Below are positions 1 through 61,724 of a DNA stretch of 61,724 nt, in pieces. The notes under the pieces were generated by a model. The model worked only from the letters and a program-made list of their open reading frames with translations. It was not told the DNA's origin and ran no database searches. The first letter of the stretch is position 1, and each line of letters opens with the position of its first letter. The stretch is from Bdellovibrio sp. (lineage in GTDB: Bacteria; UBA10199; 2-02-FULL-44-16; DYJF01): NCBI GenBank assembly GCA_020723205.1, contig DYJF01000002.1, positions 1 to 61,724 of the forward strand, given 5' to 3'. Both the position numbers and the translations under genes were made by a program.

Positions 1-197
1 GCCACCAGAAGCCGACGCAGAAGATGCGCCAGGGCGGCATTGTGGAGAAAGAGGCGCCGATGAGCATATCGAACGTCATGTTCTACGACGAGAAGCTCTC
101 CAAGCCGACGCGGTTGGGCCACAAGGTGCTGGACGACGGTAAGAAGGTCAGGTTCTCAAAGAAGTCAGGCGAGATCATCGAATCAAAAACAAAGTAG
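1..197 (+). CDS. rplX: 50S ribosomal protein L24, C-terminal part (5' end outside window)
   Basis: Frame 3 reads HQKPTQKMRQGGIVEKEAPMSISNVMFYDEKLSKPTRLGHKVLDDGKKVRFSKKSGEIIESKTK and stops at TAG 195-197. This is an L24-like C-terminus in the canonical position just upstream of rplE. Confidence 0.85.
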   Translation, partial: HQKPTQKMRQGGIVEKEAPMSISNVMFYDEKLSKPTRLGHKVLDDGKKVRFSKKSGEIIESKTK

Positions 198-205
198 GAT
201 AAACT

Positions 206-937
206 ATGTCAGAAGAGAAAAAAGAAAAGCAGGTTGAAGCGAAGTCCGGGGCCAAGGGCGACAAACCCAAGAGGGAAAAGCCGCAGCAGCAGAAAGGCGG
301 CAAGCCGGAAAAACACGCAAAGGGTGAGCCGAAGGCCGAGGCCGAACCGAAGGAGAAGGTCAAGAAGGAGAAGCGTCCGGTAGTGCCGAGACAGCCGTCT
401 CCTTTCGAGCAGAACTACGCGCAGAAGTGCGTTCCGGCGCTCATCGAGAAGTTCGGCTACAAGAACAGTATGCAGGTGCCGAAGCTCGAAAAGATCGTTA
501 TCAACACCTGCCTCAAGGAAGCGCTTCAGGACCTCAAGATACTGGAGACCGCGGCCGAGGAACTGGCGCAGATCACAGGCCAGAGGCCGCTGCTCACGAG
601 GTCGAAGAAGTCCATCGCGAACTTCAAGCTTCGCGCCGGGGTCTCGATCGGCGCGTGTCTCACGCTTCGCGGGAAGAACATGTACGAGTTCATGAACCGG
701 CTGGTCAACGTGGCGCTGCCCCGTGTGCGGGATTTCAAGGGCGTCTCTCCCAAATCGTTCGACGGACGCGGCAACTACACGCTGGGCCTGACGGAACAGA
801 TAATCTTCCCCGAGATCAACTTCGACAAGGTATCCAAGGTCAACGGGATGAACATAACATTTGTGACGACGGCAAAGAACGATGATGAGGGCAGGACGCT
901 CTTGCAGCTCATGGGCATGCCCTTCAGGAGCACATAA
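206..937 (+). CDS. rplE: 50S ribosomal protein L5 with a ~60 aa Lys/Glu/Pro-rich N-terminal extension
   Basis: The L5 core reads [20 protein letters not shown]...[16 protein letters not shown]...[10 protein letters not shown]. Operon position fits. The ATG lies 9 nt after the rplX stop. Confidence 0.93.
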
Positions 938-938
938 G

Positions 939-1124
939 ATGGCTAAGACATCACTCATGATCAAGTCCAAGAGGAAGCAGAAGTTCAAGGTCAGGCAGTA
1001 TAACCGATGCCCGCGCTGCGGACGTTCGAGGGCCTATTTCAGAAAATTCGATCTGTGCCGTTTGTGTTTCAGACAGATGGCGCTCAACGGCGAGCTTCCG
1101 GGCGTGGTCAAATCAAGCTGGTAG
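939..1124 (+). CDS. rpsN: 30S ribosomal protein S14, Zn-ribbon type Z (61 aa)
   Basis: [61 protein letters not shown] carries a CxxC...CxxC pair. The ATG at 939 lies just after the rplE stop. Confidence 0.95.
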
Positions 1125-1147
1125 ATAAATTACACGGAGCATTTTTT

Positions 1148-1543
1148 ATGATGACTGATCCGATTGCAGACCTGTTGACAAGAATAAGGAACGGCCTCCA
1201 TGCGAAGCAGGGCGAGGTCACGGTTCCGGCGTCGCGCGTCAAGGAGCGCATCGCTACTATAATGAAGGAAGAGGGTTTCCTGAACGACGTGGCTACGGTG
1301 GGCGAGGGCAAGGGAAGAGCGATCGTGATCAAGCTCAAGTACACGGCTTCGAAGAAGTCGGTCATCTCGGAGATCGCAAGGGTCAGTAAGCTCGGCCGCA
1401 GGGTCTATCTCACTAAGGACGAGATCCGTACGGTCAAACAGGGCCGCGGTATCGCCATCCTGTCGACATCGAAGGGAATCATGAAGGACATGGATGCGAA
1501 GAAGAACGGAATAGGCGGCGAGATCCTGTGCACGGTCTGGTAA
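1148..1543 (+). CDS. rpsH: 30S ribosomal protein S8
   Basis: MMTDPIADLLTRIRNG... and the GGEILCTVW C-terminus are typical of S8. I chose the internal ATG of the longer 1007 ORF. Confidence 0.95.
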   Translation: MMTDPIADLLTRIRNGLHAKQGEVTVPASRVKERIATIMKEEGFLNDVATVGEGKGRAIVIKLKYTASKKSVISEIARVSKLGRRVYLTKDEIRTVKQGRGIAILSTSKGIMKDMDAKKNGIGGEILCTVW

Positions 1544-1589
1544 GGGATTCATGGTCTAGACGAGCAAGATTTGAGAAGTCGGAGGAAGA

Positions 1590-2162
1590 ATGTCAAGAAT
1601 AGGAAAAAGACCGGTCGTGGCGCCAAGCGGAGTGAAGATCGCGATCGCCGATGCTACACTGAAAGTGGAAGGCCCGAAGGGGAAGCTTGAGATGGGGATC
1701 CCAGTCAAGAGCAACGTGAACGTTGCGGTCGAAGGGGGCGAGCTTAAGGTCACAAGGAAGTCGGACACGCGCGAAGCGAGGATGGAACAGGGTCTAATCC
1801 GCGCCCTTGCGGCCAACATGGTGACGGGCGTTTCGAAAGGATTCACGAAGGATCTCGATATAGTCGGCGTGGGCTACAAGAGCGAGGTCAAGGGGCAGGT
1901 GTTGCTCCTGAATCTCGGATATTCCCACCCGATAGAGTTCGCGATCCCCAAGGGGATACAGATCGCGGTGGAGAAGCAGACGCACATCACGGTCTCCGGA
2001 GCGGACAAGGGGCTTGTCGGCGAGACCGCGGCGATCATCCGCCGTTACAGGTCGCCCGAGCCCTACAAGGGCAAGGGCATCAAGTACACCGCTGAGCGCA
2101 TAAGGCGCAAGGTCGGTAAGGCCGCGGTCGGAACGGGCGCCGGTGCCGCAAAGGGAGGATAA
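1590..2162 (+). CDS. rplF: 50S ribosomal protein L6
   Basis: MSRIGKRPV... and YKGKGIKY are L6 signatures. Operon order fits. Confidence 0.96.
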   Translation: MSRIGKRPVVAPSGVKIAIADATLKVEGPKGKLEMGIPVKSNVNVAVEGGELKVTRKSDTREARMEQGLIRALAANMVTGVSKGFTKDLDIVGVGYKSEVKGQVLLLNLGYSHPIEFAIPKGIQIAVEKQTHITVSGADKGLVGETAAIIRRYRSPEPYKGKGIKYTAERIRRKVGKAAVGTGAGAAKGG

Positions 2163-2165
2163 CAG

Positions 2166-2525
2166 ATGAAGGGCGACAGGGCAGCTAAGAGGGTAATAAG
2201 ACATCAGCGCATCAGGCGGAAGATATCCGGAACGTCGGGCCGTCCCCGCATGAGCGTTTTCAGGAGCGTGAAGCACATCGGTGTCCAGCTCATAGACGAT
2301 GTTAAGGGCGCTACGATCGTCTCCGCCTCCACATATGAGAAGGATCTCAAGACCATGAAGGAACGCGCGACGTGCGACGGCGCCAAGCGCATCGGCGAAC
2401 TTATCGCGGAGCGCGCGAAGGCAAAAGGGATTGAGAACGTCGTTTTTGACCGCAGCGGATATCTATTCCACGGGCGTGTGAAGGCATTGGCCGACGGCGC
2501 GCGCGGCAAAGGACTAAAATTCTAA
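2166..2525 (+). CDS. rplR: 50S ribosomal protein L18
   Basis: [20 protein letters not shown]...[21 protein letters not shown] matches L18. Confidence 0.96.
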
Positions 2526-2534
2526 GGTGGTGAT

Positions 2535-3023
2535 ATGGAGTTTACCCGAAGACGTGAAAAGGAATCGTTCGACAAACAGACGGAGCTCATCGAGCGCGTC
2601 GTGCACATCAGCCGCGTGGCGAAGGTGGTGAAGGGCGGAAAGCGCTTTTCATTCTCGGCCCTCGTTGTTACCGGCGATGGGAACGGCCGTGTGGGTTTCG
2701 GTTTGGGAAAGGCCCGTGAGGTCCCCGAGGCGATACGCAAGGCCATTGAGGGCGCGAAGCGTTCCATGGTCCGCGTACCGGTCTCCGACGGCACTATCCC
2801 TCACGATGTGCTGGGCATTTACGGTGCCGCGAAGGTCGTAATGAAGCCGGCATCACCCGGAACCGGGGTGATCGCAGGGGGGCCCGTCAGGGCGGTCGTC
2901 GAAGCGGCGGGCATCCATAACATTCTGACGAAATCACTGGGCACGAGCAATCCGCATAACGTCGTCAAGGCGGTCATGGACGGACTTGAGAAGCTCGCGA
3001 TCCAGAAGCGCATGGTTGATTAG
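2535..3023 (+). CDS. rpsE: 30S ribosomal protein S5
   Basis: [39 protein letters not shown] matches S5. Confidence 0.96.
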
Positions 3024-3032
3024 AGGTGCATA

Positions 3033-3227
3033 ATGGCAAAGGGAAAAAAGATCAGGGTCAAGCTTGTTCACAGCGGGATATCAACGCCGCCGAAGCACAG
3101 GGCGACGCTCAAGGGTTTGGGACTTCCGCGGCTCCATGCGGAAAGGGTCCTGCCCGATACTCCGCAGGTGAGGGGCATGGTCGCAAGTGTTACGCATCTT
3201 GTGAAAATAGTTGAAGAGGGTCTATGA
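3033..3227 (+). CDS. rpmD: 50S ribosomal protein L30
   Basis: The 64 aa product reads [26 protein letters not shown]. Operon position fits. Confidence 0.93.
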
Positions 3228-3673
3228 AATTAAATGAGATCGGTCTTCCAAGAGGGAAGCAGCAGAGGAAAGTGAAACGGCTGGGGCGCGGCGACGGTTC
3301 GGGCCACGGCGGGACATCATGCCGCGGTCACAAGGGTCAGAAATCGCGTGCAGGTGGATACCATAAGCCGGGATTCGAAGGCGGTCAGATGCCTCTCCAG
3401 AGGCGGCTCCCGAAGCGCGGCTTTACGAACATCTTCCGGAGAGAGTATGCCATCGTGAACCTCGATCAGCTGGGCGTTTTTCCGGCGAATTCGGAGGTCA
3501 CTCTCGACAAGCTCATCGAGGCGGGCGTCATAAAGAAACGGTTGTCCGGTCTTGTCGTCCTGGGCAGGGGAGATCTGCCGCATGCGTTGACGATCAAGGC
3601 GAATCGCGTGTCCGATTCCGCGAAGCAGAAGGTGGAAGCTAAGGGCGGTAAAATCGAGGTCCAAAGTGTCTGA
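3224..3673 (+). CDS. rplO: 50S ribosomal protein L15
   Basis: [23 protein letters not shown]...[14 protein letters not shown] matches L15. An ATGA overlap joins it to rpmD. Confidence 0.96.
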
Positions 3674-4973
3674 GGGAATTACGAACATAGCGAAGATACC
3701 GGAGCTCAGGCGCCGGATATTATTTACTATCCTGATGCTTGCGGTCTACCGCATCGGGGTATTTGTCCCGACTCCCGGTATATCCGCGGATGTCGTCAAA
3801 AAGATCATATCGCAGGGCACGGTCTTTGAAATCTTCAATCTGTTCTCGGGCGGCGCGCTGTCGCAGTTCTCGGTCTTTGCGCTCGGCATCATGCCCTACA
3901 TCAGCGCGTCTATTATTCTTCAGCTCCTGACGGTGTCGGTGCCGGCGATCGAGCGGCTCTCCAAAGAGGGCGATTCAGGCCGGAAGAAGATCACTCGCTA
4001 CACGCGATACGGTACGGTCGTTCTTTCGCTCATCCAGGGTTTCGGCATCGGCTACGGCTTGAAAGAGCAGGGCGCCATGCTTCCCGGCGTTCCCGTCTGG
4101 CAGTTCTACGTCACGACGATGATCACGCTTGCGGCGGGCACGGCGTTTCTCATGTGGCTGGGAGAGATGATCACGGAGCGCGGCATCGGCAACGGCATAT
4201 CGCTCATCATATTTGCCGGTATCGTCACCAGGATACCTGTGGGTTTCCGCGATGCGTGGGCCATGAAGGACCAGTTCGCGGGCTTCTTCGGTTTTCTGGT
4301 CCTTGTGGCGTTCATAGGGCTCCTCATCGGCATTATCATATTCATGGAGCGCTCCAGCAGGCAGTTGCCGGTTCAGTACGCAAAAAGGATAGTGGGGAGG
4401 AAGGTCTACGGAGGGCAGTCGTCGTTCCTGCCGCTCAAGGTCAATACCGCAGGCGTCATTCCGCCCATCTTTGCGTCGTCCATAATAATGTTCCCCGCGA
4501 CGATTGCGCAGTTCGTGCAGAACGGTCCGATGCAGGCGATATCGCAGGCGCTTGCCACCGGCTGGATACATACGGTGCTGTACGGGGGCCTGATCATCTT
4601 TTTCGCGTACTTTTATACGGCGGTGACGTTCAATCCCGTCGACGTCTCCGATAACTTAAGAAAATTCGGCGGGTTCATACCGGGCATCAGGCCTGGCAAG
4701 AACACGTCGGATTATATAGACAGGGTGCTGACGCGCGTAACGCTGGGCGGCGCGCTTTACGTGACCTTCGTGTGCATCGTTCCGGAGCTTCTGATACGCA
4801 AGTTCGGCATCCCTTCGTCGCTCGCCTACACGTTCGGCGGCACCTCGCTCATGATCGTCGTCGGCGTGGCGATGGACACCTTGGCTCAGATTGAATCGCA
4901 CCTTCTGACGAGGCACTACGAAGGATTCTTGGGTGCGAAGGCCGGCGGCCGCTTCCGCGGGCGGAGAGGTTAG
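3666..4973 (+). CDS. secY: preprotein translocase subunit SecY
   Basis: The 435 aa polytopic protein reads [29 protein letters not shown]...[15 protein letters not shown]. The GTG start overlaps the rplO end. Confidence 0.95.
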
Positions 4974-4974
4974 C

Positions 4975-5631
4975 ATGGTCCTCATTCTAATGGGGCCGCC
5001 CGGATGCGGTAAGGGAACGCAGAGCAAGATGCTTGAGGAGCACTACGGTCTTCCGCAGCTTGCCACCGGCGATATGCTCCGCGAGGCCGTGAAGAACGGC
5101 ACGGAAGTGGGGCGCAGGGCGAAGGAATATATGGACCGCGGCGCGCTGGGCCCGGACGACCTTATCATCGAGGTGATGCGCGAGCGGATGGGCAGAAAGG
5201 ATTGCGCCGACGGTTTCATCCTCGACGGTTTTCCGCGGACGCCGGCACAGGCGGAGGCGCTTGGAGGGCTCCTCAAGGAGCTCGGCAAAAACATAACGGC
5301 GGTCGTCAATCTCGATGTCGCGGATGAAGAGGTGGTGAGGCGGCTCGCGGGCAGAAGGGCTTGCCTCTCGTGCGGCGCCACCTATCACATCGCTTTTTCG
5401 CCGCCGAAGGCGGAAGGGCGTTGCGATAAGTGCGGCGCGAAGCTTGTGCAGAGGAGCGACGACAATGAGGGCACCATCCGGGAGCGCCTCTCCGTCTACA
5501 GGGCGCAAACGGCGCCGCTCATAAGTCTTTACGGGAAGCAGGGAGCTCTCCGCAATGTGGAAGGCACCGGTTCCATAAAAGGTATCTTCGAAAAGATCTG
5601 TTCTTTGATTGATAAAGAGATGAGGCAATGA
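4975..5631 (+). CDS. adk: adenylate kinase (Zn-lid type)
   Basis: MVLILMGPPGCGKGTQ carries the P-loop, and the lid reads CLSCGATYH...CDKCG. I chose the internal ATG of the longer 4933 ORF. Confidence 0.95.
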   Translation: MVLILMGPPGCGKGTQSKMLEEHYGLPQLATGDMLREAVKNGTEVGRRAKEYMDRGALGPDDLIIEVMRERMGRKDCADGFILDGFPRTPAQAEALGGLLKELGKNITAVVNLDVADEEVVRRLAGRRACLSCGATYHIAFSPPKAEGRCDKCGAKLVQRSDDNEGTIRERLSVYRAQTAPLISLYGKQGALRNVEGTGSIKGIFEKICSLIDKEMRQ

Positions 5632-6374
5632 TCATCCTCAAGTCCCGCGATGAGATCGAAAAGATGCGCAAGTCTAATCGGATCGCGGCGGAGGTCATGG
5701 CGCACCTGCAGGAGATGATCCGTCCCGGCGTTACGACAGGCGAACTGGACAGGGTGGCGGAGGATCTCATTTTAAAGAGGGGCGCGACCCCCGCGTTCAA
5801 AGGGTATCAGGGCTACAGCCACGCGCTTTGCGTTTCCGTGAACGAGCAGGTAGTCCACGGCATTCCGGGAACGAGAGAGCTTAAGGATGGCGATGTCGTC
5901 GGGATCGATTGCGGGATACTGCTCGACGATTTTTACGGCGATCACGCATGGACCTTTGCGGTGGCAGATGTATCCGATACCGCAAGGCGCCTGCTGGCGG
6001 TGACGGAAGAGGCGCTGATGCGGGGGATAGCATCTGCCGTGACGGCCAACCGGCTCTATGACATCTCCGCGTCGATACAAGAGGTCGCGGAAAATGCGGG
6101 TTTCTCGGTCGTCAGGGATTATGTGGGCCACGGAATAGGAAGATCGTTGCACGAAGATCCGCAGATACCGAATTTCGGTGAAAGAGGGACGGGTATGCGG
6201 CTTCGTACGGGACTTGTCATGGCTCTGGAGCCGATGCTCAACGAAGGAAAACACGATGTAGAGGTTCTCCCCGACGGATGGACGGTCGTTACGAAGGATA
6301 GGAAGCTCTCGGCCCATATGGAGCATACGATAGCCGTAACTGACAGCGGACCGGAGATATTGAGCAGGTTATAA
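5628..6374 (+). CDS. map: type I methionine aminopeptidase
   Basis: GYQGYSHALCVSVNEQVVHGIP...DVVGIDCG...GHGIGRSLHEDP...EHTIAVT matches MetAP. Confidence 0.95.
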   Translation: MIILKSRDEIEKMRKSNRIAAEVMAHLQEMIRPGVTTGELDRVAEDLILKRGATPAFKGYQGYSHALCVSVNEQVVHGIPGTRELKDGDVVGIDCGILLDDFYGDHAWTFAVADVSDTARRLLAVTEEALMRGIASAVTANRLYDISASIQEVAENAGFSVVRDYVGHGIGRSLHEDPQIPNFGERGTGMRLRTGLVMALEPMLNEGKHDVEVLPDGWTVVTKDRKLSAHMEHTIAVTDSGPEILSRL

Positions 6375-6377
6375 AAG

Positions 6378-6596
6378 ATGCCCAAGGAAGAGGCGATACA
6401 GGTAGAAGGAAAGGTTCTGGAAACGCTCCCCAACGCGATGTTCCGGGTGGAGCTCCCGAGCGGGCACAAAGTGCTGGCGCACGTATCGGGCAAAATGAGG
6501 ATGCACTTCATTAAGATACTTCCGGGCGACACCGTTACGATAGAACTGTCGCCCTATGATCTGACGAGAGGGCGCATAATATACAGGACGAAGTAA
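6378..6596 (+). CDS. infA: translation initiation factor IF-1
   Basis: [26 protein letters not shown]...[14 protein letters not shown] matches IF-1. Confidence 0.97.
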
Positions 6597-6623
6597 TCCA
6601 GACAAGGGACACAAGGAACAACT

Positions 6624-6737
6624 ATGAAGGTAAGGTCATCGGTAAAAAAGATCTGCGCGAAGTGCAAAATAGTCAAACGAAAAGGCGTTGTCAGGGTCAT
6701 ATGCGATAATCCCAAGCATAGGCAACGTCAGGGCTGA
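6624..6737 (+). CDS. rpmJ: 50S ribosomal protein L36 (37 aa; too short for the ORF track)
   Basis: My own translation gives [37 protein letters not shown], ending at TGA 6735-6737. It lies between infA and rpsM as expected. Confidence 0.92.
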
Positions 6738-6781
6738 TGATTTATATTTTTGATTTTTGATCTCAAACCGGAGGTTTTGTT

Positions 6782-7168
6782 ATGCCGCGTATAGCAGGAG
6801 TCGATATACCAGCGAAGAAGCGCATTGTGGTCGCGCTGACCTACATCTACGGGATAGGCAGGACGACATCGGAGGGAATTCTCGAGAAAGCGAAGATAGA
6901 CGAGAGTGTCCGCGCCGAGAACTTGTCGGAAGGCGATCTTGCAAGGATCCGCGAGATCATCGAATCCCAGTACAAGGTCGAAGGCGACCTGCGCCGCGAG
7001 ATCCAGGGGAACATAAAGCGCCTGAAGGACTTAGGCGCCTACAGGGGCATGCGCCACATCAGGAATCTGCCCTGCCGCGGCCAGCGCACTCACACTAACG
7101 CAAGGACAAGAAAGGGCCGCAAGAGGATCGCGATCGCCGGTAAGAAGATCGCCACGGGGCCGACATAA
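6782..7168 (+). CDS. rpsM: 30S ribosomal protein S13
   Basis: [26 protein letters not shown]...[18 protein letters not shown] matches S13. Confidence 0.97.
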
Positions 7169-7223
7169 TAGCTTGAAGCTGAGAGCACGAGGCCGACAGT
7201 AACAAGTATTTTTTGGAGGAATA

Positions 7224-7658
7224 ATGGCAACGGACGTGAAGAAAGAGAATGAAGGTGCAAAGACGGAAGAGAAGCCGGTAGTTAAGAAGGCAAAGAAACG
7301 CGCCAGAAAGAACGTGCCGGTGGGGATTGTCCACATACAATCGTCTTTCAACAACACCATCGTGACCGTCACCGACACGCAGGGCAACACTCTTGCATGG
7401 TCGACGGCGGGAACGCGCGGCTTCAAGGGTTCAAGGAAAGGAACGCCCTTTGCGGCGCAGCTCGCCACCGAGGACGCGGTGAAGAAGGCCATGGATCACG
7501 GTATGCGCTCGGTCGTTGTTCTGGTCAACGGCCCGGGAGCCGGCCGCGAGTCGGCGCTTCGTTCGCTGCAGAAGACGGGTGTCAGGGTGGTCGCGATCCG
7601 CGATCTGACCCCCATTCCCCACAACGGCTGCAGGCCGCCGAAGAGACGCAGAGTGTAA
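7224..7658 (+). CDS. rpsK: 30S ribosomal protein S11 (longer than usual Lys-rich N-terminus)
   Basis: [28 protein letters not shown]...[15 protein letters not shown] matches S11. Confidence 0.96.
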
Positions 7659-7678
7659 TTTTTTTATTTGGAGGATTG

Positions 7679-8305
7679 ATGGCAAGGTATAATCAAGCAG
7701 TGTGCAGGCTCTGCCGCAGGGAGATGATGAAGCTCTTCCTCAAGGGCGACAGGTGTTTTACGGACAAGTGCGCGGTCGAAAGACGCGCGTACGGGCCCGG
7801 TCAGCACGGCCAGAGGAGGTCGAAGACCTCGGATTACGGCACGCAGCTTCGCGAAAAGCAGAGGGCGAAGAGGATGTATTGCCTGCTGGAACGTCAGTTC
7901 AGGAAGACCTTCTTCGAGGCCGACAGGCAGAAGGGCATCACGGGCGACAACCTAATCCTCCTTCTTGAGCGCCGTCTTGACAACATGGTCTATCGGCTGG
8001 GGTTCGCGAAATCCCGTTCGCAGGCGAGAATGCTCGTCTGCCAGAACCATTTCACCGTGAACGGAAAGCGCGTCAACATTCCCTCTTATCTGGTGAGACA
8101 GGGCGACACGGTCTCGATACGGGAGAGGAGCAAAAAGGTGAAGGCGATCACTGAAGCGCTCGAAGGCGTGGAGCGTCGCGGCATACCGGAATGGCTCCTG
8201 CTTGAGAAGGATAAATTCACGGGCAAGATTATGGCGCTCCCCACTCGCGAGCAGATAACAGTGCCGCTCCGCGAGCACCTGATCGTCGAGCTGTATTCGA
8301 AATAA
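7679..8305 (+). CDS. rpsD: 30S ribosomal protein S4
   Basis: [31 protein letters not shown]... matches S4. GGAGG lies 5 nt upstream of the ATG. The longer 7397 ORF is an in-frame run-on through rpsK. Confidence 0.95.
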
Positions 8306-8318
8306 AAATAGTCACCGC

Positions 8319-8379
8319 GGAGGCGCAGAGAATGCCGGGTAAAACAAAATATATTTTTCTCTGCGTTCTCGGCGTCTCC
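8319..8379 (+). promoter_or_regulatory. imperfect stem-loop in the rpsD-rpoA spacer
   Basis: GGAGGCGCAGAGAA (8319-8332) can pair with TTCTCTGCG (8357-8365) and GCGTCTCC (8372-8379). Function is unknown. Confidence 0.25.
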
Positions 8380-8407
8380 TAGGTGAATAGAAACATTTGG
8401 AGGTAAC

Positions 8408-9418
8408 ATGTATCGTAACTGGCAACGTCTCATTCGTCCCCGGATGCTTGAGTTCGATAAAACGGAAATGACGAACACGTACGGCAAGTTCACGGCCCGT
8501 CCGCTGGAGAGGGGATTCGGGACCACGCTCGGGAACTCTCTGCGCCGCATCCTGCTTTCGTCGTTGCAGGGCGCCGCCGTGACATCGGTGAGCTTCGAGG
8601 GAGTTCCCCACGAGTTCACAACGATCCCCGGCGTCGTTGAGGACGTTACCGATCTCGTCCTGAACGTAAAACAACTCCGTTTGATGCTCCACGAGGGAGA
8701 CAGCGACATCATGCACCTTGACGTTTCAGGCGACAGAGTCGTGACGGCTAAGGACCTGAAGACGTCGTCGAGGGTGTCGATCCTCAACCCCGACCTGCAC
8801 ATCGCCACGCTTTCCGGAGAGGGGAAGGTCAAGGCGAATCTTGTCGTCCGAATGGGCAAGGGATACGTAGCGGCGGAGCAGAACAAGCGCCCGGACGATT
8901 CCATCGGCACGATACCTGTGGATTCCATTTTTTCGCCCATTGTGCGCTGCAATTACAACGTTACGAACGCGCGCGTGGGGCAGCGCACCGACTACGACCG
9001 CTTGATCATTGAGATATGGACGGACGGTTCGGTGAAGCCGGACGACGCTTTGGCGTATGCCGCGAAGATACTCAAGGAACAGCTCCAGATATTCATCAAC
9101 TTCGAAGAGCTGCCCGAGCCGGTCGAGCAGGATATTCGTGAGGAAATGCCCAAGCTCAACGAGAACCTCTATCGCAGGGTCGACGAGCTGGAGCTTTCGG
9201 TGCGCTCGGCGAACTGCCTGCAGAACGCCAATATAAAATACATCGGAGAGCTCTGCCAGAAGTCGGAGGCGGAGATGCTCAAGACGAAGAACTTCGGCCG
9301 CAAGTCGTTGAACGAGATCAAATCCATGCTGACCGAGATGGGGCTCGAGCTGGGCATGAAGCTTGATGGGTTCAACCCGGTCGAGGCGGACAAGTTCAAG
9401 CCCAAGGATATCGAATAG
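8408..9418 (+). CDS. rpoA: DNA-directed RNA polymerase subunit alpha
   Basis: The 336 aa product reads [27 protein letters not shown]. The C-terminal domain reads [23 protein letters not shown]. Confidence 0.97.
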
Positions 9419-9431
9419 CGGGAGGGATCTA

Positions 9432-9986
9432 ATGAGACACCGGATGGCGGAAAGAAAACTGGGGATGAAGACGGCGCACAGGCAGGCGATGCTTGCGAAC
9501 ATGGCCTCGTCCCTCGTTATTTATGACAAGATAGAGACGACGCTTCCCCGCGCGAAGGAACTCAAGCCCATAGCGGACCGCATTGTCACCCTGTGCAAGA
9601 AGGGCACGGTCCACGCTATGCGCCGCGCAAGGGTCATTCTTAGGAACCGCGCTGCGGTGCAAAAGGCGTTCGGTGCGTTCAAGGACCGTTTTGCCGACAG
9701 GAACGGCGGCTACACCCGCATTTTGAAGCTGGGATACCGCCACGGCGACTGCTCGCCCATGGCCATGATCGAATACCTGCCTTCGCCCAAGATGATAGCA
9801 GAGGCGGAAGAGGCGGCGAAGAAGGTGAAGAAGGGCGAGAAGGCGAAGAAGGAAAAGGTCTCTCTGAAGGAGAGGGTCTTCAGGAAGGCAGCGGCGTCCA
9901 AAGAGAGGTCCGCTCCGGAAAAGTTCGTGGAAAAGAAGGGGGCGCCCCGCAAGGTCCCGCAGCAGAGGGCAAAGAAAGAAGCGTGA
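9432..9986 (+). CDS. rplQ: 50S ribosomal protein L17 with a ~65 aa Lys/Glu-rich C-terminal tail
   Basis: [28 protein letters not shown]...[15 protein letters not shown] matches L17. I chose the internal ATG of the 9363 ORF, with GGAGGG upstream. Confidence 0.94.
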
Positions 9987-10489
9987 GAACCAGATATCTG
10001 ATCGCAATAGTGATCGCCGGCATCATACTGACAGTGATGTCGGCGATCAGTTTTTTCGAGCGCCCCAAGATCGGCGATGCGGCGCCGCCCTTCGAGCTGA
10101 AGGACGCTTCAGGCGCGGCATGGTCGCTTGAATCGTTCAGGGGAAGGACGGTCCTTTTGCATTTCTGGGCGACATGGTGCGGCACCTGTCTTTCGGAGCT
10201 TCCCGCACTGGAGAGCGCCTATCGCGAGCTTGGCGGGGGTTCCGTCGCCATCGTCACGATACTCACCGACGACGAAGGACGCTCGCTTTCGGCCTTGAAG
10301 GGCAGGACGCCGATATCGTTTCCGGTCCTTTTGGACATGGACGGCACCGTCTCCGACGCCTATGAAGTATGGGGCGTTCCCGTATCTTTTCTGATAGATG
10401 TGAACGGCGTGATAGTCGGGCGAACGAGCTCGCCCCTCACCTACAATTCGCTGATGTCGCTTCTGCAAATCCCTCTTACGCGCCCCTAG
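9983..10489 (+). CDS. TlpA/ResA-like periplasmic thiol:disulfide oxidoreductase
   Basis: It has an N-terminal TM anchor and the FWATWCGTC redoxin motif. The GTG start overlaps the rplQ stop. Confidence 0.8.
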   Translation: MRTRYLIAIVIAGIILTVMSAISFFERPKIGDAAPPFELKDASGAAWSLESFRGRTVLLHFWATWCGTCLSELPALESAYRELGGGSVAIVTILTDDEGRSLSALKGRTPISFPVLLDMDGTVSDAYEVWGVPVSFLIDVNGVIVGRTSSPLTYNSLMSLLQIPLTRP

Positions 10490-11142
10490 GCCGATTCTAT
10501 GCGCACATAGATCTCTTTCGCCATCTCCTTGTCCACCGCGAACTGCGATTCTCCCAGCTCGAAGAAAAGGGAAGGAAAGTTCGAGAGAAGCTTCACGTGC
10601 GTGCCCGGGACGATGCCCATAGAAAGCATCAACTGCGCCCTCTTGGGATCGGTCGTCGAAAGATAGGCCACCTGACCTGTTTGCCCCGGCTTTAGATGCG
10701 ACACAGGGGAGACCGCCTGCGGAGCGATCCTTACACCCTCCTCGCAGCATCTTCCGGGCGGTATCGGGCGCCCGTGCGGACAGGTCTTGGGATGCCCAAG
10801 AAGGGTGCAGACGTTCTGGTCTATGCCGCGGTGCAGATGGTGCTCGAACTGGCAGGCGGTCTCGTGGATCATCTCTTTTCTCACCGCGAGGACGTCGGTG
10901 AGGAGGCGCTCCGCCAGCCGGTGGCGCCTCACTGCGTCGGAGGCGAGCTGCGCGCCCCTCGTCGTCATCTTTATCTCCTCGGCGCCGCATCGCTCGACTA
11001 TCCTCTCGTCGATGAGCTCCTTGAGCATTCGCGTGTCGGGCATCTCGCGAAGCCATGCGAGCTTCAAACAGTCGGTGTTCTTCTCCTCGCGCGCCACCCA
11101 CAGCGCCTCGAGTATCTCCTCCATCTGTTCCGTGATCTGCAT
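10486..11142 (-). CDS. DtxR/IdeR-family metal-dependent regulator with C-terminal FeoA (SH3-like) domain
   Basis: RRHRLAERLLTDVL, ACQFEHHLH and LLGHPKTCPHG match the DtxR metal sites. The C-terminus LKPGQTGQVAYL...MGIVPGTHVKLL...FAVDKEMAKEIYV is FeoA-like. I chose the start at MQITEQ because it leaves 10 nt after the feoB stop. Confidence 0.8.
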   Translation of the reverse strand: MQITEQMEEILEALWVAREEKNTDCLKLAWLREMPDTRMLKELIDERIVERCGAEEIKMTTRGAQLASDAVRRHRLAERLLTDVLAVRKEMIHETACQFEHHLHRGIDQNVCTLLGHPKTCPHGRPIPPGRCCEEGVRIAPQAVSPVSHLKPGQTGQVAYLSTTDPKRAQLMLSMGIVPGTHVKLLSNFPSLFFELGESQFAVDKEMAKEIYVRIESA

Positions 11143-11152
11143 ATCCGCTCCT

Positions 11153-12910
11153 TTATAATGTGACGCCGGCAAGGGTGATCGCCGCGTTCAGCGCTGCTCC
11201 CGTCATGAATGCGAAGACGAGAATGAAAAGGGATATCGCGGTCGCCGTCTTCCATCCCCGCTCCTTTATGGTGATCACCAGCTGTGCGATGCAAGGCAGA
11301 AAAAGCGTCAGCACGACGACCGATATCAGAAGCTGGTTTCCCGAGAGCCCTCCAGCGTTGGCGATGTCGTAGAGCCCCGCGGCGCCGTAGTCGCGGCGGA
11401 AGAAGCCGAAGAGGAAGGCGGGTGCCGCCGACGCGGGCAGGCCCATGAGGTCCAACGGCACGGCGAGCACTCTTATTATCCATTCGAAGGCGCCGGTCAG
11501 CTGTCCCAGCCAGATGAGCACACTCGCAATGATGAAGATGGGGACGATCTCCTTGAAATACCACGCCATGCGCACGTAGGTCTTGAGGAGCACGTTTCTT
11601 ATCGAAGGCAGCCGCATGGGCGGAACCTCTATTATGAAGGACGGCGGCGGTCCGGGCATGAATCTGGACAAAAGCGCGCCGGAAACGGCGAATATCGAGC
11701 AGATGATGACAGCCCACAAAACCAGCACGAGCGGTCTTTCGGAGAGAAGACCCATGATGACTCCCATCTGCGCCGAGCATGGGATGGTGAGGGACAGGAG
11801 TATCGTGGCTATCATGCGTTCGCGCCTGCTCGCGAGGGTGCGCACGACCATCGTGGCCATTGTGACGCAGCCCAGCCCCAATACCATGGGTATTACCGCG
11901 CGCCCCGAGAGACCAATTCGCTTAAAGAGCGAGTCCAGAAGGTAGGCCAGCCGCGGAAGATAGCCGGAATCCTCGATGACGGCGAAGACCAAGAAGAAGA
12001 GGACGACTATGGGAAGTATTATGGCGAACGCGTAGCGCAGGCCCAGCGTTAGTATCCCGAACTCCCCCACGAAGAGCGAACGGAGCCATTCCCACGGGAT
12101 GGCCCACTCTGCCGCGGATACGAACCACGGCGAGACGTAGGTCTCGTATGCGCCCTCCAGAAGATCGACAAGGGTCCCCGCGCCGAAGGCGCCCACGAAC
12201 TTGTAGAGGCCAAGGTACAATATGAGCGCAAGTATCAAAAATCCGCTTAAGGGCGAGACTATGAGCTTGTCCAGCCGGGTGAACTTCTTGGACCTTGGCG
12301 CCCTGATGAGCGTCGCCGCGACCACCTCTTGAGACATCCTATAGAGACCGCGGAGGCGCTTTTCGGAATAGGGGGGCACGCGGTAGGGCTCGAGGCAAAG
12401 CTCCTTGGACACGAGCTTTGAAAGCTCCCCCTCAAGCTGGTCCATGCCCTGACCGGTCACGGCCACGGTCGCCACGACCGGAAGGCCGAGCGACCGCGAG
12501 AGAGAGGCGGTGTCTATGTTCATGCCCAGAGAGATGAGCTCGTCGAACATGTTGAGCACGACGACGACGGGCCGGCCCGTCTCTTTGAGCTCCAGCGTCA
12601 GCGGAAGACTTCTTTCAAGGTTCTTCGCGTCTATGACGTGGACGATGAAGCCGGGCTCCTCCCTGATTATGTTAAGCGCGACGCGTTCCTCTTCCGTGAC
12701 GGGATAGACGCTGTATAGACCGGGTGTGTCCACTATCTCTGCTGCTATACCGCAGAGCTTCGCGGGGCCCCGGAGCACCTCGACCGTCGTGCCGGGATAG
12801 TTCGACACCGTCGCGTACCTTCCCGTGAGGGCGCCGAATATCACGCTCTTGCCGACGTTGGGACTACCGGCGAGTATGATCCTTGGGTTTGCACTTCCTG
12901 CAGTATCCAT
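11153..12910 (-). CDS. feoB: ferrous iron transporter FeoB
   Basis: The G-domain reads LAGSPNVGKSVIFGALTG...DTPG...VVLNMFD, followed by a polytopic membrane domain. Confidence 0.93.
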   Translation of the reverse strand: MDTAGSANPRIILAGSPNVGKSVIFGALTGRYATVSNYPGTTVEVLRGPAKLCGIAAEIVDTPGLYSVYPVTEEERVALNIIREEPGFIVHVIDAKNLERSLPLTLELKETGRPVVVVLNMFDELISLGMNIDTASLSRSLGLPVVATVAVTGQGMDQLEGELSKLVSKELCLEPYRVPPYSEKRLRGLYRMSQEVVAATLIRAPRSKKFTRLDKLIVSPLSGFLILALILYLGLYKFVGAFGAGTLVDLLEGAYETYVSPWFVSAAEWAIPWEWLRSLFVGEFGILTLGLRYAFAIILPIVVLFFLVFAVIEDSGYLPRLAYLLDSLFKRIGLSGRAVIPMVLGLGCVTMATMVVRTLASRRERMIATILLSLTIPCSAQMGVIMGLLSERPLVLVLWAVIICSIFAVSGALLSRFMPGPPPSFIIEVPPMRLPSIRNVLLKTYVRMAWYFKEIVPIFIIASVLIWLGQLTGAFEWIIRVLAVPLDLMGLPASAAPAFLFGFFRRDYGAAGLYDIANAGGLSGNQLLISVVVLTLFLPCIAQLVITIKERGWKTATAISLFILVFAFMTGAALNAAITLAGVTL

Positions 12911-13289
12911 ACAGCTCCAGCTTATGCGATGTGATCGAGAATGAGTGGGAGAGGGCGACCTGCCTCTGTATCTCTTCGATCTTCGGGTTAATGAATTCGA
13001 TCAGCGCGCCGCATTTTGTGCATATCAGATGATCGTGGTGTTTCTTTCCGCCGACGAACTCGTAGCGCGTAAAACCGTCGTGGAATTTCTTCGATTCGGC
13101 CAGCCCTTGGGATTCCAAAAGTTTCAGCACTCGCCAGACCGTCGTGTACCCGACCTTCTGGTCTATCTCCCGCGCACGCTCGAAGAGCTCGTCCACGGTG
13201 AGATGGCCCTTCGCCTCCGTGAACGCCTTCATCACCGCGTCGCGGCGCCTGCTGCTCTTGGGGGCTATGGTTTTAAGAATATCGTTCAA
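12864..13289 (-). CDS. fur: Fur-family transcriptional regulator
   Basis: HLTVDELF...GYTTVWRVLKLL...HHDHLICTKCG...YGYCRKC matches Fur. The 3' end overlaps the feoB start by 47 nt. Confidence 0.9.
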   Translation of the reverse strand: MNDILKTIAPKSSRRRDAVMKAFTEAKGHLTVDELFERAREIDQKVGYTTVWRVLKLLESQGLAESKKFHDGFTRYEFVGGKKHHDHLICTKCGALIEFINPKIEEIQRQVALSHSFSITSHKLELYGYCRKCKPKDHTRR

Positions 13290-13298
13290 TCGCCGCCT

Positions 13299-14132
13299 CT
13301 AAAAAACCTTATGCTCTATTGAAAGATAGAAGAGCACGCCGTAGTTGCCGCTCGAGGGCCCGAGCCCTATCGGCGCGGAGATGCCCGGCACTATCTGCAT
13401 TCCTGACTTGAAGTTTATCGCGCACCTGAATCCCGGGTTTATGAACACGAAGTGCTCGCGGTCGGTATTTTCGTCGGGAAAGACGATCACGTTCGAGGTC
13501 CAGAGTGCCTCCACCAAGAAGTTGAAGTCCTCAAGCGCCAGCCAGACGAGGGAGCCGGAGAGGTTGTGGCCCCACGCGTTCGCGTCCCCGCCCAGCGGGC
13601 CCTTCTTTTGCGGGATGAAGACGGCGGCCGCGTTCAGATGGGTCACGAAGTAGTCGGAGAGGTCTATGCTGACCGGTATGCGAAGCTCGAAGCCGTACGT
13701 CCCGTAACCCATGCCCTTCTTGTAGTCGCCGGTGGGAAAGCTCACCGCGAAGGCGGGGGCCATCGCGAAGCGTTTTTTTAAGAAGAGCTGGTAGCGGTAC
13801 TCGAGAGCGACGTCGCCCAGACCCGTGCCGTCGCCGCCCCCGTGCAGCACCGGCACCGCGTAGGATATCTGGTTCTTCTCGTCGGGGACGGGCCACTCCT
13901 GAAAGAAATAATAGGCCCACGTGTAGTTCTCCTCCAAGGCGAATATCTGTATGTGCTGCACGACGCCGTATGGCTGATTGTAGGCCTCCTCCAAAAGAAA
14001 GGAGTTGTCGATTATCTTGCGACGTTCGGGCCTCGGTGCTTCAAGCCCTTCCGCGAAGAGGTTTGAGGAGAAGAGAACGCAGACTGCGGCGATGAGGACC
14101 CTTTTGAGCATGAGTGTGGAAATGAAACCCAT
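13299..14132 (-). CDS. outer-membrane beta-barrel protein (MetA-pathway/transporter-like family suspected)
   Basis: It has a signal peptide (LIAAVCVLFSSNLFAEG), alternating aromatic/Gly beta-strand patterning and a C-terminal ...YLSIEHKVF. I chose the ATG start at 14132; the ORF track uses TTG at 14144. Confidence 0.55.
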   Translation of the reverse strand: MGFISTLMLKRVLIAAVCVLFSSNLFAEGLEAPRPERRKIIDNSFLLEEAYNQPYGVVQHIQIFALEENYTWAYYFFQEWPVPDEKNQISYAVPVLHGGGDGTGLGDVALEYRYQLFLKKRFAMAPAFAVSFPTGDYKKGMGYGTYGFELRIPVSIDLSDYFVTHLNAAAVFIPQKKGPLGGDANAWGHNLSGSLVWLALEDFNFLVEALWTSNVIVFPDENTDREHFVFINPGFRCAINFKSGMQIVPGISAPIGLGPSSGNYGVLFYLSIEHKVF

Positions 14133-14160
14133 TTTCAATATCAAGTCAAGGGGTATTTCG

Positions 14161-14321
14161 GCGCCGCCGATGCGGTAGGGGTGAGTGCCAGAGGGACGGC
14201 GTCGTTTTTAGGGTACGGCCCAAAAACGCGCCTTAACTCTCGGCAGGCGTATCATCATAGCCATCGTTACGCCTGCCTCCGAGATACCCTCTGGCACTCA
14301 CCCCTACCGCATCGGCAGCGC
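14161..14321. repeat. 161 nt palindromic (MITE/REP-like) element with 30 nt perfect terminal inverted repeats and nested inner hairpins
   Basis: GCCGATGCGGTAGGGGTGAGTGCCAGAGGG (14166-14195) is the exact reverse complement of 14287-14316. The arms extend to 35 nt with one mismatch. An inner inverted repeat pairs GGCAGGCGTA with TACGCCTGCC. Confidence 0.7.
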
Positions 14322-14378
14322 ACTTCATTGGGTTGCAAAAAATGAACGAAGATGTATGAAGCTGTTTGGAGGTAGGCA

Positions 14379-16127
14379 ATGGAACCGATACGGGCTCCGC
14401 GGGGAGGAAAGCTCACATGCAAGGGCTGGGTGCAGGAAGCCGCCATGCGCATGCTCATGAACAATCTCGATCCCGATGTGGCCGAGCGCCCGGAGGATCT
14501 GGTCGTTTACGGCGGGAGGGGGAAGGCGGCGCGCGACTGGAAGTCGTATAACCTCATCATAGAGACCTTAAAGAAGCTAACCGATAACGAGACGCTCCTT
14601 GTGCAATCGGGAAAGCCGGTGGGCGTTCTGGACAGCCATCCCGATGCGCCGCGTGTCATTATCGCCAACTCGAACCTAGTGGGCAAATGGGCCACGTGGG
14701 AGCATTTTTGGGAGCTGGAAAGAAGGGGCTTGATGATGTTCGGCCACATGACGGCCGGTTCGTGGATATATATCGGCACGCAGGGCATCCTGCAGGGGAC
14801 ATATGAGACATTCGCGGTAGCAGGCAAAAGACATTATGGGTCGAAATATGCCGTTCGTGGTGAGCTTGTCGAACCACGCACGAATAGGCCCTTGGATTCG
14901 TCCTTCGACGTGCTCAGGACGAACGGCGCCGCAGCGCCTTTGTCTGGAAGATGGATCCTCTCCGCCGGCCTTGGCGGTATGGGCGGGGCACAACCCCTTG
15001 CCGCCACGATGAACGGTGCGGTCTTTCTGGGAATAGAGGTGGATCCGGACCGTATTCAAAAACGGCTAAATACCAAATACTTAGACGTACAAGCTAAAGA
15101 TCTAGATGATGCTTTAAAGCTCGTTGATAAAGCGTTGAAAAACAAGGAAGCTTTGTCAATCGGCCTGTGCGCCAACGCCGCCGACGTATATCCGGAACTT
15201 TTCAGGCGCGGCGTCAAGCCGGACCTCGTCACCGATCAGACCTCGGCCCATGACCCCTTGAACGGTTATGTCCCGAACCGAATGACGCTCGCCCAAGCGG
15301 TCGAGCTTAGAACGAAGGATCCCAAGGCGTATCTCACGGAATCCTACCGCGCGATGGGAGAACACGTGGAGGCCATGGTCGCGATGTGCAAGGCAGGCAT
15401 TCCCGTCTTCGATTACGGAAACAACATACGCGCGCAGGCGATGGAGCACGCCGGCGTCAAGGAGGCGATGATCTTTCCGGGCTTCGTGCCCGCCTATATC
15501 AGGCCGCTTTTTTGCGAGGGGAAGGGGCCGTTCAGGTGGGTGGCCCTCTCCGGCGATCCCGCCGATATCGCACGGACCGATCGCGCGATCATGGAACTAT
15601 TTCCCGATAACGGACCGCTCAACCGCTGGCTCAAGATGGCGCAGGAAAAAGTGAAATATCAGGGCCTGCCTGCGAGGATATGCTGGCTTGGTTACGGAGA
15701 GCGCGAAAAAGCGGGACTTGCCTTCAACGAACTTGTGAAGAAGGGAGAGGTGAAGGCCCCCATCGTCATCGGGCGCGATCATCTGGACTGCGGCTCGGTA
15801 GCCAGCCCCATGCGCGAGACGGAGGCGATGAAGGACGGAAGCGACGCCGTCGCCGACTGGCCCATCCTCAATGCGCTCATCAACGCGGTCAACGGGGCGT
15901 CGTGGGTTTCCTTTCATCACGGAGGGGGAGTGGGAATGGGATACTCGCTCCACGCAGGGCAGGTGATCGTCGCGGATGGAACCGATGCAGCCGCGAAGCG
16001 GATCGAACGCGTGCTCCGCTCCGATCCCGCGATGGGAATATTAAGACACGCCGATGCGGGATACGAAGAGGCGGTCACCGTTGCAAAAGAGCGCCACGTC
16101 AAGATCCCGGGGATGACGTACGGATAG
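14379..16127 (+). CDS. hutU: urocanate hydratase (carries a 32-codon in-frame repeat insertion)
   Basis: [14 protein letters not shown]...[10 protein letters not shown]...[10 protein letters not shown]...[13 protein letters not shown]...[14 protein letters not shown]...[13 protein letters not shown] matches HutU along its length. Confidence 0.94.
14844..14939. repeat. 96 nt palindromic repeat element inserted in-frame in hutU
   Basis: It encodes [32 protein letters not shown] between RHYGS and [16 protein letters not shown], where HutU normally has no residues. It contains the inverted repeats GTGAGCTTGTCGAA / TTCGACGTGCTCAG and CGAAT/ATTCG. These are the SLSNH / FDxLRxNG-type repeat seen in other frames in many environmental genomes. 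Confidence 0.7.
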
Positions 16128-16260
16128 GAACATCGTTTTTCATCGTGGTTTATCGCTGTCACATCGCTTTTCGATCGAAGTGTTATTGCAGTTGAAAGCA
16201 GAGAACAGATAACAGAGCGAGAGAACTGTGAACTGAGCGACAAAGCGAAGAGAACAGGGC

Positions 16261-16407
16261 TCATGGGAGGGCTCTCACTTGCACGTATGCCACGCGAAGC
16301 CGTGATTTGAGAGAATCCAGCCCTCTGCTTTCGATCAGCCCGAATGCGTGGGCAAGATCAAGAGCCGCCGCAACTTCGGCGATCGAGCCGAGCGAGATTC
16401 GAAAGAA
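16261..16407 (-). pseudogene. fragment of a four-helix-bundle (23S rRNA IVS-type, PF05635-like) gene, helices 3-4 only
   Basis: The minus-strand translation FFRISLGSIAEVAAALDLAHAFGLIESRGLDSLKSRLRVAYVQVRALP parallels FFEIARASAVEVSACIDLASSFGLMPP...VSKMLWALIR of the neighbouring plus-strand gene. Confidence 0.5.
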
Positions 16408-16639
16408 CCAGCTGCGTCGCGCCATTGCTTCGGTCGTTCTCAATATCGCGGAAGGAAACGCGCGCAGAAGCGCAGCGGAACGCCGCCGCTTCTTCGAGAT
16501 CGCGCGTGCTTCGGCTGTGGAGGTCTCCGCATGCATCGATCTTGCGTCCTCCTTCGGCCTGATGCCTCCGCTTCAGGCAAATGCCGTAAAATCCGGTCTG
16601 ACAGAGGTCAGCAAGATGCTCTGGGCACTTATCAGGTGA
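16307..16639 (+). CDS. four-helix-bundle protein (23S rRNA intervening-sequence protein family), N-terminus atypical or replaced
   Basis: QLRRAIASVVLNIAEGNARRSAAERRRFFEIARASAVEVSACIDLA matches the family core. The first ~34 codons are antisense to the fragment at 16261-16407. Confidence 0.6.
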   Translation: MRESSPLLSISPNAWARSRAAATSAIEPSEIRKNQLRRAIASVVLNIAEGNARRSAAERRRFFEIARASAVEVSACIDLASSFGLMPPLQANAVKSGLTEVSKMLWALIR

Positions 16640-16656
16640 TCAGCCCTCAACAAATT

Positions 16657-16741
16657 CCCTCCCCCTTGATGGGGGAGGGTCGGGGAGAGAGTGAACACGT
16701 ATGCCCCTTTCCCGCCCCTTGCATTGCCACAGGGAGGGGGG
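16657..16741. repeat. two adjacent G/C-tract REP-like hairpin elements
   Basis: CCCTCCCCC-ttgat-GGGGGAGGG (16657-16679) forms a perfect 9 bp stem. CCCCTTTCCCGCCCC...GGGAGGGGGG (16704-16741) is imperfect. They translate as PSPLMGEGRGEGE-type pseudo-peptides, typical of such repeats. Confidence 0.6.
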
Positions 16742-16763
16742 TAAACGATGGACGGTAAAAACT

Positions 16764-17549
16764 ATGGCAAAAAGGGTGTTGCCGATTATTGCGATCATTT
16801 TACTTGTCTCGCCCCTGTTCTCCTATGACGGGCCGGTGGGCGTCACATTTCGCGCTCCTTTGATACAAAACGCACAAGTATCACTCGCCCTGATGAGCGT
16901 TCAAAGCGAGATCGTAAGGGATGCGACATGGAAAAATCCAAGGGACCGGGCCTTTCCTTCCGATTTTGCGGCGACGAAGGCAAATACTACGATAGTTCTC
17001 ACATTGGTCAATTCCGGTGATTCAAATATCAGGACAAAATTGCTTGTGCCGTACGACGCCTCTGCGACATCGGGTACGGGCTTCACTGAACCGGAGAGTG
17101 CTGAAGCGACCCTGAACGGAAAACCGTTGAAAATGGAAAATGGGTCTCAATTTCGGAAAGGCGACGGCATGGTTGTCGTGAGGAGTTACGCGGCCGATAT
17201 TGAAATCGAAGCCGATTCGACGGTAATCCTCAAGATAAAGACGGTCCATCCGCTGGCCTTAAACCCATGGTACAGCTTTGTTTTTCATGACGAGAGAGAG
17301 CTGTTCAAAGGGTTCAATGAGTTATTCGGCGATGGGTCTCGAGTGCAATTCGAAATATGGAGCACTGACAGATCGATCGGGGACAGCCGCTGCGAAGTGC
17401 GCTTCGCTCTCCAAAGCGGAGAATACGAGAGTCGGCGTATAAAAATATCGGATCTGACAAAACGATTCTTTGCCGAAAACATCAAGCCCTCCGAAATAAG
17501 AAAGATCGTGATCTCCCCGCCGCTTGCAATGCGGAATAGAGGGGAGTAA
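16764..17549 (+). CDS. secreted hypothetical protein (261 aa)
   Basis: It has the signal peptide MAKRVLPIIAIILLVSPLFS. I recognised no family. I chose the internal ATG of the 16701 ORF. Confidence 0.6.
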   Translation: MAKRVLPIIAIILLVSPLFSYDGPVGVTFRAPLIQNAQVSLALMSVQSEIVRDATWKNPRDRAFPSDFAATKANTTIVLTLVNSGDSNIRTKLLVPYDASATSGTGFTEPESAEATLNGKPLKMENGSQFRKGDGMVVVRSYAADIEIEADSTVILKIKTVHPLALNPWYSFVFHDERELFKGFNELFGDGSRVQFEIWSTDRSIGDSRCEVRFALQSGEYESRRIKISDLTKRFFAENIKPSEIRKIVISPPLAMRNRGE

Positions 17550-18098
17550 ATGGCGGCAGAAATGGATATCGGGGTGAACAGGGACGTGATCATCAGCGCG
17601 TGCGTCGCAGGACTTGCGGCGGGAACGGCGGCGATCGCGGCGCTCATCGTGCGGCTGCGGCGGATGCTCAAGGAGGGCGTGGAGTGCGAACTGCCGGTCA
17701 TCCCCCGCCAGACGTTCGAGTTCTGCGCTCCCGGGGAAAAATATCTGCATCTGCAAGGGCCGCGCTTCTCGACGGCCTTTTGGGGGGTCAAACTGGCGCT
17801 CAAGGACGAGGCGACGGGGGAGCCGGTCCCGCTTCGGGGAGTCATTTTCCGCATGGTCACAAGCGGGATATCGCGCGCGCGGATATTCACGCACCGCTGC
17901 ATGATAAGCCATGCGGGCCGCTACGAGCTCACGATATCGGGGATCAGGGAAGGGACCGACCCCGCATCCGCGGGCGTCGTCTTCACAAAACCCTACCGTG
18001 CGCGGGCGGTACTTTTCATCTTGGGGCTCGTGTTCGCCGGAATGCTCACGGTCGCGAGTATCGTCTTCGGCATCATGGCGCTTGCACATCCCATTTGA
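17550..18098 (+). CDS. hypothetical membrane protein (182 aa, TM helices at both ends)
   Basis: The N-terminal TM is VIISACVAGLAAGTAAIAALIV and the C-terminal TM is AVLFILGLVFAGMLTVASIVFGIMAL. The start abuts the previous stop. Confidence 0.55.
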   Translation: MAAEMDIGVNRDVIISACVAGLAAGTAAIAALIVRLRRMLKEGVECELPVIPRQTFEFCAPGEKYLHLQGPRFSTAFWGVKLALKDEATGEPVPLRGVIFRMVTSGISRARIFTHRCMISHAGRYELTISGIREGTDPASAGVVFTKPYRARAVLFILGLVFAGMLTVASIVFGIMALAHPI

Positions 18099-18148
18099 TA
18101 ATGTAGGAACAATTTAGTAGTACGTGCATCTATAAAAGGGAGGGGAAG

Positions 18149-18631
18149 ATGAAACTCAAGGGTTATTTTGCGGCGGCGGTTGGGACGATAATTGTTCTTT
18201 CGGCGGCGGGTGTCGCTATCGCTCAGTCGGAGCTCATCGTTTATCCGGCAAAGGGCCAGTCCGAGACAAAGATGGGAAAGGACAAGACCGAATGCCAGTC
18301 GTGGGCAGCGAAGCAGTCGGGCGTCGATCCGGCGGCTCATACCCAACAGGCCGCCGCTGCCGAGACGGGCCCCAAAGGCGAGAGGTTAAAGGGCGGGGCG
18401 CGCGGCGCTGCTGGCGGAGCGGCTATCGGCGCGATCGCGGGCGACGCCGGCAAAGGGGCGGAGATAGGCGCTGTCGCGGGCGGCATGAGGGGCGGGATGG
18501 AAGAGCGACGCGAAAAACGCGCGGAACGCGCGGCGGAAGCGAAGGCCGAACAAGTTGAGGCGCAGGACAAGGGCACGTTCAACAGGGCGTACGCCGCCTG
18601 CCTCGAAGGCCGCGGATACACCGTGAAATAA
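18149..18631 (+). CDS. glycine-zipper (YMGG/SlyB-like) secreted protein
   Basis: It has a signal peptide and the Gly-zipper GGARGAAGGAAIGAIAGDAGKGAEIGAVAGGMRGG, and ends in CLEGRGYTVK. Confidence 0.65.
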   Translation: MKLKGYFAAAVGTIIVLSAAGVAIAQSELIVYPAKGQSETKMGKDKTECQSWAAKQSGVDPAAHTQQAAAAETGPKGERLKGGARGAAGGAAIGAIAGDAGKGAEIGAVAGGMRGGMEERREKRAERAAEAKAEQVEAQDKGTFNRAYAACLEGRGYTVK

Positions 18632-18642
18632 GGGAGCTCATC

Positions 18643-19074
18643 ATGAAAAAGATCAAGCCGATCGTCGGCCTCGTTCTGTTTGCGTTGCTCGTCTCTTCCG
18701 CGGCGGAGGCGCAGTGGGTGTTCCTCGCACGCAAGGGGATGGGAAAGATAAGACAGATGCAAAGCGACAACGCGGACGTCGCCGCGGTTATCATCGAGGC
18801 CAAGGCGGACGACGTCTACGCGAAGGCGTTGAGCACCGTGCAGGGAAAGGGAAATCTGCAGATACTCGGAAAGGACGACGCCGAAAGGACGCTCGGCTTC
18901 ACGGACGGAGAGAGAAAAGTGAAGATGAAGGTGAGCGAACTCGGCGATAAGGTGAGCGAGATACTCATCACCGCGGCGCCGGCGCCGGGGAAAGAGAGCA
19001 CAAGCTCCATCGTCGTGGAAAAGATAATGGAGGTGTGCCGCGCCGTGAAGACCGAATGCCACCTGTCGAAATGA
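18643..19074 (+). CDS. secreted hypothetical protein (143 aa)
   Basis: It has the signal peptide MKKIKPIVGLVLFALLVSSAAEA. I recognised no family. Confidence 0.55.
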   Translation: MKKIKPIVGLVLFALLVSSAAEAQWVFLARKGMGKIRQMQSDNADVAAVIIEAKADDVYAKALSTVQGKGNLQILGKDDAERTLGFTDGERKVKMKVSELGDKVSEILITAAPAPGKESTSSIVVEKIMEVCRAVKTECHLSK

Positions 19075-19215
19075 GAGGTCAGGGCAGCCGTTCCCGCACA
19101 ACGTAACCCACCGATATCATTGGCGGATCAGCTCTACCCGTCCAGGCCGTCCAAAACTAGCAACTTTTATGGACTGCAGCCGAATAGAGGTCACAAGTCG
19201 TGAGGGAGAAACAAT

Positions 19216-19695
19216 ATGAATTTCATATCGAGTCTTGGGAATTGTTGCGAAGCGCCCGCCTACCCGCCGGACGGCGTCTGGAAGTCGTTTCTTGCGGACG
19301 GCAAGGTCGACGTTCGGGAGCTCGAGTATCTGGAACATGTGATCGACAGGGATGGAGAAGTGTCGCGCAGAGAGATGAGCGAGTTTGCGGATCTCCTTGG
19401 CCGTTCGAAGGGCGAAGCCGGACAGACAAGATTTACCGCCGATGCGCTGACATACATTGACGGGCATTTTACCGGTGTCAAGGAGAAGGCAGAGAACGAG
19501 TATATCGCAGCAAACTGGCTCATTCTTGGAGGCGGCGCCGTCCTTGTTGCGGGACTTTTCTCGCGAACTCCGGTCGGAATGGGCGTGTCCGTGATGGGCG
19601 GAGTATCGGTAATGACCGGTGCGATCGTCTCGGGCGACGGCAGCGCCTTCGTGGCGAACCAGTTCGATTCTCAAGGCCGGCTCATAGTGATCTGA
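19216..19695 (+). CDS. hypothetical protein with two EF-hand-like DGxV..E loops and a Gly-rich hydrophobic C-terminus
   Basis: The loops are DGKVDVRELEYL and DGEVSRREMSEF. The C-terminal segment reads WLILGGGAVLVAGLF...GVSVMGGVSVMTGAIV. Confidence 0.45.
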   Translation: MNFISSLGNCCEAPAYPPDGVWKSFLADGKVDVRELEYLEHVIDRDGEVSRREMSEFADLLGRSKGEAGQTRFTADALTYIDGHFTGVKEKAENEYIAANWLILGGGAVLVAGLFSRTPVGMGVSVMGGVSVMTGAIVSGDGSAFVANQFDSQGRLIVI

Positions 19696-19805
19696 ACAGC
19701 GTCCCGCCAGCAAATTACCAGACATATATTTTCCCGACACACGCAGGTTCCTTTCCCGCTTGCCGAACAAGGCGAAGTGTGGCAATTTAACAGCTTGAAA
19801 TCGCT

Positions 19806-21059
19806 ATGAAAAAGAGTCTCGTCATTTCGAACGTCGGTCGTCTTGTAACGATGGAGCCCAAGAAAGGGCGACAGGGGCGTCTGGGTGTCATAGAGGACGC
19901 GGTTCTGCTGGTCGAAGGGGAGCATATCGCATGGTTCGGCACGCGCTCCCAATGGATGAAGAGGCGTCGTAACGTCGCCGACGAGTTCGATGTTGCCGGC
20001 GGCGTCGTCACTCCGGGTCTCATAGATTGCCACACGCATCTCGTTCATGCGGGCTCCCGCCAGAACGAATTTCTGCTCCGTTCGTACGGAAAAACATATC
20101 AGGAAATAGCTAAGGCGGGCGGCGGCATCATGTCCACCGTGCGCGATACGAGAAAGACGTCCTACGACGACCTCTACAGGATATCTTCAGAACGCGCCGA
20201 CGAATTCTTTCTTCGCGGCACCTTGGCGGTTGAAGTGAAGACCGGCTACGGGCTGGACGTTGCTACAGAACTCAAGATGCTGGATGTCATCCGCACGCTC
20301 AAGGACAATCACCCCATCAGGTTCTTCGCGACGTTTTTGGGCGCCCACGTCGTGCCGGCGGAATACAAGAAAAAACGAAAGGATTACGTCCGGCTTATCA
20401 TCGAGAAGATGATGCCCCGCGTGGCGCGGCTGGAACTTTGTAAGTTCTGCGACGTCTTCGTCGAAGATGGTGCGTTCACGTCCGACGAGGCGAGGGCGAT
20501 AGCTAAAGCTGCCGCGAAGTTCGGCATGCGCATGCGCCTGCACGTGGACCAGTTCGGCAACGGCAAAGGCGCCGAGCTCGCTTCCGAGCTCAAGGCGGTC
20601 TCGGCCGACCATCTCGATCACGTATCCGACAAGGGCATCGAGGCGCTCAGGAGATCCGGCACCGTAGCCGTTGTTCTTCCGGGAGCGACTTTTTTCACCG
20701 GCGGTAAACATTATGCCCCCGCGCGAAAGATGATTGATAAAGGTGTCAAGGTCGCTGTCTCCACAGATTATAATCCGGGTACGCATCCGTCCGTGGACCT
20801 CATAACGACCGCTACGATCGCGGTTACGCAAATGGGGCTGACACTCGACGAGGCGTGGGCGGGCATCACGGTGAACGCGGCCGCGTCGCTCGGCATCGCC
20901 TCCGATTGCGGGACTATATCCCAAGGCAAGAGGGCGGACCTCGTCGTCTTCGACGCGCCGGACGAATATTATCCCATGTACCGCTACGGCAGGAACTTGG
21001 CGGCCGCGGTGGTGAAAAAGGGCCGCGCCCAGTGGCTCGATGAATATTACAATGTATAA
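19806..21059 (+). CDS. hutI: imidazolonepropionase
   Basis: GLIDCHTHLVHAGSRQNEF...YQEIAKAGGGI...HVDQF...SADHLDH...STDYNPG matches HutI. Confidence 0.93.
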   Translation: MKKSLVISNVGRLVTMEPKKGRQGRLGVIEDAVLLVEGEHIAWFGTRSQWMKRRRNVADEFDVAGGVVTPGLIDCHTHLVHAGSRQNEFLLRSYGKTYQEIAKAGGGIMSTVRDTRKTSYDDLYRISSERADEFFLRGTLAVEVKTGYGLDVATELKMLDVIRTLKDNHPIRFFATFLGAHVVPAEYKKKRKDYVRLIIEKMMPRVARLELCKFCDVFVEDGAFTSDEARAIAKAAAKFGMRMRLHVDQFGNGKGAELASELKAVSADHLDHVSDKGIEALRRSGTVAVVLPGATFFTGGKHYAPARKMIDKGVKVAVSTDYNPGTHPSVDLITTATIAVTQMGLTLDEAWAGITVNAAASLGIASDCGTISQGKRADLVVFDAPDEYYPMYRYGRNLAAAVVKKGRAQWLDEYYNV

Positions 21060-21822
21060 GATCCTTTCGATCATCTTTGCCTTGATCTTTCTTTCGTTCG
21101 CGGCGTTCGCGGAAGAGAAGAAGAAGGGCAAGCTGGACAGCTTCGAGGCGGAGGTCCACGAGGAGGAGAAGGGATCATCCTCCTCCGGCTCGTCATCTTC
21201 AAGTTCTTCCACTTCCGCGCAGGGAATAGCGACCAAGGGCATAATGGACATGATGGCGAATTTCTTCATATCGGGTCTTGTGAACACGGGCGAGTACTCA
21301 AGTCTTTCCGATATGCAAAAAGGACTTCGCGAAATGGAAAGCCCGGCGCTGCCCACGATCCGCATCGAACCAAGCTACCAATATGTGTTCGACGGCGTGA
21401 GCGGTGCCGCCCTCGACGCCGAGATGGGATATCTCATGCTGGGCGTGAACGGGGAATTCCTCTATTATGTGGAGAGGGAGAACGGGGATAACTTGAAGTT
21501 TTTGAGCGGCCATTTCCTTTTGAGGACCCTCTTCGCGCAGATCATAGAGGCGGACATGGCCCTCGGCGCCCGCGGCATGATGGGGAATAATTCGCACACG
21601 GGTTTCGACCTTGGCTTTCCGTTCTATATATTCTTCGGAAAACACTTCATCTGGGACGTGAAACCTTACATCACTTTTTTGAGGGGGCGCGACATATACG
21701 ATATCTCGAGCGGGCTCTCGTACAAATACAAGATGTTCGGCGTGCGAGCCGCCTACAGGATGATAAACATACAGAACGAGACTCTGCACGGGCCCAGGAT
21801 CGGCGTGTTCTTCCAGTGGTGA
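21052..21822 (+). CDS. putative small outer-membrane beta-barrel protein with a Ser-rich linker
   Basis: It has the signal peptide MYKILSIIFALIFLSFAAFA, the tract SSSSGSSSSSSSTS, alternating beta-strand patterning and a terminal GVFFQW. Confidence 0.5.
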   Translation: MYKILSIIFALIFLSFAAFAEEKKKGKLDSFEAEVHEEEKGSSSSGSSSSSSSTSAQGIATKGIMDMMANFFISGLVNTGEYSSLSDMQKGLREMESPALPTIRIEPSYQYVFDGVSGAALDAEMGYLMLGVNGEFLYYVERENGDNLKFLSGHFLLRTLFAQIIEADMALGARGMMGNNSHTGFDLGFPFYIFFGKHFIWDVKPYITFLRGRDIYDISSGLSYKYKMFGVRAAYRMINIQNETLHGPRIGVFFQW

Positions 21823-21834
21823 CGCGAATCCAAG

Positions 21835-22995
21835 ATGAAAAAAACCGCCATCATACTCTTGCCGGCCGTCTTCATCCTGTTGTCATCAAGTTCCGTATGG
21901 GCGAAGAGATATCCCGTCTCCGAAGGGGAGAACATCAAGGGCGGCTTCGAGATGTCCGGCTATATCAACACGGCCGTCGGCTGGCAGCGATTCAGCAACG
22001 ACCCCATAACCGAAGTGGCGCAGGACGGCTCCTACGCCGGCCCGTTGGGCGAATGGCTTCCCGCATCGACCTCCGGCGCGCCTGCACCCGCGCCCGGCAG
22101 CGATTACTTCGAGTTCTTCATACCTAAGTTCGAGCTCGACATGGTGAAACACTTGGGCAAACGGGCGCGGCTTCGCGGCGACATACAGTTCGGGCGCGCC
22201 AATTCCGGTTCCGCGCTTCCGGTCCCCGGCATCAACGTCGTGCACGCCTACGGCGCCGTAACCATCTACGAGCCCAAAGAGGTGGAGATCTGGCTGGGGC
22301 GGCTGGGACTTCAGGCGGGCTTCGAACCGTATGAGGATTATCTGAACGACACCGTTTCGTACTCCATTCTGTGGCGGGGCCTTGTTCCGCCGCCGAACGC
22401 GACGGGAGTTCAGATCACCGGGAAATTCTCCGAGCACGTGCGCTACTATTTCGCGCTGGCCAACGGCGTCGTCAACGACACGATATTCAATTTCAAACAG
22501 ATCCCATCGATGGTCGGAACGGTAATGGTGACGTGGGGGCCCGACGACAAGCAGAGCGCGGTCGTTATCACGCCCTTCGCGGGTCCGGAATCTTTCTCTA
22601 ACCGCCACTGGACGTTCGGGTTGGACGCCTACACGTATTGGTGGGTTGCGCCCGATTTCCAGATCGGGCTGGAGACGTGCATCCAGAATGATCAGGGACG
22701 CGGCGGCCCGACTACCAACTATTACGCCGGTCTCTTGAACCTTCACTGGGACCTAAGCGAGAGTTGGTATGCGGTGGGGAAATACGCTTACACTTCGCAG
22801 ACGACTCCCGGCAACGGCGTGCTGAACTTGACCGGCGCGGAGCAGAGGATCCACGAGATAACGCTTGGTTTCGGACATTACTTCACGGACACGACGAAGC
22901 TCAAGGCGGAGGCGCGGCTGGACATAATTGATCCCGCCGCGGCGGCCAGCCAGTACGTCGGCGGTTTCGCGATGAGCATGAACCAGGCGTTCTGA
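21835..22995 (+). CDS. putative porin-like outer-membrane protein
   Basis: It has the signal peptide MKKTAIILLPAVFILLSSSSVWA, is 386 aa and rich in aromatic/Gly strands, and ends in a C-terminal F (MSMNQAF). Confidence 0.55.
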   Translation: MKKTAIILLPAVFILLSSSSVWAKRYPVSEGENIKGGFEMSGYINTAVGWQRFSNDPITEVAQDGSYAGPLGEWLPASTSGAPAPAPGSDYFEFFIPKFELDMVKHLGKRARLRGDIQFGRANSGSALPVPGINVVHAYGAVTIYEPKEVEIWLGRLGLQAGFEPYEDYLNDTVSYSILWRGLVPPPNATGVQITGKFSEHVRYYFALANGVVNDTIFNFKQIPSMVGTVMVTWGPDDKQSAVVITPFAGPESFSNRHWTFGLDAYTYWWVAPDFQIGLETCIQNDQGRGGPTTNYYAGLLNLHWDLSESWYAVGKYAYTSQTTPGNGVLNLTGAEQRIHEITLGFGHYFTDTTKLKAEARLDIIDPAAAASQYVGGFAMSMNQAF

Positions 22996-23022
22996 TCAAG
23001 CAGCTCCGGGTTTTATTTTGTG

Positions 23023-23051
23023 TTGACTTAGGAATATCCATAGATGATATT
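23023..23051 (+). promoter_or_regulatory. candidate sigma70 promoter for tRNA-Ala
   Basis: TTGACT (23023-23028), a 17 nt spacer, then GATATT (23046-23051), about 20 nt upstream of the tRNA 5' end. Confidence 0.4.
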
Positions 23052-23072
23052 TCGGCACGCCGTAGGATCAAT

Positions 23073-23148
23073 GGGGCTGTAGCTCAGCTGGGAGAGCACG
23101 ACAATGGCATTGTCGGGGTCAGGGGTTCGAGCCCCCTCAGCTCCACCA
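23073..23148 (+). tRNA. tRNA-Ala (anticodon GGC), CCA encoded
   Basis: I folded the cloverleaf by hand: acceptor GGGGCTG/CAGCTCC with the G3:U70 Ala identity pair, D arm GCTC-AGCTGGGA-GAGC, anticodon arm CGACA-ATGGCAT-TGTCG, and T arm AGGGG-TTCGAGC-CCCCT. Confidence 0.93.
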
Positions 23149-23153
23149 AATAA

Positions 23154-23190
23154 AAAAGAGTCCGCTGCAAGGCGGACTCTTTTGCTTTTA
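23154..23190 (+). terminator. rho-independent terminator after tRNA-Ala
   Basis: The stem AAAAGAGTCCGC / GCGGACTCTTTT has a 6 nt loop and is followed by a T-rich run. Confidence 0.75.
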
Positions 23191-23203
23191 GAGGAATATA
23201 TAT

Positions 23204-23620
23204 ATGGATACGGGATCGAAGGGGAAGATCGCTGAGGTACTTGTTCTGGCAGAGTTGCTCGAGCGCGGCTTTCATGTATCCATACCATTTAAAGATTCCC
23301 GCTATGATCTTGTAGTGGAGAAAGATGGCATATTCAAAAGGCTGCAAATTAAATATGTAGGTTGTTCCGATAAAAGGCGTACGATTCCGGTCGTACTGCA
23401 CTCTTTGGCTAGGCGAGGCAGACTATTATATTCTGAAAAAGAAATAGACCACATAATAGTATATTTTGCGGAGAGAGGAGAATATTTTATTCTTCCGTAT
23501 GAAGATGTGAGCGGTAAAACCGTCACATACTTGAGATTGGAGGAAACTGGCAACAAGCAGAAAAAGGGTGTAATTTACGCCTCAAAGTATCGTAATCGAT
23601 GGGATCTGATTTTGAGTTAA
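23204..23620 (+). CDS. PD-(D/E)XK endonuclease-like protein (PF11645-like), in a low-GC islet
   Basis: GKIAEVLVLAELLERGFHVSIPFKDSRYDLVVEKDGIFKRLQIKY fits the G..aE..v...L...G..V..P..d...YDL.v.....l.R.QvK pattern. The gene is visibly AT-richer than its flanks. Confidence 0.55.
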   Translation: MDTGSKGKIAEVLVLAELLERGFHVSIPFKDSRYDLVVEKDGIFKRLQIKYVGCSDKRRTIPVVLHSLARRGRLLYSEKEIDHIIVYFAERGEYFILPYEDVSGKTVTYLRLEETGNKQKKGVIYASKYRNRWDLILS

Positions 23621-25284
23621 GTCAATTTTTTCAATACAGTTTTTTCGATGGTCTGCGCCAATTCCTTCGCCTTTTTCACAAGGTTGTCCGCGGTGGCCTT
23701 GGTCTTCGCAGCCCAGTCCTTGTCGCCGATGCCGCCTAAGTTTATCAGCACATTATAGTATGCGCCCATTGCGGCGGCGTAGCCGGTAAGCCCGGCGACA
23801 CCGGCATCCGAGAGCGAATTCTTGTTGCCGCCCTCCGCGACCTTTATTGCGAGATCAAGAGCGGTTATCGTCTTCTCAAGGACGCCGAGCGGCACAAGCG
23901 TCGCGCCCTTCGTGGCCTCTTCTATGGCATGGGCGCGCTCCTTCTTTTCCTCTTCTGTTCCCTTAGGCATCCCGAAACATGCCATCACGGTGTTGAATGA
24001 TTCGGTGTCGCGGTCGATCGCGTCTACCTGCGCGCGCATGTTCGCCTGCGCGGCGATCCCGGTCCTTTCCATCTCCTCCCATACTTTCTCATAGCCCTTC
24101 TTATTGTGCGTTAGTGCCGCGACCATGGAAGAAAGGGCCGCGGACATGGCGCCCGAGAGCGCGGCCACAGAGCCGCCGCCGGGGGCGGGGGAGGAGGATG
24201 AAAGCTCGTCCGCAAAATCCTTGACGGTCATGGATGCGAGCGGAGAGGCGCCCTCGAAGTGCGATTCGATGATCTTCTTCGCCGGGTCGAACTTCGAGAC
24301 GTCATTGAGCCCCAGCGAGCGGACCGCGGTCCTGATGAGCGCTCCCTCGGGAACGCCGCGCGTCGTCTTTTGTTTTTTCATATAATGAAGCCCCGCATCT
24401 ATCATTGCCTTTTTCGGAACGAGACCCACTATCTCGCTTCCGGTCACGCGCACGCCGAGCTTTTCCGCCTCCGTAATACACGCGTCGAAAACGTCGTGCA
24501 TGGAAGAGACGGTGAAGTCGGTGAGATTTATCGTCACCTGCGCGCAGTTGTATTCCGGTATCACCCAGCCGGTGGCGCGCACGTGCTTGAAGAGACCCGG
24601 TTCGTAGACGGTCGCGCCTTGCGCGTCCACGATCTTGTTCCCATCCTTGTCCCTTTTTATCTTTCCCTTTTCGCGGATGGCGAACGCGATCTCCTTTGCG
24701 GGCTTTACATCGGTCGTGTTCAAATTCACGTTGTAGGCAATGAGAAACTGGCGCGCGCCGATCACCGTTGCGCCGCTTTTAGCATTGAACTCGGACGGTC
24801 CGAAATCCGGCCTCCATTCCTCTTTCTTGAGCTTCTCCGGAAGGGCCTCGTATTCGCCTGTTCGTATGTCGGCCAGCGACCTCCTCGAAGGTTTCGCAGC
24901 GGCGAATTCGTAGAGATACACGGGGATCTTCAATTCCTCTCCGACGCGCTTCCCTAATCTCTTGGCAAGCTCGACGCATTCTTCCATCGTGACGTTTGCG
25001 ATGGGAACGAAGGGGCAGACGTCGGTGGCCCCCATTCTCGGATGGGCCCCTTTGTGGACGCGCATGTCGATAAGTTCGGAGGCCCTTTTTATGGCAAGAA
25101 AGGCGGCTTCGAGGACCGGTTCCGGAGATCCTGCGAAGGTGAAGACGGTCCGATTCGTGGCGAAGCCCGGGTCCATGTCCAAGAGCACAACACCCGGGAC
25201 GGTCCTTATCTCGGCCGCAATGGCCTCTAATACCCCTTTATTTTGTCCCTCGCTGAAGTTCGGAATGCACTCAATGAGCTTCAT
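23617..25284 (-). CDS. ftcD: bifunctional glutamate formimidoyltransferase / formimidoyltetrahydrofolate cyclodeaminase
   Basis: MKLIECIPNFSEGQNK... matches the formiminotransferase N and C subdomains. The C-terminal ~200 aa helical cyclodeaminase domain reads SSSPAPGGGSVAALSGAM. Confidence 0.88.
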   Translation of the reverse strand: MKLIECIPNFSEGQNKGVLEAIAAEIRTVPGVVLLDMDPGFATNRTVFTFAGSPEPVLEAAFLAIKRASELIDMRVHKGAHPRMGATDVCPFVPIANVTMEECVELAKRLGKRVGEELKIPVYLYEFAAAKPSRRSLADIRTGEYEALPEKLKKEEWRPDFGPSEFNAKSGATVIGARQFLIAYNVNLNTTDVKPAKEIAFAIREKGKIKRDKDGNKIVDAQGATVYEPGLFKHVRATGWVIPEYNCAQVTINLTDFTVSSMHDVFDACITEAEKLGVRVTGSEIVGLVPKKAMIDAGLHYMKKQKTTRGVPEGALIRTAVRSLGLNDVSKFDPAKKIIESHFEGASPLASMTVKDFADELSSSSPAPGGGSVAALSGAMSAALSSMVAALTHNKKGYEKVWEEMERTGIAAQANMRAQVDAIDRDTESFNTVMACFGMPKGTEEEKKERAHAIEEATKGATLVPLGVLEKTITALDLAIKVAEGGNKNSLSDAGVAGLTGYAAAMGAYYNVLINLGGIGDKDWAAKTKATADNLVKKAKELAQTIEKTVLKKLT

Positions 25285-25437
25285 TCAAGACCTCCCGTAT
25301 TCCGGCATTTCTAGATGAAGAAAAAAGGGAATGCAAGACCGCTATCCCCAAGTAAACACTTGCAAAATGACGTGGGGCGTTATATGCCGGACGGACAAAA
25401 ATCGTCTGGGGGAGACGTACATATTCCGGAGGGAACT

Positions 25438-28400
25438 ATGTGGAGTGCTGGACAGACGACTCTTCCACCCACTTTCAGACCGGCGTTTCTCGCGCCTCCT
25501 GTTGTCCTCCCAGTCAGAGCAGCCCTTGCCCCGATAATGCAGCAACGATCTCCACATCATTTTCCCGCAGCACCGCAATATCATCAGTCGTCATATGTGG
25601 GTGACGGAGAGGTCCTTGGTTATATCACCGGCATGAGCGCGGCCGCCCAGTGTTCCGGCTCCTCCGGTTGCGGCGGTATCTCCGGCGCCGACGACGGCGC
25701 ATCCGTTCCGCCGGGAGGAAGCATGCCTCCGCCGCCAAGGGACCCGAAAGAATTTCTCGAGAGGACGTCCACGCCTGAAGGCGAGATAGAACTTTTAAAA
25801 GAAGCCATGGCGGGAAAGCCGAACGGTATCTCGTGGACGGAGATGATCCGGTTGGGAAGGGCGGGCGATCCGAGTTACGCGGAGCTTGCAAAAAGGCCGC
25901 TGGTCGCGGCATTGGGTTCCATGGTCACGACTGTCCTTCAGCCGAGATCGGACAACTTCACGCCGCCCGAAAGGACGCCGTGGGGCGGAAAGCGCATAGT
26001 CGAGGACGTCAAGGCGGGTCTGGGTTTTTCGCATCAATATAAGATCGTAGGTGAGTCGTGGGAGATTTCGAGCCATGAAAGTTTTCCCAACGTCTTCGCG
26101 CTCGAGTACGCCGGTCAGGCCTTGGAGGTAACGATCTCCGTCTTGAGCAGGATCTTTTCGGAGGAGATGTACGGCCGCAGTATCACATCCGCGCATGACG
26201 AGGGGCTTCCTTTCCTCGTCAAGCTCGTGAACTCCGGCAGCTGGCTGCCGTATAAGGATGATCTCAAGAAGATGTTCGGCTGGCTCGACGGCCGGGAATA
26301 CGCCGCCGGCTGGCGAAGGTCCTTGGATGTGGACTGCTCCTTCACGGAGATGCTCTCATGGGACCATCACGCTCTGCACCGGGGGATCGCGCGCCTCAAG
26401 ACGATGATGCTTCAGCGCATCCACTCGACGAGCGAAAGACACCCGCAGGCGCCTATCTGGCGACAGAGTCTCAACGTGTCCTCACTTGAGAACCTGAAGG
26501 GCAGGAGCACGGACGAACTGATAAACGCGCTGCGTCTCCTTTCCACGATGCAGCAGGCGGGTGGTTTGGCGGAAGAGGCCGGCGAGACGGATCATCTCGC
26601 CCTCTTGCACATCATTCATCAGAAAATGCTCACAAAGAACCTCTCGGTGCAGGTCCATCCGCCCAAGGGTTACGACAGGTTGAGCCCGGGCGAACATTCA
26701 AAGAGCGAGGCGTGGATCATTCTGGATTCAGAGCCGGGGGCCGGCATCTATCTGGGCATCAAGGAAGGGGTCACGAAGGAGCAGTTTGCCTCCGCGTTGA
26801 GGGCGGGAGAGGATGTCACGAACCTTCTCAATTTCATTCAGGTGAAGAGGGGGGACGTGTTCTTCATCCCGGCGGGCACGATGCACGCGATAGGCGCAGG
26901 TGTTCTTCTCATGGAACCGCAGGAGACCTCCGAAACGACCTACCGCGTCTATGATTACGGCCGGCTTGACGCCAACAAGAGACCGCGCGAACTTAAGATC
27001 GACAGTGCCATGGCGGTGACCGAATGGGGCGGGAAGAGGGGGGAAGACGCGGTCCAGTGGTTCAGGAGGACGCCGGAGGTCATGAACGCAGGGAATGCAG
27101 GCACCGCACGAGTGGAACGTGTGCTGAACGAGACCTTCTTCGAGACGGCCCGCCTCACGTTCGGGCGCGGCGCCAGTCATTTGAGTGATTCGGACGGGAG
27201 CATCAAGGCGTACACGGTAGTTGAAGGCGCGGTGGAGGTCTACAAGGGGGACGAGGGATCTCCCGTCGGCATATATCAGAAGGGGCAATCATTTATAATT
27301 CCCGTGGCCATGGGGCCGTACAGAATGACAGGCGTGACCGACGGAGCGACTGTATATGAGACCACGGTCTTCTCGCTCGACGGGGCGGGAAGGGCGAAGC
27401 CGACCTCATCGATATCCGAGATCATCGCAAAGCAGGCGCCGGAGATGCAGTCGAGGAACGCGCAATTCGTTGCAAGACCGTCGCGCGGGCACATCTTGAT
27501 GATCAACCCGCAGGGATACGCCGGTCCCAAGGTTCCGATGTCGGCGCCGGACACGGGCGGGCAGATCACCTACCTGCACAGCAAGGCAAGGATGCTCGCC
27601 AAGATGGGCTACAAGGTCAGTATTGTCACACGCTCCTTCAAGCCGGACGAGCAATATGCATCGTACGGCGACAGGATGGGGGTGGATTTCCTGTCAGGCA
27701 CCGGAGACATGGTCCGCTACGTCTTCGTCCCGGGCCTGCAGGTTGAGAACGCCCCCTTCTACAGAAAAGAGGAGAGGCATTTCTATTCCGACCTGCCATC
27801 GATGGCAAGGAACTTGGCGCTTTTCGTGGATGACGAAGCGAGAACGCAGAAGGTCAATCCCTGGGACTATTTTCTCTACGTAGATACTCATTACGTTGAC
27901 GGCGGCAAAGTGGGGCAGCGGTTGGTCAGAATATGGGACCACATGTTCGTAAATAAATATTTCAAGGAACGCTTCAAGGCGGTCCTAGGAATGCGGTCGG
28001 AGCAGGATCCCTTTGCCGACGACAATATCATGGGGAATCTTCCCTACTACTTCGGAAAGCGCGTTATGGCGGCGTGGTACGACGAGATGGGGTCGCAGCC
28101 GTCATACGGTTCCGCGCTGAACATGCAGGATGTGCTAAGGTGGGCCGCGACAAAGCTCGAATGGCCGCCGGACAGGGTTGCAAGGTTGCTTTCCAACTCG
28201 ACGGGCGCCGCCATCGGCAACGGCAGGCACATGTTACCGGCGAAGTTTGACGCCTACACGATCGGTTTTCGTCTGCTGGAAACCGCGGGCGAACTGGGCC
28301 GTCTGTTCCGCTATATAAAGAACCTGAACCGGCACGTCTGGACGCCGCATTCTCTGGGGCAGCTCAAAGAAGACCGGATGATAGCGGATAACCTCATATT

Positions 28401-30333
28401 GAAGGACCCGGCGGCCTTCCATGCGCTCAATTTCGCCCAGCGTATCGCCTCGGAGCGGGAGCTATTGAGCGGTTCCCTAAGCGGCACCGATCTTTCAGGA
28501 GAGCTGATACAGGGCATGCCTCCGGCGAAGGTCGTAGTGTTCACATCGGTGGAGATCGCAGAGGCCGCGATGCGGCAGGGGATGCCCGCTACGAAACCGA
28601 CGATAAGCTTCGTACCCGGCACGGACCCGCAGCAGTATCACCAGCGCGACAGCGTCAATCATCCCGACATACAGCTTCTGTTCAACGATCTAAGGGAGAG
28701 GGGCGTTGTTCCCGCTGAAATACTCGATGCGCTCATGCAGAACCCGCAGAACTTCAACGTGATAGTCGAGGCGGGCCGCATGGATATGTCGAAGCGAAAA
28801 CACCTGCTCATCGAGGCGATGGCCTCTCTGCCGCCCAACACCGTCATGTTAATAACCGGCGGGAGGGACAGGGCCGGCATCTATGACGGTCTGAAGGGCA
28901 GGATCGAGCGCTTGGGCCTTGAGAACCGTGTCTTCCTGCTTGGTATGGTCCCAGAAGAAGTAATGGGACCTCTAATGAGCATCCCCCACGGCGAGGCCGA
29001 CGACCAGTTTCGCCTTGCGATGGTTGCGAGCGCGTCCGGGATGGAGGGATGGGGAATGGCGGTGCAGGATGGCACTAGAGGCGGAATGCCGCTGGTGGGC
29101 TCCGACAGGATACCTTATGCGGTGCATCTCTCAAGGGCGGCCAACGCCGCCGTCGTGGTGCCGAGCGGAGGCAGCGAGACGGAGGAGGTGGCGCGTTACG
29201 CGGAGGCGCTAAGGTCCATGATAGACAATCCGCCTGCCGCCCGCGACACGGCCACGAGGTCCTTAAAGATAGCGCAGCAATATGAATGGAAGACCCTGAC
29301 GGAGAACGCGATGGCGCAGCTGACCGGTCTTCTCTTCATGTCGGGGGACGTGTCGCAGACTATGGTGGCGGGGGCGGCGATCGCCGTCGGCGGTTCCAAG
29401 CACGTCGTGATATTTGCCGGCGGTTCCGGCACCAGGTTCAGGCCCTACAGCTCGGACGAGGTGCCCAAGCAGTTCCTGCCCATCACGCATCAGGATAGAA
29501 CGATGCTACAGGTCACGGCCGAGAGATTCAAGGGGTTCGTGCCTGAAGAGAACATATGGATATCGACGAACGCCCGTCATGTCGATCTTGTCGGCGAGCA
29601 GCTTCCGAATGTGCCGAGGAGCAATGTGATCGGCGAACCGGTAGCTCGCAACACTGCGCCCGCAATCGCATCGATAATGTACTGGATCGCAAGACAGGAC
29701 CCGGAGGCGACTGTCCTTTTGGTCCCCGCCGACCACTTCATCGCTTCGACGGAGACGCTCTTGGGGCAGGTCGGCGAGGCGTATGAATACGCCGCCGCAA
29801 CGGGTGCACTGCTCACGTTCGGCATCCCGCCGACATGGGCCTCTCCCGAGTACGGTTACATTGAACGGGGCGGCTCGGATGCGGCCTACACGGACATCTA
29901 TCGCGTCAGACGTTTTGTGGAGAAACCCGACGCCAAAAAAGCGCAGACATATCTCGACGGCGGCAACTTTCTTTGGAACAGCGGCATGTTCGTCTGGAGC
30001 GCCAAGTCGTTCCTTCAGAACCTTGCCCACTATCAGCCGCTCATGTACGCGGGCCTTGAGGCGATCTACGGAAGAAGCTCCGTGGAGGCGTCCCTCACGT
30101 CGGAGATGATGGAAAGGTTCTTCACACCGCTTCATCCGATATCGATCGACTATGCGTTGATGGAGCCGGCGTCGGTCGACAACCGCGTCGTCGTGCTGCC
30201 GTTCAAGAGCGATTGGTCGGACGTCGGGACGTGGCAGAGCTTGGACCGGATGGTCAGGGAGGGCAAGGCCGCGCCGCCCGAGGTGGTCCTCGAGCACATG
30301 AGGGCCAAGCTTGCGGCGGGGGGCGGTCAATAG
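25438..30333 (+). CDS. giant tri-domain fusion: Pro-rich leader + type I phosphomannose isomerase + sucrose-phosphate-synthase-like GT4 glycosyltransferase + mannose-1-phosphate guanylyltransferase
   Basis: PMI (about 25954-27369): TPWGGKRIV, LSVQVHP, SKSEAWIIL, GTMHAIGAG, TYRVYDYGR. GT4 (about 27487-29334): APDTGGQITY, TPHSLG, GMEGWGMAV. NTP-transferase (about 29395-30333): VIFAGGSGTRFRPYS..PKQFL, GEPVARNTAPAI. The open frame begins at ATG 25315. I prefer ATG 25438 because GGAGGG lies 4 nt upstream and it leaves room for the divergent ftcD promoter. Confidence 0.8.
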   Translation: MWSAGQTTLPPTFRPAFLAPPVVLPVRAALAPIMQQRSPHHFPAAPQYHQSSYVGDGEVLGYITGMSAAAQCSGSSGCGGISGADDGASVPPGGSMPPPPRDPKEFLERTSTPEGEIELLKEAMAGKPNGISWTEMIRLGRAGDPSYAELAKRPLVAALGSMVTTVLQPRSDNFTPPERTPWGGKRIVEDVKAGLGFSHQYKIVGESWEISSHESFPNVFALEYAGQALEVTISVLSRIFSEEMYGRSITSAHDEGLPFLVKLVNSGSWLPYKDDLKKMFGWLDGREYAAGWRRSLDVDCSFTEMLSWDHHALHRGIARLKTMMLQRIHSTSERHPQAPIWRQSLNVSSLENLKGRSTDELINALRLLSTMQQAGGLAEEAGETDHLALLHIIHQKMLTKNLSVQVHPPKGYDRLSPGEHSKSEAWIILDSEPGAGIYLGIKEGVTKEQFASALRAGEDVTNLLNFIQVKRGDVFFIPAGTMHAIGAGVLLMEPQETSETTYRVYDYGRLDANKRPRELKIDSAMAVTEWGGKRGEDAVQWFRRTPEVMNAGNAGTARVERVLNETFFETARLTFGRGASHLSDSDGSIKAYTVVEGAVEVYKGDEGSPVGIYQKGQSFIIPVAMGPYRMTGVTDGATVYETTVFSLDGAGRAKPTSSISEIIAKQAPEMQSRNAQFVARPSRGHILMINPQGYAGPKVPMSAPDTGGQITYLHSKARMLAKMGYKVSIVTRSFKPDEQYASYGDRMGVDFLSGTGDMVRYVFVPGLQVENAPFYRKEERHFYSDLPSMARNLALFVDDEARTQKVNPWDYFLYVDTHYVDGGKVGQRLVRIWDHMFVNKYFKERFKAVLGMRSEQDPFADDNIMGNLPYYFGKRVMAAWYDEMGSQPSYGSALNMQDVLRWAATKLEWPPDRVARLLSNSTGAAIGNGRHMLPAKFDAYTIGFRLLETAGELGRLFRYIKNLNRHVWTPHSLGQLKEDRMIADNLILKDPAAFHALNFAQRIASERELLSGSLSGTDLSGELIQGMPPAKVVVFTSVEIAEAAMRQGMPATKPTISFVPGTDPQQYHQRDSVNHPDIQLLFNDLRERGVVPAEILDALMQNPQNFNVIVEAGRMDMSKRKHLLIEAMASLPPNTVMLITGGRDRAGIYDGLKGRIERLGLENRVFLLGMVPEEVMGPLMSIPHGEADDQFRLAMVASASGMEGWGMAVQDGTRGGMPLVGSDRIPYAVHLSRAANAAVVVPSGGSETEEVARYAEALRSMIDNPPAARDTATRSLKIAQQYEWKTLTENAMAQLTGLLFMSGDVSQTMVAGAAIAVGGSKHVVIFAGGSGTRFRPYSSDEVPKQFLPITHQDRTMLQVTAERFKGFVPEENIWISTNARHVDLVGEQLPNVPRSNVIGEPVARNTAPAIASIMYWIARQDPEATVLLVPADHFIASTETLLGQVGEAYEYAAATGALLTFGIPPTWASPEYGYIERGGSDAAYTDIYRVRRFVEKPDAKKAQTYLDGGNFLWNSGMFVWSAKSFLQNLAHYQPLMYAGLEAIYGRSSVEASLTSEMMERFFTPLHPISIDYALMEPASVDNRVVVLPFKSDWSDVGTWQSLDRMVREGKAAPPEVVLEHMRAKLAAGGGQ

Positions 30334-30339
30334 GGCCGC

Positions 30340-31686
30340 TTATTTCGAGTTGTGATATTTCTCGAGCTGCGGAGCCCTTTTCTTCCACATCAGCGCGAAG
30401 AGCGCCGTTCCGATACCGGCCGCGATCGTGAAGAACAGAAAGCCGCCGTTCCAACCCCATCTGTCAACTATGAGGCCGGTGCCGAGCCCCGAAAGGGCGC
30501 TCCCAACATAACCGAACATTCCGGTGATGCCGGTCGCCGTAGATGCGGCCTTCTTTGAAGCGAAATCGGCTGCTGCAACCGGCACAAGGAGCTGCGGGCC
30601 GTAGACCAGAATGCCGGCGCAGATAAGTATGCAGGCGTCGAGGTACGGATTATTGTTCGGGGCCATCCACAGCATGATCACGGCTATCATGAGGAGGAAC
30701 ATGCTGACGGCAGCCATCGGTCCGCGTCTGCCTTTAAAGACCTTGTCGGATATCCAGCCGGCCCCGATCGCCCCTATCATCCCCGCAAGTTCGAACCCCG
30801 CGGTCTTGAAGCCGGCGCTTGCGATGGATGAACCCCTGGTCTCCACGAGGAAGGTCGGCGCCCAGTCCCTGATGCCTATCCTCACGACGTAGACGAATAC
30901 GTTCGCGAACGCCACGAGCCATACGAACTTGTTCTTGAGGATGTACTTGAGAAAGATCTCTTTGAAGGAATTCGCCTGATCCTCGTTTGGATCGGTTATG
31001 TGCGTTTCGCCCCTGTGTTCCTCGATGGGAGGAAGGCCTATGGATTGCGGCGTGTCGCGGAGGCGGTTGACTAGGAAGAAGGAGCAGGCGATCGCTATGA
31101 ACGCGGGGATGTAGAAGGCGCCGCGCCAGCCGAAATGCGGTATGAGAACCGAACCGGCGAGTATCATGATGCCCGCGGAGCCGATCTGGTGCGCCGTGCT
31201 CTGAAGCCCCCATTTGGTGCCGAGCTCCGTCGGGCTGTACCAGTGTGTCAAGAGACGCACGCTGGCGGGCATCCCGTATGACTGGAACCACGCGTTCAAG
31301 AGCCATAGTATCGCGAAGGTCGTCACACCGGAGCTCAATCCGAAGAAGAAGTTGACCACGCCGGCGCAAAAAAGACCTATAGCCATCAGATATCTTGAAT
31401 TGGCCCTGTCGGCGAGCACGCCGTTCGCGAACTTTCCAAAACCGTAAACGACCGAAAAGAGGGTCAAGACAAGACCTAAGTCGGTCTTTGTATATCCCAT
31501 GTCCTTGAGAAGGGCAGGCATTGCGATCGAGAAGTTGGCGCGCACAAAATAATATACCGCGTAGCCGATGATCATCGAATAGAGGACGCGCACCCTGTAA
31601 TGTTTATAGAGCCGCTGGACCTCTGCCGCGTCGGTTATTGGCTTTGCGTGAGGCGCGACCTTCAGGAACGAGAACGGGTTTTTCAT
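30340..31686 (-). CDS. MFS transporter, organophosphate:Pi antiporter (UhpC/GlpT/UhpT) family, copy 1
   Basis: YRVRVLYSMIIGYAVYYFVRANFSIAMPALL..GYTKTDLGLVLTLFSVVYGFGKFANGVLADR matches the OPA family. It has 12-TM-type hydrophobicity. I chose the start at MKNPF, which has a GGGGG RBS. Confidence 0.85.
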   Translation of the reverse strand: MKNPFSFLKVAPHAKPITDAAEVQRLYKHYRVRVLYSMIIGYAVYYFVRANFSIAMPALLKDMGYTKTDLGLVLTLFSVVYGFGKFANGVLADRANSRYLMAIGLFCAGVVNFFFGLSSGVTTFAILWLLNAWFQSYGMPASVRLLTHWYSPTELGTKWGLQSTAHQIGSAGIMILAGSVLIPHFGWRGAFYIPAFIAIACSFFLVNRLRDTPQSIGLPPIEEHRGETHITDPNEDQANSFKEIFLKYILKNKFVWLVAFANVFVYVVRIGIRDWAPTFLVETRGSSIASAGFKTAGFELAGMIGAIGAGWISDKVFKGRRGPMAAVSMFLLMIAVIMLWMAPNNNPYLDACILICAGILVYGPQLLVPVAAADFASKKAASTATGITGMFGYVGSALSGLGTGLIVDRWGWNGGFLFFTIAAGIGTALFALMWKKRAPQLEKYHNSK

Positions 31687-31820
31687 GTTAAACCCCCTTG
31701 AGAAGTGAATTGGTCGTATCCTATCCCTTACCCCGCTTATAAAATCAAGGCACAAAGACGCGGCGGCGCTAAAAAATCCCTTGAAAGTGCGCCTGTTATG
31801 GGCTAGAGGGTTTGGCCATT

Positions 31821-32735
31821 ATGCATACAAAGAACAGCATCTACGCAGTGATCCTCGCGGGCGGCGAAGGGACGCGCTTTGTCCCCTACAGCACCCCCGA
31901 AAGGCCCAAGCAGTTCCTCCACATCACGCACGGCGACCGGACGATGATACAAAAGACCTTCGACCGCATCGCGGCGCTCGTGGGCCCGGAGCGGATATAC
32001 GTCTCTACGAACGACCGCTACTGCGGGCTCGTTCAGGAACAGTTGCCGGATATCCCTCAAGAGAACATAATAGGCGAGCCGCTGAAGAAGAACACGGCGC
32101 CCGCCATCGCGCTTGTATCCTGCCTCATTCACAGAAAGAACCCCGACGCTGTAACTCTTTTCGTACCGGCCGATCACTACGTTTCCGATACCGAAGGCGC
32201 GGTCTCTTCCTATCTCAAGGCGACCGACCTCGCGGCAAAGGAGGACACGCTCGTGACGTTCGGGATCATGCCCACCTTCCCTTCGCCCGATTACGGCTAT
32301 ATAAGGAAGGGCGGCGCGTTCTTGAGCGGCGCGAACAAAGTGGAGAAGTTCGTTGAAAAACCCTCCGTCGAAAAGGCCAAAGGTTATTTGAAGGACGGCG
32401 GCTACTACTGGAACAGCGGAATGTTCGCGTGGCGCACGAAAACGCTCATTGATGCGCTGGAAAGACACATGCCGAAGCTCGCGTCCGATCTCAAAACGTT
32501 AAGGACGGACCGGAACGGCGCGCCCGACCGCGAATGGATGGGCGAATTCTTCACCAACGTTGAAAGCATATCCATAGATTACGGCGTGATGGAAAAGGCG
32601 TCGAACGTCGTCGTCTTCCCGTTCGGCTCGCCATGGTCCGACGTCGGCACATGGCAGGGGCTTGAAGATTTGGCAAAGAGGTTCGATCTTGAGCTGCCGA
32701 CGGTCGTGACAGGGTATCTCAAGAACCGCAACTGA
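31821..32735 (+). CDS. mannose-1-phosphate guanylyltransferase (stand-alone, no cupin domain)
   Basis: YAVILAGGEGTRFVPYSTPERPKQFLHI...GEPLKKNTAPAIAL...FGIMPTFPSPDYGYI matches GMP. It is a paralog of the C-terminal domain of the 25438 fusion. Confidence 0.85.
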   Translation: MHTKNSIYAVILAGGEGTRFVPYSTPERPKQFLHITHGDRTMIQKTFDRIAALVGPERIYVSTNDRYCGLVQEQLPDIPQENIIGEPLKKNTAPAIALVSCLIHRKNPDAVTLFVPADHYVSDTEGAVSSYLKATDLAAKEDTLVTFGIMPTFPSPDYGYIRKGGAFLSGANKVEKFVEKPSVEKAKGYLKDGGYYWNSGMFAWRTKTLIDALERHMPKLASDLKTLRTDRNGAPDREWMGEFFTNVESISIDYGVMEKASNVVVFPFGSPWSDVGTWQGLEDLAKRFDLELPTVVTGYLKNRN

Positions 32736-34110
32736 CGTTCATCCGGCCGAGAAGCGTTTTCGTCATGTGTTCCCACGTGAAGTAGGGGATGGTTATCTCG
32801 TAGGCCGCTTCGGCCATTTTTTCCCGTTTATCATTGTCCCTAAGGAGCGTTTTCAGCGCATGGGCGAAACCTTCCGTCCTGCCCGCCGGTATCACCGCGC
32901 CGCCTTTGCCCCATTTGATGGCGATCGAACCGTCTTTAGCACAAAGGTGTTCGACCGCGTGCTCCTTCGCCAGATATTCGGTGGCGAATGGAATGAGGTT
33001 AGATGATATGGTGGCGCGCTTGCAGGCCGCCGCTTCCTGAACCGACATGCCGAATCCCTCCATCTCGGAGGGGGAGAGGTAGACGGTCGCGGAGGCGAAG
33101 AGCTCCGCCATGAGATCCTCCGGCACCATGCCTACATAGACGACGCTGTCTCTTATTGCGAGCGATTCGACAAGAGACGATATTTCGCCGTAGATCTCCT
33201 TGGCCTGCGGGTTGATGCGCAGAAGGAGCATGGTATCCGGATGGTCCTTGAGCGCCTCCGCGAACGCATTTACGACGATGTCCTTGCGCTTCGTGCGGTC
33301 GGTCCGGCTCATCTCGAGCACTATGGTCTTTCCCTTCACGTGCGGACCCGTGAGCGGGTCGGTCGCTGCGAGGAAGTTGCGTACGTTAGATAGGTCCTTT
33401 TCCTTGCCGACGGGATAGGTGATCCGCGTGTCGATACACGGGGGAAGGAAGAGCTCCGGTTCGCGGTCGTAGCAGTCCTTCGAGACGCGTGATATGTCGC
33501 TTGAGGTGGATGCAACGGCGTCTATATTAGGAAGGATCTCTTTTTCATATGCGATACGTTCTTCAAAACGAAGAGGCGCGACGACCTCCTTTGGTTTTCC
33601 AACGTAATTCTCCTGCTTGAGCGCTCCCAAGGAGTGCGGGACCCAGACGTGCTTTGCCTTGAGCCCCATGCGTTCCCGGACAATGTTCGCCAGAAGGGCG
33701 GCATCCCAGTAGTGCGAGATGATGAGATCGACCGGTATCTTTTCCGCCTTGAGGAGGTTGCACGCGAATCGGGCCTCCTCTTCGAGGACCGCGCGCGTCA
33801 GGTCCTCCTTCCTGATGAACTTGTTCCCGCCTCCTTCGAGATATACGATGCGCGAGCAGGCGTCCTTGTATCTCGCGCCCGTCTGCATATCTCCCGTGAC
33901 CGGATCGGCGAATCCGCCCCTGTTCCACGTCGTGACGCGAAAACCCAGCTTTACCAGCGTGTCGGAAAGGGAGCGGACGTACTGGTTCTGTCCGCCGGTG
34001 TCCGTGAGCCCCGCGCGAACCTCCCACGTGTGGACGCCGTGATTCGTTAACATGAGTATGTGCGGGCGTTTCGAACCTAAGAATTCAGCGCGCAGATCTT
34101 TGTCGTTCAT
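32719..34110 (-). CDS. sucrose-phosphate-synthase / mannosylfructose-phosphate-synthase-like GT4 glycosyltransferase
   Basis: HILMLTNHGVHTWEVRAGLTDTGGQNQYV, VPHSLGALK and SEMEGFGMSVQEAAA match SPS-like GT4. The acceptor and donor are not determinable from sequence. Confidence 0.8.
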   Translation of the reverse strand: MNDKDLRAEFLGSKRPHILMLTNHGVHTWEVRAGLTDTGGQNQYVRSLSDTLVKLGFRVTTWNRGGFADPVTGDMQTGARYKDACSRIVYLEGGGNKFIRKEDLTRAVLEEEARFACNLLKAEKIPVDLIISHYWDAALLANIVRERMGLKAKHVWVPHSLGALKQENYVGKPKEVVAPLRFEERIAYEKEILPNIDAVASTSSDISRVSKDCYDREPELFLPPCIDTRITYPVGKEKDLSNVRNFLAATDPLTGPHVKGKTIVLEMSRTDRTKRKDIVVNAFAEALKDHPDTMLLLRINPQAKEIYGEISSLVESLAIRDSVVYVGMVPEDLMAELFASATVYLSPSEMEGFGMSVQEAAACKRATISSNLIPFATEYLAKEHAVEHLCAKDGSIAIKWGKGGAVIPAGRTEGFAHALKTLLRDNDKREKMAEAAYEITIPYFTWEHMTKTLLGRMNVSCGS

Positions 34111-34124
34111 CTTCTATTCTCCTG

Positions 34125-37100
34125 TCACCTTTGCGATCCGGCGGCAGCGTCGGCCACCGAGGTTCCGCTCTGTGCCGCGGGGGCGTGCGGCGGGAAGTTG
34201 AAGAGCCCCTCGAATATCTTCATAAAATCGGGATGGTTCTCGTGTCCCACTACGCGTTCGTTGAACTCTTCGGGCGGCGTCGCAAGCTGTTTCATTAGTT
34301 GAACTTTATTCTTTCTTCGCGACCTGTCCGCGGGCGGCGTTAAAAGCTCGATGTCCGTTCCAAGAAGGTCCAGCGTCCACGGATTGCGGTCAAAAAACTC
34401 CCTTATAAGTTCGCCCGTTTCAGTATTGTTCCGCGCCAGCGCCAGCGTCATGAGGAGCGGCTGCAGTGCTTTGTACGCGTTGACGTCCGCGGCGTAATGG
34501 AGGATCATCTCGAGAAGGACCTCCAGTTGAGCCTTGTCTATGCGTTCGTCGTATCTCCCCTCCATCATCTGTTGAAGGTTCGCGTACATATCCGTGTTCG
34601 TCGATGAGGGATAATCACCGGGTTTTACGACCTGCTTTACAGCCCATAGCGGCAGGAATCTGTCGCGCAGGCGGTTGTGCGGGAGCAATAGATGCATAGG
34701 ATGCATGCGCTGTCCGCTCATCGCGAACGTCGTGAAGACGGTCCTGAAATGTTCGGCCTTCTCTTTCATTAGCTTCGCGATCGATGCATCGGCTGCCTCG
34801 GCGCTTATCAGGCCGCTCGACAGTTGCTGCTTGACGTCCGCTATCTCCGCGTTCGTTTCCCTGACCTTGCCGGCCGCCTTTTCAAGCATCTCTCTGATCG
34901 AGGCGCGTTCCCACTTCGTCCCGCTGGGTTCGGGCCATGTCAAGGTAGAAACGGCGTTGCCGGAGACCATATTCGGGAGCGACATCGCGGCTTGCGACAG
35001 CCATTCGGTGTCGACTCCCATGCGCGCCCTTGCCGCAGATCCTATGACGTCGTAGATCGGGATTCGGCCCGTCCTGTTCCTTGCGTATGGCATCGTGAAC
35101 GCATAGAGGCCTCCAACGACGGTTTCCATGACCCTTCTGTCGATGCGCTGCCCCACGGAATCCTGCCATGCTTCCGAGGCCAAGGTCCTTATCGGTATCT
35201 TGCCTTTAAGGAGACCGGAAAGACCCAGTGTGAAGGGAAGGTTGCCTATGGCCGTAGCCACTCCTACCAAACATGCGTCGGCGATGGTTACGATCTCCTC
35301 TCGTTTGGGCTGCATCTCGGCGCTGATGGGAGAGGTGAGGCCGTTCACCATGGCAATGGCCATGGCCATGCTCTTGTTCGAAAGAGACAGGGCCCTAATG
35401 AAATTCCACACGGTTTGTTTCTTGGTCTTTCCCTTTTCCCAGCGGACCATCTTGGTGATGAGCATCATGAAGATGGCCTCGGTGGAGACGATGGATGCGC
35501 GCAGGAAACCGTAGAGCCATTCCAATTGCGTCGGGTCGGGAGCGGAGAGCGGAACGCCCTTTTTATACCAAAGGCGCAGGTCAGCGGATAAGCCGATGGC
35601 AGCCGGCAGGAACATCCACGAAACCTTATCGAGATGCCATCTTGTTTCGGGGATCAACATGTGGGCTAGGAACATCGCTCCTGCCGCCCGTGAGTAGGTA
35701 AAGTAGAGACCGTTCAGGACCTCGATGGGGGTGCTGTTGAAAAGCTGCATACCGATATCGGCGCCAAGCATAGCGAGTCCCGGCGCTGCATATGGCAGGA
35801 CCTTGTCAGTTTCTTTTATCCATCCCTCGAGGACGGCGGCCATCAGCGGATTGTCTTCGCGGAGCTTCGGTGTCAGCATGGTCCTTGCGTAGAGGTTCGC
35901 TGCGGCAACGCCGCCAGAGCCATATGTGTATCCGTGATAAAGGAAGTTGGCTATGGCCGTCGGATCGTAAGCGGGGTTCGCGGGGTCGGCCAGAGGCCCG
36001 TATGTGCCGGGGTTCGTCACAGTGGAGACCGCGTCCGATATCCAGCCGCCGTATATGCCGTATCCACGCTGAACTGTTTCGATACCCTTAACAATGGAGT
36101 CGTGGCCCTGTTCCAGAAAATATGCCGGCGCTATCCATGCGGCGGCGTCGAGCCCCGTCTTCATTGCAAGACGGCCTATGTCCTTCACTGCCTGCGCGTT
36201 CGAGCGTTCCGGCTCGAGGCCGTAGACATAAGCGTCATGCGCCTCTTCTGTAGTAAGGCCGTTGTAGAGACGGTATCCCAACGACATGAGAAGGGCGCCT
36301 GCGAGCGGCAGCATGAAACCGTGGTCGCCGCCGGAGAGGACGTTCAACGCCTCGCCGCCAAATAGCCCCAAGCCGCCGACGAGCATCGATTGAAAGACGC
36401 CGGGGGAGTGCGCGTTGGCTATTCCCTCCTTCAGGGCGCGGATGACGGCGCGCTGCCTCATCTCCCGCTGAATGTCCTGCACCTGCATTATCTTGCCATT
36501 GTGGTCGACGAAGCGGGAGATCAACTCGTTTTCTATGATGGAGGTGGCCGCATCTGAATCCTTAAGATAGTGATTGGTCGTCAGCCATTCGGCCCTCTTG
36601 CGCGCATCGTGCCACATGCCGAGGCGGGCCATGAGAATGATGATGTTGGCCGCATATTGAGCCACGATGTCGTTCTTTTTCGGGTCGTCAAGTTTTGCGA
36701 GGATCTTGCTTGGGTACGTCAGTTCGTTGAAGGACTCTCTGATGGCGGCGGTGAGGCGGCGGCGCTCGGCGCGGTTGCGGCGCGTGACGGCGAGGGTGAG
36801 CTGATGCGCCATGATCTCAACGCTCAAGAGGTGCGTGTAATACTGCGCCTCGAGCCGTGTATTTTCGTCCTCGATACTATTATCTATCCACGCCTGTGTC
36901 TTTTTTACCATGTCGAGCGCGAAACCATAGCGATGTATGGTGGGGGTCTTCGCCTCGGTCGTCTGCTCCATCACCTTGTAGGCGCGGAGCAGCTCAAGCT
37001 TCACGTAATTCAATGCTTCGGCGTTCGATGCGGTGTTCGCGTGAAGATGGCCGTGTATCCATTTGAGGCCGGAGGCGATGGTCGAAGTTCCCGACAAGCC

Positions 37101-37592
37101 GAAAACGGCGGTGGCAGCATCGACCAAGATGTCGGCGCCGTTCTCTAAATAGCTGTAGACTGGAGCGGCTTCTGCATCGGCGGCGGGTGAAACGGGCGTT
37201 TCGAGTCCGTTAAGAATTTCCCGCGACGAATCTACCGCCGCCTGCGCGTCGTTGGAAGCGAGCGCGTTGCGGGCCTTTCTGTAATTGCTACCGATGTTCC
37301 AGAGCGTATGGGTGGGATGGTCGGCGAGAAATACGACGCCTGATTCCGTCTCAACTTCCGCGCGTCCGGCCGCAGTATCATCCGACGGCTGTATGTAACC
37401 CAGAACCTCCCCGTCTGCGGATGCGGGCGCACCGTGAAGAACGGATCCCGCCTGAGCCGGCGTAATTATTCTAGGGGTCATTGAACCGGGTAACTGCGCA
37501 GGTATTGTAAGTCGTCCTGTATAGAGAGGGCCTTGCTGTAGCATTGCGATCGGGAACAACGGCATCGAGGATGAAAGTGGTGCGCCGCTCAT
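34125..37592 (-). CDS. giant orphan protein A (1155 aa): Pro-rich leader, helical N-domain, ~400 aa hydrophobic Gly/Ala-rich core, helical C-domain
   Basis: It is a long uninterrupted ORF with a strong RBS (GAGGAGG 6 nt upstream of the ATG). Hydrophobic segments include LVGGLGLFGGEAL, FMLPLAGALLMSLGY, MFLPAAIGLSA and MAMAIAMVNGL. I recognised no family. Confidence 0.75.
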   Translation of the reverse strand: MSGAPLSSSMPLFPIAMLQQGPLYTGRLTIPAQLPGSMTPRIITPAQAGSVLHGAPASADGEVLGYIQPSDDTAAGRAEVETESGVVFLADHPTHTLWNIGSNYRKARNALASNDAQAAVDSSREILNGLETPVSPAADAEAAPVYSYLENGADILVDAATAVFGLSGTSTIASGLKWIHGHLHANTASNAEALNYVKLELLRAYKVMEQTTEAKTPTIHRYGFALDMVKKTQAWIDNSIEDENTRLEAQYYTHLLSVEIMAHQLTLAVTRRNRAERRRLTAAIRESFNELTYPSKILAKLDDPKKNDIVAQYAANIIILMARLGMWHDARKRAEWLTTNHYLKDSDAATSIIENELISRFVDHNGKIMQVQDIQREMRQRAVIRALKEGIANAHSPGVFQSMLVGGLGLFGGEALNVLSGGDHGFMLPLAGALLMSLGYRLYNGLTTEEAHDAYVYGLEPERSNAQAVKDIGRLAMKTGLDAAAWIAPAYFLEQGHDSIVKGIETVQRGYGIYGGWISDAVSTVTNPGTYGPLADPANPAYDPTAIANFLYHGYTYGSGGVAAANLYARTMLTPKLREDNPLMAAVLEGWIKETDKVLPYAAPGLAMLGADIGMQLFNSTPIEVLNGLYFTYSRAAGAMFLAHMLIPETRWHLDKVSWMFLPAAIGLSADLRLWYKKGVPLSAPDPTQLEWLYGFLRASIVSTEAIFMMLITKMVRWEKGKTKKQTVWNFIRALSLSNKSMAMAIAMVNGLTSPISAEMQPKREEIVTIADACLVGVATAIGNLPFTLGLSGLLKGKIPIRTLASEAWQDSVGQRIDRRVMETVVGGLYAFTMPYARNRTGRIPIYDVIGSAARARMGVDTEWLSQAAMSLPNMVSGNAVSTLTWPEPSGTKWERASIREMLEKAAGKVRETNAEIADVKQQLSSGLISAEAADASIAKLMKEKAEHFRTVFTTFAMSGQRMHPMHLLLPHNRLRDRFLPLWAVKQVVKPGDYPSSTNTDMYANLQQMMEGRYDERIDKAQLEVLLEMILHYAADVNAYKALQPLLMTLALARNNTETGELIREFFDRNPWTLDLLGTDIELLTPPADRSRRKNKVQLMKQLATPPEEFNERVVGHENHPDFMKIFEGLFNFPPHAPAAQSGTSVADAAAGSQR

Positions 37593-37990
37593 CTATCGCC
37601 TCCTCTTCGGGAGATTGATCTGGTTGGATTTTACGGGCGAGAACGCTTTAATCATCTAGCACCCGAGCATTTGCGGACATCTCCGCCGTGAAAGTCCCTA
37701 ATTAACAGCGTTTCATAAAAGTGCGGAAACCCTATTTCATACCCCCCTTATCTGTCAAGGACAAATGGGCAAAAAACCAAGTTTTAACGGATAATTAGCT
37801 CATTCTTAATATTTTGCCGATAGCGCCCATTTAAACAGTAGCCCGCACTGCTTTTGAAAACCCACAACTTTTATGGAATTCTGACGATACTATAGAGGGA
37901 GAAGCTGCGGCCGATATAACTTGAAATGATTAGAGAACTCTATTAGCTGTACACAAAAATGTCCGTTCGGAGACGTACTTGGTCTGGGGG

Positions 37991-40900
37991 ATGGAAAGGC
38001 CAAAGGCGAATATGACGGGCAGCATTAGATCGCCGGGCACAATAAGTTGTTCTCATTGCCACGGTACCGCTTCCGAGGTGCAGTGGCCGGCGGTGGACGC
38101 AAATTCTGTCCCGCATCCGACAGAATATACGCCGCCAGGGGACCAAAATCCTTGTCCCCACTGTCACACAGGTAATCCCGCTTCATCGATCCTTTCAACA
38201 ACATCAGGCCAGCAAACATCAGGTATAATTCTTCCACATACGAATATTTCGCCGCTCTCTTCCATGCTCGAGGAGATGCCGGCGGCGCCCGCCGCAAATG
38301 CCGCGCTCGATGAGGAATATGCGGAGGCGGTCGGGCAATTCGCAGAAGCGGTAAGTTCAGGCAATGTCGAACTTCAGGGCTCGCTCTTCAGCAAGATAAT
38401 CGATCTTTCAATCAGGCGCCATTCCTTACCCGGGATGTTCGAGGCGCTCGAAGAGAGCAAACGCGTCAAGAAAGAGATGGATGATATCGCCGGCGAGGCG
38501 GAAGAGCTTTACGACTATTTTCATTCGACGGCGGCGTGCCACGGTCAGGACCCTTACCGTCAGGCCGAGGCGACACAGTGGATGTCCGCAGTGAAGAGAG
38601 ACGTGTGGGGGGACGGCGTTCTAGAAAAACAGACGGCCGTTGTTCTTGAGCGCGAACGTATTCGCGAAGCTGCGCTTTCAGCGGTTGAAGAGGACCTCTT
38701 TGCGGCGCTTTCCGTAGTGGACGAGGAGATGCCGATAGACGACGGCATGACACGCGAGGAGACGCTACAGCCGGTGGTGGCGTCCATGTTCGCCGACACA
38801 TTCAGATCGCTTAGCGATTTCGACCGCGCCAAGAAATATTACAACCTCGCGTCGGTAAGTCCCATGCAAACGGCGACTGGCGCCGTCTGGTACCGCCTGC
38901 AGGCGCTCGAGATGGACATATTGAGCGGTGACCGCGAAAGGGTGCGGGCCGCGGCGGAAGAGATAGAGGAGATGCGCGGCGAACTCACGAACCTTCTCGC
39001 CGGCTCGTATGCGGAAGAGATCGAGAGCCAGTTCGCCGTTCCCGAGGATCCGAACACAGTCGAGATCAACATCGAAGGACCCTTCGGCACGGCGCAGGCG
39101 ATCGGATCTCCCGACGAGGTGCACCAGATAGACGCGCTTAGCTGGGGCATCCTCTACGACGCCTACGTCGAGACGGAACAGTGGGAAAAGATGGAGGCGC
39201 TCGAGACGGAGCGGCGTCAGATGGTGAAGGGGCGCATCGGAGAGGCCTCCCAGCTCGAGGCGCGGCTGCACCTTGAGAACATGGAGCGCGTCGCGCTCAT
39301 CAAGACGGTGCCGGGCGGCATTTTGCAAAGGACCTCGCGCGAGGACGGCGTGCTGGCCGCCCAAGATATTCACAGCCGGCTTATGGAGGATTTAGGCGAC
39401 GTGGGTCATCTCATTGACCCGTACATGACGCCCGAAAGGGGAGACGCGCTTTTTGAACATTTCGCCGCGCTCAACTGGAGCGTTCACGTCAACGGGTACC
39501 TGATGCGCGACCTTCCGCAGATGGCGCTGGAGCAGATGGACGAACACATCCTTCAGGTGTACGACCTTTGGCTGGAGGTCCCGTTCAAAGATACGAACTA
39601 TGTTGACATGCAGATCGCAAAGCTAAAAGAGTTCGCGCCGCAGATATTCAGGGCGGACGGCAGCATAGATCCTTATTTGGACCTGTCGGGAACCTCGGGG
39701 GGGACTAACGCCGCGGACCGCACGATGACCGCGTACTGGCGAAGAAACGACTCGGTGCGGGAGAAGGGCCTGCCGATCGGCTCCGCGGTGACCTGTTTTT
39801 TGATCGGCACTATTTTCTTCGAAACTATCGTCGTTCCGGCGATGCTTGCGGGAGCGTGCAGCGCAGGGGCGAGCTTGGGTAACCGCGAGATGAACATCGC
39901 CTCCGCGTCCGAACAGTACCGGCAGGCGGCCGCCACCGGAATAACGATGGTGTCCGCGGATGAGGCGAGCCGCAGGAGCAGGGCGTGGTACGCGATGGAG
40001 GGCCTGAACGCGGCATTCAACGCGGCGCTCGTTGCGCCGATGGCCGGTGTGTGGGGACGCGTGGGAGGTGCTGCAATTCGTGAAGGGTTAGCGGGGGCGA
40101 CGGCGAGTGCCGCGGCCAGATCGATCCTTAGCTCTTTTACGAGTCCGCTTGCGGCGATGGGAAGGGTCGGGTCTAGCATTGCAGGCGGCACTGTCAATGC
40201 CGCAAAATGGTTCTGGAAGCTCCCCGTCGGATCGCGTCTCCGTCTGGCGGGTTTCGCGCCCGCCGCTGTCGACGGGTTCTTTGTCGATCGCCAAGGCAAT
40301 CTCGTCGGCTATGACGGCGAGCTCAACCACTGGTGGGGATATGCGGGCATGGCGGCCGGCATGAGCGAAACAGGTTTCCGCCTTTTCAGGAGCGCATGGC
40401 AGCCGGGTTTCTCGGCAGCCGTATCCAGAAGCGCCTTGAGGGAGGGCGCCATCCATCTTGGCACCGATCTTATCGCGTCGGACTACTACCTTATCAGGAA
40501 TGGTGGCGGCGGCATGCAGTTCGTCGATTTCAACGCGCCGCGCGACACTGCCCTTCAAGAACACGCCTTTCAAAAACAGTTCGCGGTCGACACGTGGTTG
40601 GGTTTCGCGGGTACGGTTCTCGTCAGCGGCGACTGGCTCCAGAACGAGCTTAGGTTCGGCATGACCAACTGGGACCGCGGCCTTCTCATTTCAGGCGCTG
40701 TGCCGACCGGCTACGATATCATAAGCGATGGGCAGCTCGATTCATGGTACGGCGGCGTGGGCGGTTCCGTCGTCGCCGCCGAAATGGGCTATCGTCTGCT
40801 GAACGTGAATCCAGCCGGTTCGATGGTGTTCCTGCCGATGAAGCTCTCTTACGAATGGCTGATGCAGGCGCAGCAGGACGTCCCGCTTCAGGCGCCCGAT

Positions 40901-41869
40901 CCGCAGCGCATGATCTCATCCACGGTCGAATCCATTTTCATGATGATGCTCGTCAACGGCACCTATCAAGGCGGCCATTACTGGAACACCTTCCCCATGG
41001 GTCAGTCGATCTTCAACGCCGGCCAGCGGCTGCCGCTTCTTAACAATCTGAGATGCATCGAGGATCTAAGCCGCTTGTCCTTCTTGGGCGGGAGCAGGCC
41101 CGCCATTCAGAGCTGGAGCAGGGGAACCGCCGTGAGGCCTTTTGCAACCAACGGCGCCGTGAGGACCTACAAGCTCCGTGGCGACAAGGCGTGGAACGGT
41201 CTGGCCGAGGGGAAGGAAGACGTGATGCTGACGGTCTCCGTCACCAACGGCTCCGCCGTTTTCAATCTCAACGGGAGCGCGGTTACGGAGGCGGACCTTT
41301 TGCGGCACGGGATGGTCTGGAACAACAACACTCTCTACAGGTTCAATCCAATCCGCGAGGAGAGCATCAATCTCGGCGGAAGGCGCATGACGGTTCAGGA
41401 CGTGGGGATGCTGAACGACGGGGCCAGAGCCAGGGCGATGAGCCAGTTGAGGAACAGTGGCTGGAGGATAGAGGGCGATCGTTTTTCAAGGTGGTGGGTG
41501 CAAAGGCCCTATCATCCGGAGGTGCTTACGACGAGGCCCACGGGTCCCATGAGCACGAGTCAGTTCAAGATAGTAGAGTCGTCCATTCCAGGGGCGAACG
41601 GTGAACAGATTCCGGTCTGGCTCAAGTTCGACCGCGTGCCCGTGTATGCCGACAGCGTCCGCTTGGGCGGCAGGGATCTTCCGATATGGAGCGGCCAGCG
41701 CGAAAAGCCCCATTTCGGCTTTTGGGGCGTGGCCCTCTCCGGGCCCCCTGTTCTTGCAGAGGCCTACGCCAGCAACTACTTCATCTTCAGAAGGACTTCG
41801 AGGGGAGATCCCGACTATCAGCCGCTGCAGCGTTTCGCCAACTACGTCCCGACGGTTTTTTTCACATAG
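37991..41869 (+). CDS. giant orphan protein B (~1290 aa), paralog of giant A in its hydrophobic core
   Basis: It is a long uninterrupted ORF. The start is uncertain (TTG 37979, ATG 37991 or ATG 38012). The block SMVFLP..x14..VPLQAPDP..STVESIFMMMLV is shared with giant A (SWMFLP..x16..VPLSAPDP..STEAIFMMLI). Confidence 0.72.
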   Translation: MERPKANMTGSIRSPGTISCSHCHGTASEVQWPAVDANSVPHPTEYTPPGDQNPCPHCHTGNPASSILSTTSGQQTSGIILPHTNISPLSSMLEEMPAAPAANAALDEEYAEAVGQFAEAVSSGNVELQGSLFSKIIDLSIRRHSLPGMFEALEESKRVKKEMDDIAGEAEELYDYFHSTAACHGQDPYRQAEATQWMSAVKRDVWGDGVLEKQTAVVLERERIREAALSAVEEDLFAALSVVDEEMPIDDGMTREETLQPVVASMFADTFRSLSDFDRAKKYYNLASVSPMQTATGAVWYRLQALEMDILSGDRERVRAAAEEIEEMRGELTNLLAGSYAEEIESQFAVPEDPNTVEINIEGPFGTAQAIGSPDEVHQIDALSWGILYDAYVETEQWEKMEALETERRQMVKGRIGEASQLEARLHLENMERVALIKTVPGGILQRTSREDGVLAAQDIHSRLMEDLGDVGHLIDPYMTPERGDALFEHFAALNWSVHVNGYLMRDLPQMALEQMDEHILQVYDLWLEVPFKDTNYVDMQIAKLKEFAPQIFRADGSIDPYLDLSGTSGGTNAADRTMTAYWRRNDSVREKGLPIGSAVTCFLIGTIFFETIVVPAMLAGACSAGASLGNREMNIASASEQYRQAAATGITMVSADEASRRSRAWYAMEGLNAAFNAALVAPMAGVWGRVGGAAIREGLAGATASAAARSILSSFTSPLAAMGRVGSSIAGGTVNAAKWFWKLPVGSRLRLAGFAPAAVDGFFVDRQGNLVGYDGELNHWWGYAGMAAGMSETGFRLFRSAWQPGFSAAVSRSALREGAIHLGTDLIASDYYLIRNGGGGMQFVDFNAPRDTALQEHAFQKQFAVDTWLGFAGTVLVSGDWLQNELRFGMTNWDRGLLISGAVPTGYDIISDGQLDSWYGGVGGSVVAAEMGYRLLNVNPAGSMVFLPMKLSYEWLMQAQQDVPLQAPDPQRMISSTVESIFMMMLVNGTYQGGHYWNTFPMGQSIFNAGQRLPLLNNLRCIEDLSRLSFLGGSRPAIQSWSRGTAVRPFATNGAVRTYKLRGDKAWNGLAEGKEDVMLTVSVTNGSAVFNLNGSAVTEADLLRHGMVWNNNTLYRFNPIREESINLGGRRMTVQDVGMLNDGARARAMSQLRNSGWRIEGDRFSRWWVQRPYHPEVLTTRPTGPMSTSQFKIVESSIPGANGEQIPVWLKFDRVPVYADSVRLGGRDLPIWSGQREKPHFGFWGVALSGPPVLAEAYASNYFIFRRTSRGDPDYQPLQRFANYVPTVFFT

Positions 41870-41875
41870 CCTGTA

Positions 41876-42613
41876 ATGCAGGCGAGACGGGGACTCGACA
41901 GCCCGCTTGGAAGGTTCATGGGAGGGCTTGTCGGTTATCCCGCGAACCTTTTGGCCAACTGGCTCTTCCCGACATACAGGGACAGCGCCCCCGGACAGGT
42001 AACGATGTACGATCATCTCGATGCGGGCGGCTCTGCGGACACCTTCTTTTTAAATTCCAACGACGCGTTCTCCTCCTTCGGCAGGATCGTGACGAGCTTG
42101 AATCCGGGACCTTGGGGGCCTGCGCACGGTTCATACTACGAGATTGAGGACGTCGCTATGGACAATCTTCGCGGCGGACTCATGTGCCGCATGGACATGG
42201 CGAACGGCACGACCTTCGGCCAGTCGCTCGATTGCATAGAGCTGCCGGATTCGACGCAGCAGCAGATACAAAGGACGGATTTCGATGTGACGACGGACGT
42301 CATGAAAAGGCGCTTTGAATCGTGGGCCGGTATCTTCCGCGAGAAGATCGAGCAGGAGCGCGCAGGAGATTTGAGCGAACGCGAAAGGCGCCTGCTCATC
42401 ACGCTCGCCGGCTGGTTCAAGTCGGTGGTGAAGGAGGATCCCGAGGAACCCTCCGTCCAGCCGCTCCAAGGGGTCATCTCTGAATACAGGTGGCTCTTCG
42501 ATAAGGTCCCGACGCTCGCTACCGACCGCGACTGGCAGGATTTCATCTCGCAGGTCAACGCCGGCAGATCAAGCGTCTCCAATTTCTATTTCGATCCCCA
42601 CATGCAGAACTGA
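41876..42613 (+). CDS. hypothetical protein (245 aa), 6 nt downstream of giant B
   Basis: It is an ORF with codon usage like its neighbours. I recognised no family. Confidence 0.55.
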   Translation: MQARRGLDSPLGRFMGGLVGYPANLLANWLFPTYRDSAPGQVTMYDHLDAGGSADTFFLNSNDAFSSFGRIVTSLNPGPWGPAHGSYYEIEDVAMDNLRGGLMCRMDMANGTTFGQSLDCIELPDSTQQQIQRTDFDVTTDVMKRRFESWAGIFREKIEQERAGDLSERERRLLITLAGWFKSVVKEDPEEPSVQPLQGVISEYRWLFDKVPTLATDRDWQDFISQVNAGRSSVSNFYFDPHMQN

Positions 42614-42636
42614 CAACCGCCAGAAGTCGGTTGTCA
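42611..42636 (+). terminator. 9 bp stem-loop overlapping the stop of the 245 aa ORF (no T-run; possible attenuator or processing site)
   Basis: TGACAACCG-ccagaagt-CGGTTGTCA. Confidence 0.3.
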
Positions 42637-42667
42637 TCCGTTCGGAGAAATGGCATAGTTCCACCCT

Positions 42668-44032
42668 ATGCTGAATAAAATCTTTAGCGCCCTTGCCGCG
42701 CAACCGCACGCAACTCCAATAACCGATCCGGAAGAGATAAAGAGGACCTACCGGAAATGGCGCATCCGCACCATGTATTCGATGATGACCGGTTACGCCA
42801 TATTCTATTTTTGCAGGAAGAATTTTTCGATGGCCATGCCGTCGTTTCTCAATGATCTGGGCTACACGAAGACCGATCTGGGCCTTGTGTTGACGCTTTT
42901 CTCCGTGGTCTACGGCTTTGCGAAGTTCATAAACGGCGTGCTTGCGGACAGGGGCAATCCCCGCTACTTCATGGCCATCGGCCTTTTCATGTCGGCGCTC
43001 GTGAACGTCTTCTTCGGCCTTTCGTCGTCGCTCGTTATGTTCGGCGTTTTCTGGGTGCTCAACGCGTGGTTTCAGGGGATGGGATGGCCCCCCTGCGCAC
43101 GTCTTCTGACGCACTGGTATTCGCCGACGGAGCTGGGCACGAAGTGGGGTATCTGGAACGCGTCTCACCAGTTCGGAGGCGCCGGCATTTTGATACTTGC
43201 CGGATGGCTCATACCGACATACGGCTGGCGGTCGGCGTTTTTCGTTCCCGCGGTCATCGCGATCGCAACCTCCGTGTTTCTCATTGCTATGCTTCGCGAT
43301 ACGCCGCAATCGCTGGGCCTGCCGCCTATCGAGGAATACCGCGACGAAAAACACATCGCCGATTCCCACGAGGACACGGCCGAATCTTTCAAAGAGATAT
43401 TATTCAAGCACGTGCTGACGAACCGGTTCGTCTGGATCGTGAGCATAGCGAACGCTTTCGTCTATATCGTTCGCATAGGTGTTCTGGACTGGGCGCCCAC
43501 TTTTCTCGTGGAGGCAAAACATAGCTCCATAATCAACGCCGGCATAAATGTGGCGGGCTTCGAGATAGCGGGTATCGTGGGAGCGCTGGCCGCCGGCTGG
43601 ATCTCCGACGTCCTGTTCAAAGGGAGAAGGGGACCGGTCAACGTCATCTTCATGGTCCTTCTCATCTTCGCTATGGTGGAGCTCTGGCTCGTACCGCCGG
43701 GACATCCGATGCTCGACGGCGCATTCTTGGTCGCTGTCGGCTTTTTGGTCTACGGACCGCAGATGCTGGTCGGAGTGTCCGCCGCGGACTTTGCCTCGAA
43801 GAAGGCGGCCTCGACCGCTACCGGAATGACGGGCACGTTCGGATATCTCGGGAGCGCTCTGTGCGGCATAGGCACGGGCGTCATCGTGGACAAGTGGGGG
43901 TGGGACGGCGGCTTCATCTTCTTCATTCTCTCTGCGATCATAGGGTTGTTCTTGTTCCTCTTCACGTGGTCGCACCGCGCGGCGTCGCTCGAGGCGATCC
44001 ACAACAACCGGAAGAACGCGAAGGCAAAATGA
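42668..44032 (+). CDS. MFS transporter, organophosphate:Pi antiporter (UhpC/GlpT/UhpT) family, copy 2
   Basis: WRIRTMYSMMTGYAIFYFCRKNFSMAMPSFL..GYTKTDLGLVLTLFSVVYGFAKFINGVLADR matches the OPA family. It is about two-thirds identical by eye to copy 1 over the first ~110 aligned residues. Confidence 0.87.
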   Translation: MLNKIFSALAAQPHATPITDPEEIKRTYRKWRIRTMYSMMTGYAIFYFCRKNFSMAMPSFLNDLGYTKTDLGLVLTLFSVVYGFAKFINGVLADRGNPRYFMAIGLFMSALVNVFFGLSSSLVMFGVFWVLNAWFQGMGWPPCARLLTHWYSPTELGTKWGIWNASHQFGGAGILILAGWLIPTYGWRSAFFVPAVIAIATSVFLIAMLRDTPQSLGLPPIEEYRDEKHIADSHEDTAESFKEILFKHVLTNRFVWIVSIANAFVYIVRIGVLDWAPTFLVEAKHSSIINAGINVAGFEIAGIVGALAAGWISDVLFKGRRGPVNVIFMVLLIFAMVELWLVPPGHPMLDGAFLVAVGFLVYGPQMLVGVSAADFASKKAASTATGMTGTFGYLGSALCGIGTGVIVDKWGWDGGFIFFILSAIIGLFLFLFTWSHRAASLEAIHNNRKNAKAK

Positions 44033-45375
44033 GCATGCACGGTCATCCGGACAGGGCGAAACTACTCGGTTCAGAGTGGAAGTGCGCCTGCGGCGCGGTC
44101 CACAGCGTTCCCGTGAGGAAGGTCCTCATCGGGGCCGGGGTCATTTCCGAACTTAGCGCCGTCGTGCGCGAAGCGGCGGGTGGCGGTCCCGTGCTCCTTA
44201 TCTCCGACGGGACGACGCGCGACATAGCGGGCGCGAATGCCGCACGCATGCTCGCAAGTTCAGGGCTCAAAGTGAGGGAGCTCGTCGTTCCCGGCGAAGG
44301 GCCGGTCGTTGACGATAAGACCGCGGCGTCCGTCATCGACAATTGCGGCGGCGAATCTCTTTTCGTCTCATGCGGCTCCGGCACCGTGACCGATCTGACA
44401 AAATATGCCGCCTTCACGAAGGGCAGGCCATTTGTTGCTGTGGCTACGGCCCCTTCGATGAACGGGTACGCGTCCGGCATCGTGGCTTTGACCGAAAAAG
44501 GATTGAAAAGGACTGTTCCCGCCGCTCCTCCGCTGGCCGTCATTTGCGATCTCGATATTCTTTGCAACGCGCCGATGGGGATGATCCGCGCCGGCTTGGG
44601 GGACGTGATCTCAAAACCCTGCTCCATGGCCGACTGGAAGCTCGAATCTTTGGTGAAGGGCGGCGTTTTCTGTCCGTTACCCTTCGAGCTCATAGCCGAC
44701 CTTGAAAGCGTCTATCTTAAGGATTCGAAGCTGATCGCAAAGCGCGAACCGAAGATCATCGGCGCTCTGACAACGGCCCTTGTCTACTCCGGCATCTCGA
44801 TGGTCGTCGCCGGCTCCTCGTCTCCTGCGTCCGGCGGCGAGCACCTCATATCGCACACGCTGGATATGCGCTCTGCGATGACGGGGAAAAGTCACGATCT
44901 TCACGGCTCGCAGGTGGGCGTTGCGACGATCGTGACGTCGCGTCTCTACGAAAAGGTTCTCTCCACCGATCCGGACCGTCTTGATTGGGCGAAGATATGG
45001 GAACACCACAGGAGGGACGTTTCGCCGCAGATCATCGACTACTGGGGCCGGCTTGCACCGTCCGTCATGAGGGAATTTGAAAGAAAGAGGATGCCTCTCA
45101 AGGAGAAAGAGGCCGAGCTGGAAGGGATCGTCGAACGCTGGGATGAAATAGTGGACGAACTGAAGGTCTTCTTGAGGCCGTCGGCCGATATAAAACGCAT
45201 CTTGACAGAAGCGGGCGCAAAAACGCATTATACCGACATTGGAGCAGGACGGGAGGATTTCAGAGCGGCGGTCCTGATGGCGCGGACGATGCGCTCGCGA
45301 TATACGATACTGGACTTGGCGTACGATCTTAATCTGCTGGAGGATTTCATAAATGATCAAGGCGATCTTTTTTGA
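44029..45375 (+). CDS. sn-glycerol-1-phosphate dehydrogenase-like oxidoreductase (Fe-ADH_2 / AraM-EgsA family)
   Basis: CGSGTVTDLTKYAA, ATAPSMNGYAS, IRAGLGDVISKPCSMADWKL, SSSPASGGEHLISHTLDM and LHGSQVG match the family. An ATGA overlap joins the start to the MFS stop. The longer 43861 ORF is an in-frame run-on inside the MFS gene. Confidence 0.65.
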   Translation: MSMHGHPDRAKLLGSEWKCACGAVHSVPVRKVLIGAGVISELSAVVREAAGGGPVLLISDGTTRDIAGANAARMLASSGLKVRELVVPGEGPVVDDKTAASVIDNCGGESLFVSCGSGTVTDLTKYAAFTKGRPFVAVATAPSMNGYASGIVALTEKGLKRTVPAAPPLAVICDLDILCNAPMGMIRAGLGDVISKPCSMADWKLESLVKGGVFCPLPFELIADLESVYLKDSKLIAKREPKIIGALTTALVYSGISMVVAGSSSPASGGEHLISHTLDMRSAMTGKSHDLHGSQVGVATIVTSRLYEKVLSTDPDRLDWAKIWEHHRRDVSPQIIDYWGRLAPSVMREFERKRMPLKEKEAELEGIVERWDEIVDELKVFLRPSADIKRILTEAGAKTHYTDIGAGREDFRAAVLMARTMRSRYTILDLAYDLNLLEDFINDQGDLF

Positions 45376-54348: not shown

Positions 54349-54738
54349 TCAGGCGCCTTCCTCTTTGACTAAGGCCGTATATTCGGTCGCCTTCATGAGT
54401 TTTTTCACTTCTTCCGCGTTCTTCATTTCGATCTTCAGCAGCCAGCCGTCGCCGTAGCAATCCTCGTTGAGCATCGCAGGGTTCTCGGAGAGGTCCTCGT
54501 TTATCTCGACGACTTTTCCCGATACCGGCGCGTAGCAGTCGGAGACCGATTTGACCGATTCCACTACGCCGAACGTGTCTTCCGCCTTGAACTCCGCACC
54601 GAGGGAGGGGAGGTCGACGTAGACGATGTCGCCCAGCTGCGTTTGGGCGTAATCGGTTACGCCTATCGTCGCGACCTTGCCTTCGACGGCCACCCATTCA
54701 TGGTCCTTCGTGTAAAAAAGATTGTCAGGAAATTCCAT
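54349..54738 (-). CDS. gcvH: glycine cleavage system protein H
   Basis: YTKDHEWV...GVTDYAQ..LGDIVYVDLP...ESVKSVSD.YAPVSG matches GcvH and includes the lipoyl-Lys motif. Confidence 0.96.
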   Translation of the reverse strand: MEFPDNLFYTKDHEWVAVEGKVATIGVTDYAQTQLGDIVYVDLPSLGAEFKAEDTFGVVESVKSVSDCYAPVSGKVVEINEDLSENPAMLNEDCYGDGWLLKIEMKNAEEVKKLMKATEYTALVKEEGA

Positions 54739-54746
54739 GGCGCCTC

Positions 54747-55835
54747 CTAACGTTTGTAGAACGGTGTTTTAACGACTATTGCCTGCCTACGCGACCCGCG
54801 AATGTCAATGAAAAATTTGGTCCCTTCGGCAGCCAACGCCGTCGGAACGTAGCCGATGCCGATGGGTTGCATGAGGGAAGGGGACATGGTGCCGCTCGTC
54901 ACGAAACCCACCTTCTTGTCCCCGTCGTAAATGTCGCACTCGCCTCTGGGTATTCCCTTGTCTATCATCTTGAAGCCGACGCACTTTCGCGTGAGGCCGT
55001 CCTTCTTCGCCTTGAGAAGCGCCTCCTTTCCGATGAAGTCGCATGTCTTATCGAGCTTGACGACCCAGCCCAGGCCCGCCTCCAGCGGATTTGTTTTGTC
55101 GGTGATCTCGTGCCCGTAAAGGGAATATTTCATCTCCATTCGCAGCGTGTCGCGGGCGCCCAGTCCCGCGGGCATCACTCCCTGCGGCTTTCCTTTCTCG
55201 AGTATCGCCTGCCAGACGGCCGGCGCGGCCTTGGGCGACGAAAATATCTCAAAACCGTCCTCGCCGGTGTAGCCGGTCCTCGCGAATATGCACGTGTCGC
55301 GGTTCGCGAAGCCGCCTTCCGCAAAGTGAAACGTCTTTATGTCGTCGATAGTCGCATCGGTCAAAGTTTTGAGAATAGAGGCGGCCTTCGGTCCCTGAAA
55401 GGCGATGAGCGCGAAGTCGTCGCTCCTGTCCCCGATCTTAACGTTTCCCTTTTTATGTGAGCCGATCCAGTTGAAGTCCTTATCGATGTTGGATGCGTTC
55501 ACGACGAACATGAAGCGTTCGTCGCCGAAGCGGTAGACGATGATGTCATCGACGACCGTTCCGCCCTCGTTGAGCAGGATGGAATACTGCGCCTGCCCGT
55601 CGGCGAGCGTGGATGCGTCGTTGACGGTCAAGTGATTTATGCATTCAAGGGCGCCCGGCCCCGTGAACTCGATCTCGCCCATGTGCGAGACGTCGAAGAG
55701 GCCCGCGTTCTTCCTCACCGCGTTGTGCTCTTCGATTATGCCGGTGTACATGACCGGCATGTCCCATCCGCCGAACTCGACCATCTTTCCGCCAAGGCGG
55801 ACATGCTCTTCGTAAAGCGGCGTTCGTCTTGCCAT
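54747..55835 (-). CDS. gcvT: glycine cleavage system aminomethyltransferase T
   Basis: MARRTPLYEEHVRLGGKMVEFGGWDMPVMY...GLFDVSHMGE matches GcvT. I chose the internal ATG because the longer ORF runs into folD. Confidence 0.94.
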   Translation of the reverse strand: MARRTPLYEEHVRLGGKMVEFGGWDMPVMYTGIIEEHNAVRKNAGLFDVSHMGEIEFTGPGALECINHLTVNDASTLADGQAQYSILLNEGGTVVDDIIVYRFGDERFMFVVNASNIDKDFNWIGSHKKGNVKIGDRSDDFALIAFQGPKAASILKTLTDATIDDIKTFHFAEGGFANRDTCIFARTGYTGEDGFEIFSSPKAAPAVWQAILEKGKPQGVMPAGLGARDTLRMEMKYSLYGHEITDKTNPLEAGLGWVVKLDKTCDFIGKEALLKAKKDGLTRKCVGFKMIDKGIPRGECDIYDGDKKVGFVTSGTMSPSLMQPIGIGYVPTALAAEGTKFFIDIRGSRRQAIVVKTPFYKR

Positions 55836-55857
55836 CTTTGTATCCTTTCCCCGGCTT

Positions 55858-56715
55858 CTACGTCCCCGCACTTCTGTGTTTTTTGGCTGCATCAACCGTG
55901 TTCTTCAACAGCATCGCGATCGTCATCGGCCCAACGCCGCCCGGGACGGGTGTTATGGCATATGCGTTCTTTACGGCCCCTTCGAAATCCACATCGCCAA
56001 CAAGCTGGCCGTCGCCGGTCCTGTTGATGCCGACGTCGATGACGACGGCGCCCGGTTTTATCCAGTCTCCCTTTATGAACTGCGGCCTGCCGACGGCCGC
56101 CACGACCACGTCCGCGGAACGAACGATGCCCGGCAGATCCTCGGTTCTCGAATGGCAGATGGTGACGGTGGCGTGACGCTCAAGGAGCATCAAGGCCGCC
56201 GGTTTTCCGACTATCTTGCTCCTGCCGACGACGACGGCATGTTTTCCCGAAAGATTGTAACCGATGGAATCGAGCATCGTCATGATTCCGGAAGGCGTGC
56301 ATGGCCTGAATCCGGGAAGGCCCGATACCAGGAGTCCCATGTTGACTGGATGAAAGCCGTCGACGTCCTTGGCCGGATCGATCCTCAAAAGTATCGATGC
56401 CTCGTCTATGTGGGACGGCAGGGGAAGCTGCACCAATATCCCGTGTACGTTTGCGTCGCCGTTGAGCTTGTCGATCAACGCCTCAAGTTCGTTTTGCGGC
56501 GTCGCTTCAGAGAGATTGTGATCAAAACCGCGTATTCCGACCTCGGCGCAACTCTTCCGCTTGTTTCTGACGTAGACCCGCGACGCAGGATTCTCTCCGA
56601 CCAGTACAACGGCTAATCCCGGAACGATGTTATCTTCTTTGAGAAGTCTTACTTCATCCGCGAGGACCCGTTTTATCTCTTGAGAAATTTTTTTCCCGTC
56701 CAGTATTGTGGCCAT
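55858..56715 (-). CDS. folD: bifunctional methylenetetrahydrofolate dehydrogenase/cyclohydrolase
   Basis: ILDGKKIS...[16 protein letters not shown]...GILVQLPLP...VVGRS.IVGKP...ATVT.CHS matches FolD. Confidence 0.95.
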
Positions 56716-56734
56716 GGTTCGAAATTTCCATCAC

Positions 56735-56769
56735 AGGTCTAAGGTCTCATGTCTCAGGTCTCGGGTCTA
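56735..56769. repeat. five tandem heptamers (consensus AGGTCTC; minus-strand TGAGACC) upstream of folD
   Basis: AGGTCTA AGGTCTC ATGTCTC AGGTCTC GGGTCTA lies between the GGDEF gene stop and the folD start. Confidence 0.55.
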
Positions 56770-57684
56770 CTTTGGATAACCTTCCGCCCTGACCTGATTG
56801 CGTCCGTTCTCTTTGGCCAGGTAAAGCTGTTTGTCCGCCGCGTCTATGAACGCCTGCGGCGAATCGAAGTTCTGGTTGTTCAAGGTCGCGACGCCGATGG
56901 ATATGGTCTTTGAGATAGTGTGGCCCTCGAACTGCAGGGGAGATCCCTCCACGGCCGCCCTGATCCGTTCGGCGAGCTGTACGGCGCCTTCGCTGTCGAT
57001 CCCCCGCAGAATCACCACGAACTCCTCGCCGCCGTATTTTGCCAGAATGTCCTCGTTCCGTATCGTGACGCCTACCTTCTTCGCTATGTGCGCCAGCATA
57101 AAATCGCCCGCAATGTGTCCGTAGGTGTCGTTGACCTTTTTGAAATGGTCGATGTCGAGCATCAGAAGCGAAAGGGAATGCCCGGACCTTTTGGAGAGAC
57201 TGAACTCCTCGTCGAGGCGCTTTATGAAAGAATGCTTGTTGTAGATGCCGGTCACCGCGTCGAAGTTCGCCATGTTATAGAACTCGTCGTGGAACATGCG
57301 TTCGCCTTTGTCGCCGTAGGCGAACTTGATGACGGTGGACGACGATATTTGGATCTTGTCGCCGTCCTTGAGGGTGTGGCTCTTGACGCGTTCCCCGTTG
57401 ACGTAGGTGCCGTTGGTCGAACCCATGTCCTCGATGACCGCATCGCCCTCCACCACGTCTATGCGGAAGTGATGGCGCGAGATGCGCGAGTCGTTGATGT
57501 TGATGTCCACGTCGTCGGCACGGCCCACGATAGTGTTCTTCTTCTCCAGACAATAGAGTTTGCCCTGAAGAGGTCCCGAAAGGAAGAGGATGTACGCCCT
57601 CCGGTCGATTATCTCATCAAGTTTTTCTATGGAGGTTATTACCGTCTTATCAACAACCTCGTCGTCGTGTTTTTTGTCGTTCAT
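56767..57684 (-). CDS. FHA-domain diguanylate cyclase (GGDEF)
   Basis: The FHA domain reads IVGRADDVDININDSRISRHHFRI...GSTNGTYVNG. The GGDEF domain has an active GGEEF and an RNED I-site 5 residues upstream. Confidence 0.88.
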   Translation of the reverse strand: MNDKKHDDEVVDKTVITSIEKLDEIIDRRAYILFLSGPLQGKLYCLEKKNTIVGRADDVDININDSRISRHHFRIDVVEGDAVIEDMGSTNGTYVNGERVKSHTLKDGDKIQISSSTVIKFAYGDKGERMFHDEFYNMANFDAVTGIYNKHSFIKRLDEEFSLSKRSGHSLSLLMLDIDHFKKVNDTYGHIAGDFMLAHIAKKVGVTIRNEDILAKYGGEEFVVILRGIDSEGAVQLAERIRAAVEGSPLQFEGHTISKTISIGVATLNNQNFDSPQAFIDAADKQLYLAKENGRNQVRAEGYPK

Positions 57685-57737
57685 GTCCGCTCTTTCGTAT
57701 AATTTGGAGCCAAAAAAGCAAGAAAAATTGTGTACAT

Positions 57738-59762
57738 CTACGGATTGGCGGGCGGCATGGGGGGCGGCATCTCCTGTGGGGCAGGGGGCTGCGGATGGGG
57801 TACTGCCGGTGCCTTTTTCAGCGTGACGTGGATCTCTTTCTTTTTTCCGGACTCGATCTGTATCTCTTCGTTATGCGGCTCGTAACCTTCGAGCCAGACC
57901 TCGACGCGATAGATCTTTTGCGGTTCGAGGCCGTCCATCGTGAAGGGCGTCTGTCCTGAAGGCACGTCGTTCAACATGACGAGTGCGCCGTTGGGAGAGG
58001 AGTCTATGGAGACGGAGCCGTAGTCGGGGGCAAGCTGGACGTCGAAGTTGTGCGTCTCGCCCTCGTTCGCCTTGAATTCGCGGCTCCAGAAACTGTGGCC
58101 CTTGAGAAAGAGGCCTATTGTGTGGCGCTTTCCGGTCTCGATGTCCTTGATCGCGGCCGGCGTGCGGTGCGGAGTTTCAACGTCGTCCAGATAGACCGTG
58201 GCGCCCGGAGGCGTAGAGCTCACGAGAACGGCGCCCTTTGTGCTGGCTGCTTTGGTCAGGCGAATATCCATGCTCCTGAACTCGCCCTGATCCAGATCGA
58301 TCGTCTCCGTATGGGGAAAATAGCCGTCGCGCTCCACGGTGATCTCGTGCTCCTTATCAACGGCGATGTCGTGTAAGGTCACGGGAGAGCCCGCACCGAT
58401 GAGCTTTCCGTCGATCTTGACCCTTGCGTCCGCAGGTTCGGTCGTGATCATTATTTCAGCTTTTCCTGAAGCGGCGTCCTCGGGAGCGCCTTTCCAAAGC
58501 CGGAAGGATGAGACGATCGAAACCACAAGGAAGAATATCCCCAGCAATACGAACACAGTGCCGATATGTCTCTTGATCCACGAAGGGGGGCGCTTTCCTT
58601 TTGCGCTGGAGACCTCTTCGACAACCGCAAGCTCGGGCAGGGGGCTTTCGGGGCCTTCCGTCTCTTCGGGCGCCTCTTCCTCTTCGAGAAAGAATTCCTT
58701 CATGTCGAGCGGTGCCCTTGCATGTGTCGTCGGCTCAAACTGGCTCTCGTCGGTCAGCGCGGATGACGTGTGATCGATGATCATCGCCGGGGTCTTGATC
58801 TCCTCTTCTTCCGACGCCTTGGCTATGTCCTCTTTGAACAGTTCGCGCACAAAATCGCCGGCGTCGGCGGGGTTGAAATCCGGCGCCGTCGTGGACAAAA
58901 GTTTCGTAAGATCGTCGCGCATGTCGGAGGCGAATGCGTAACGGTGGCGGCGATCCTTCGCCAGCGCCTTCATGACGATCCGGTCCAGCTCGTCGGTGAC
59001 GTCTCCCCTGAAGGAGGAAGGCGGCTCAACCTTTGCGCGCCTGACGTTCCTAAGCGTTTCGCGCGTATCGTCGGTCTTGAAGAGGCGCTTTCCCGTCAAC
59101 ATTTCGTGAAAGATGATGCCAAGGGAGAATATGTCGCTCCTGTGGTCTATGGAATCGCCCCTTGCCTGCTCGGGAGACATATAGGAGAACTTCCCTTTGA
59201 GTATCCCCGAATCGGTGGAGCCCATCTTGATTGCCGCCTTGGCTATTCCAAAGTCGATTATCTTTACCGTGCCTGAATATGTGACCATGAGGTTCTGGGG
59301 GGAGATGTCGCGGTGCACGATATGCAGCGGTCTTCCGTTCTCTTCCGTGCGTCTGTGCATGTAATCGAGGCCGGATAGGACTTCGCACATGAAGTGGCAA
59401 AGATAGGCGATGGGGATCAGATCGCCCGCTGCGAGACATCTTTTGTGTATGAGTGAGAGCGACCTGCCTTCGACATATTCCATCACCATGAAGTAGTCGC
59501 TGCCCACCTTTCCCAGATCGTAGGTCTGCGCGATGTTGCCGTGGGAGAGGGTGACCGCTATCTTCGCCTCGTCTATAAGCGAATCGATGAACTCCTTCGA
59601 TGCGGCGATGTGGGGCAGGATCTTTTTTATGACAACGGTCTTTTTGAGCCCGTGGAGATCGTAGGAAAGCCCTTTGAATATCTCGGCCATGCCCCCCTGG
59701 GCGATCTTTTCCATGAGATAGTACTGGCCGATGTTCGCCTTAGGTTTTTCGTCTGGAGACAT
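57738..59762 (-). CDS. Ser/Thr protein kinase with a TM segment and three PEGA-like C-terminal repeats
   Basis: The Hanks kinase motifs are GGMAEIFKG, VIKK, HRDISPQNLM, DFGIAK and SYMSPEQ. The PEGA-like repeats are TTEPADARVKIDG, SSTPPGATVYLDD and SSPNGALVMLND. Confidence 0.9.
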   Translation of the reverse strand: MSPDEKPKANIGQYYLMEKIAQGGMAEIFKGLSYDLHGLKKTVVIKKILPHIAASKEFIDSLIDEAKIAVTLSHGNIAQTYDLGKVGSDYFMVMEYVEGRSLSLIHKRCLAAGDLIPIAYLCHFMCEVLSGLDYMHRRTEENGRPLHIVHRDISPQNLMVTYSGTVKIIDFGIAKAAIKMGSTDSGILKGKFSYMSPEQARGDSIDHRSDIFSLGIIFHEMLTGKRLFKTDDTRETLRNVRRAKVEPPSSFRGDVTDELDRIVMKALAKDRRHRYAFASDMRDDLTKLLSTTAPDFNPADAGDFVRELFKEDIAKASEEEEIKTPAMIIDHTSSALTDESQFEPTTHARAPLDMKEFFLEEEEAPEETEGPESPLPELAVVEEVSSAKGKRPPSWIKRHIGTVFVLLGIFFLVVSIVSSFRLWKGAPEDAASGKAEIMITTEPADARVKIDGKLIGAGSPVTLHDIAVDKEHEITVERDGYFPHTETIDLDQGEFRSMDIRLTKAASTKGAVLVSSTPPGATVYLDDVETPHRTPAAIKDIETGKRHTIGLFLKGHSFWSREFKANEGETHNFDVQLAPDYGSVSIDSSPNGALVMLNDVPSGQTPFTMDGLEPQKIYRVEVWLEGYEPHNEEIQIESGKKKEIHVTLKKAPAVPHPQPPAPQEMPPPMPPANP

Positions 59763-59849
59763 CTCAGCGGACGTTAACCGCTTTCCCTAAGAAAATCAAG
59801 AAAATGGAGCATTGCGTTTCTCTTCGGGAATTGCTAATTTCCCTCCATC

Positions 59850-60917
59850 ATGCCGGAAGAGGGCGGCCAGGAAAAATCAGAGGAAGCAACCCCAAAACGC
59901 TTGAGGGACGCGCGGAAGAAGGGACAGGTGGCCCGCTCGCGCGATCTGAACACTATCGTTATCCTCATAGCCGCGTTCGCGATCATCATTTTCATGCGCG
60001 GCTATATGGGTGAGCAGTTTCGCACGCTGCTCCAGTCCCACTTCGACCTCGTCTCGAGAAAGGATCTGACGAACGAGCTGATATTCCTGATGGGCCGTCA
60101 GACCTTCCTTAGCTATCTCAAGATTGTCCTGCCCTTTCTCGGCGCGATCTCGCTGGTGGCTATCGCTATCGGTTTTTTCCAGATAGGGCCGGTTTTTTCG
60201 GGCGAACCTATGAAGCCGCAGATGAAGCGCCTCAATGCGATCGAGAACCTGAAGAACATGTTCAAGGTGACGACCTTTATCGAGCTCCTCAAGAACATCG
60301 CCAAGATGGTCGTCATCTTCTGGATCGCCTATCTCGTGATATCCGACAGCTTACGCGAGGTCGTGCTGACAGTCACTTCGACGCCGGAAAAGTCGATGCA
60401 GGTCGGCTCCCATATCGTTGCGACTTTTCTTGCGAAGGTCTTCGTCGTTTTCATAGCCATCGCCCTCATAGATTTCGCCGTGCAGAGGTGGCAATATAAG
60501 AAACAGCTGCGAATGACCAAGGAAGAAGTCAAGAGGGAATATAAGCAGGATGAGGGGGACCCTCTCATCAAATCGGCGAGGAAACATCTTCACCGCGAGC
60601 TTGCGATGAGCGACGTCCGCGAACAGGTGAGGATCTCCGATGTTGTGATAACGAACCCGACTGAGCTTGCGGTAGCCGTAAAATATGACGATAAGGAGAT
60701 GGTCGCTCCGCAGATATCCGCCAAGGGGCAACGGCTTTTTGCGGACATGATACGGGAGCTCGCGGAGGAGTTCGGCATCCCGATCGTGCCCAACCCTCCG
60801 CTCGCATGGACGTTGATCGAGATGGATATAGGAGACGAGATACCCGAGGAGATCTACGCTGCGGTCGCGGAAATCCTTGTCCACGTCTATCGCCTCAAAC
60901 AGCAAAAAGGAGGGTAA
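59850..60917 (+). CDS. flhB: FlhB/YscU-family type III export-gate switch protein, solitary
   Basis: EKSEEATPKRLRDARKKGQVARSRDL, four TM segments and the cytoplasmic domain MTKEEVKREYKQDEGDP..K match FlhB. The autocleavage motif reads NPTE (60654-60665) instead of NPTH. Confidence 0.85.
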   Translation: MPEEGGQEKSEEATPKRLRDARKKGQVARSRDLNTIVILIAAFAIIIFMRGYMGEQFRTLLQSHFDLVSRKDLTNELIFLMGRQTFLSYLKIVLPFLGAISLVAIAIGFFQIGPVFSGEPMKPQMKRLNAIENLKNMFKVTTFIELLKNIAKMVVIFWIAYLVISDSLREVVLTVTSTPEKSMQVGSHIVATFLAKVFVVFIAIALIDFAVQRWQYKKQLRMTKEEVKREYKQDEGDPLIKSARKHLHRELAMSDVREQVRISDVVITNPTELAVAVKYDDKEMVAPQISAKGQRLFADMIRELAEEFGIPIVPNPPLAWTLIEMDIGDEIPEEIYAAVAEILVHVYRLKQQKGG

Positions 60918-60924
60918 ACACCCC

Positions 60925-61626
60925 TCATTTTTCGAGAACCTTACCTTTCATCGGAACGAACGTCACAGCGGCGATCCGTACGGGGCCTTCAAGTTTGCCG
61001 TTCTTCTTCGTGTAGAGCAGAAGCTCCTGAAATTTTTCTTCCCCGCCGAGCGGCAGCACCATCCGGCCGTTCTCGGCCAGCTGCTCGATCAGCGGCTTCG
61101 GTATCTCCGGCGGGCTGCAGGTGAAGACGATAGCGTTGAAAGGGGCGTGCTCGTCCCAGCCGGCGTAACCGTCACCCGCCTTGACCGCGATATTCTCATA
61201 GCCCAGTTTCTCAAATCTGGCCTTGGCGGAGTCGGCGAGCTCCGGAACTATATCTATAGTGTAGACTTGGGCTGCGAGCTTCGACAGGATAGCCGTGAGA
61301 TAGCCGCCGCCGGTCCCCACTTCAAAAACGCTGTCGGAGGGCGTGAGCTTCAGCGCTTGCACTATGAATGCGTCCTCATAGGGACGGTCAAGCGTCTGCT
61401 CGAGCCCTATGGGCACTTCGATATCGGCATAGGATTTGTCGCGGTATTGGGGCAGCACGAATTCTTCGCGGGGGACCGTGAGAAACGCGTCCAGGACTCG
61501 CCTGTCCTTGACGCCGCGCCAGAGTATCTGCTGTTCGACCATCGCTTTGCGCTGTTCTGTGAAGTCGGCCGGCTTAGAGCAGGACGCAACGAGCACGCAC
61601 GCAATGAGTATATAATGTATCTTCAT
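60925..61626 (-). CDS. pcm: protein-L-isoaspartate O-methyltransferase with a lipoprotein signal peptide
   Basis: RRVLDAFLTVPREEFV, the SAM motif VFEVGTGGGYLTAILS and MVLPLG match PCM. The N-terminus MKIHYILIACVLVASC has a lipobox-like VASC. I chose the internal ATG 61626. Confidence 0.85.
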   Translation of the reverse strand: MKIHYILIACVLVASCSKPADFTEQRKAMVEQQILWRGVKDRRVLDAFLTVPREEFVLPQYRDKSYADIEVPIGLEQTLDRPYEDAFIVQALKLTPSDSVFEVGTGGGYLTAILSKLAAQVYTIDIVPELADSAKARFEKLGYENIAVKAGDGYAGWDEHAPFNAIVFTCSPPEIPKPLIEQLAENGRMVLPLGGEEKFQELLLYTKKNGKLEGPVRIAAVTFVPMKGKVLEK

Positions 61627-61724
61627 GTCGAAATCATAGTCCCGCTGCATATAAAGTCAACGCCTCTATGTGCTGCCGGCTTTCGGGACCCCCGTGTCTC
61701 GCTAGGCCGTCATCTGACTTCGGG

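Follow-up and report, generated by a model that had tools for sequence, protein, structure and literature searches.

A fusion of predicted phosphomannose isomerase, SPS/MshA-type glycosyltransferase and mannose-1-phosphate guanylyltransferase in one bacterial polypeptide

Background

Proteins of the ManC/AlgA/XanB type (TIGR01479, NF012004) carry two GDP-mannose-route enzymes on a single chain, with mannose-1-phosphate guanylyltransferase (GMP) as the N-terminal domain and a type II cupin phosphomannose isomerase (PMI) at the C-terminus. Glycosyltransferases of family GT4 include sucrose-phosphate synthase (SPS), with structures from H. orenii (2r60) and T. elongatus (6kih), and MshA (3c48/3c4q), the GlcNAc-inositol-phosphate synthase of mycothiol synthesis, which uses UDP-GlcNAc. 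The mannosylfructose-phosphate synthase (MFPS) of Agrobacterium (EC 2.4.1.246) is a characterised SPS-family enzyme that uses GDP-mannose. In the T. elongatus enzyme (TeSPS), sucrose-6-P is bound through its phosphate by R105 and R178; two further residues, H158 and E331, are essential (PMC7264703). In the mannosylglucosylglycerate pathway (GpgS, MggA, MggB), a glycosyl-phospho-acceptor is made, GDP-mannose-dependent mannosylation follows, and a phosphatase then acts (PMC3736172).

The locus described here lies in a window of 61,724 nt, which is the whole stretch of DNA that was analysed. It encodes a polypeptide in which PMI, a GT4 and GMP are joined. As in ManC/AlgA/XanB, two enzymes of the GDP-mannose route are present in one chain, and the GMP is homologous to the N-terminal domain of those proteins. 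The fusion differs in that the PMI comes first and is of class I (Bacillus/Archaeoglobus type, 1qwr/1zx5) instead of a C-terminal type II cupin, and in that a glycosyltransferase of ~650 aa is situated between PMI and GMP. PMI-GT4-GMP is a new domain architecture built from known kinds of enzymes. We consider it probable (about 0.68) that the protein is a cytoplasmic three-enzyme fusion whose GT4 would place mannose from GDP-mannose on a phosphorylated acceptor, with the products of neighbouring genes elaborating or transporting the product.

Results and discussion

Gene and reading frame

The longest open reading frame of this gene in the ORF list is at positions 25315–30333 (+) and has 1672 stop-free codons. 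The ATG at 25438 is the likely start rather than position 25315, because a GGAGGG sequence is 5 nt upstream and the N-termini of homologues begin there: P0002, P0003 and P0004 all start with M-x-[SC]-[AGS]-G-Q at the equivalent position. The first-pass annotation had described a single polypeptide of ~1630–1672 aa starting at 25438, and these two lengths correspond to the likely protein and to the full open frame, respectively. An Rfam scan of the window found one tRNA only, with no riboswitch or other RNA upstream of the fusion gene, and no sigma-70-like promoter was found in positions 25100–25700. The features are listed in Table 1.

Table 1. Coordinates of the fusion gene, its segments and its neighbours
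Feature	Position	Strand	Description and evidence
PMI-GT4-GMP fusion CDS	25438..30333	+	1631 aa, stop included; ORF list, homologue N-termini, regex scan
Shine-Dalgarno sequence GGAGGG	25428..25433	+	5' of the proposed start; read from the sequence
N-terminal extension	25438..25704	+	conserved tip MWSAGQT, then ~85 aa variable Pro/Ser/Gly-rich; alignment; without Pfam match
Small five-helix N-domain	25705..25929	+	AF2 helices 15–74, pLDDT ~90; always accompanies this PMI clade
Class I PMI	25930..27369	+	both cupin halves; TIGR00218, PF21621; alignments to 1qwr, 1zx5; Foldseek
PMI-to-GT4 linker (junction 1)	27370..27405	+	low pLDDT at 558–571 of the PMI model
Retaining GT-B glycosyltransferase, GT4, SPS/MshA branch	27406..29337	+	profile against PDB, AF2 model, Foldseek
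GT4-to-GMP linker (junction 2)	29338..29400	+	variable sequence; alignment A1 columns ~1380–1404; end of the GT4 model
ManC-type mannose-1-phosphate guanylyltransferase	29401..30330	+	no C-terminal cupin; PF00483, TIGR01479, PDB 2x5s
OPA-family MFS organophosphate:phosphate antiporter	30340..31755	-	UhpC/GlpT/PgtP-like; NF008661 1e-129, TIGR00881 5e-122; convergent with the fusion gene
Second, stand-alone GMP paralogue	31812..32735	+	307 aa; PF00483 7e-41
GT4b, second SPS/MshA-like GT4	32719..34110	-	463 aa, no insertion; TIGR03449 4e-23, TIGR02472 3e-20
1155-aa protein	34125..37592	-	conserved cluster member; no Pfam, NCBIfam or PDB match
Paralogue of the 1155-aa protein	37979..41869	+

The order of segments is a variable N-terminal tail, a small helical domain, class I PMI, an SPS/MshA-type GT4 and a ManC-type GMP. 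Profile and PDB matches thus agree with the earlier description of three catalytic domains in one frame in the order PMI, GT4, nucleotidyltransferase, and the junctions then placed at about 27370–27490 and 29335–29395 fall on low-confidence linkers of the structure models. By alignment, each domain has the catalytic and ligand-binding residues of its family in place.

Distribution of the architecture

The same architecture is found in three other independent assemblies at 47–52% identity, in proteins of 1630–1670 aa. The homologues compared are the full-length P0002 (on a 161-kb contig) and P0003 and the partial P0004. Invariant residues run through both junctions, and the flanks of junction 1 (KPTSS...I..Q..E.Q..N..FV) are invariant in the four homologues. 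These four sequences are all that is present in a collection of ~15 billion proteins, and at 50% identity they fall into two clusters within the set of 1.84e9 representatives. An exhaustive search of the 1.84 billion representative proteins finds PMI and GT4 in one chain in this lineage only. The fusion is very rare. One of the four has an NCBI name, which is just 'sugar phosphate nucleotidyltransferase'. A literature search for the PMI-GT4-GMP architecture found no description, and the architecture is essentially undescribed, as the first-pass annotation had suggested; a search for mannosylfructose enzymology likewise gave no relevant match.

An artefact of assembly or gene calling, in which a chimeric contig or a frameshift from sequencing joined three adjacent genes, has to be considered in that the contig was evidently assembled from a metagenome and that another locus (L033) carries the equivalent modules as separate genes. 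However, the architecture recurs in the three other assemblies at ~50% identity with the junction residues conserved, and the unfused relative has its modules in the order GT4, PMI, GMP, GT4, which is not the fused order. Loss of stop codons therefore cannot account for the fusion. On these sequence comparisons the artefact reading is effectively refuted and its probability is close to nil. The fusion probably arose by merger of adjacent genes within an operon, in an uncultivated lineage that is deltaproteobacteria/Myxococcota-like.

N-terminal segments

The conserved tip of the N-terminal extension is also found in two stand-alone GT4 paralogues (P0009 and L005:9857), and the 60–100 aa that follow vary. 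The tail has an 8-mer, DGEVLGYI (25603–25626), in common with the neighbouring 1155-aa protein, where it is equally far from the N-terminus. Nucleotide differences between the two coding copies are all synonymous. A conserved tip with a long disordered tail is not accounted for by a plain cytoplasmic enzyme.

These properties, together with the presence of FlhA/SctV- and FlhB/SctU-family genes in the genomes, would fit an exported or targeted enzyme, with the tip (M-x-S-A-G-Q), the tail and the 8-mer acting as a signal for secretion or assembly, for instance into prey, a host cell or a larger complex. We regard this as highly improbable. A signal peptide is absent, GTP and sugar phosphates as substrates are cytoplasmic, and the 8-mer was not found in the L001 and L002 orthologues. 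The surroundings of the L005 paralogue, where Yop-YscD_cpl and FHIPEP matches pointed to a type III secretion link, are not a secretion-system cluster, because they hold FHA/PEGA/TPR signalling proteins, an orphan FHIPEP gene, SecA, aconitase and housekeeping genes.

The five-helix N-domain is conserved in the stand-alone PMIs P0072, P0074 and P0080 and in the PMI-phosphomannomutase (PMI-PMM) fusion P0101, and tblastn also gives matches to it. The N-terminal tail, the N-domain and the insertions in PMI and GT4 (see below) gave no match to Pfam at E values up to 1.

The PMI domain

The PMI matches TIGR00218 (6e-18) and PDB 1qwr (5e-23), in accord with its earlier assignment to the type I ManA kind and not to the type II cupin of ManC/AlgA/XanB. 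The motifs named for that assignment are located at TPWGG (25975–25989), SVQVHP (26644–26661), SKSEAW (26695–26715), MHAIG (26875–26895) and YDYGR (26938–26964). Residues Q405, H407, E424 and H483, which we take to be the Zn ligands, and K262 and R503, presumably of the active site, both sets by their positions in established PMI structures, are invariant in alignments A1 and A4 and align with 1qwr/1zx5.

A helical insertion of ~139 aa (26227–26643) is present between PFLVKL and SVQVHP and maps by alignment between chain residues 94 and 97 of 1zx5. Largely because this insertion splits the match, the TIGR00218 score of 65 bits is below the whole-protein cut-off of 116; PF21621 gives 21 bits against 27. 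An apparent internal duplication in the insertion (WR.SL.V twice) is not significant, with 63 of 1000 shuffles giving an equal score. The AF2 model of the PMI has a pLDDT of 79, and strands near WGG and GESWE are poorly modelled (pLDDT <50). Foldseek places the model with double-cupin enzymes: 1qwr (4.7e-18), 1zx5 (TM(target) 0.81), the S. typhimurium PMI and 1pmi.

The PMI-PMM fusions (P0101, 1072 aa; L006:1434-5024, 1196 aa; P0005–P0007) have the same N-domain and class I PMI at 39–41% identity, and they also join PMI to another enzyme of the GDP-mannose route. Their partner is phosphomannomutase instead of GT4-GMP, and P0101 is without the PMI insertion.

The GT4 domain

The central domain matches PF00534 (1.3e-9), and its N-terminal half matches SPS (2r60, TIGR02472). 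A profile made from alignment A3 matches 2r60 (1e-60), 3c48 (1.6e-60) and 6kih (7.7e-60). The AF2 model is of high confidence (pLDDT 91, pTM 0.90) and has 2r60, 3c4q and 6kih as the top three Foldseek matches, in that order. The SPS-like character given to the domain in the first-pass annotation is thus borne out, alongside equal likeness to MshA. The key residues are GGQ 707–709, K777, Y819, H971, S972, K977, R1002, R1114, K1119, E1203 and D1211. The GT-B GT4 fold, the GGQ loop, the HSLG histidine, the Lys/Arg pair for the acceptor phosphate, the R...K donor-phosphate motif (R1114, K1119) and the catalytic Glu (E1203) are those of SPS. There are also marked differences. Identity to SPS is ~15% when based on structure and 23–30% in local sequence alignment; a helical subdomain of ~145 aa (27892–28326) is inserted between the HY(V)D strand of the N-domain and the HSLG strand; the E-x7-E motif has Asp (D1211) in place of its second Glu; and the GT4 is joined to PMI and GMP, with no SPP-like domain. 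The TIGR02472 score is 24 bits against an equivalog cut-off of 576, and from its sequence the domain is not to be filed as SPS proper.

Roles of individual residues were taken from TeSPS (PMC7264703) by profile alignment, in which R105, R178, H158 and E331 align with K777, R1002, H971 and E1203, respectively. Across 62 family members these four show little or no variation, and Y819 and S972 are invariant in the 62 sequences. A family of 587-aa GT4 proteins (P0017–P0062) was used solely to deepen the family alignment; these are not orthologues of the fused GT4, as tblastn places them closer to GT4b. The columns of K777, Y819, S972 and R1002 also align with K78, Y110, T134 and R154 of MshA, which we take to be its inositol-phosphate binders. 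A predicted acceptor-phosphate pocket is therefore present, made up of a basic residue (F..[KR]E), the Tyr of HY, the Ser/Thr after the HSLG His and the Arg of R...E[RK]. Because the GT4 keeps the acceptor-phosphate residues of both SPS and MshA, its acceptor is probably a phosphorylated sugar. SPS and MshA are equally close by profile (1e-60 each), so homology does not fix which one. MshA has GGM where the fused GT4 family has GGQ, and no inositol-phosphate synthase or mycothiol genes are near the fusion gene.

The profile also matches the GDP-mannose-dependent GT4s PimA and PimB' (3okc, 2gej, ~1e-22), and the large uncharacterised protein of the cluster has hydrophobic segments. A GT4 that mannosylates a phospholipid head group (e.g., phosphatidylinositol) or other membrane phosphate acceptor for envelope synthesis would be consistent with both. 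It is nonetheless very unlikely: the profile is ~40 orders of magnitude closer to SPS/MshA, which have soluble sugar-phosphate acceptors, the conserved core is without lipid-synthesis or flippase genes, and the antiporter conserved there is of a kind that carries soluble organophosphates.

The GMP domain

The C-terminal domain matches PF00483 (5.6e-37, 128 bits against a cut-off of 21) and PDB 2x5s (1.2e-46). The motifs G-G-x-G-x-R...PKQF, EKP and NSGMF define the mannose-1-phosphate guanylyltransferase family of nucleotidyltransferases. The sequence has GGSGTRFRP, PKQF, RNTAPAI, VPADH, FVEKP, WNSGMF, SIDYALME and WSDVGTW. The TIGR01479 match (2.9e-66) covers positions 4–278 of 467 alone and scores 224 bits, below the cut-off of 373 because that model also includes the cupin domain. 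The chain stops ~30 aa past the nucleotidyltransferase domain. With GMP last and no ManC-type cupin after it, the layout is the opposite of ManC/AlgA/XanB, as had been proposed.

Neighbouring genes and related loci

The antiporter is adjacent in L001, L002, L006, L007, L033 and L035 at 59–77% identity. GT4b has the GGQ, PHSLG and R...ER motifs of the fused GT4, and its orthologues (52–66% identity) adjoin the antiporter in six other loci. Homologues of the 1155-aa protein at 25–32% identity are in the same position in L001, L002, L006 and L007. A reading of this protein as a polytopic membrane protein was dropped, as there is one strongly hydrophobic 19-mer per protein. The antiporter, GT4b and the large (~1100 aa) protein adjoin the long GT4 in seven loci of at least five lineages. 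The stand-alone GMP has 46% identity to the fused GMP and 65% to the GMP of the unfused cluster in L033. That cluster has separate genes for GT4, N-domain plus PMI, GMP and GT4, and shows synteny with the window, both having the ribosomal operon followed by AhpC, FTCD and the cluster. In P0010/L035 the GT4 is fused to GMP. L006 also has a GT4-GMP fusion, with a PMI-PMM fusion in the same cluster.

GDP-mannose as the donor of the fused GT4 is supported by these comparisons, because relatives show GT4-GMP, PMI-PMM with GT4-GMP, or clustered unfused modules (Rosetta-stone and neighbourhood evidence). The nearest solved relatives use UDP- or ADP-glucose (SPS) or UDP-GlcNAc (MshA), the L001 and L006 clusters come with a gene for GalT, a producer of UDP-hexose, and the close GT4 paralogues of L005 and L007 have no GMP nearby. 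These would fit a UDP- or ADP-glucose-dependent, SPS- or MshA-like GT4, with PMI and GMP feeding GT4b or envelope synthesis and the fusion serving co-regulation. We think this unlikely, in that it is the long GT4, and not GT4b, that shares a chain with GMP, and this in three different architectures, and a GDP-mannose-using member of the SPS family exists in MFPS.

Phosphomannomutase is absent from the fusion chain and from the 61.7-kb window, and the GDP-mannose route at the locus is incomplete to that extent. The conserved core cluster contains no phosphatase; a single HAD gene is present (45353–46033), located in a neighbouring paralogous operon and of a generic class IA type.

Proposed pathway

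In the synthetic reading that we prefer, the PMI would convert fructose-6-phosphate to mannose-6-phosphate, a phosphomannomutase encoded elsewhere would yield mannose-1-phosphate, and the GMP domain would produce GDP-mannose. The GT4 would then move alpha-mannose from GDP-mannose to a phosphorylated acceptor in the SPS/MshA-like pocket. GT4b probably would elaborate the resulting phospho-glycoside, and the OPA antiporter would bring in sugar phosphate or move the product. Joined in one chain, the enzymes would be expressed together, in one place and at a fixed ratio. Since phosphomannomutase is in neither the chain nor the window, mannose-6-phosphate must leave and mannose-1-phosphate must return, and no closed channel is possible because that step is outside the chain. 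The earlier idea that GDP-mannose is supplied on both sides of the transferase is not supported in that form, as PMI and GMP correspond to steps 1 and 3 of the route. The suggestion of channelling to a mannosyl product survives in part: the mannosyl link is favoured by the GT4-GMP and PMI-PMM relatives, but direct channelling has partial support at best.

The best guess for the acceptor is a hexose-6-phosphate, Fru-6-P or Man-6-P. If so, the PMI may be as important to the supply of acceptor as to that of donor. Fru-6-P itself, in a mannosylfructose-phosphate-synthase-like reaction, is a tentative choice. The chemistry proposed would then be identical to that of MFPS (GDP-Man + Fru-6-P), which serves as a working analogy for the fused GT4 and not as an assignment of membership; remote matches labelled MFPS by JGI (P0068, P0070) have E values of 7e-5 to 5e-4, and the labels are automatic. 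The resemblance to the mannosylglucosylglycerate pathway (PMC3736172) is one of logic only, i.e., two transferases on a phosphorylated acceptor. The enzyme families are unrelated, and the locus yielded neither a phosphoglycerate-specific enzyme nor a dedicated phosphatase.

The same genes could in principle run in the catabolic direction, where an imported phospho-mannoside would be cleaved with GDP, as by sucrose synthase, and the GDP-mannose returned to Fru-6-P through GMP (pyrophosphorolysis), PMM and PMI. By established enzymology the SuSy/SPS GT4, GMP and PMI reactions are all reversible, and the usual role of OPA antiporters is the import of organophosphates. A locus with two GT4s and an additional GMP copy fits synthesis better, however, and we know of no precedent for such a mannoside route; we consider it scarcely credible.

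A wider proposal, which is speculative and on balance doubtful, is that two SPS-like GT4s, a dedicated GDP-mannose supply, the antiporter and the novel ~1100-aa protein make up a pathway that is undescribed and complete in itself, in uncultivated lineages of or related to the deltaproteobacteria/Myxococcota and Nitrospirales. Its product would be a new mannosylated sugar phosphate or an oligosaccharide derived from one, perhaps exchanged across the membrane, with the tip and the shared short motif assembling or targeting the enzymes to a common partner.

Conclusion

Few signs that enzymes work together, among those read from sequence alone, are as reliable as gene fusion. No principle is overturned here, because fusions of pathway enzymes are common. 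The three fusion states (PMI-GT4-GMP, GT4-GMP and PMI-PMM) and the unfused syntenic state tie an uncharacterised clade of SPS-like GT4s to GDP-mannose, and annotations such as 'glycosyltransferase family 1 / hypothetical' can be read as a pathway that is open to testing and has few candidate substrates. For the conserved antiporter and the ~1100-aa protein, this would offer a setting in which to place their function. Should a mannosyl hexose phosphate be the product, the sparsely documented metabolites of the mannosylfructose type would be extended to new phyla, and the single-polypeptide catalyst would be of interest for enzymatic mannoside synthesis.

Reading frame, domain order and rarity

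The fusion gene lies within an uninterrupted ORF of 1672 codons. ATG 25438 is most likely its true start, giving 1631 aa, because GGAGGG, a Shine-Dalgarno sequence, is 5 bases 5' of it, a 153-nt control region remains between it and the divergent formiminotransferase-cyclodeaminase (FTCD) gene, which starts at 25284, and all homologues begin M-x-[SC]-[AGS]-G-Q at the corresponding residue. Sequence searches of Pfam, NCBIfam and PDB locate a phosphomannose isomerase (PMI), a GT4 glycosyltransferase and a mannose-1-phosphate guanylyltransferase (GMP) in this one frame (see table). The order is that proposed in the first-pass annotation, and all motifs quoted there are found in the protein. The contrast it drew with ManC/AlgA/XanB also holds, i.e., the domain order and PMI class differ and no cupin follows the fused GMP domain.

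Features of the fusion frame and of the surrounding window
Feature	Position	Strand	Remarks
Urocanase	14379–16127		
Imidazolonepropionase-like amidohydrolase	19806–21059		
tRNA-Ala(GGC)	23073–23148		
FTCD	23617–25284	-	also next to the unfused L033 cluster, on its upstream side
Fusion ORF	25315–30333	+	
Class I PMI	ORF codons 498–673; 440–566		TIGR00218; 1qwr
GT4 N half	ORF codons 725–874		SPS 2r60, TIGR02472
GT4 C half	ORF codons 1144–1332		PF00534
ManC-type guanylyltransferase	ORF codons 1364–1643		PF00483; PDB 2x5s 1.2e-46
OPA antiporter	30340–31755	-	
Stand-alone GMP	31812–32735	+	
GT4b	32719–34110	-	
Large protein	34125–37592	-	1155 aa
Large paralogue	37979–41869	+	about 1290 aa
Second OPA MFS	42668–44032	+	in 41876–46033 run
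Glycerol-1-phosphate-dehydrogenase-like	43861–45375	+	NF002022 2.7e-60, below cut-off
HAD-IA phosphatase	45353–46033	+	in 41876–46033 run
FlhB/YscU-family gene	59850–60917		

A word-indexed similarity search of 5.8 billion clusters revealed three other proteins with the PMI-GT4-GMP layout, with 47–52% identity over the whole length: P0002 (1673 aa, on a 161-kb contig of GCA_975961005.1), P0003 (1667 aa, GCA_043822785.1, with 'sugar phosphate nucleotidyltransferase' as its sole annotation) and P0004 (partial, 1015 aa). Both domain junctions have invariant residues across the fusion homologues, e.g., K-P-T-x-S...I..Q..E.Q..N..FV at the PMI/GT4 junction. With the same layout and junctions in all three, an assembly or gene-calling artefact is effectively excluded. 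The architecture is also very rare: an exhaustive phmmer search of 1.84 billion 50%-identity representatives with the N-domain, PMI and GT4 residues turned up a chain combining PMI with GT4 only for P0003 and P0004. Together, these comparisons indicate an architecture that is real, old enough for divergence to 50% identity, and limited to a single narrow lineage. The window's RpoA shares 70–78% identity with MAG proteins that carry the labels Pseudomonadota, Deltaproteobacteria or Myxococcales bacterium.

PMI and N-terminal regions

Residues about 165–643 (1631-aa numbering, used from here on) represent a class I PMI. The putative zinc ligands Q405, H407, E424 and H483, as well as K262 and R503, are invariant in homologue alignments. 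Alignment to 1zx5 shows an insertion of about 139 residues exactly between PFLVK and S-x-QVHP, which forms a helical subdomain in the structure model; Foldseek matches of the model are 1qwr, 1zx5, Salmonella PMI and 1pmi. The insertion is shorter in stand-alone P0072, P0074 and P0080 and missing from P0101. Domains of the same PMI clade are present at residues 2939–3170 of a 4372-aa protein from outside the window (P0171, representative search) and C-terminally, behind long unknown regions, in P0077, P0135 and P0136 (about 770–790 aa).

Residues 90–164 are modelled as a five-helix domain (pLDDT about 90) that precedes a PMI of this clade in every case and for which no family match was found. 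Residues 1–89 consist of a conserved tip, MWSAGQT, and a variable Pro/Ser/Gly-rich stretch. The tip, M-x-[SC]-[AGS]-G-Q-[TVL] (25438–25460), is kept in P0002, P0003 and P0004, with 60–100 variable, disordered residues behind it. Its presence also in the stand-alone long GT4 paralogues P0009 and L005:9857 would be consistent with an exported or targeted enzyme. The same can be said of the 8-mer DGEVLGYI, common to the fusion (25603–25626, +) and the 1155-aa neighbour (37392–37415, -), which lies about 56–67 residues from the N-terminus in both; 19 of its 24 coding nt are identical and all differences are synonymous. However, the 8-mer was not found elsewhere in the window or fetched loci, nor in orthologues, and an apparent type III secretion context of L005 vanished on full annotation, so that export or targeting is very unlikely.

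Glycosyltransferase and guanylyltransferase domains

The GT4 domain comprises residues about 657–1300. A 62-sequence profile matches sucrose-phosphate synthase (SPS) 2r60 at 1e-60, MshA 3c48 at 1.6e-60 and T. elongatus SPS (TeSPS) 6kih at 7.7e-60. Curated score thresholds do not place the protein among SPS enzymes. The AF2 model (pLDDT 91, pTM 0.90) is structurally closest to 2r60, MshA and 6kih, and a helical insertion of about 145 residues separates the HYVD strand from NRHVWTPHSLG. A PimA-like lipid acceptor is quite unlikely, as the GDP-mannose-dependent Pim enzymes match the same profile only at about 1e-22, compared with 1e-60 for SPS/MshA.

TeSPS binds the sucrose-6-P phosphate through R105 and R178, and it also requires H158 and E331 (PMC7264703). 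In the HMM alignment, allowing for a three-residue offset between that numbering and the chain sequence, R105, R178, H158 and E331 align with K777, R1002, H971 and E1203, which are invariant or nearly so across the 62 sequences of this family. In E-x7-E the second acidic position is occupied by Asp1211. Homology does not fix the acceptor, SPS and MshA being equidistant. A hexose-6-phosphate is favoured on three grounds: the GGQ loop resembles that of SPS, the PMI itself acts on Fru-6-P and yields Man-6-P, and the SPS family includes mannosylfructose-phosphate synthase (MFPS), which uses GDP-Man and Fru-6-P. Similarity to MFPS is confined to weak matches to JGI-labelled MFPS proteins.

Residues about 1322–1631 form the GMP domain and carry the usual ManC motifs. 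The window has an extra stand-alone GMP gene, in contrast to the homologous loci L001 and L002. Its product is 46% identical to the fused domain and 65% to the separately encoded GMP in the unfused L033 cluster; the gene shares 17 nt at its 3' end with the convergent GT4b gene.

Conserved gene cluster and alternative fusions

Window proteins were compared with all fetched loci by tblastn and Pfam scans. Behind the fusion gene, the window, L001 and L002 all have convergent genes for an organophosphate:phosphate antiporter of the OPA family (MFS), GT4b (a second SPS/MshA-like GT4) and a large protein, about 1100 aa long, for which no family could be detected; the upstream genes differ. Other loci display other arrangements. 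L035 (P0010) has a GT4-GMP fusion, MFS and GT4b. L006 (a MAG labelled Nitrospirales) has a 1196-aa fusion of PMI and phosphomannomutase (PMM) and a 1266-aa GT4-GMP fusion, then MFS, GT4b, GalT and large protein. L033, the contig of P0009, has separate GT4 (685 aa), N-domain+PMI (585 aa), GMP (309 aa) and GT4 (687 aa), then GT4b, MFS and large protein; its synteny with the window starts at the ribosomal operon and extends across AhpC and FTCD. L007, in a MAG with the label Myxococcales, has large protein, GT4b, MFS and GT4. All four activities of a Fru-6-P-to-mannoside route are thus fused to one another in varied pairings, and by this comparison the fusion protein is a lineage-specific consolidation of an operon.

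The fusion partner of GMP is the long SPS-like GT4, which is strong circumstantial evidence for GDP-mannose as its donor; another donor is unlikely, and a catabolic direction, like that of sucrose synthase, extremely so. No phosphatase was found in the conserved core cluster. A galactose-1-phosphate uridylyltransferase gene (GalT; TIGR00209 above cut-off) adjoins the cluster in two lineages (L001:21747-22757 and L006:16337-17395), which hints that GT4b may use a UDP-hexose.

Other genes in the window

The two large paralogues are divergently oriented, and searches of Pfam, NCBIfam and PDB gave no match to either. Both stand first in operons that include an OPA-family MFS transporter, and homologues are at the same position in L001, L002, L006, L007 and L033. 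The tightly packed run at 41876–46033 (+), which begins with a 245-aa unknown, is not conserved beside the cluster in L001 or L002. A glycerol-1-phosphate-dehydrogenase-like gene beside a phosphate-ester transporter is unusual in a bacterium. Histidine-utilisation genes, for urocanase, the imidazolonepropionase-like amidohydrolase and FTCD, lie within 14379–25284. Positions 56767–60917 encode an FHA-GGDEF protein and a PEGA-domain Ser/Thr kinase, as well as an orphan export protein of the FlhB/YscU family; the neighbourhood contains no further flagellar or injectisome genes.

Proposed pathway

The PMI domain would convert Fru-6-P to Man-6-P, PMM encoded outside the fusion would form Man-1-P, and the GMP domain GDP-Man, from which the GT4, a retaining enzyme, would transfer alpha-mannose to an acceptor that bears a phosphate. 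The role of GT4b would be to attach a second sugar, possibly from UDP-hexose, and the antiporter would import sugar phosphate or exchange product. The comparisons show three domains that look competent and are evolutionarily coupled. The substrate channelling originally suggested is not tenable as a closed channel, because the PMM step is outside the chain; what fusion likely offers is co-localisation and a fixed stoichiometry. The protein would work like a GDP-mannose supply module joined to an SPS/MshA-like sugar-phosphate glycosyltransferase. The kinds of enzyme are known; the novelty appears to lie in how the domains are combined and in a GT4 clade that is uncharacterised. The several fusion states open an unknown pathway to direct testing.

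Follow-up and report, generated by a model that had tools for sequence, protein, structure and literature searches.

Cyclic beta-1,2-glucan synthase (Cgs/NdvB) is a giant membrane enzyme of the cytoplasmic face with several transmembrane helices, and in the UhpABC system of sugar-phosphate sensing the UhpC receptor is found with a membrane partner. The window (the whole stretch of 61,724 nucleotides that was analyzed) encodes two giant proteins, A and B, that recall both systems. Like Cgs/NdvB, they are very large, would be membrane proteins of the cytoplasmic face, have sugar-nucleotide and sugar-phosphate genes as neighbors, and show a C-terminal half of beta-sandwich and helices; however, no GT or GH domain was detected in the giants by Pfam, PDB sequence search or Foldseek, they carry one hairpin instead of several transmembrane helices, and catalysis by them would be purely hypothetical. 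As in UhpABC, a UhpC-like MFS is encoded beside a putatively membrane-associated partner, but neither a histidine-kinase nor a response-regulator domain is present in the giant partner, the score of the MFS is under the UhpC model cutoff, and the linkage is to PMI, PMM and GMP enzymes and to no regulator.

Previous studies have shown that a bilobed hydrophobic segment is the defining feature of chlamydial Inc proteins, which the giants resemble in having no apparent signal peptide, scarcely a match to any other sequence and, in B, one apparently bilobed stretch of ∼40 hydrophobic residues between soluble helical regions (PMC3290821, PMC3656976). Incs are, however, ∼100–1000 aa long, type-III secreted and restricted to Chlamydiae, whereas the giants found here are 1155–2600 aa long, a related MAG is labeled Pseudomonadota, and a large conserved beta-plus-helical C-terminal part is combined with linkage to metabolic and transport genes. 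The T3SS translocators YopB/IpaB/SipB/CopB, to which the first-pass annotation had drawn an analogy, resemble the giants in layout, with a hydrophobic hairpin at the center behind an N-terminal part that is helical or coiled. Unlike them, the giants have no adjacent chaperone or needle-tip genes (the neighbors are GT4, MFS, Fe-ADH_2 and HAD), are 3–4 times larger, and in the case of B are predicted to adopt a fold with no PDB match; membership of the YopB/IpaB/SseC families was rejected, as no Pfam or NCBIfam translocator match was obtained at E ≤ 1. The features of the locus are listed in Table 1.

Table 1. Positions of the genes, modules and sites of the giant A/giant B locus, counted from the first nucleotide of the window.
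Feature	Position	Strand	Remarks
1672-aa fusion: mannose-6-P isomerase + GT4 glycosyltransferase + mannose-1-P guanylyltransferase	25315..30333	+	
MFS1, second UhpC/GlpT-type antiporter	30340..31755	-	Last gene of the A operon
GT4 glycosyltransferase	32719..34110	-	Sucrose-phosphate-synthase/MshA-like; 14 nt downstream of A; same place in L001
Giant A	34125..37592	-	1155 aa, ATG start; heads operon A, GT4 glycosyltransferase (, MFS1)
A C-terminal module, residues 991-1103	34284..34622	-	Common to third giant family
A hydrophobic segment, residues 767-791	35220..35294	-	Sole strongly hydrophobic segment; Kyte-Doolittle 19-residue mean 1.8
Shared block in A, residues 658-712	35457..35621	-	SWMFLP..VPLSAPDP..STEAIFMML
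A N-terminal module, residues 1-495	36108..37592	-	Stand-alone 531-aa protein in a relative
Divergent A/B intergenic region	37593..37978		386 nt, AT-rich
Ancestral giant B gene	37979..42613	+	∼1544 codons, one in-frame TAG inside
B Gly/Ala-rich helical domain, ∼residues 573-1032	39695..41074	+	AlphaFold model of P0004
B bilobed hydrophobic hairpin, ∼residues 592-642	39752..39904	+	Conserved; Kyte-Doolittle, model
Shared block in B, residues 947-992	40817..40954	+	Helix, Pro-rich loop, helix hairpin
B beta-rich domain, ∼residues 1042-1246	41102..41716	+	AlphaFold model
B C-terminal helical domain, ∼residues 1248-1538	41720..42592	+	Split by the TAG
Premature stop TAG	41867..41869	+	Stands where invariant Trp (TGG) is expected
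Severed 3' end of B, 245-aa ORF	41876..42613	+	Most of the C-terminal helical domain
MFS2, UhpC/GlpT/PgtP-type organophosphate:phosphate antiporter	42668..44032	+	54 nt downstream of B

The ORF of giant A was found exactly as first described, in length and strand. Its closest relative, and the sole full-length one, was P0002 (76% identity). The N-terminal module aligned with L002:17115-18710(-) at 41% identity over 523 aa (E 1.6e-103; phmmer E 2e-105), and the C-terminal module with a third giant family, represented by L002:12005-15592 and L004:2789-5623 (hhalign, 108 columns, E 1.4e-4, probability 52%; BLASTP, E 0.008). The AlphaFold model of A was all-alpha and unreliable (pLDDT 37). Across the two genomes that carry it, A was 76% identical, as compared with 64–74% for their GT4, MFS1, fusion enzyme (64% for the L001 orthologue) and Fe-ADH; A is under purifying selection. 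Both giants had been regarded as orphans, which did not strictly hold: besides P0002, the N-terminal 495 aa of A have a counterpart in the 531-aa protein, and B has five orthologues (45–50% identity) and a superfamily of 39 representatives.

Both families were found to be extremely rare and appear confined to one lineage of uncultured Gram-negative-type bacteria. Among 5.8 billion, two clusters were obtained for A and six for B; the 39 representatives were retrieved by the B profile from 1.84 billion proteins, and in GTDB the giants occur in one species representative. The lineage itself is poorly sampled, given that nine of nine housekeeping-type proteins checked in this contig were singletons at 90% identity. 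When A, B and the 245-aa ORF were searched against Pfam-A, NCBIfam, PADLOC and PHROGs, nothing was found above threshold (the sub-threshold noise included Prp19, E 0.006, and cytochrome c7/MtrC, E 0.15–0.18), in agreement with the initial statement that neither A nor B carries a recognizable family signature. Seventeen further superfamily members yielded nothing except N-terminal HEAT repeats in P0023, and a search of PDB sequences with the profiles A2, A4 and A5 (hmmsearch) gave nothing below E 0.3. Two CxxCH motifs are present in B (residues 27–31 and 60–64); a c-type cytochrome was rejected, as CxxCH was absent from P0007 and P0008, the Pfam E-value was that of the noise quoted above, and no signal peptide was seen.

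The ORF of B as called (37979..41869 on the plus strand, 1296 aa, TTG start) corresponded to the ∼1290 aa first reported, but the gene does not end at 41869. Its TTG start aligned with the ATG start of the orthologue P0004, and the called ORF and the 245-aa ORF share one frame, collinear with orthologues of 1510–1628 aa. The 245-aa ORF (P0015), which covers positions 752–996 of the B profile, showed 54–60% identity to the C-termini of the five B orthologues, and the corresponding end of the L008 tandem paralogue matched it at 47% identity; E-values ranged from 1e-70 to 1e-100. The lesion is a single TGG-to-TAG change inside the C-terminal domain, at a Trp codon that is invariant in all six relatives. 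Since 7 of the 25 window genes end normally in TAG, no recoding is involved. The mis-annotation as two genes is due to one nonsense change. With the 245-aa ORF continuing the gene, the C-terminus of B, previously described as beta-rich-looking, is helical. B in this genome is either a very recent pseudogene, or the TAG stems from the assembly or from strain variation. The second option, in which the metagenome-assembled contig carries a minority strain variant or an error of sequencing or assembly at this site while B is intact at ∼1544 aa, is a tentative one: TGG to TAG is a single transition, B has no other lesion, and the 245 downstream codons are fully open, with an identity to the orthologues at the same level as in the rest of the gene. 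However, such a substitution is atypical of assembly errors, the NCBI annotation likewise has two separate CDS, and the related A-carrying genome L001 has no B at all. The complete loss of B in L001 makes its decay in this sub-lineage plausible, and the recent-pseudogene reading fits the loss there of both B and MFS2.

The predicted order of B is a poorly conserved N-terminus, a charged helical region, the hairpin, the large Gly/Ala-rich domain with the block shared with A inside it, the beta domain and the C-terminal helical domain. The AlphaFold model of P0004 was confident (pLDDT 83.7, pTM 0.79) and comprised three domains: a Gly-rich helical one with the conserved 40-aa hydrophobic hairpin, a beta one and a helical one. 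The pLDDT of the Gly/Ala-rich domain was mostly 85–95, but below 50 at residues 686–738; the strands of the beta domain lie at 482–692 in model numbering (pLDDT ∼90). No module of the superfamily is more widespread than the C-terminal helical domain, in which D1277, R1285, D1307, Y1333, E1393 and R1474 (P0004 numbering) are near-invariant. Gly, Pro and aromatic residues make up most of the conserved ones, a pattern that suggests a structural role and counts against the reading proposed below. When the whole P0004 model was compared with PDB and BFVD by Foldseek, no match was found (best E 0.33–0.44, TM < 0.11).

According to Kyte-Doolittle analysis, the long hydrophobic Gly/Ala-rich cores attributed to both proteins were borne out as Gly/Ala-rich centers (up to 34% G+A, in B 601–800), but their hydrophobicity had been overstated. 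One segment per protein reached at least 1.6 (B 606–634 and A 767–791), and in A a single hydrophobic segment of 25–29 aa was present. The mean hydropathy of the central 400 aa of A and B was 0.18–0.20, as against 0.54–0.59 for MFS and SecY proteins and -0.14 for FTCD in the same window. A polytopic integral membrane protein was rejected for both A and B on these values. The weaker part of the earlier description stands, namely that both proteins are large, mostly helical and devoid of a recognizable domain. The hairpin of B, with the core GLPIGSAVTCFLIGTIFF-ET-IVVPAMLAGACSAGASLG, peaked at 2.05 and was modeled as two helices; at ∼596–635 it forms two lobes of only ∼18 aa each, separated by Glu-Thr and with Glu and Pro inside, features that weaken the membrane-hairpin reading. 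In 13 of 17 superfamily members, a hydrophobic peak was observed at this position of the alignment. Given this conserved bilobed segment of ∼40 aa, membrane association of B is plausible from the sequence.

MFS2 matched Pfam MFS_1 (E 7.5e-55) and, under the model cutoff, the NCBIfam UhpC-type subfamily (E 7e-140), the PgtP subfamily being above cutoff; MFS1 and MFS2 were 64% identical. Counterparts of MFS2 were found downstream of B-family genes in seven genomes, and an OPA-type MFS directly follows a B-family gene in the window, L003, L004, L005/6, L008, L010, L011 and L013; on the P0026 contig the MFS precedes the B-family gene, and the third giant family in L002 also precedes an MFS. The order A, GT4, MFS1 is common to the window and L001. 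PMI, PMM or GMP genes adjoin the giants in the window, L001, L003, L010, L012 and L013. Across ∼12 contexts, the giants thus usually adjoin UhpC/GlpT-type antiporters and PMI/PMM/GDP-mannose genes, and the linkage with MFS and mannose-phosphate genes holds where the giants are only ∼19–27% and the MFS 42% identical and all other synteny has been lost. Exceptions are L002, where the B orthologue has no adjacent MFS, and L012, where PGM/PMM is present and no MFS lies directly downstream of the giant. The conserved neighborhood points to sugar-phosphate transport and mannose-phosphate metabolism, although it may partly stem from shared descent within one lineage.

On this basis we tentatively propose that A and B are cytoplasmic proteins, anchored by a hairpin, that cooperate with the transport of sugar phosphates and the metabolism of mannose phosphate. 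The hairpin of B would dip into the cytoplasmic membrane and leave the two large flanks on the cytoplasmic side. Beside the antiporter encoded directly downstream, B would act, as an enzyme or a scaffold, on metabolites derived from mannose phosphate or hexose phosphate. These would be supplied or removed by the antiporter together with the neighboring PMI, PMM, GDP-mannose pyrophosphorylase, GT4 and HAD phosphatase, and A, at the head of a parallel operon, would play an analogous role. Searches for biochemical or structural homology in support of an enzymatic or scaffold role of the giants found none. A wider proposal, which we regard as doubtful, is that the B superfamily, joined by A and the third family on grounds of analogy, consists of undescribed hairpin-anchored cytoplasmic giants of an unsampled lineage, with a new three-domain fold, a C-terminal helical domain that is a new sugar-phosphate enzyme or regulator, an obligate UhpC/GlpT-type antiporter partner and a place in the mannose-phosphate pathway.

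The hairpin could also be read in terms of secretion. A and B would then be secreted effectors or translocators, similar to Incs or to T3SS translocators, and the bacterium would be host-associated or predatory, the disordered N-terminus serving as secretion signal, the hairpin entering a host or prey membrane, and the UhpC-type antiporters importing host sugar phosphates. The conserved bilobed segment, the missing signal peptide at the B N-terminus (judged by eye), the poorly conserved, low-complexity N-termini and the variable N-terminal regions (HEAT repeats included) are compatible with this, as are several paralogues per genome with tandem duplications, 2–3 UhpC-like genes per locus and the poor sampling of the lineage. 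However, no T3SS gene was found in the window or 13 related loci, and no secretion signal, secretion system or effector/translocator family was linked to the giants; the 13 loci also contained no secretion-system gene of any kind, no chaperone and no effector domain. Moreover, the metabolism encoded in the window is ordinary for a free-living organism (histidine utilization, glycine cleavage, FeoB, TonB), A is more conserved than its housekeeping neighbors, unlike arms-race effectors, the conserved parts are the C-terminus and core with linkage to metabolic genes, and the giants are 3–10 times larger than Incs or translocators. The effector assignment is accordingly considered quite unlikely.

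A collinear block in A and B, taken initially as a sign of common ancestry, was recovered where it had been placed (A 658–714, B 948–993), and no part of the B family is better conserved (conservation 0.83). S[WM]xFLP, PLxAPD and STxE[AS]IFMM are kept in A, P0002 and close B orthologues, some of which, such as those of L002, L004 and L005, differ by one or two residues; in P0002 the motif residues are retained while neighboring ones vary, and the B superfamily retains the E, P, PD, R and ES positions. Pairwise comparison of A and B by BLASTP gave 58 aa at E 0.002, and 56 columns aligned when the family profiles were compared by hhalign (probability 53%, E 1.4e-4). On A, a local HMM of the block scored 8.0 bits; of 2000 locally shuffled versions of A, 2 scored as high. 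Outside the block, no significant similarity was found by BLASTP or hhalign; common ancestry is thus supported for the block only, and since nothing beyond this short block aligns, a paralogous pair is unproven. The genes are divergent and back to back as reported, but spaced by 386 nt instead of 398. The spacer has a GC content of 43% (∼57% for the window), contains one sigma-70-like site (37766-37795, plus strand; no more than expected by chance) and had no match in Rfam.

That A and B are true, highly diverged paralogues forming a heteromeric pair from a shared divergent promoter region is very unlikely. In favor of it, the block keeps most near-invariant B-superfamily residues (Pro, PD, Arg, E-[SA]), alignment with the 35-sequence B superfamily profile extends weakly to 92 columns (hhalign, E 0.0016, probability 16%), the layouts are similar (helical N-terminal part, Gly/Ala-rich center, like Gly-x-x-x-Gly/aromatic helices) and the AT-rich spacer is shared, but similarity is lost outside the block, A was absent from the hit list of an exhaustive B-profile search, A is a mosaic whose other modules are common to two further families, and B is broken in the one genome where the two meet. 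L001, the only other genome with A, has neither B nor its MFS2 partner, and B orthologues without a nearby A occur in at least five genomes; the pairing is therefore not a conserved unit, and the divergent pair is an accident of this genome and not a system. A and B may instead represent two different giant families that have one helix-loop-helix module of ∼55 aa in common and beyond it show no detectable relationship, an interpretation that we favor only tentatively.

If the linkage with antiporter and mannose-phosphate genes is only inherited synteny, the giants would add another family to the large hypothetical proteins that are lineage-specific, and their interest would be modest. This genome may have been caught in the course of losing B. 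If the linkage is functional, the giants would add a new fold to those described for proteins, and the organophosphate:phosphate antiporters would gain partners of a kind that, to our knowledge, decades of study have not brought to light; the giants would also provide a handle on the biology of a very poorly sampled bacterial lineage.

Both giant genes that the first-pass annotation had placed back to back, A on the minus strand and B on the plus strand, were recovered in the six-frame ORF list, and both are real conserved genes. They are divergent and are separated by 386 nt with a GC content of 43%, against ∼57% for the window. The TTG start of B lined up with the ATG of its intact orthologue P0004 and the following residues are conserved, so the NCBI call of 1201 aa for B is probably too short. 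No match for A or B was found in Pfam-A, NCBIfam, PADLOC or PHROGs. The window is ordinary chromosome, encoding SecY, Map, S4, RpoA and FeoB together with histidine utilisation, glycine cleavage and a PEGA-domain Ser/Thr kinase; given this context (SecY, RpoA, S4) and the lack of PADLOC or PHROG matches, a defence-system or phage origin was rejected. The length of the S4 ORF probably results from an over-long start and not from a real extension. A 260-aa ORF is kept at the same position in two related loci, L002 and L003 (51–57% identity), and the 386-aa ORF next to it had no match in any compared locus.

The B gene is broken. An ORF of 245 aa (41876–42613) lies in frame with B, starting two codons past its TAG; the five B orthologues match it over their last 245 residues with 54–60% identity, and the tandem paralogue in L008 does so with 47%. 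In the alignment the TAG (41867–69) takes the place of a Trp present in all six relatives (context PTVxFT-W-PVIQA); each of them encodes it by TGG, so the change is a single G-to-A transition. Because the in-frame ORF matches the missing end and the TAG replaces an invariant Trp, the ancestral B unit can be placed, on these alignments, at 37979–42613, about 1544 codons. The stop falls ∼50 residues inside a conserved C-terminal domain, and the beta-rich C-terminus formerly ascribed to B becomes an internal domain, since the gene continues past the TAG. Recoding was rejected because TAG serves as an ordinary stop for 7 of the 25 genes of the window. The TAG is probably a true mutation; an assembly or strain variant keeps an appreciable minor chance, the total loss of B and its antiporter gene MFS2 in L001 favouring real decay.

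Full-length A was found elsewhere only in L001 (Logan SRR22387966), a 14-kb contig with the order fusion enzyme, MFS1, GT4 and A, followed directly by the unrelated MFS3, which adjoins Fe-ADH and takes the place of B and MFS2. The nonsense mutation of B in the window has a counterpart in this loss or replacement of the B–MFS2 unit. The B orthologues of L003, L004, L005/6 and L008 are without A, and L002 holds a B orthologue with only a 531-aa fragment-like relative of A. Because L001 lacks B and the loci of the B orthologues lack full-length A, the divergent A/B arrangement is specific to this genome. Between the window and L001, A is 76% identical and its neighbours 64–74%, so A is under clear purifying selection. 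B orthologues are 45–50% identical (MFS2, 76–86%; RlmN, 58–64%).

Both families are small, with two clusters for A and six for B among 5.8 billion. When a B profile (residues 560 to the end) was searched against all 1.84 billion representatives, 39 proteins were found (29 at E<1e-30), most of them 1100–2600 aa long, and several of the 39 match through the C-terminal domain alone. A third word-index search, run with a 35-sequence profile, brought up no protein beyond the six known before. Among GTDB representatives a relative occurred in one species only (JAZDOG01, a MAG labelled “Pseudomonadota bacterium” by NCBI), and nine housekeeping-type window proteins were all singletons at 90% identity. 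Nothing was confirmed by two metagenome-contig scans (for the A family and for the block common to A and B), and no further members of either family were found elsewhere in the window. Tandem pairs of B-superfamily genes were observed in three relatives (L008:4342–9300 and 9613–14301; L010:10001–21315; L012:8001–21376); in L010 an upstream 573-aa ORF also matches the N-terminal region of B (E 1e-7 to 1e-11).

The long hydrophobic cores described in the first-pass annotation are Gly/Ala-rich, but with a mean hydropathy of 0.18–0.20 over the central 400 residues (MFS2 and SecY, 0.54–0.59; FTCD, −0.14) they are only mildly hydrophobic and not polytopic. Each protein has one strongly hydrophobic segment, at 606–634 in B (peak 2.05) and at 767–791 in A (peak 1.8). 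The segment of B is bilobed, GLPIGSAVTCFLIGTIFF-ET-IVVPAMLAGACSAGASLG, and this hydrophobic hairpin is conserved: of 17 superfamily members, 13 have a hydrophobic peak at the corresponding position of the alignment. The AlphaFold model of A with its only homologue was unusable (pLDDT 37); that of P0004 residues 555–1563, from a 40-row alignment, reached a pLDDT of 83.7 and a pTM of 0.79. In the latter, the first helical domain includes a low-confidence Gly/Ala stretch (686–738), and the block common to A and B is modelled there as helix, Pro-loop and helix. No match to this model was found by Foldseek in PDB or BFVD (best E 0.33–0.44, TM <0.11), nor to three profiles in PDB sequences. Because no described family or fold matches, A and B are new by distance, representing new families.

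The beta-plus-helical C-terminal half was also considered as (alpha/alpha)6 glycosidase-like, a reading dropped because Foldseek gave it no support. The C-terminal domain contains a cluster of near-invariant polar residues (D1277, R1285, D1307, Y1333, E1393 and R1474, P0004 numbering). The poorly conserved N-terminus of B carries two CxxCH motifs (CSHCH, 38057–38071, B 27–31; CPHCH, 38156–38170, B 60–64) and a later ACH; the CxxCH motifs are present in P0004, P0006 and the L008 paralogue and absent from P0007 and P0008. Heme binding by them was rejected as unsupported, Pfam cytochrome matches reaching E 0.15–0.18 only. It is unlikely that the giants are effectors or translocators: the hairpin would fit, as would the lack of a signal peptide, and nothing beyond these speaks for it.

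The collinear block was found where it had first been noticed. BLASTP aligned A 658–714 with B 948–993 (21/58 identical, E 0.002), and hhalign of the family profiles (A with two relatives, B with six) gave 56 columns at E 1.4e-4 and a probability of 53%; the A family against the 35-sequence superfamily profile gave 92 columns at E 0.0016 and 16%. When an HMM was built over the block from 17 diverse members of the B superfamily, it scored 8.0 bits on A, a score reached by only 2 of 2000 locally shuffled A copies. No other part of A and B aligned by BLASTP or profile comparison, and A was not among the hits of the exhaustive B-profile search. The block is meaningful all the same: no stretch of the B family is better conserved, and its key positions are kept across the entire superfamily; between A and P0002, its relative at 76% identity, the motif residues are constant and the neighbouring residues vary. 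Since many synonymous sites differ between the DNA copies in A and B, and since L001 retains the block although it lacks B, the block is old, and recent gene conversion was rejected. Judged from sequence, A and B have a short module in common, whole-protein paralogy not being demonstrated; that they are heteromeric paralogues is improbable.

A itself is a mosaic. Residues 1–495 match the separate 531-aa protein of L002 (41% identity, E 1e-103), and residues 991–1103 resemble the C-terminal ends of another giant family, the third (L002:12005–15592 and L004:2789–5623; hhalign E 1.4e-4). A by-eye N-terminal likeness between A (37406–37592, residues 1–62; ADGEVLGYIQP) and the fusion enzyme (25315–25630; GDGEVLGYITG; E 0.23) was rejected; this and the likeness of LPLFPQM in the third family to MPLFPIAM in A were not significant (BLASTP E 0.23–4.5).

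The gene neighbourhood is conserved. An OPA-type (UhpC/GlpT/PgtP-like) MFS gene lies directly 3′ of B (gap 54 nt) and directly 3′ of the B-family gene in L003, L004, L005/6, L008 and L011, and in L010 it follows a tandem pair of giants. The MFS 3′ of the giant in L013 is 42% identical to MFS2, the giant ∼20% to B; the order is inverted in the P0026 contig, with the MFS 5′ of the giant, the B orthologue of L002 has no adjoining MFS, and L012 has none directly downstream. The order A–GT4–MFS1, A first, occurs in two genomes, and the third giant family lies 5′ of MFS3 in L002. Mannose-phosphate genes recur as well: the PMI–GT4–GMP fusion (window and L001) with a separate GMP in the window, a PMI cupin in L003, PMI in L010, a PMI-like gene with PGM/PMM in L012, and a PGM/PMM–PMI fusion with PMI in L013. 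Because this theme persists where all other synteny is lost, the antiporter/mannose-phosphate neighbourhood is evidence of functional coupling, not proof.

Three distinct MFS types were observed in the lineage (MFS1 and MFS2 64% identical, MFS3 ∼33% to both), and they pair with different giant families, MFS1 with A, MFS2 with B and MFS3 with the third. The fusion enzyme begins with a Pro-rich extension of ∼200 aa, its GT4 part is sucrose-phosphate-synthase/MshA-like, and its L001 orthologue is 64% identical; other giant fusions are the PGM/PMM–PMI protein (1611 aa, L013) and a Na/Pi-cotransporter protein (1792 aa, L010). The 3′ end of the stand-alone guanylyltransferase gene overlaps that of GT4 by 17 nt, and the gene is absent at the same position in L001. 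Fe-ADH_2, HAD, GT4 and the GDP-mannose enzymes look as if they form a pathway whose product would be a compatible-solute-like mannosyl-polyol or mannosyl-sugar.

Coordinates of the giant genes, the predicted domains of B and other features
Feature	Position	Strand	Description
A	34125–37592	−	1155 aa, ATG start
B, as called to TAG	37979–41869	+	1296 aa, TTG start
Helical domain of B	residues ∼573–1032		predicted (P0004 model); includes hairpin and shared block
Beta domain of B	residues ∼1042–1246		predicted (P0004 model)
Second helical domain of B	residues ∼1248–1538		predicted (P0004 model)
Fusion enzyme	25315–30333	+	single 1672-aa ORF; mannose-6-phosphate isomerase, GT4, mannose-1-phosphate guanylyltransferase
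MFS1	30340–31755	−	UhpC/GlpT-like
Stand-alone mannose-1-P guanylyltransferase	31812–32735	+	opposite strand, inside A–GT4–MFS1 operon
MFS2	42668–44032	+	UhpC/GlpT-like
Fe-ADH_2	44029–45375	+	glycerol-1-phosphate-dehydrogenase-like (E 1.7e-60, below equivalog cutoff); downstream of MFS2
HAD phosphatase	45353–46033	+	downstream of MFS2
MFS3	L001:1373–2731; L002:15756–17099		UhpC/GlpT-like
Ribosomal protein S4 ORF	7397–8305	+	302 aa, S4 domain from residue 97
260-aa ORF	21040–21822	+	3′ of amidohydrolase, no Pfam/NCBIfam match
386-aa ORF	21835–22995	+	3′ of amidohydrolase and 260-aa ORF, no Pfam/NCBIfam match
Ser/Thr protein kinase	57738–59762	−	674 aa, three C-terminal PEGA domains

In the favoured but tentative reading, B would lie mostly in the cytoplasm, anchored by its hairpin to the inner membrane next to the antiporter; its C-terminal domain would act on or bind sugar-phosphate-derived molecules, and A may do likewise in parallel, together with GT4 and MFS1. 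Metagenomes commonly contain large hypothetical proteins confined to one lineage; what these add is a confident novel model and a robust association with OPA antiporters and mannose-phosphate genes.
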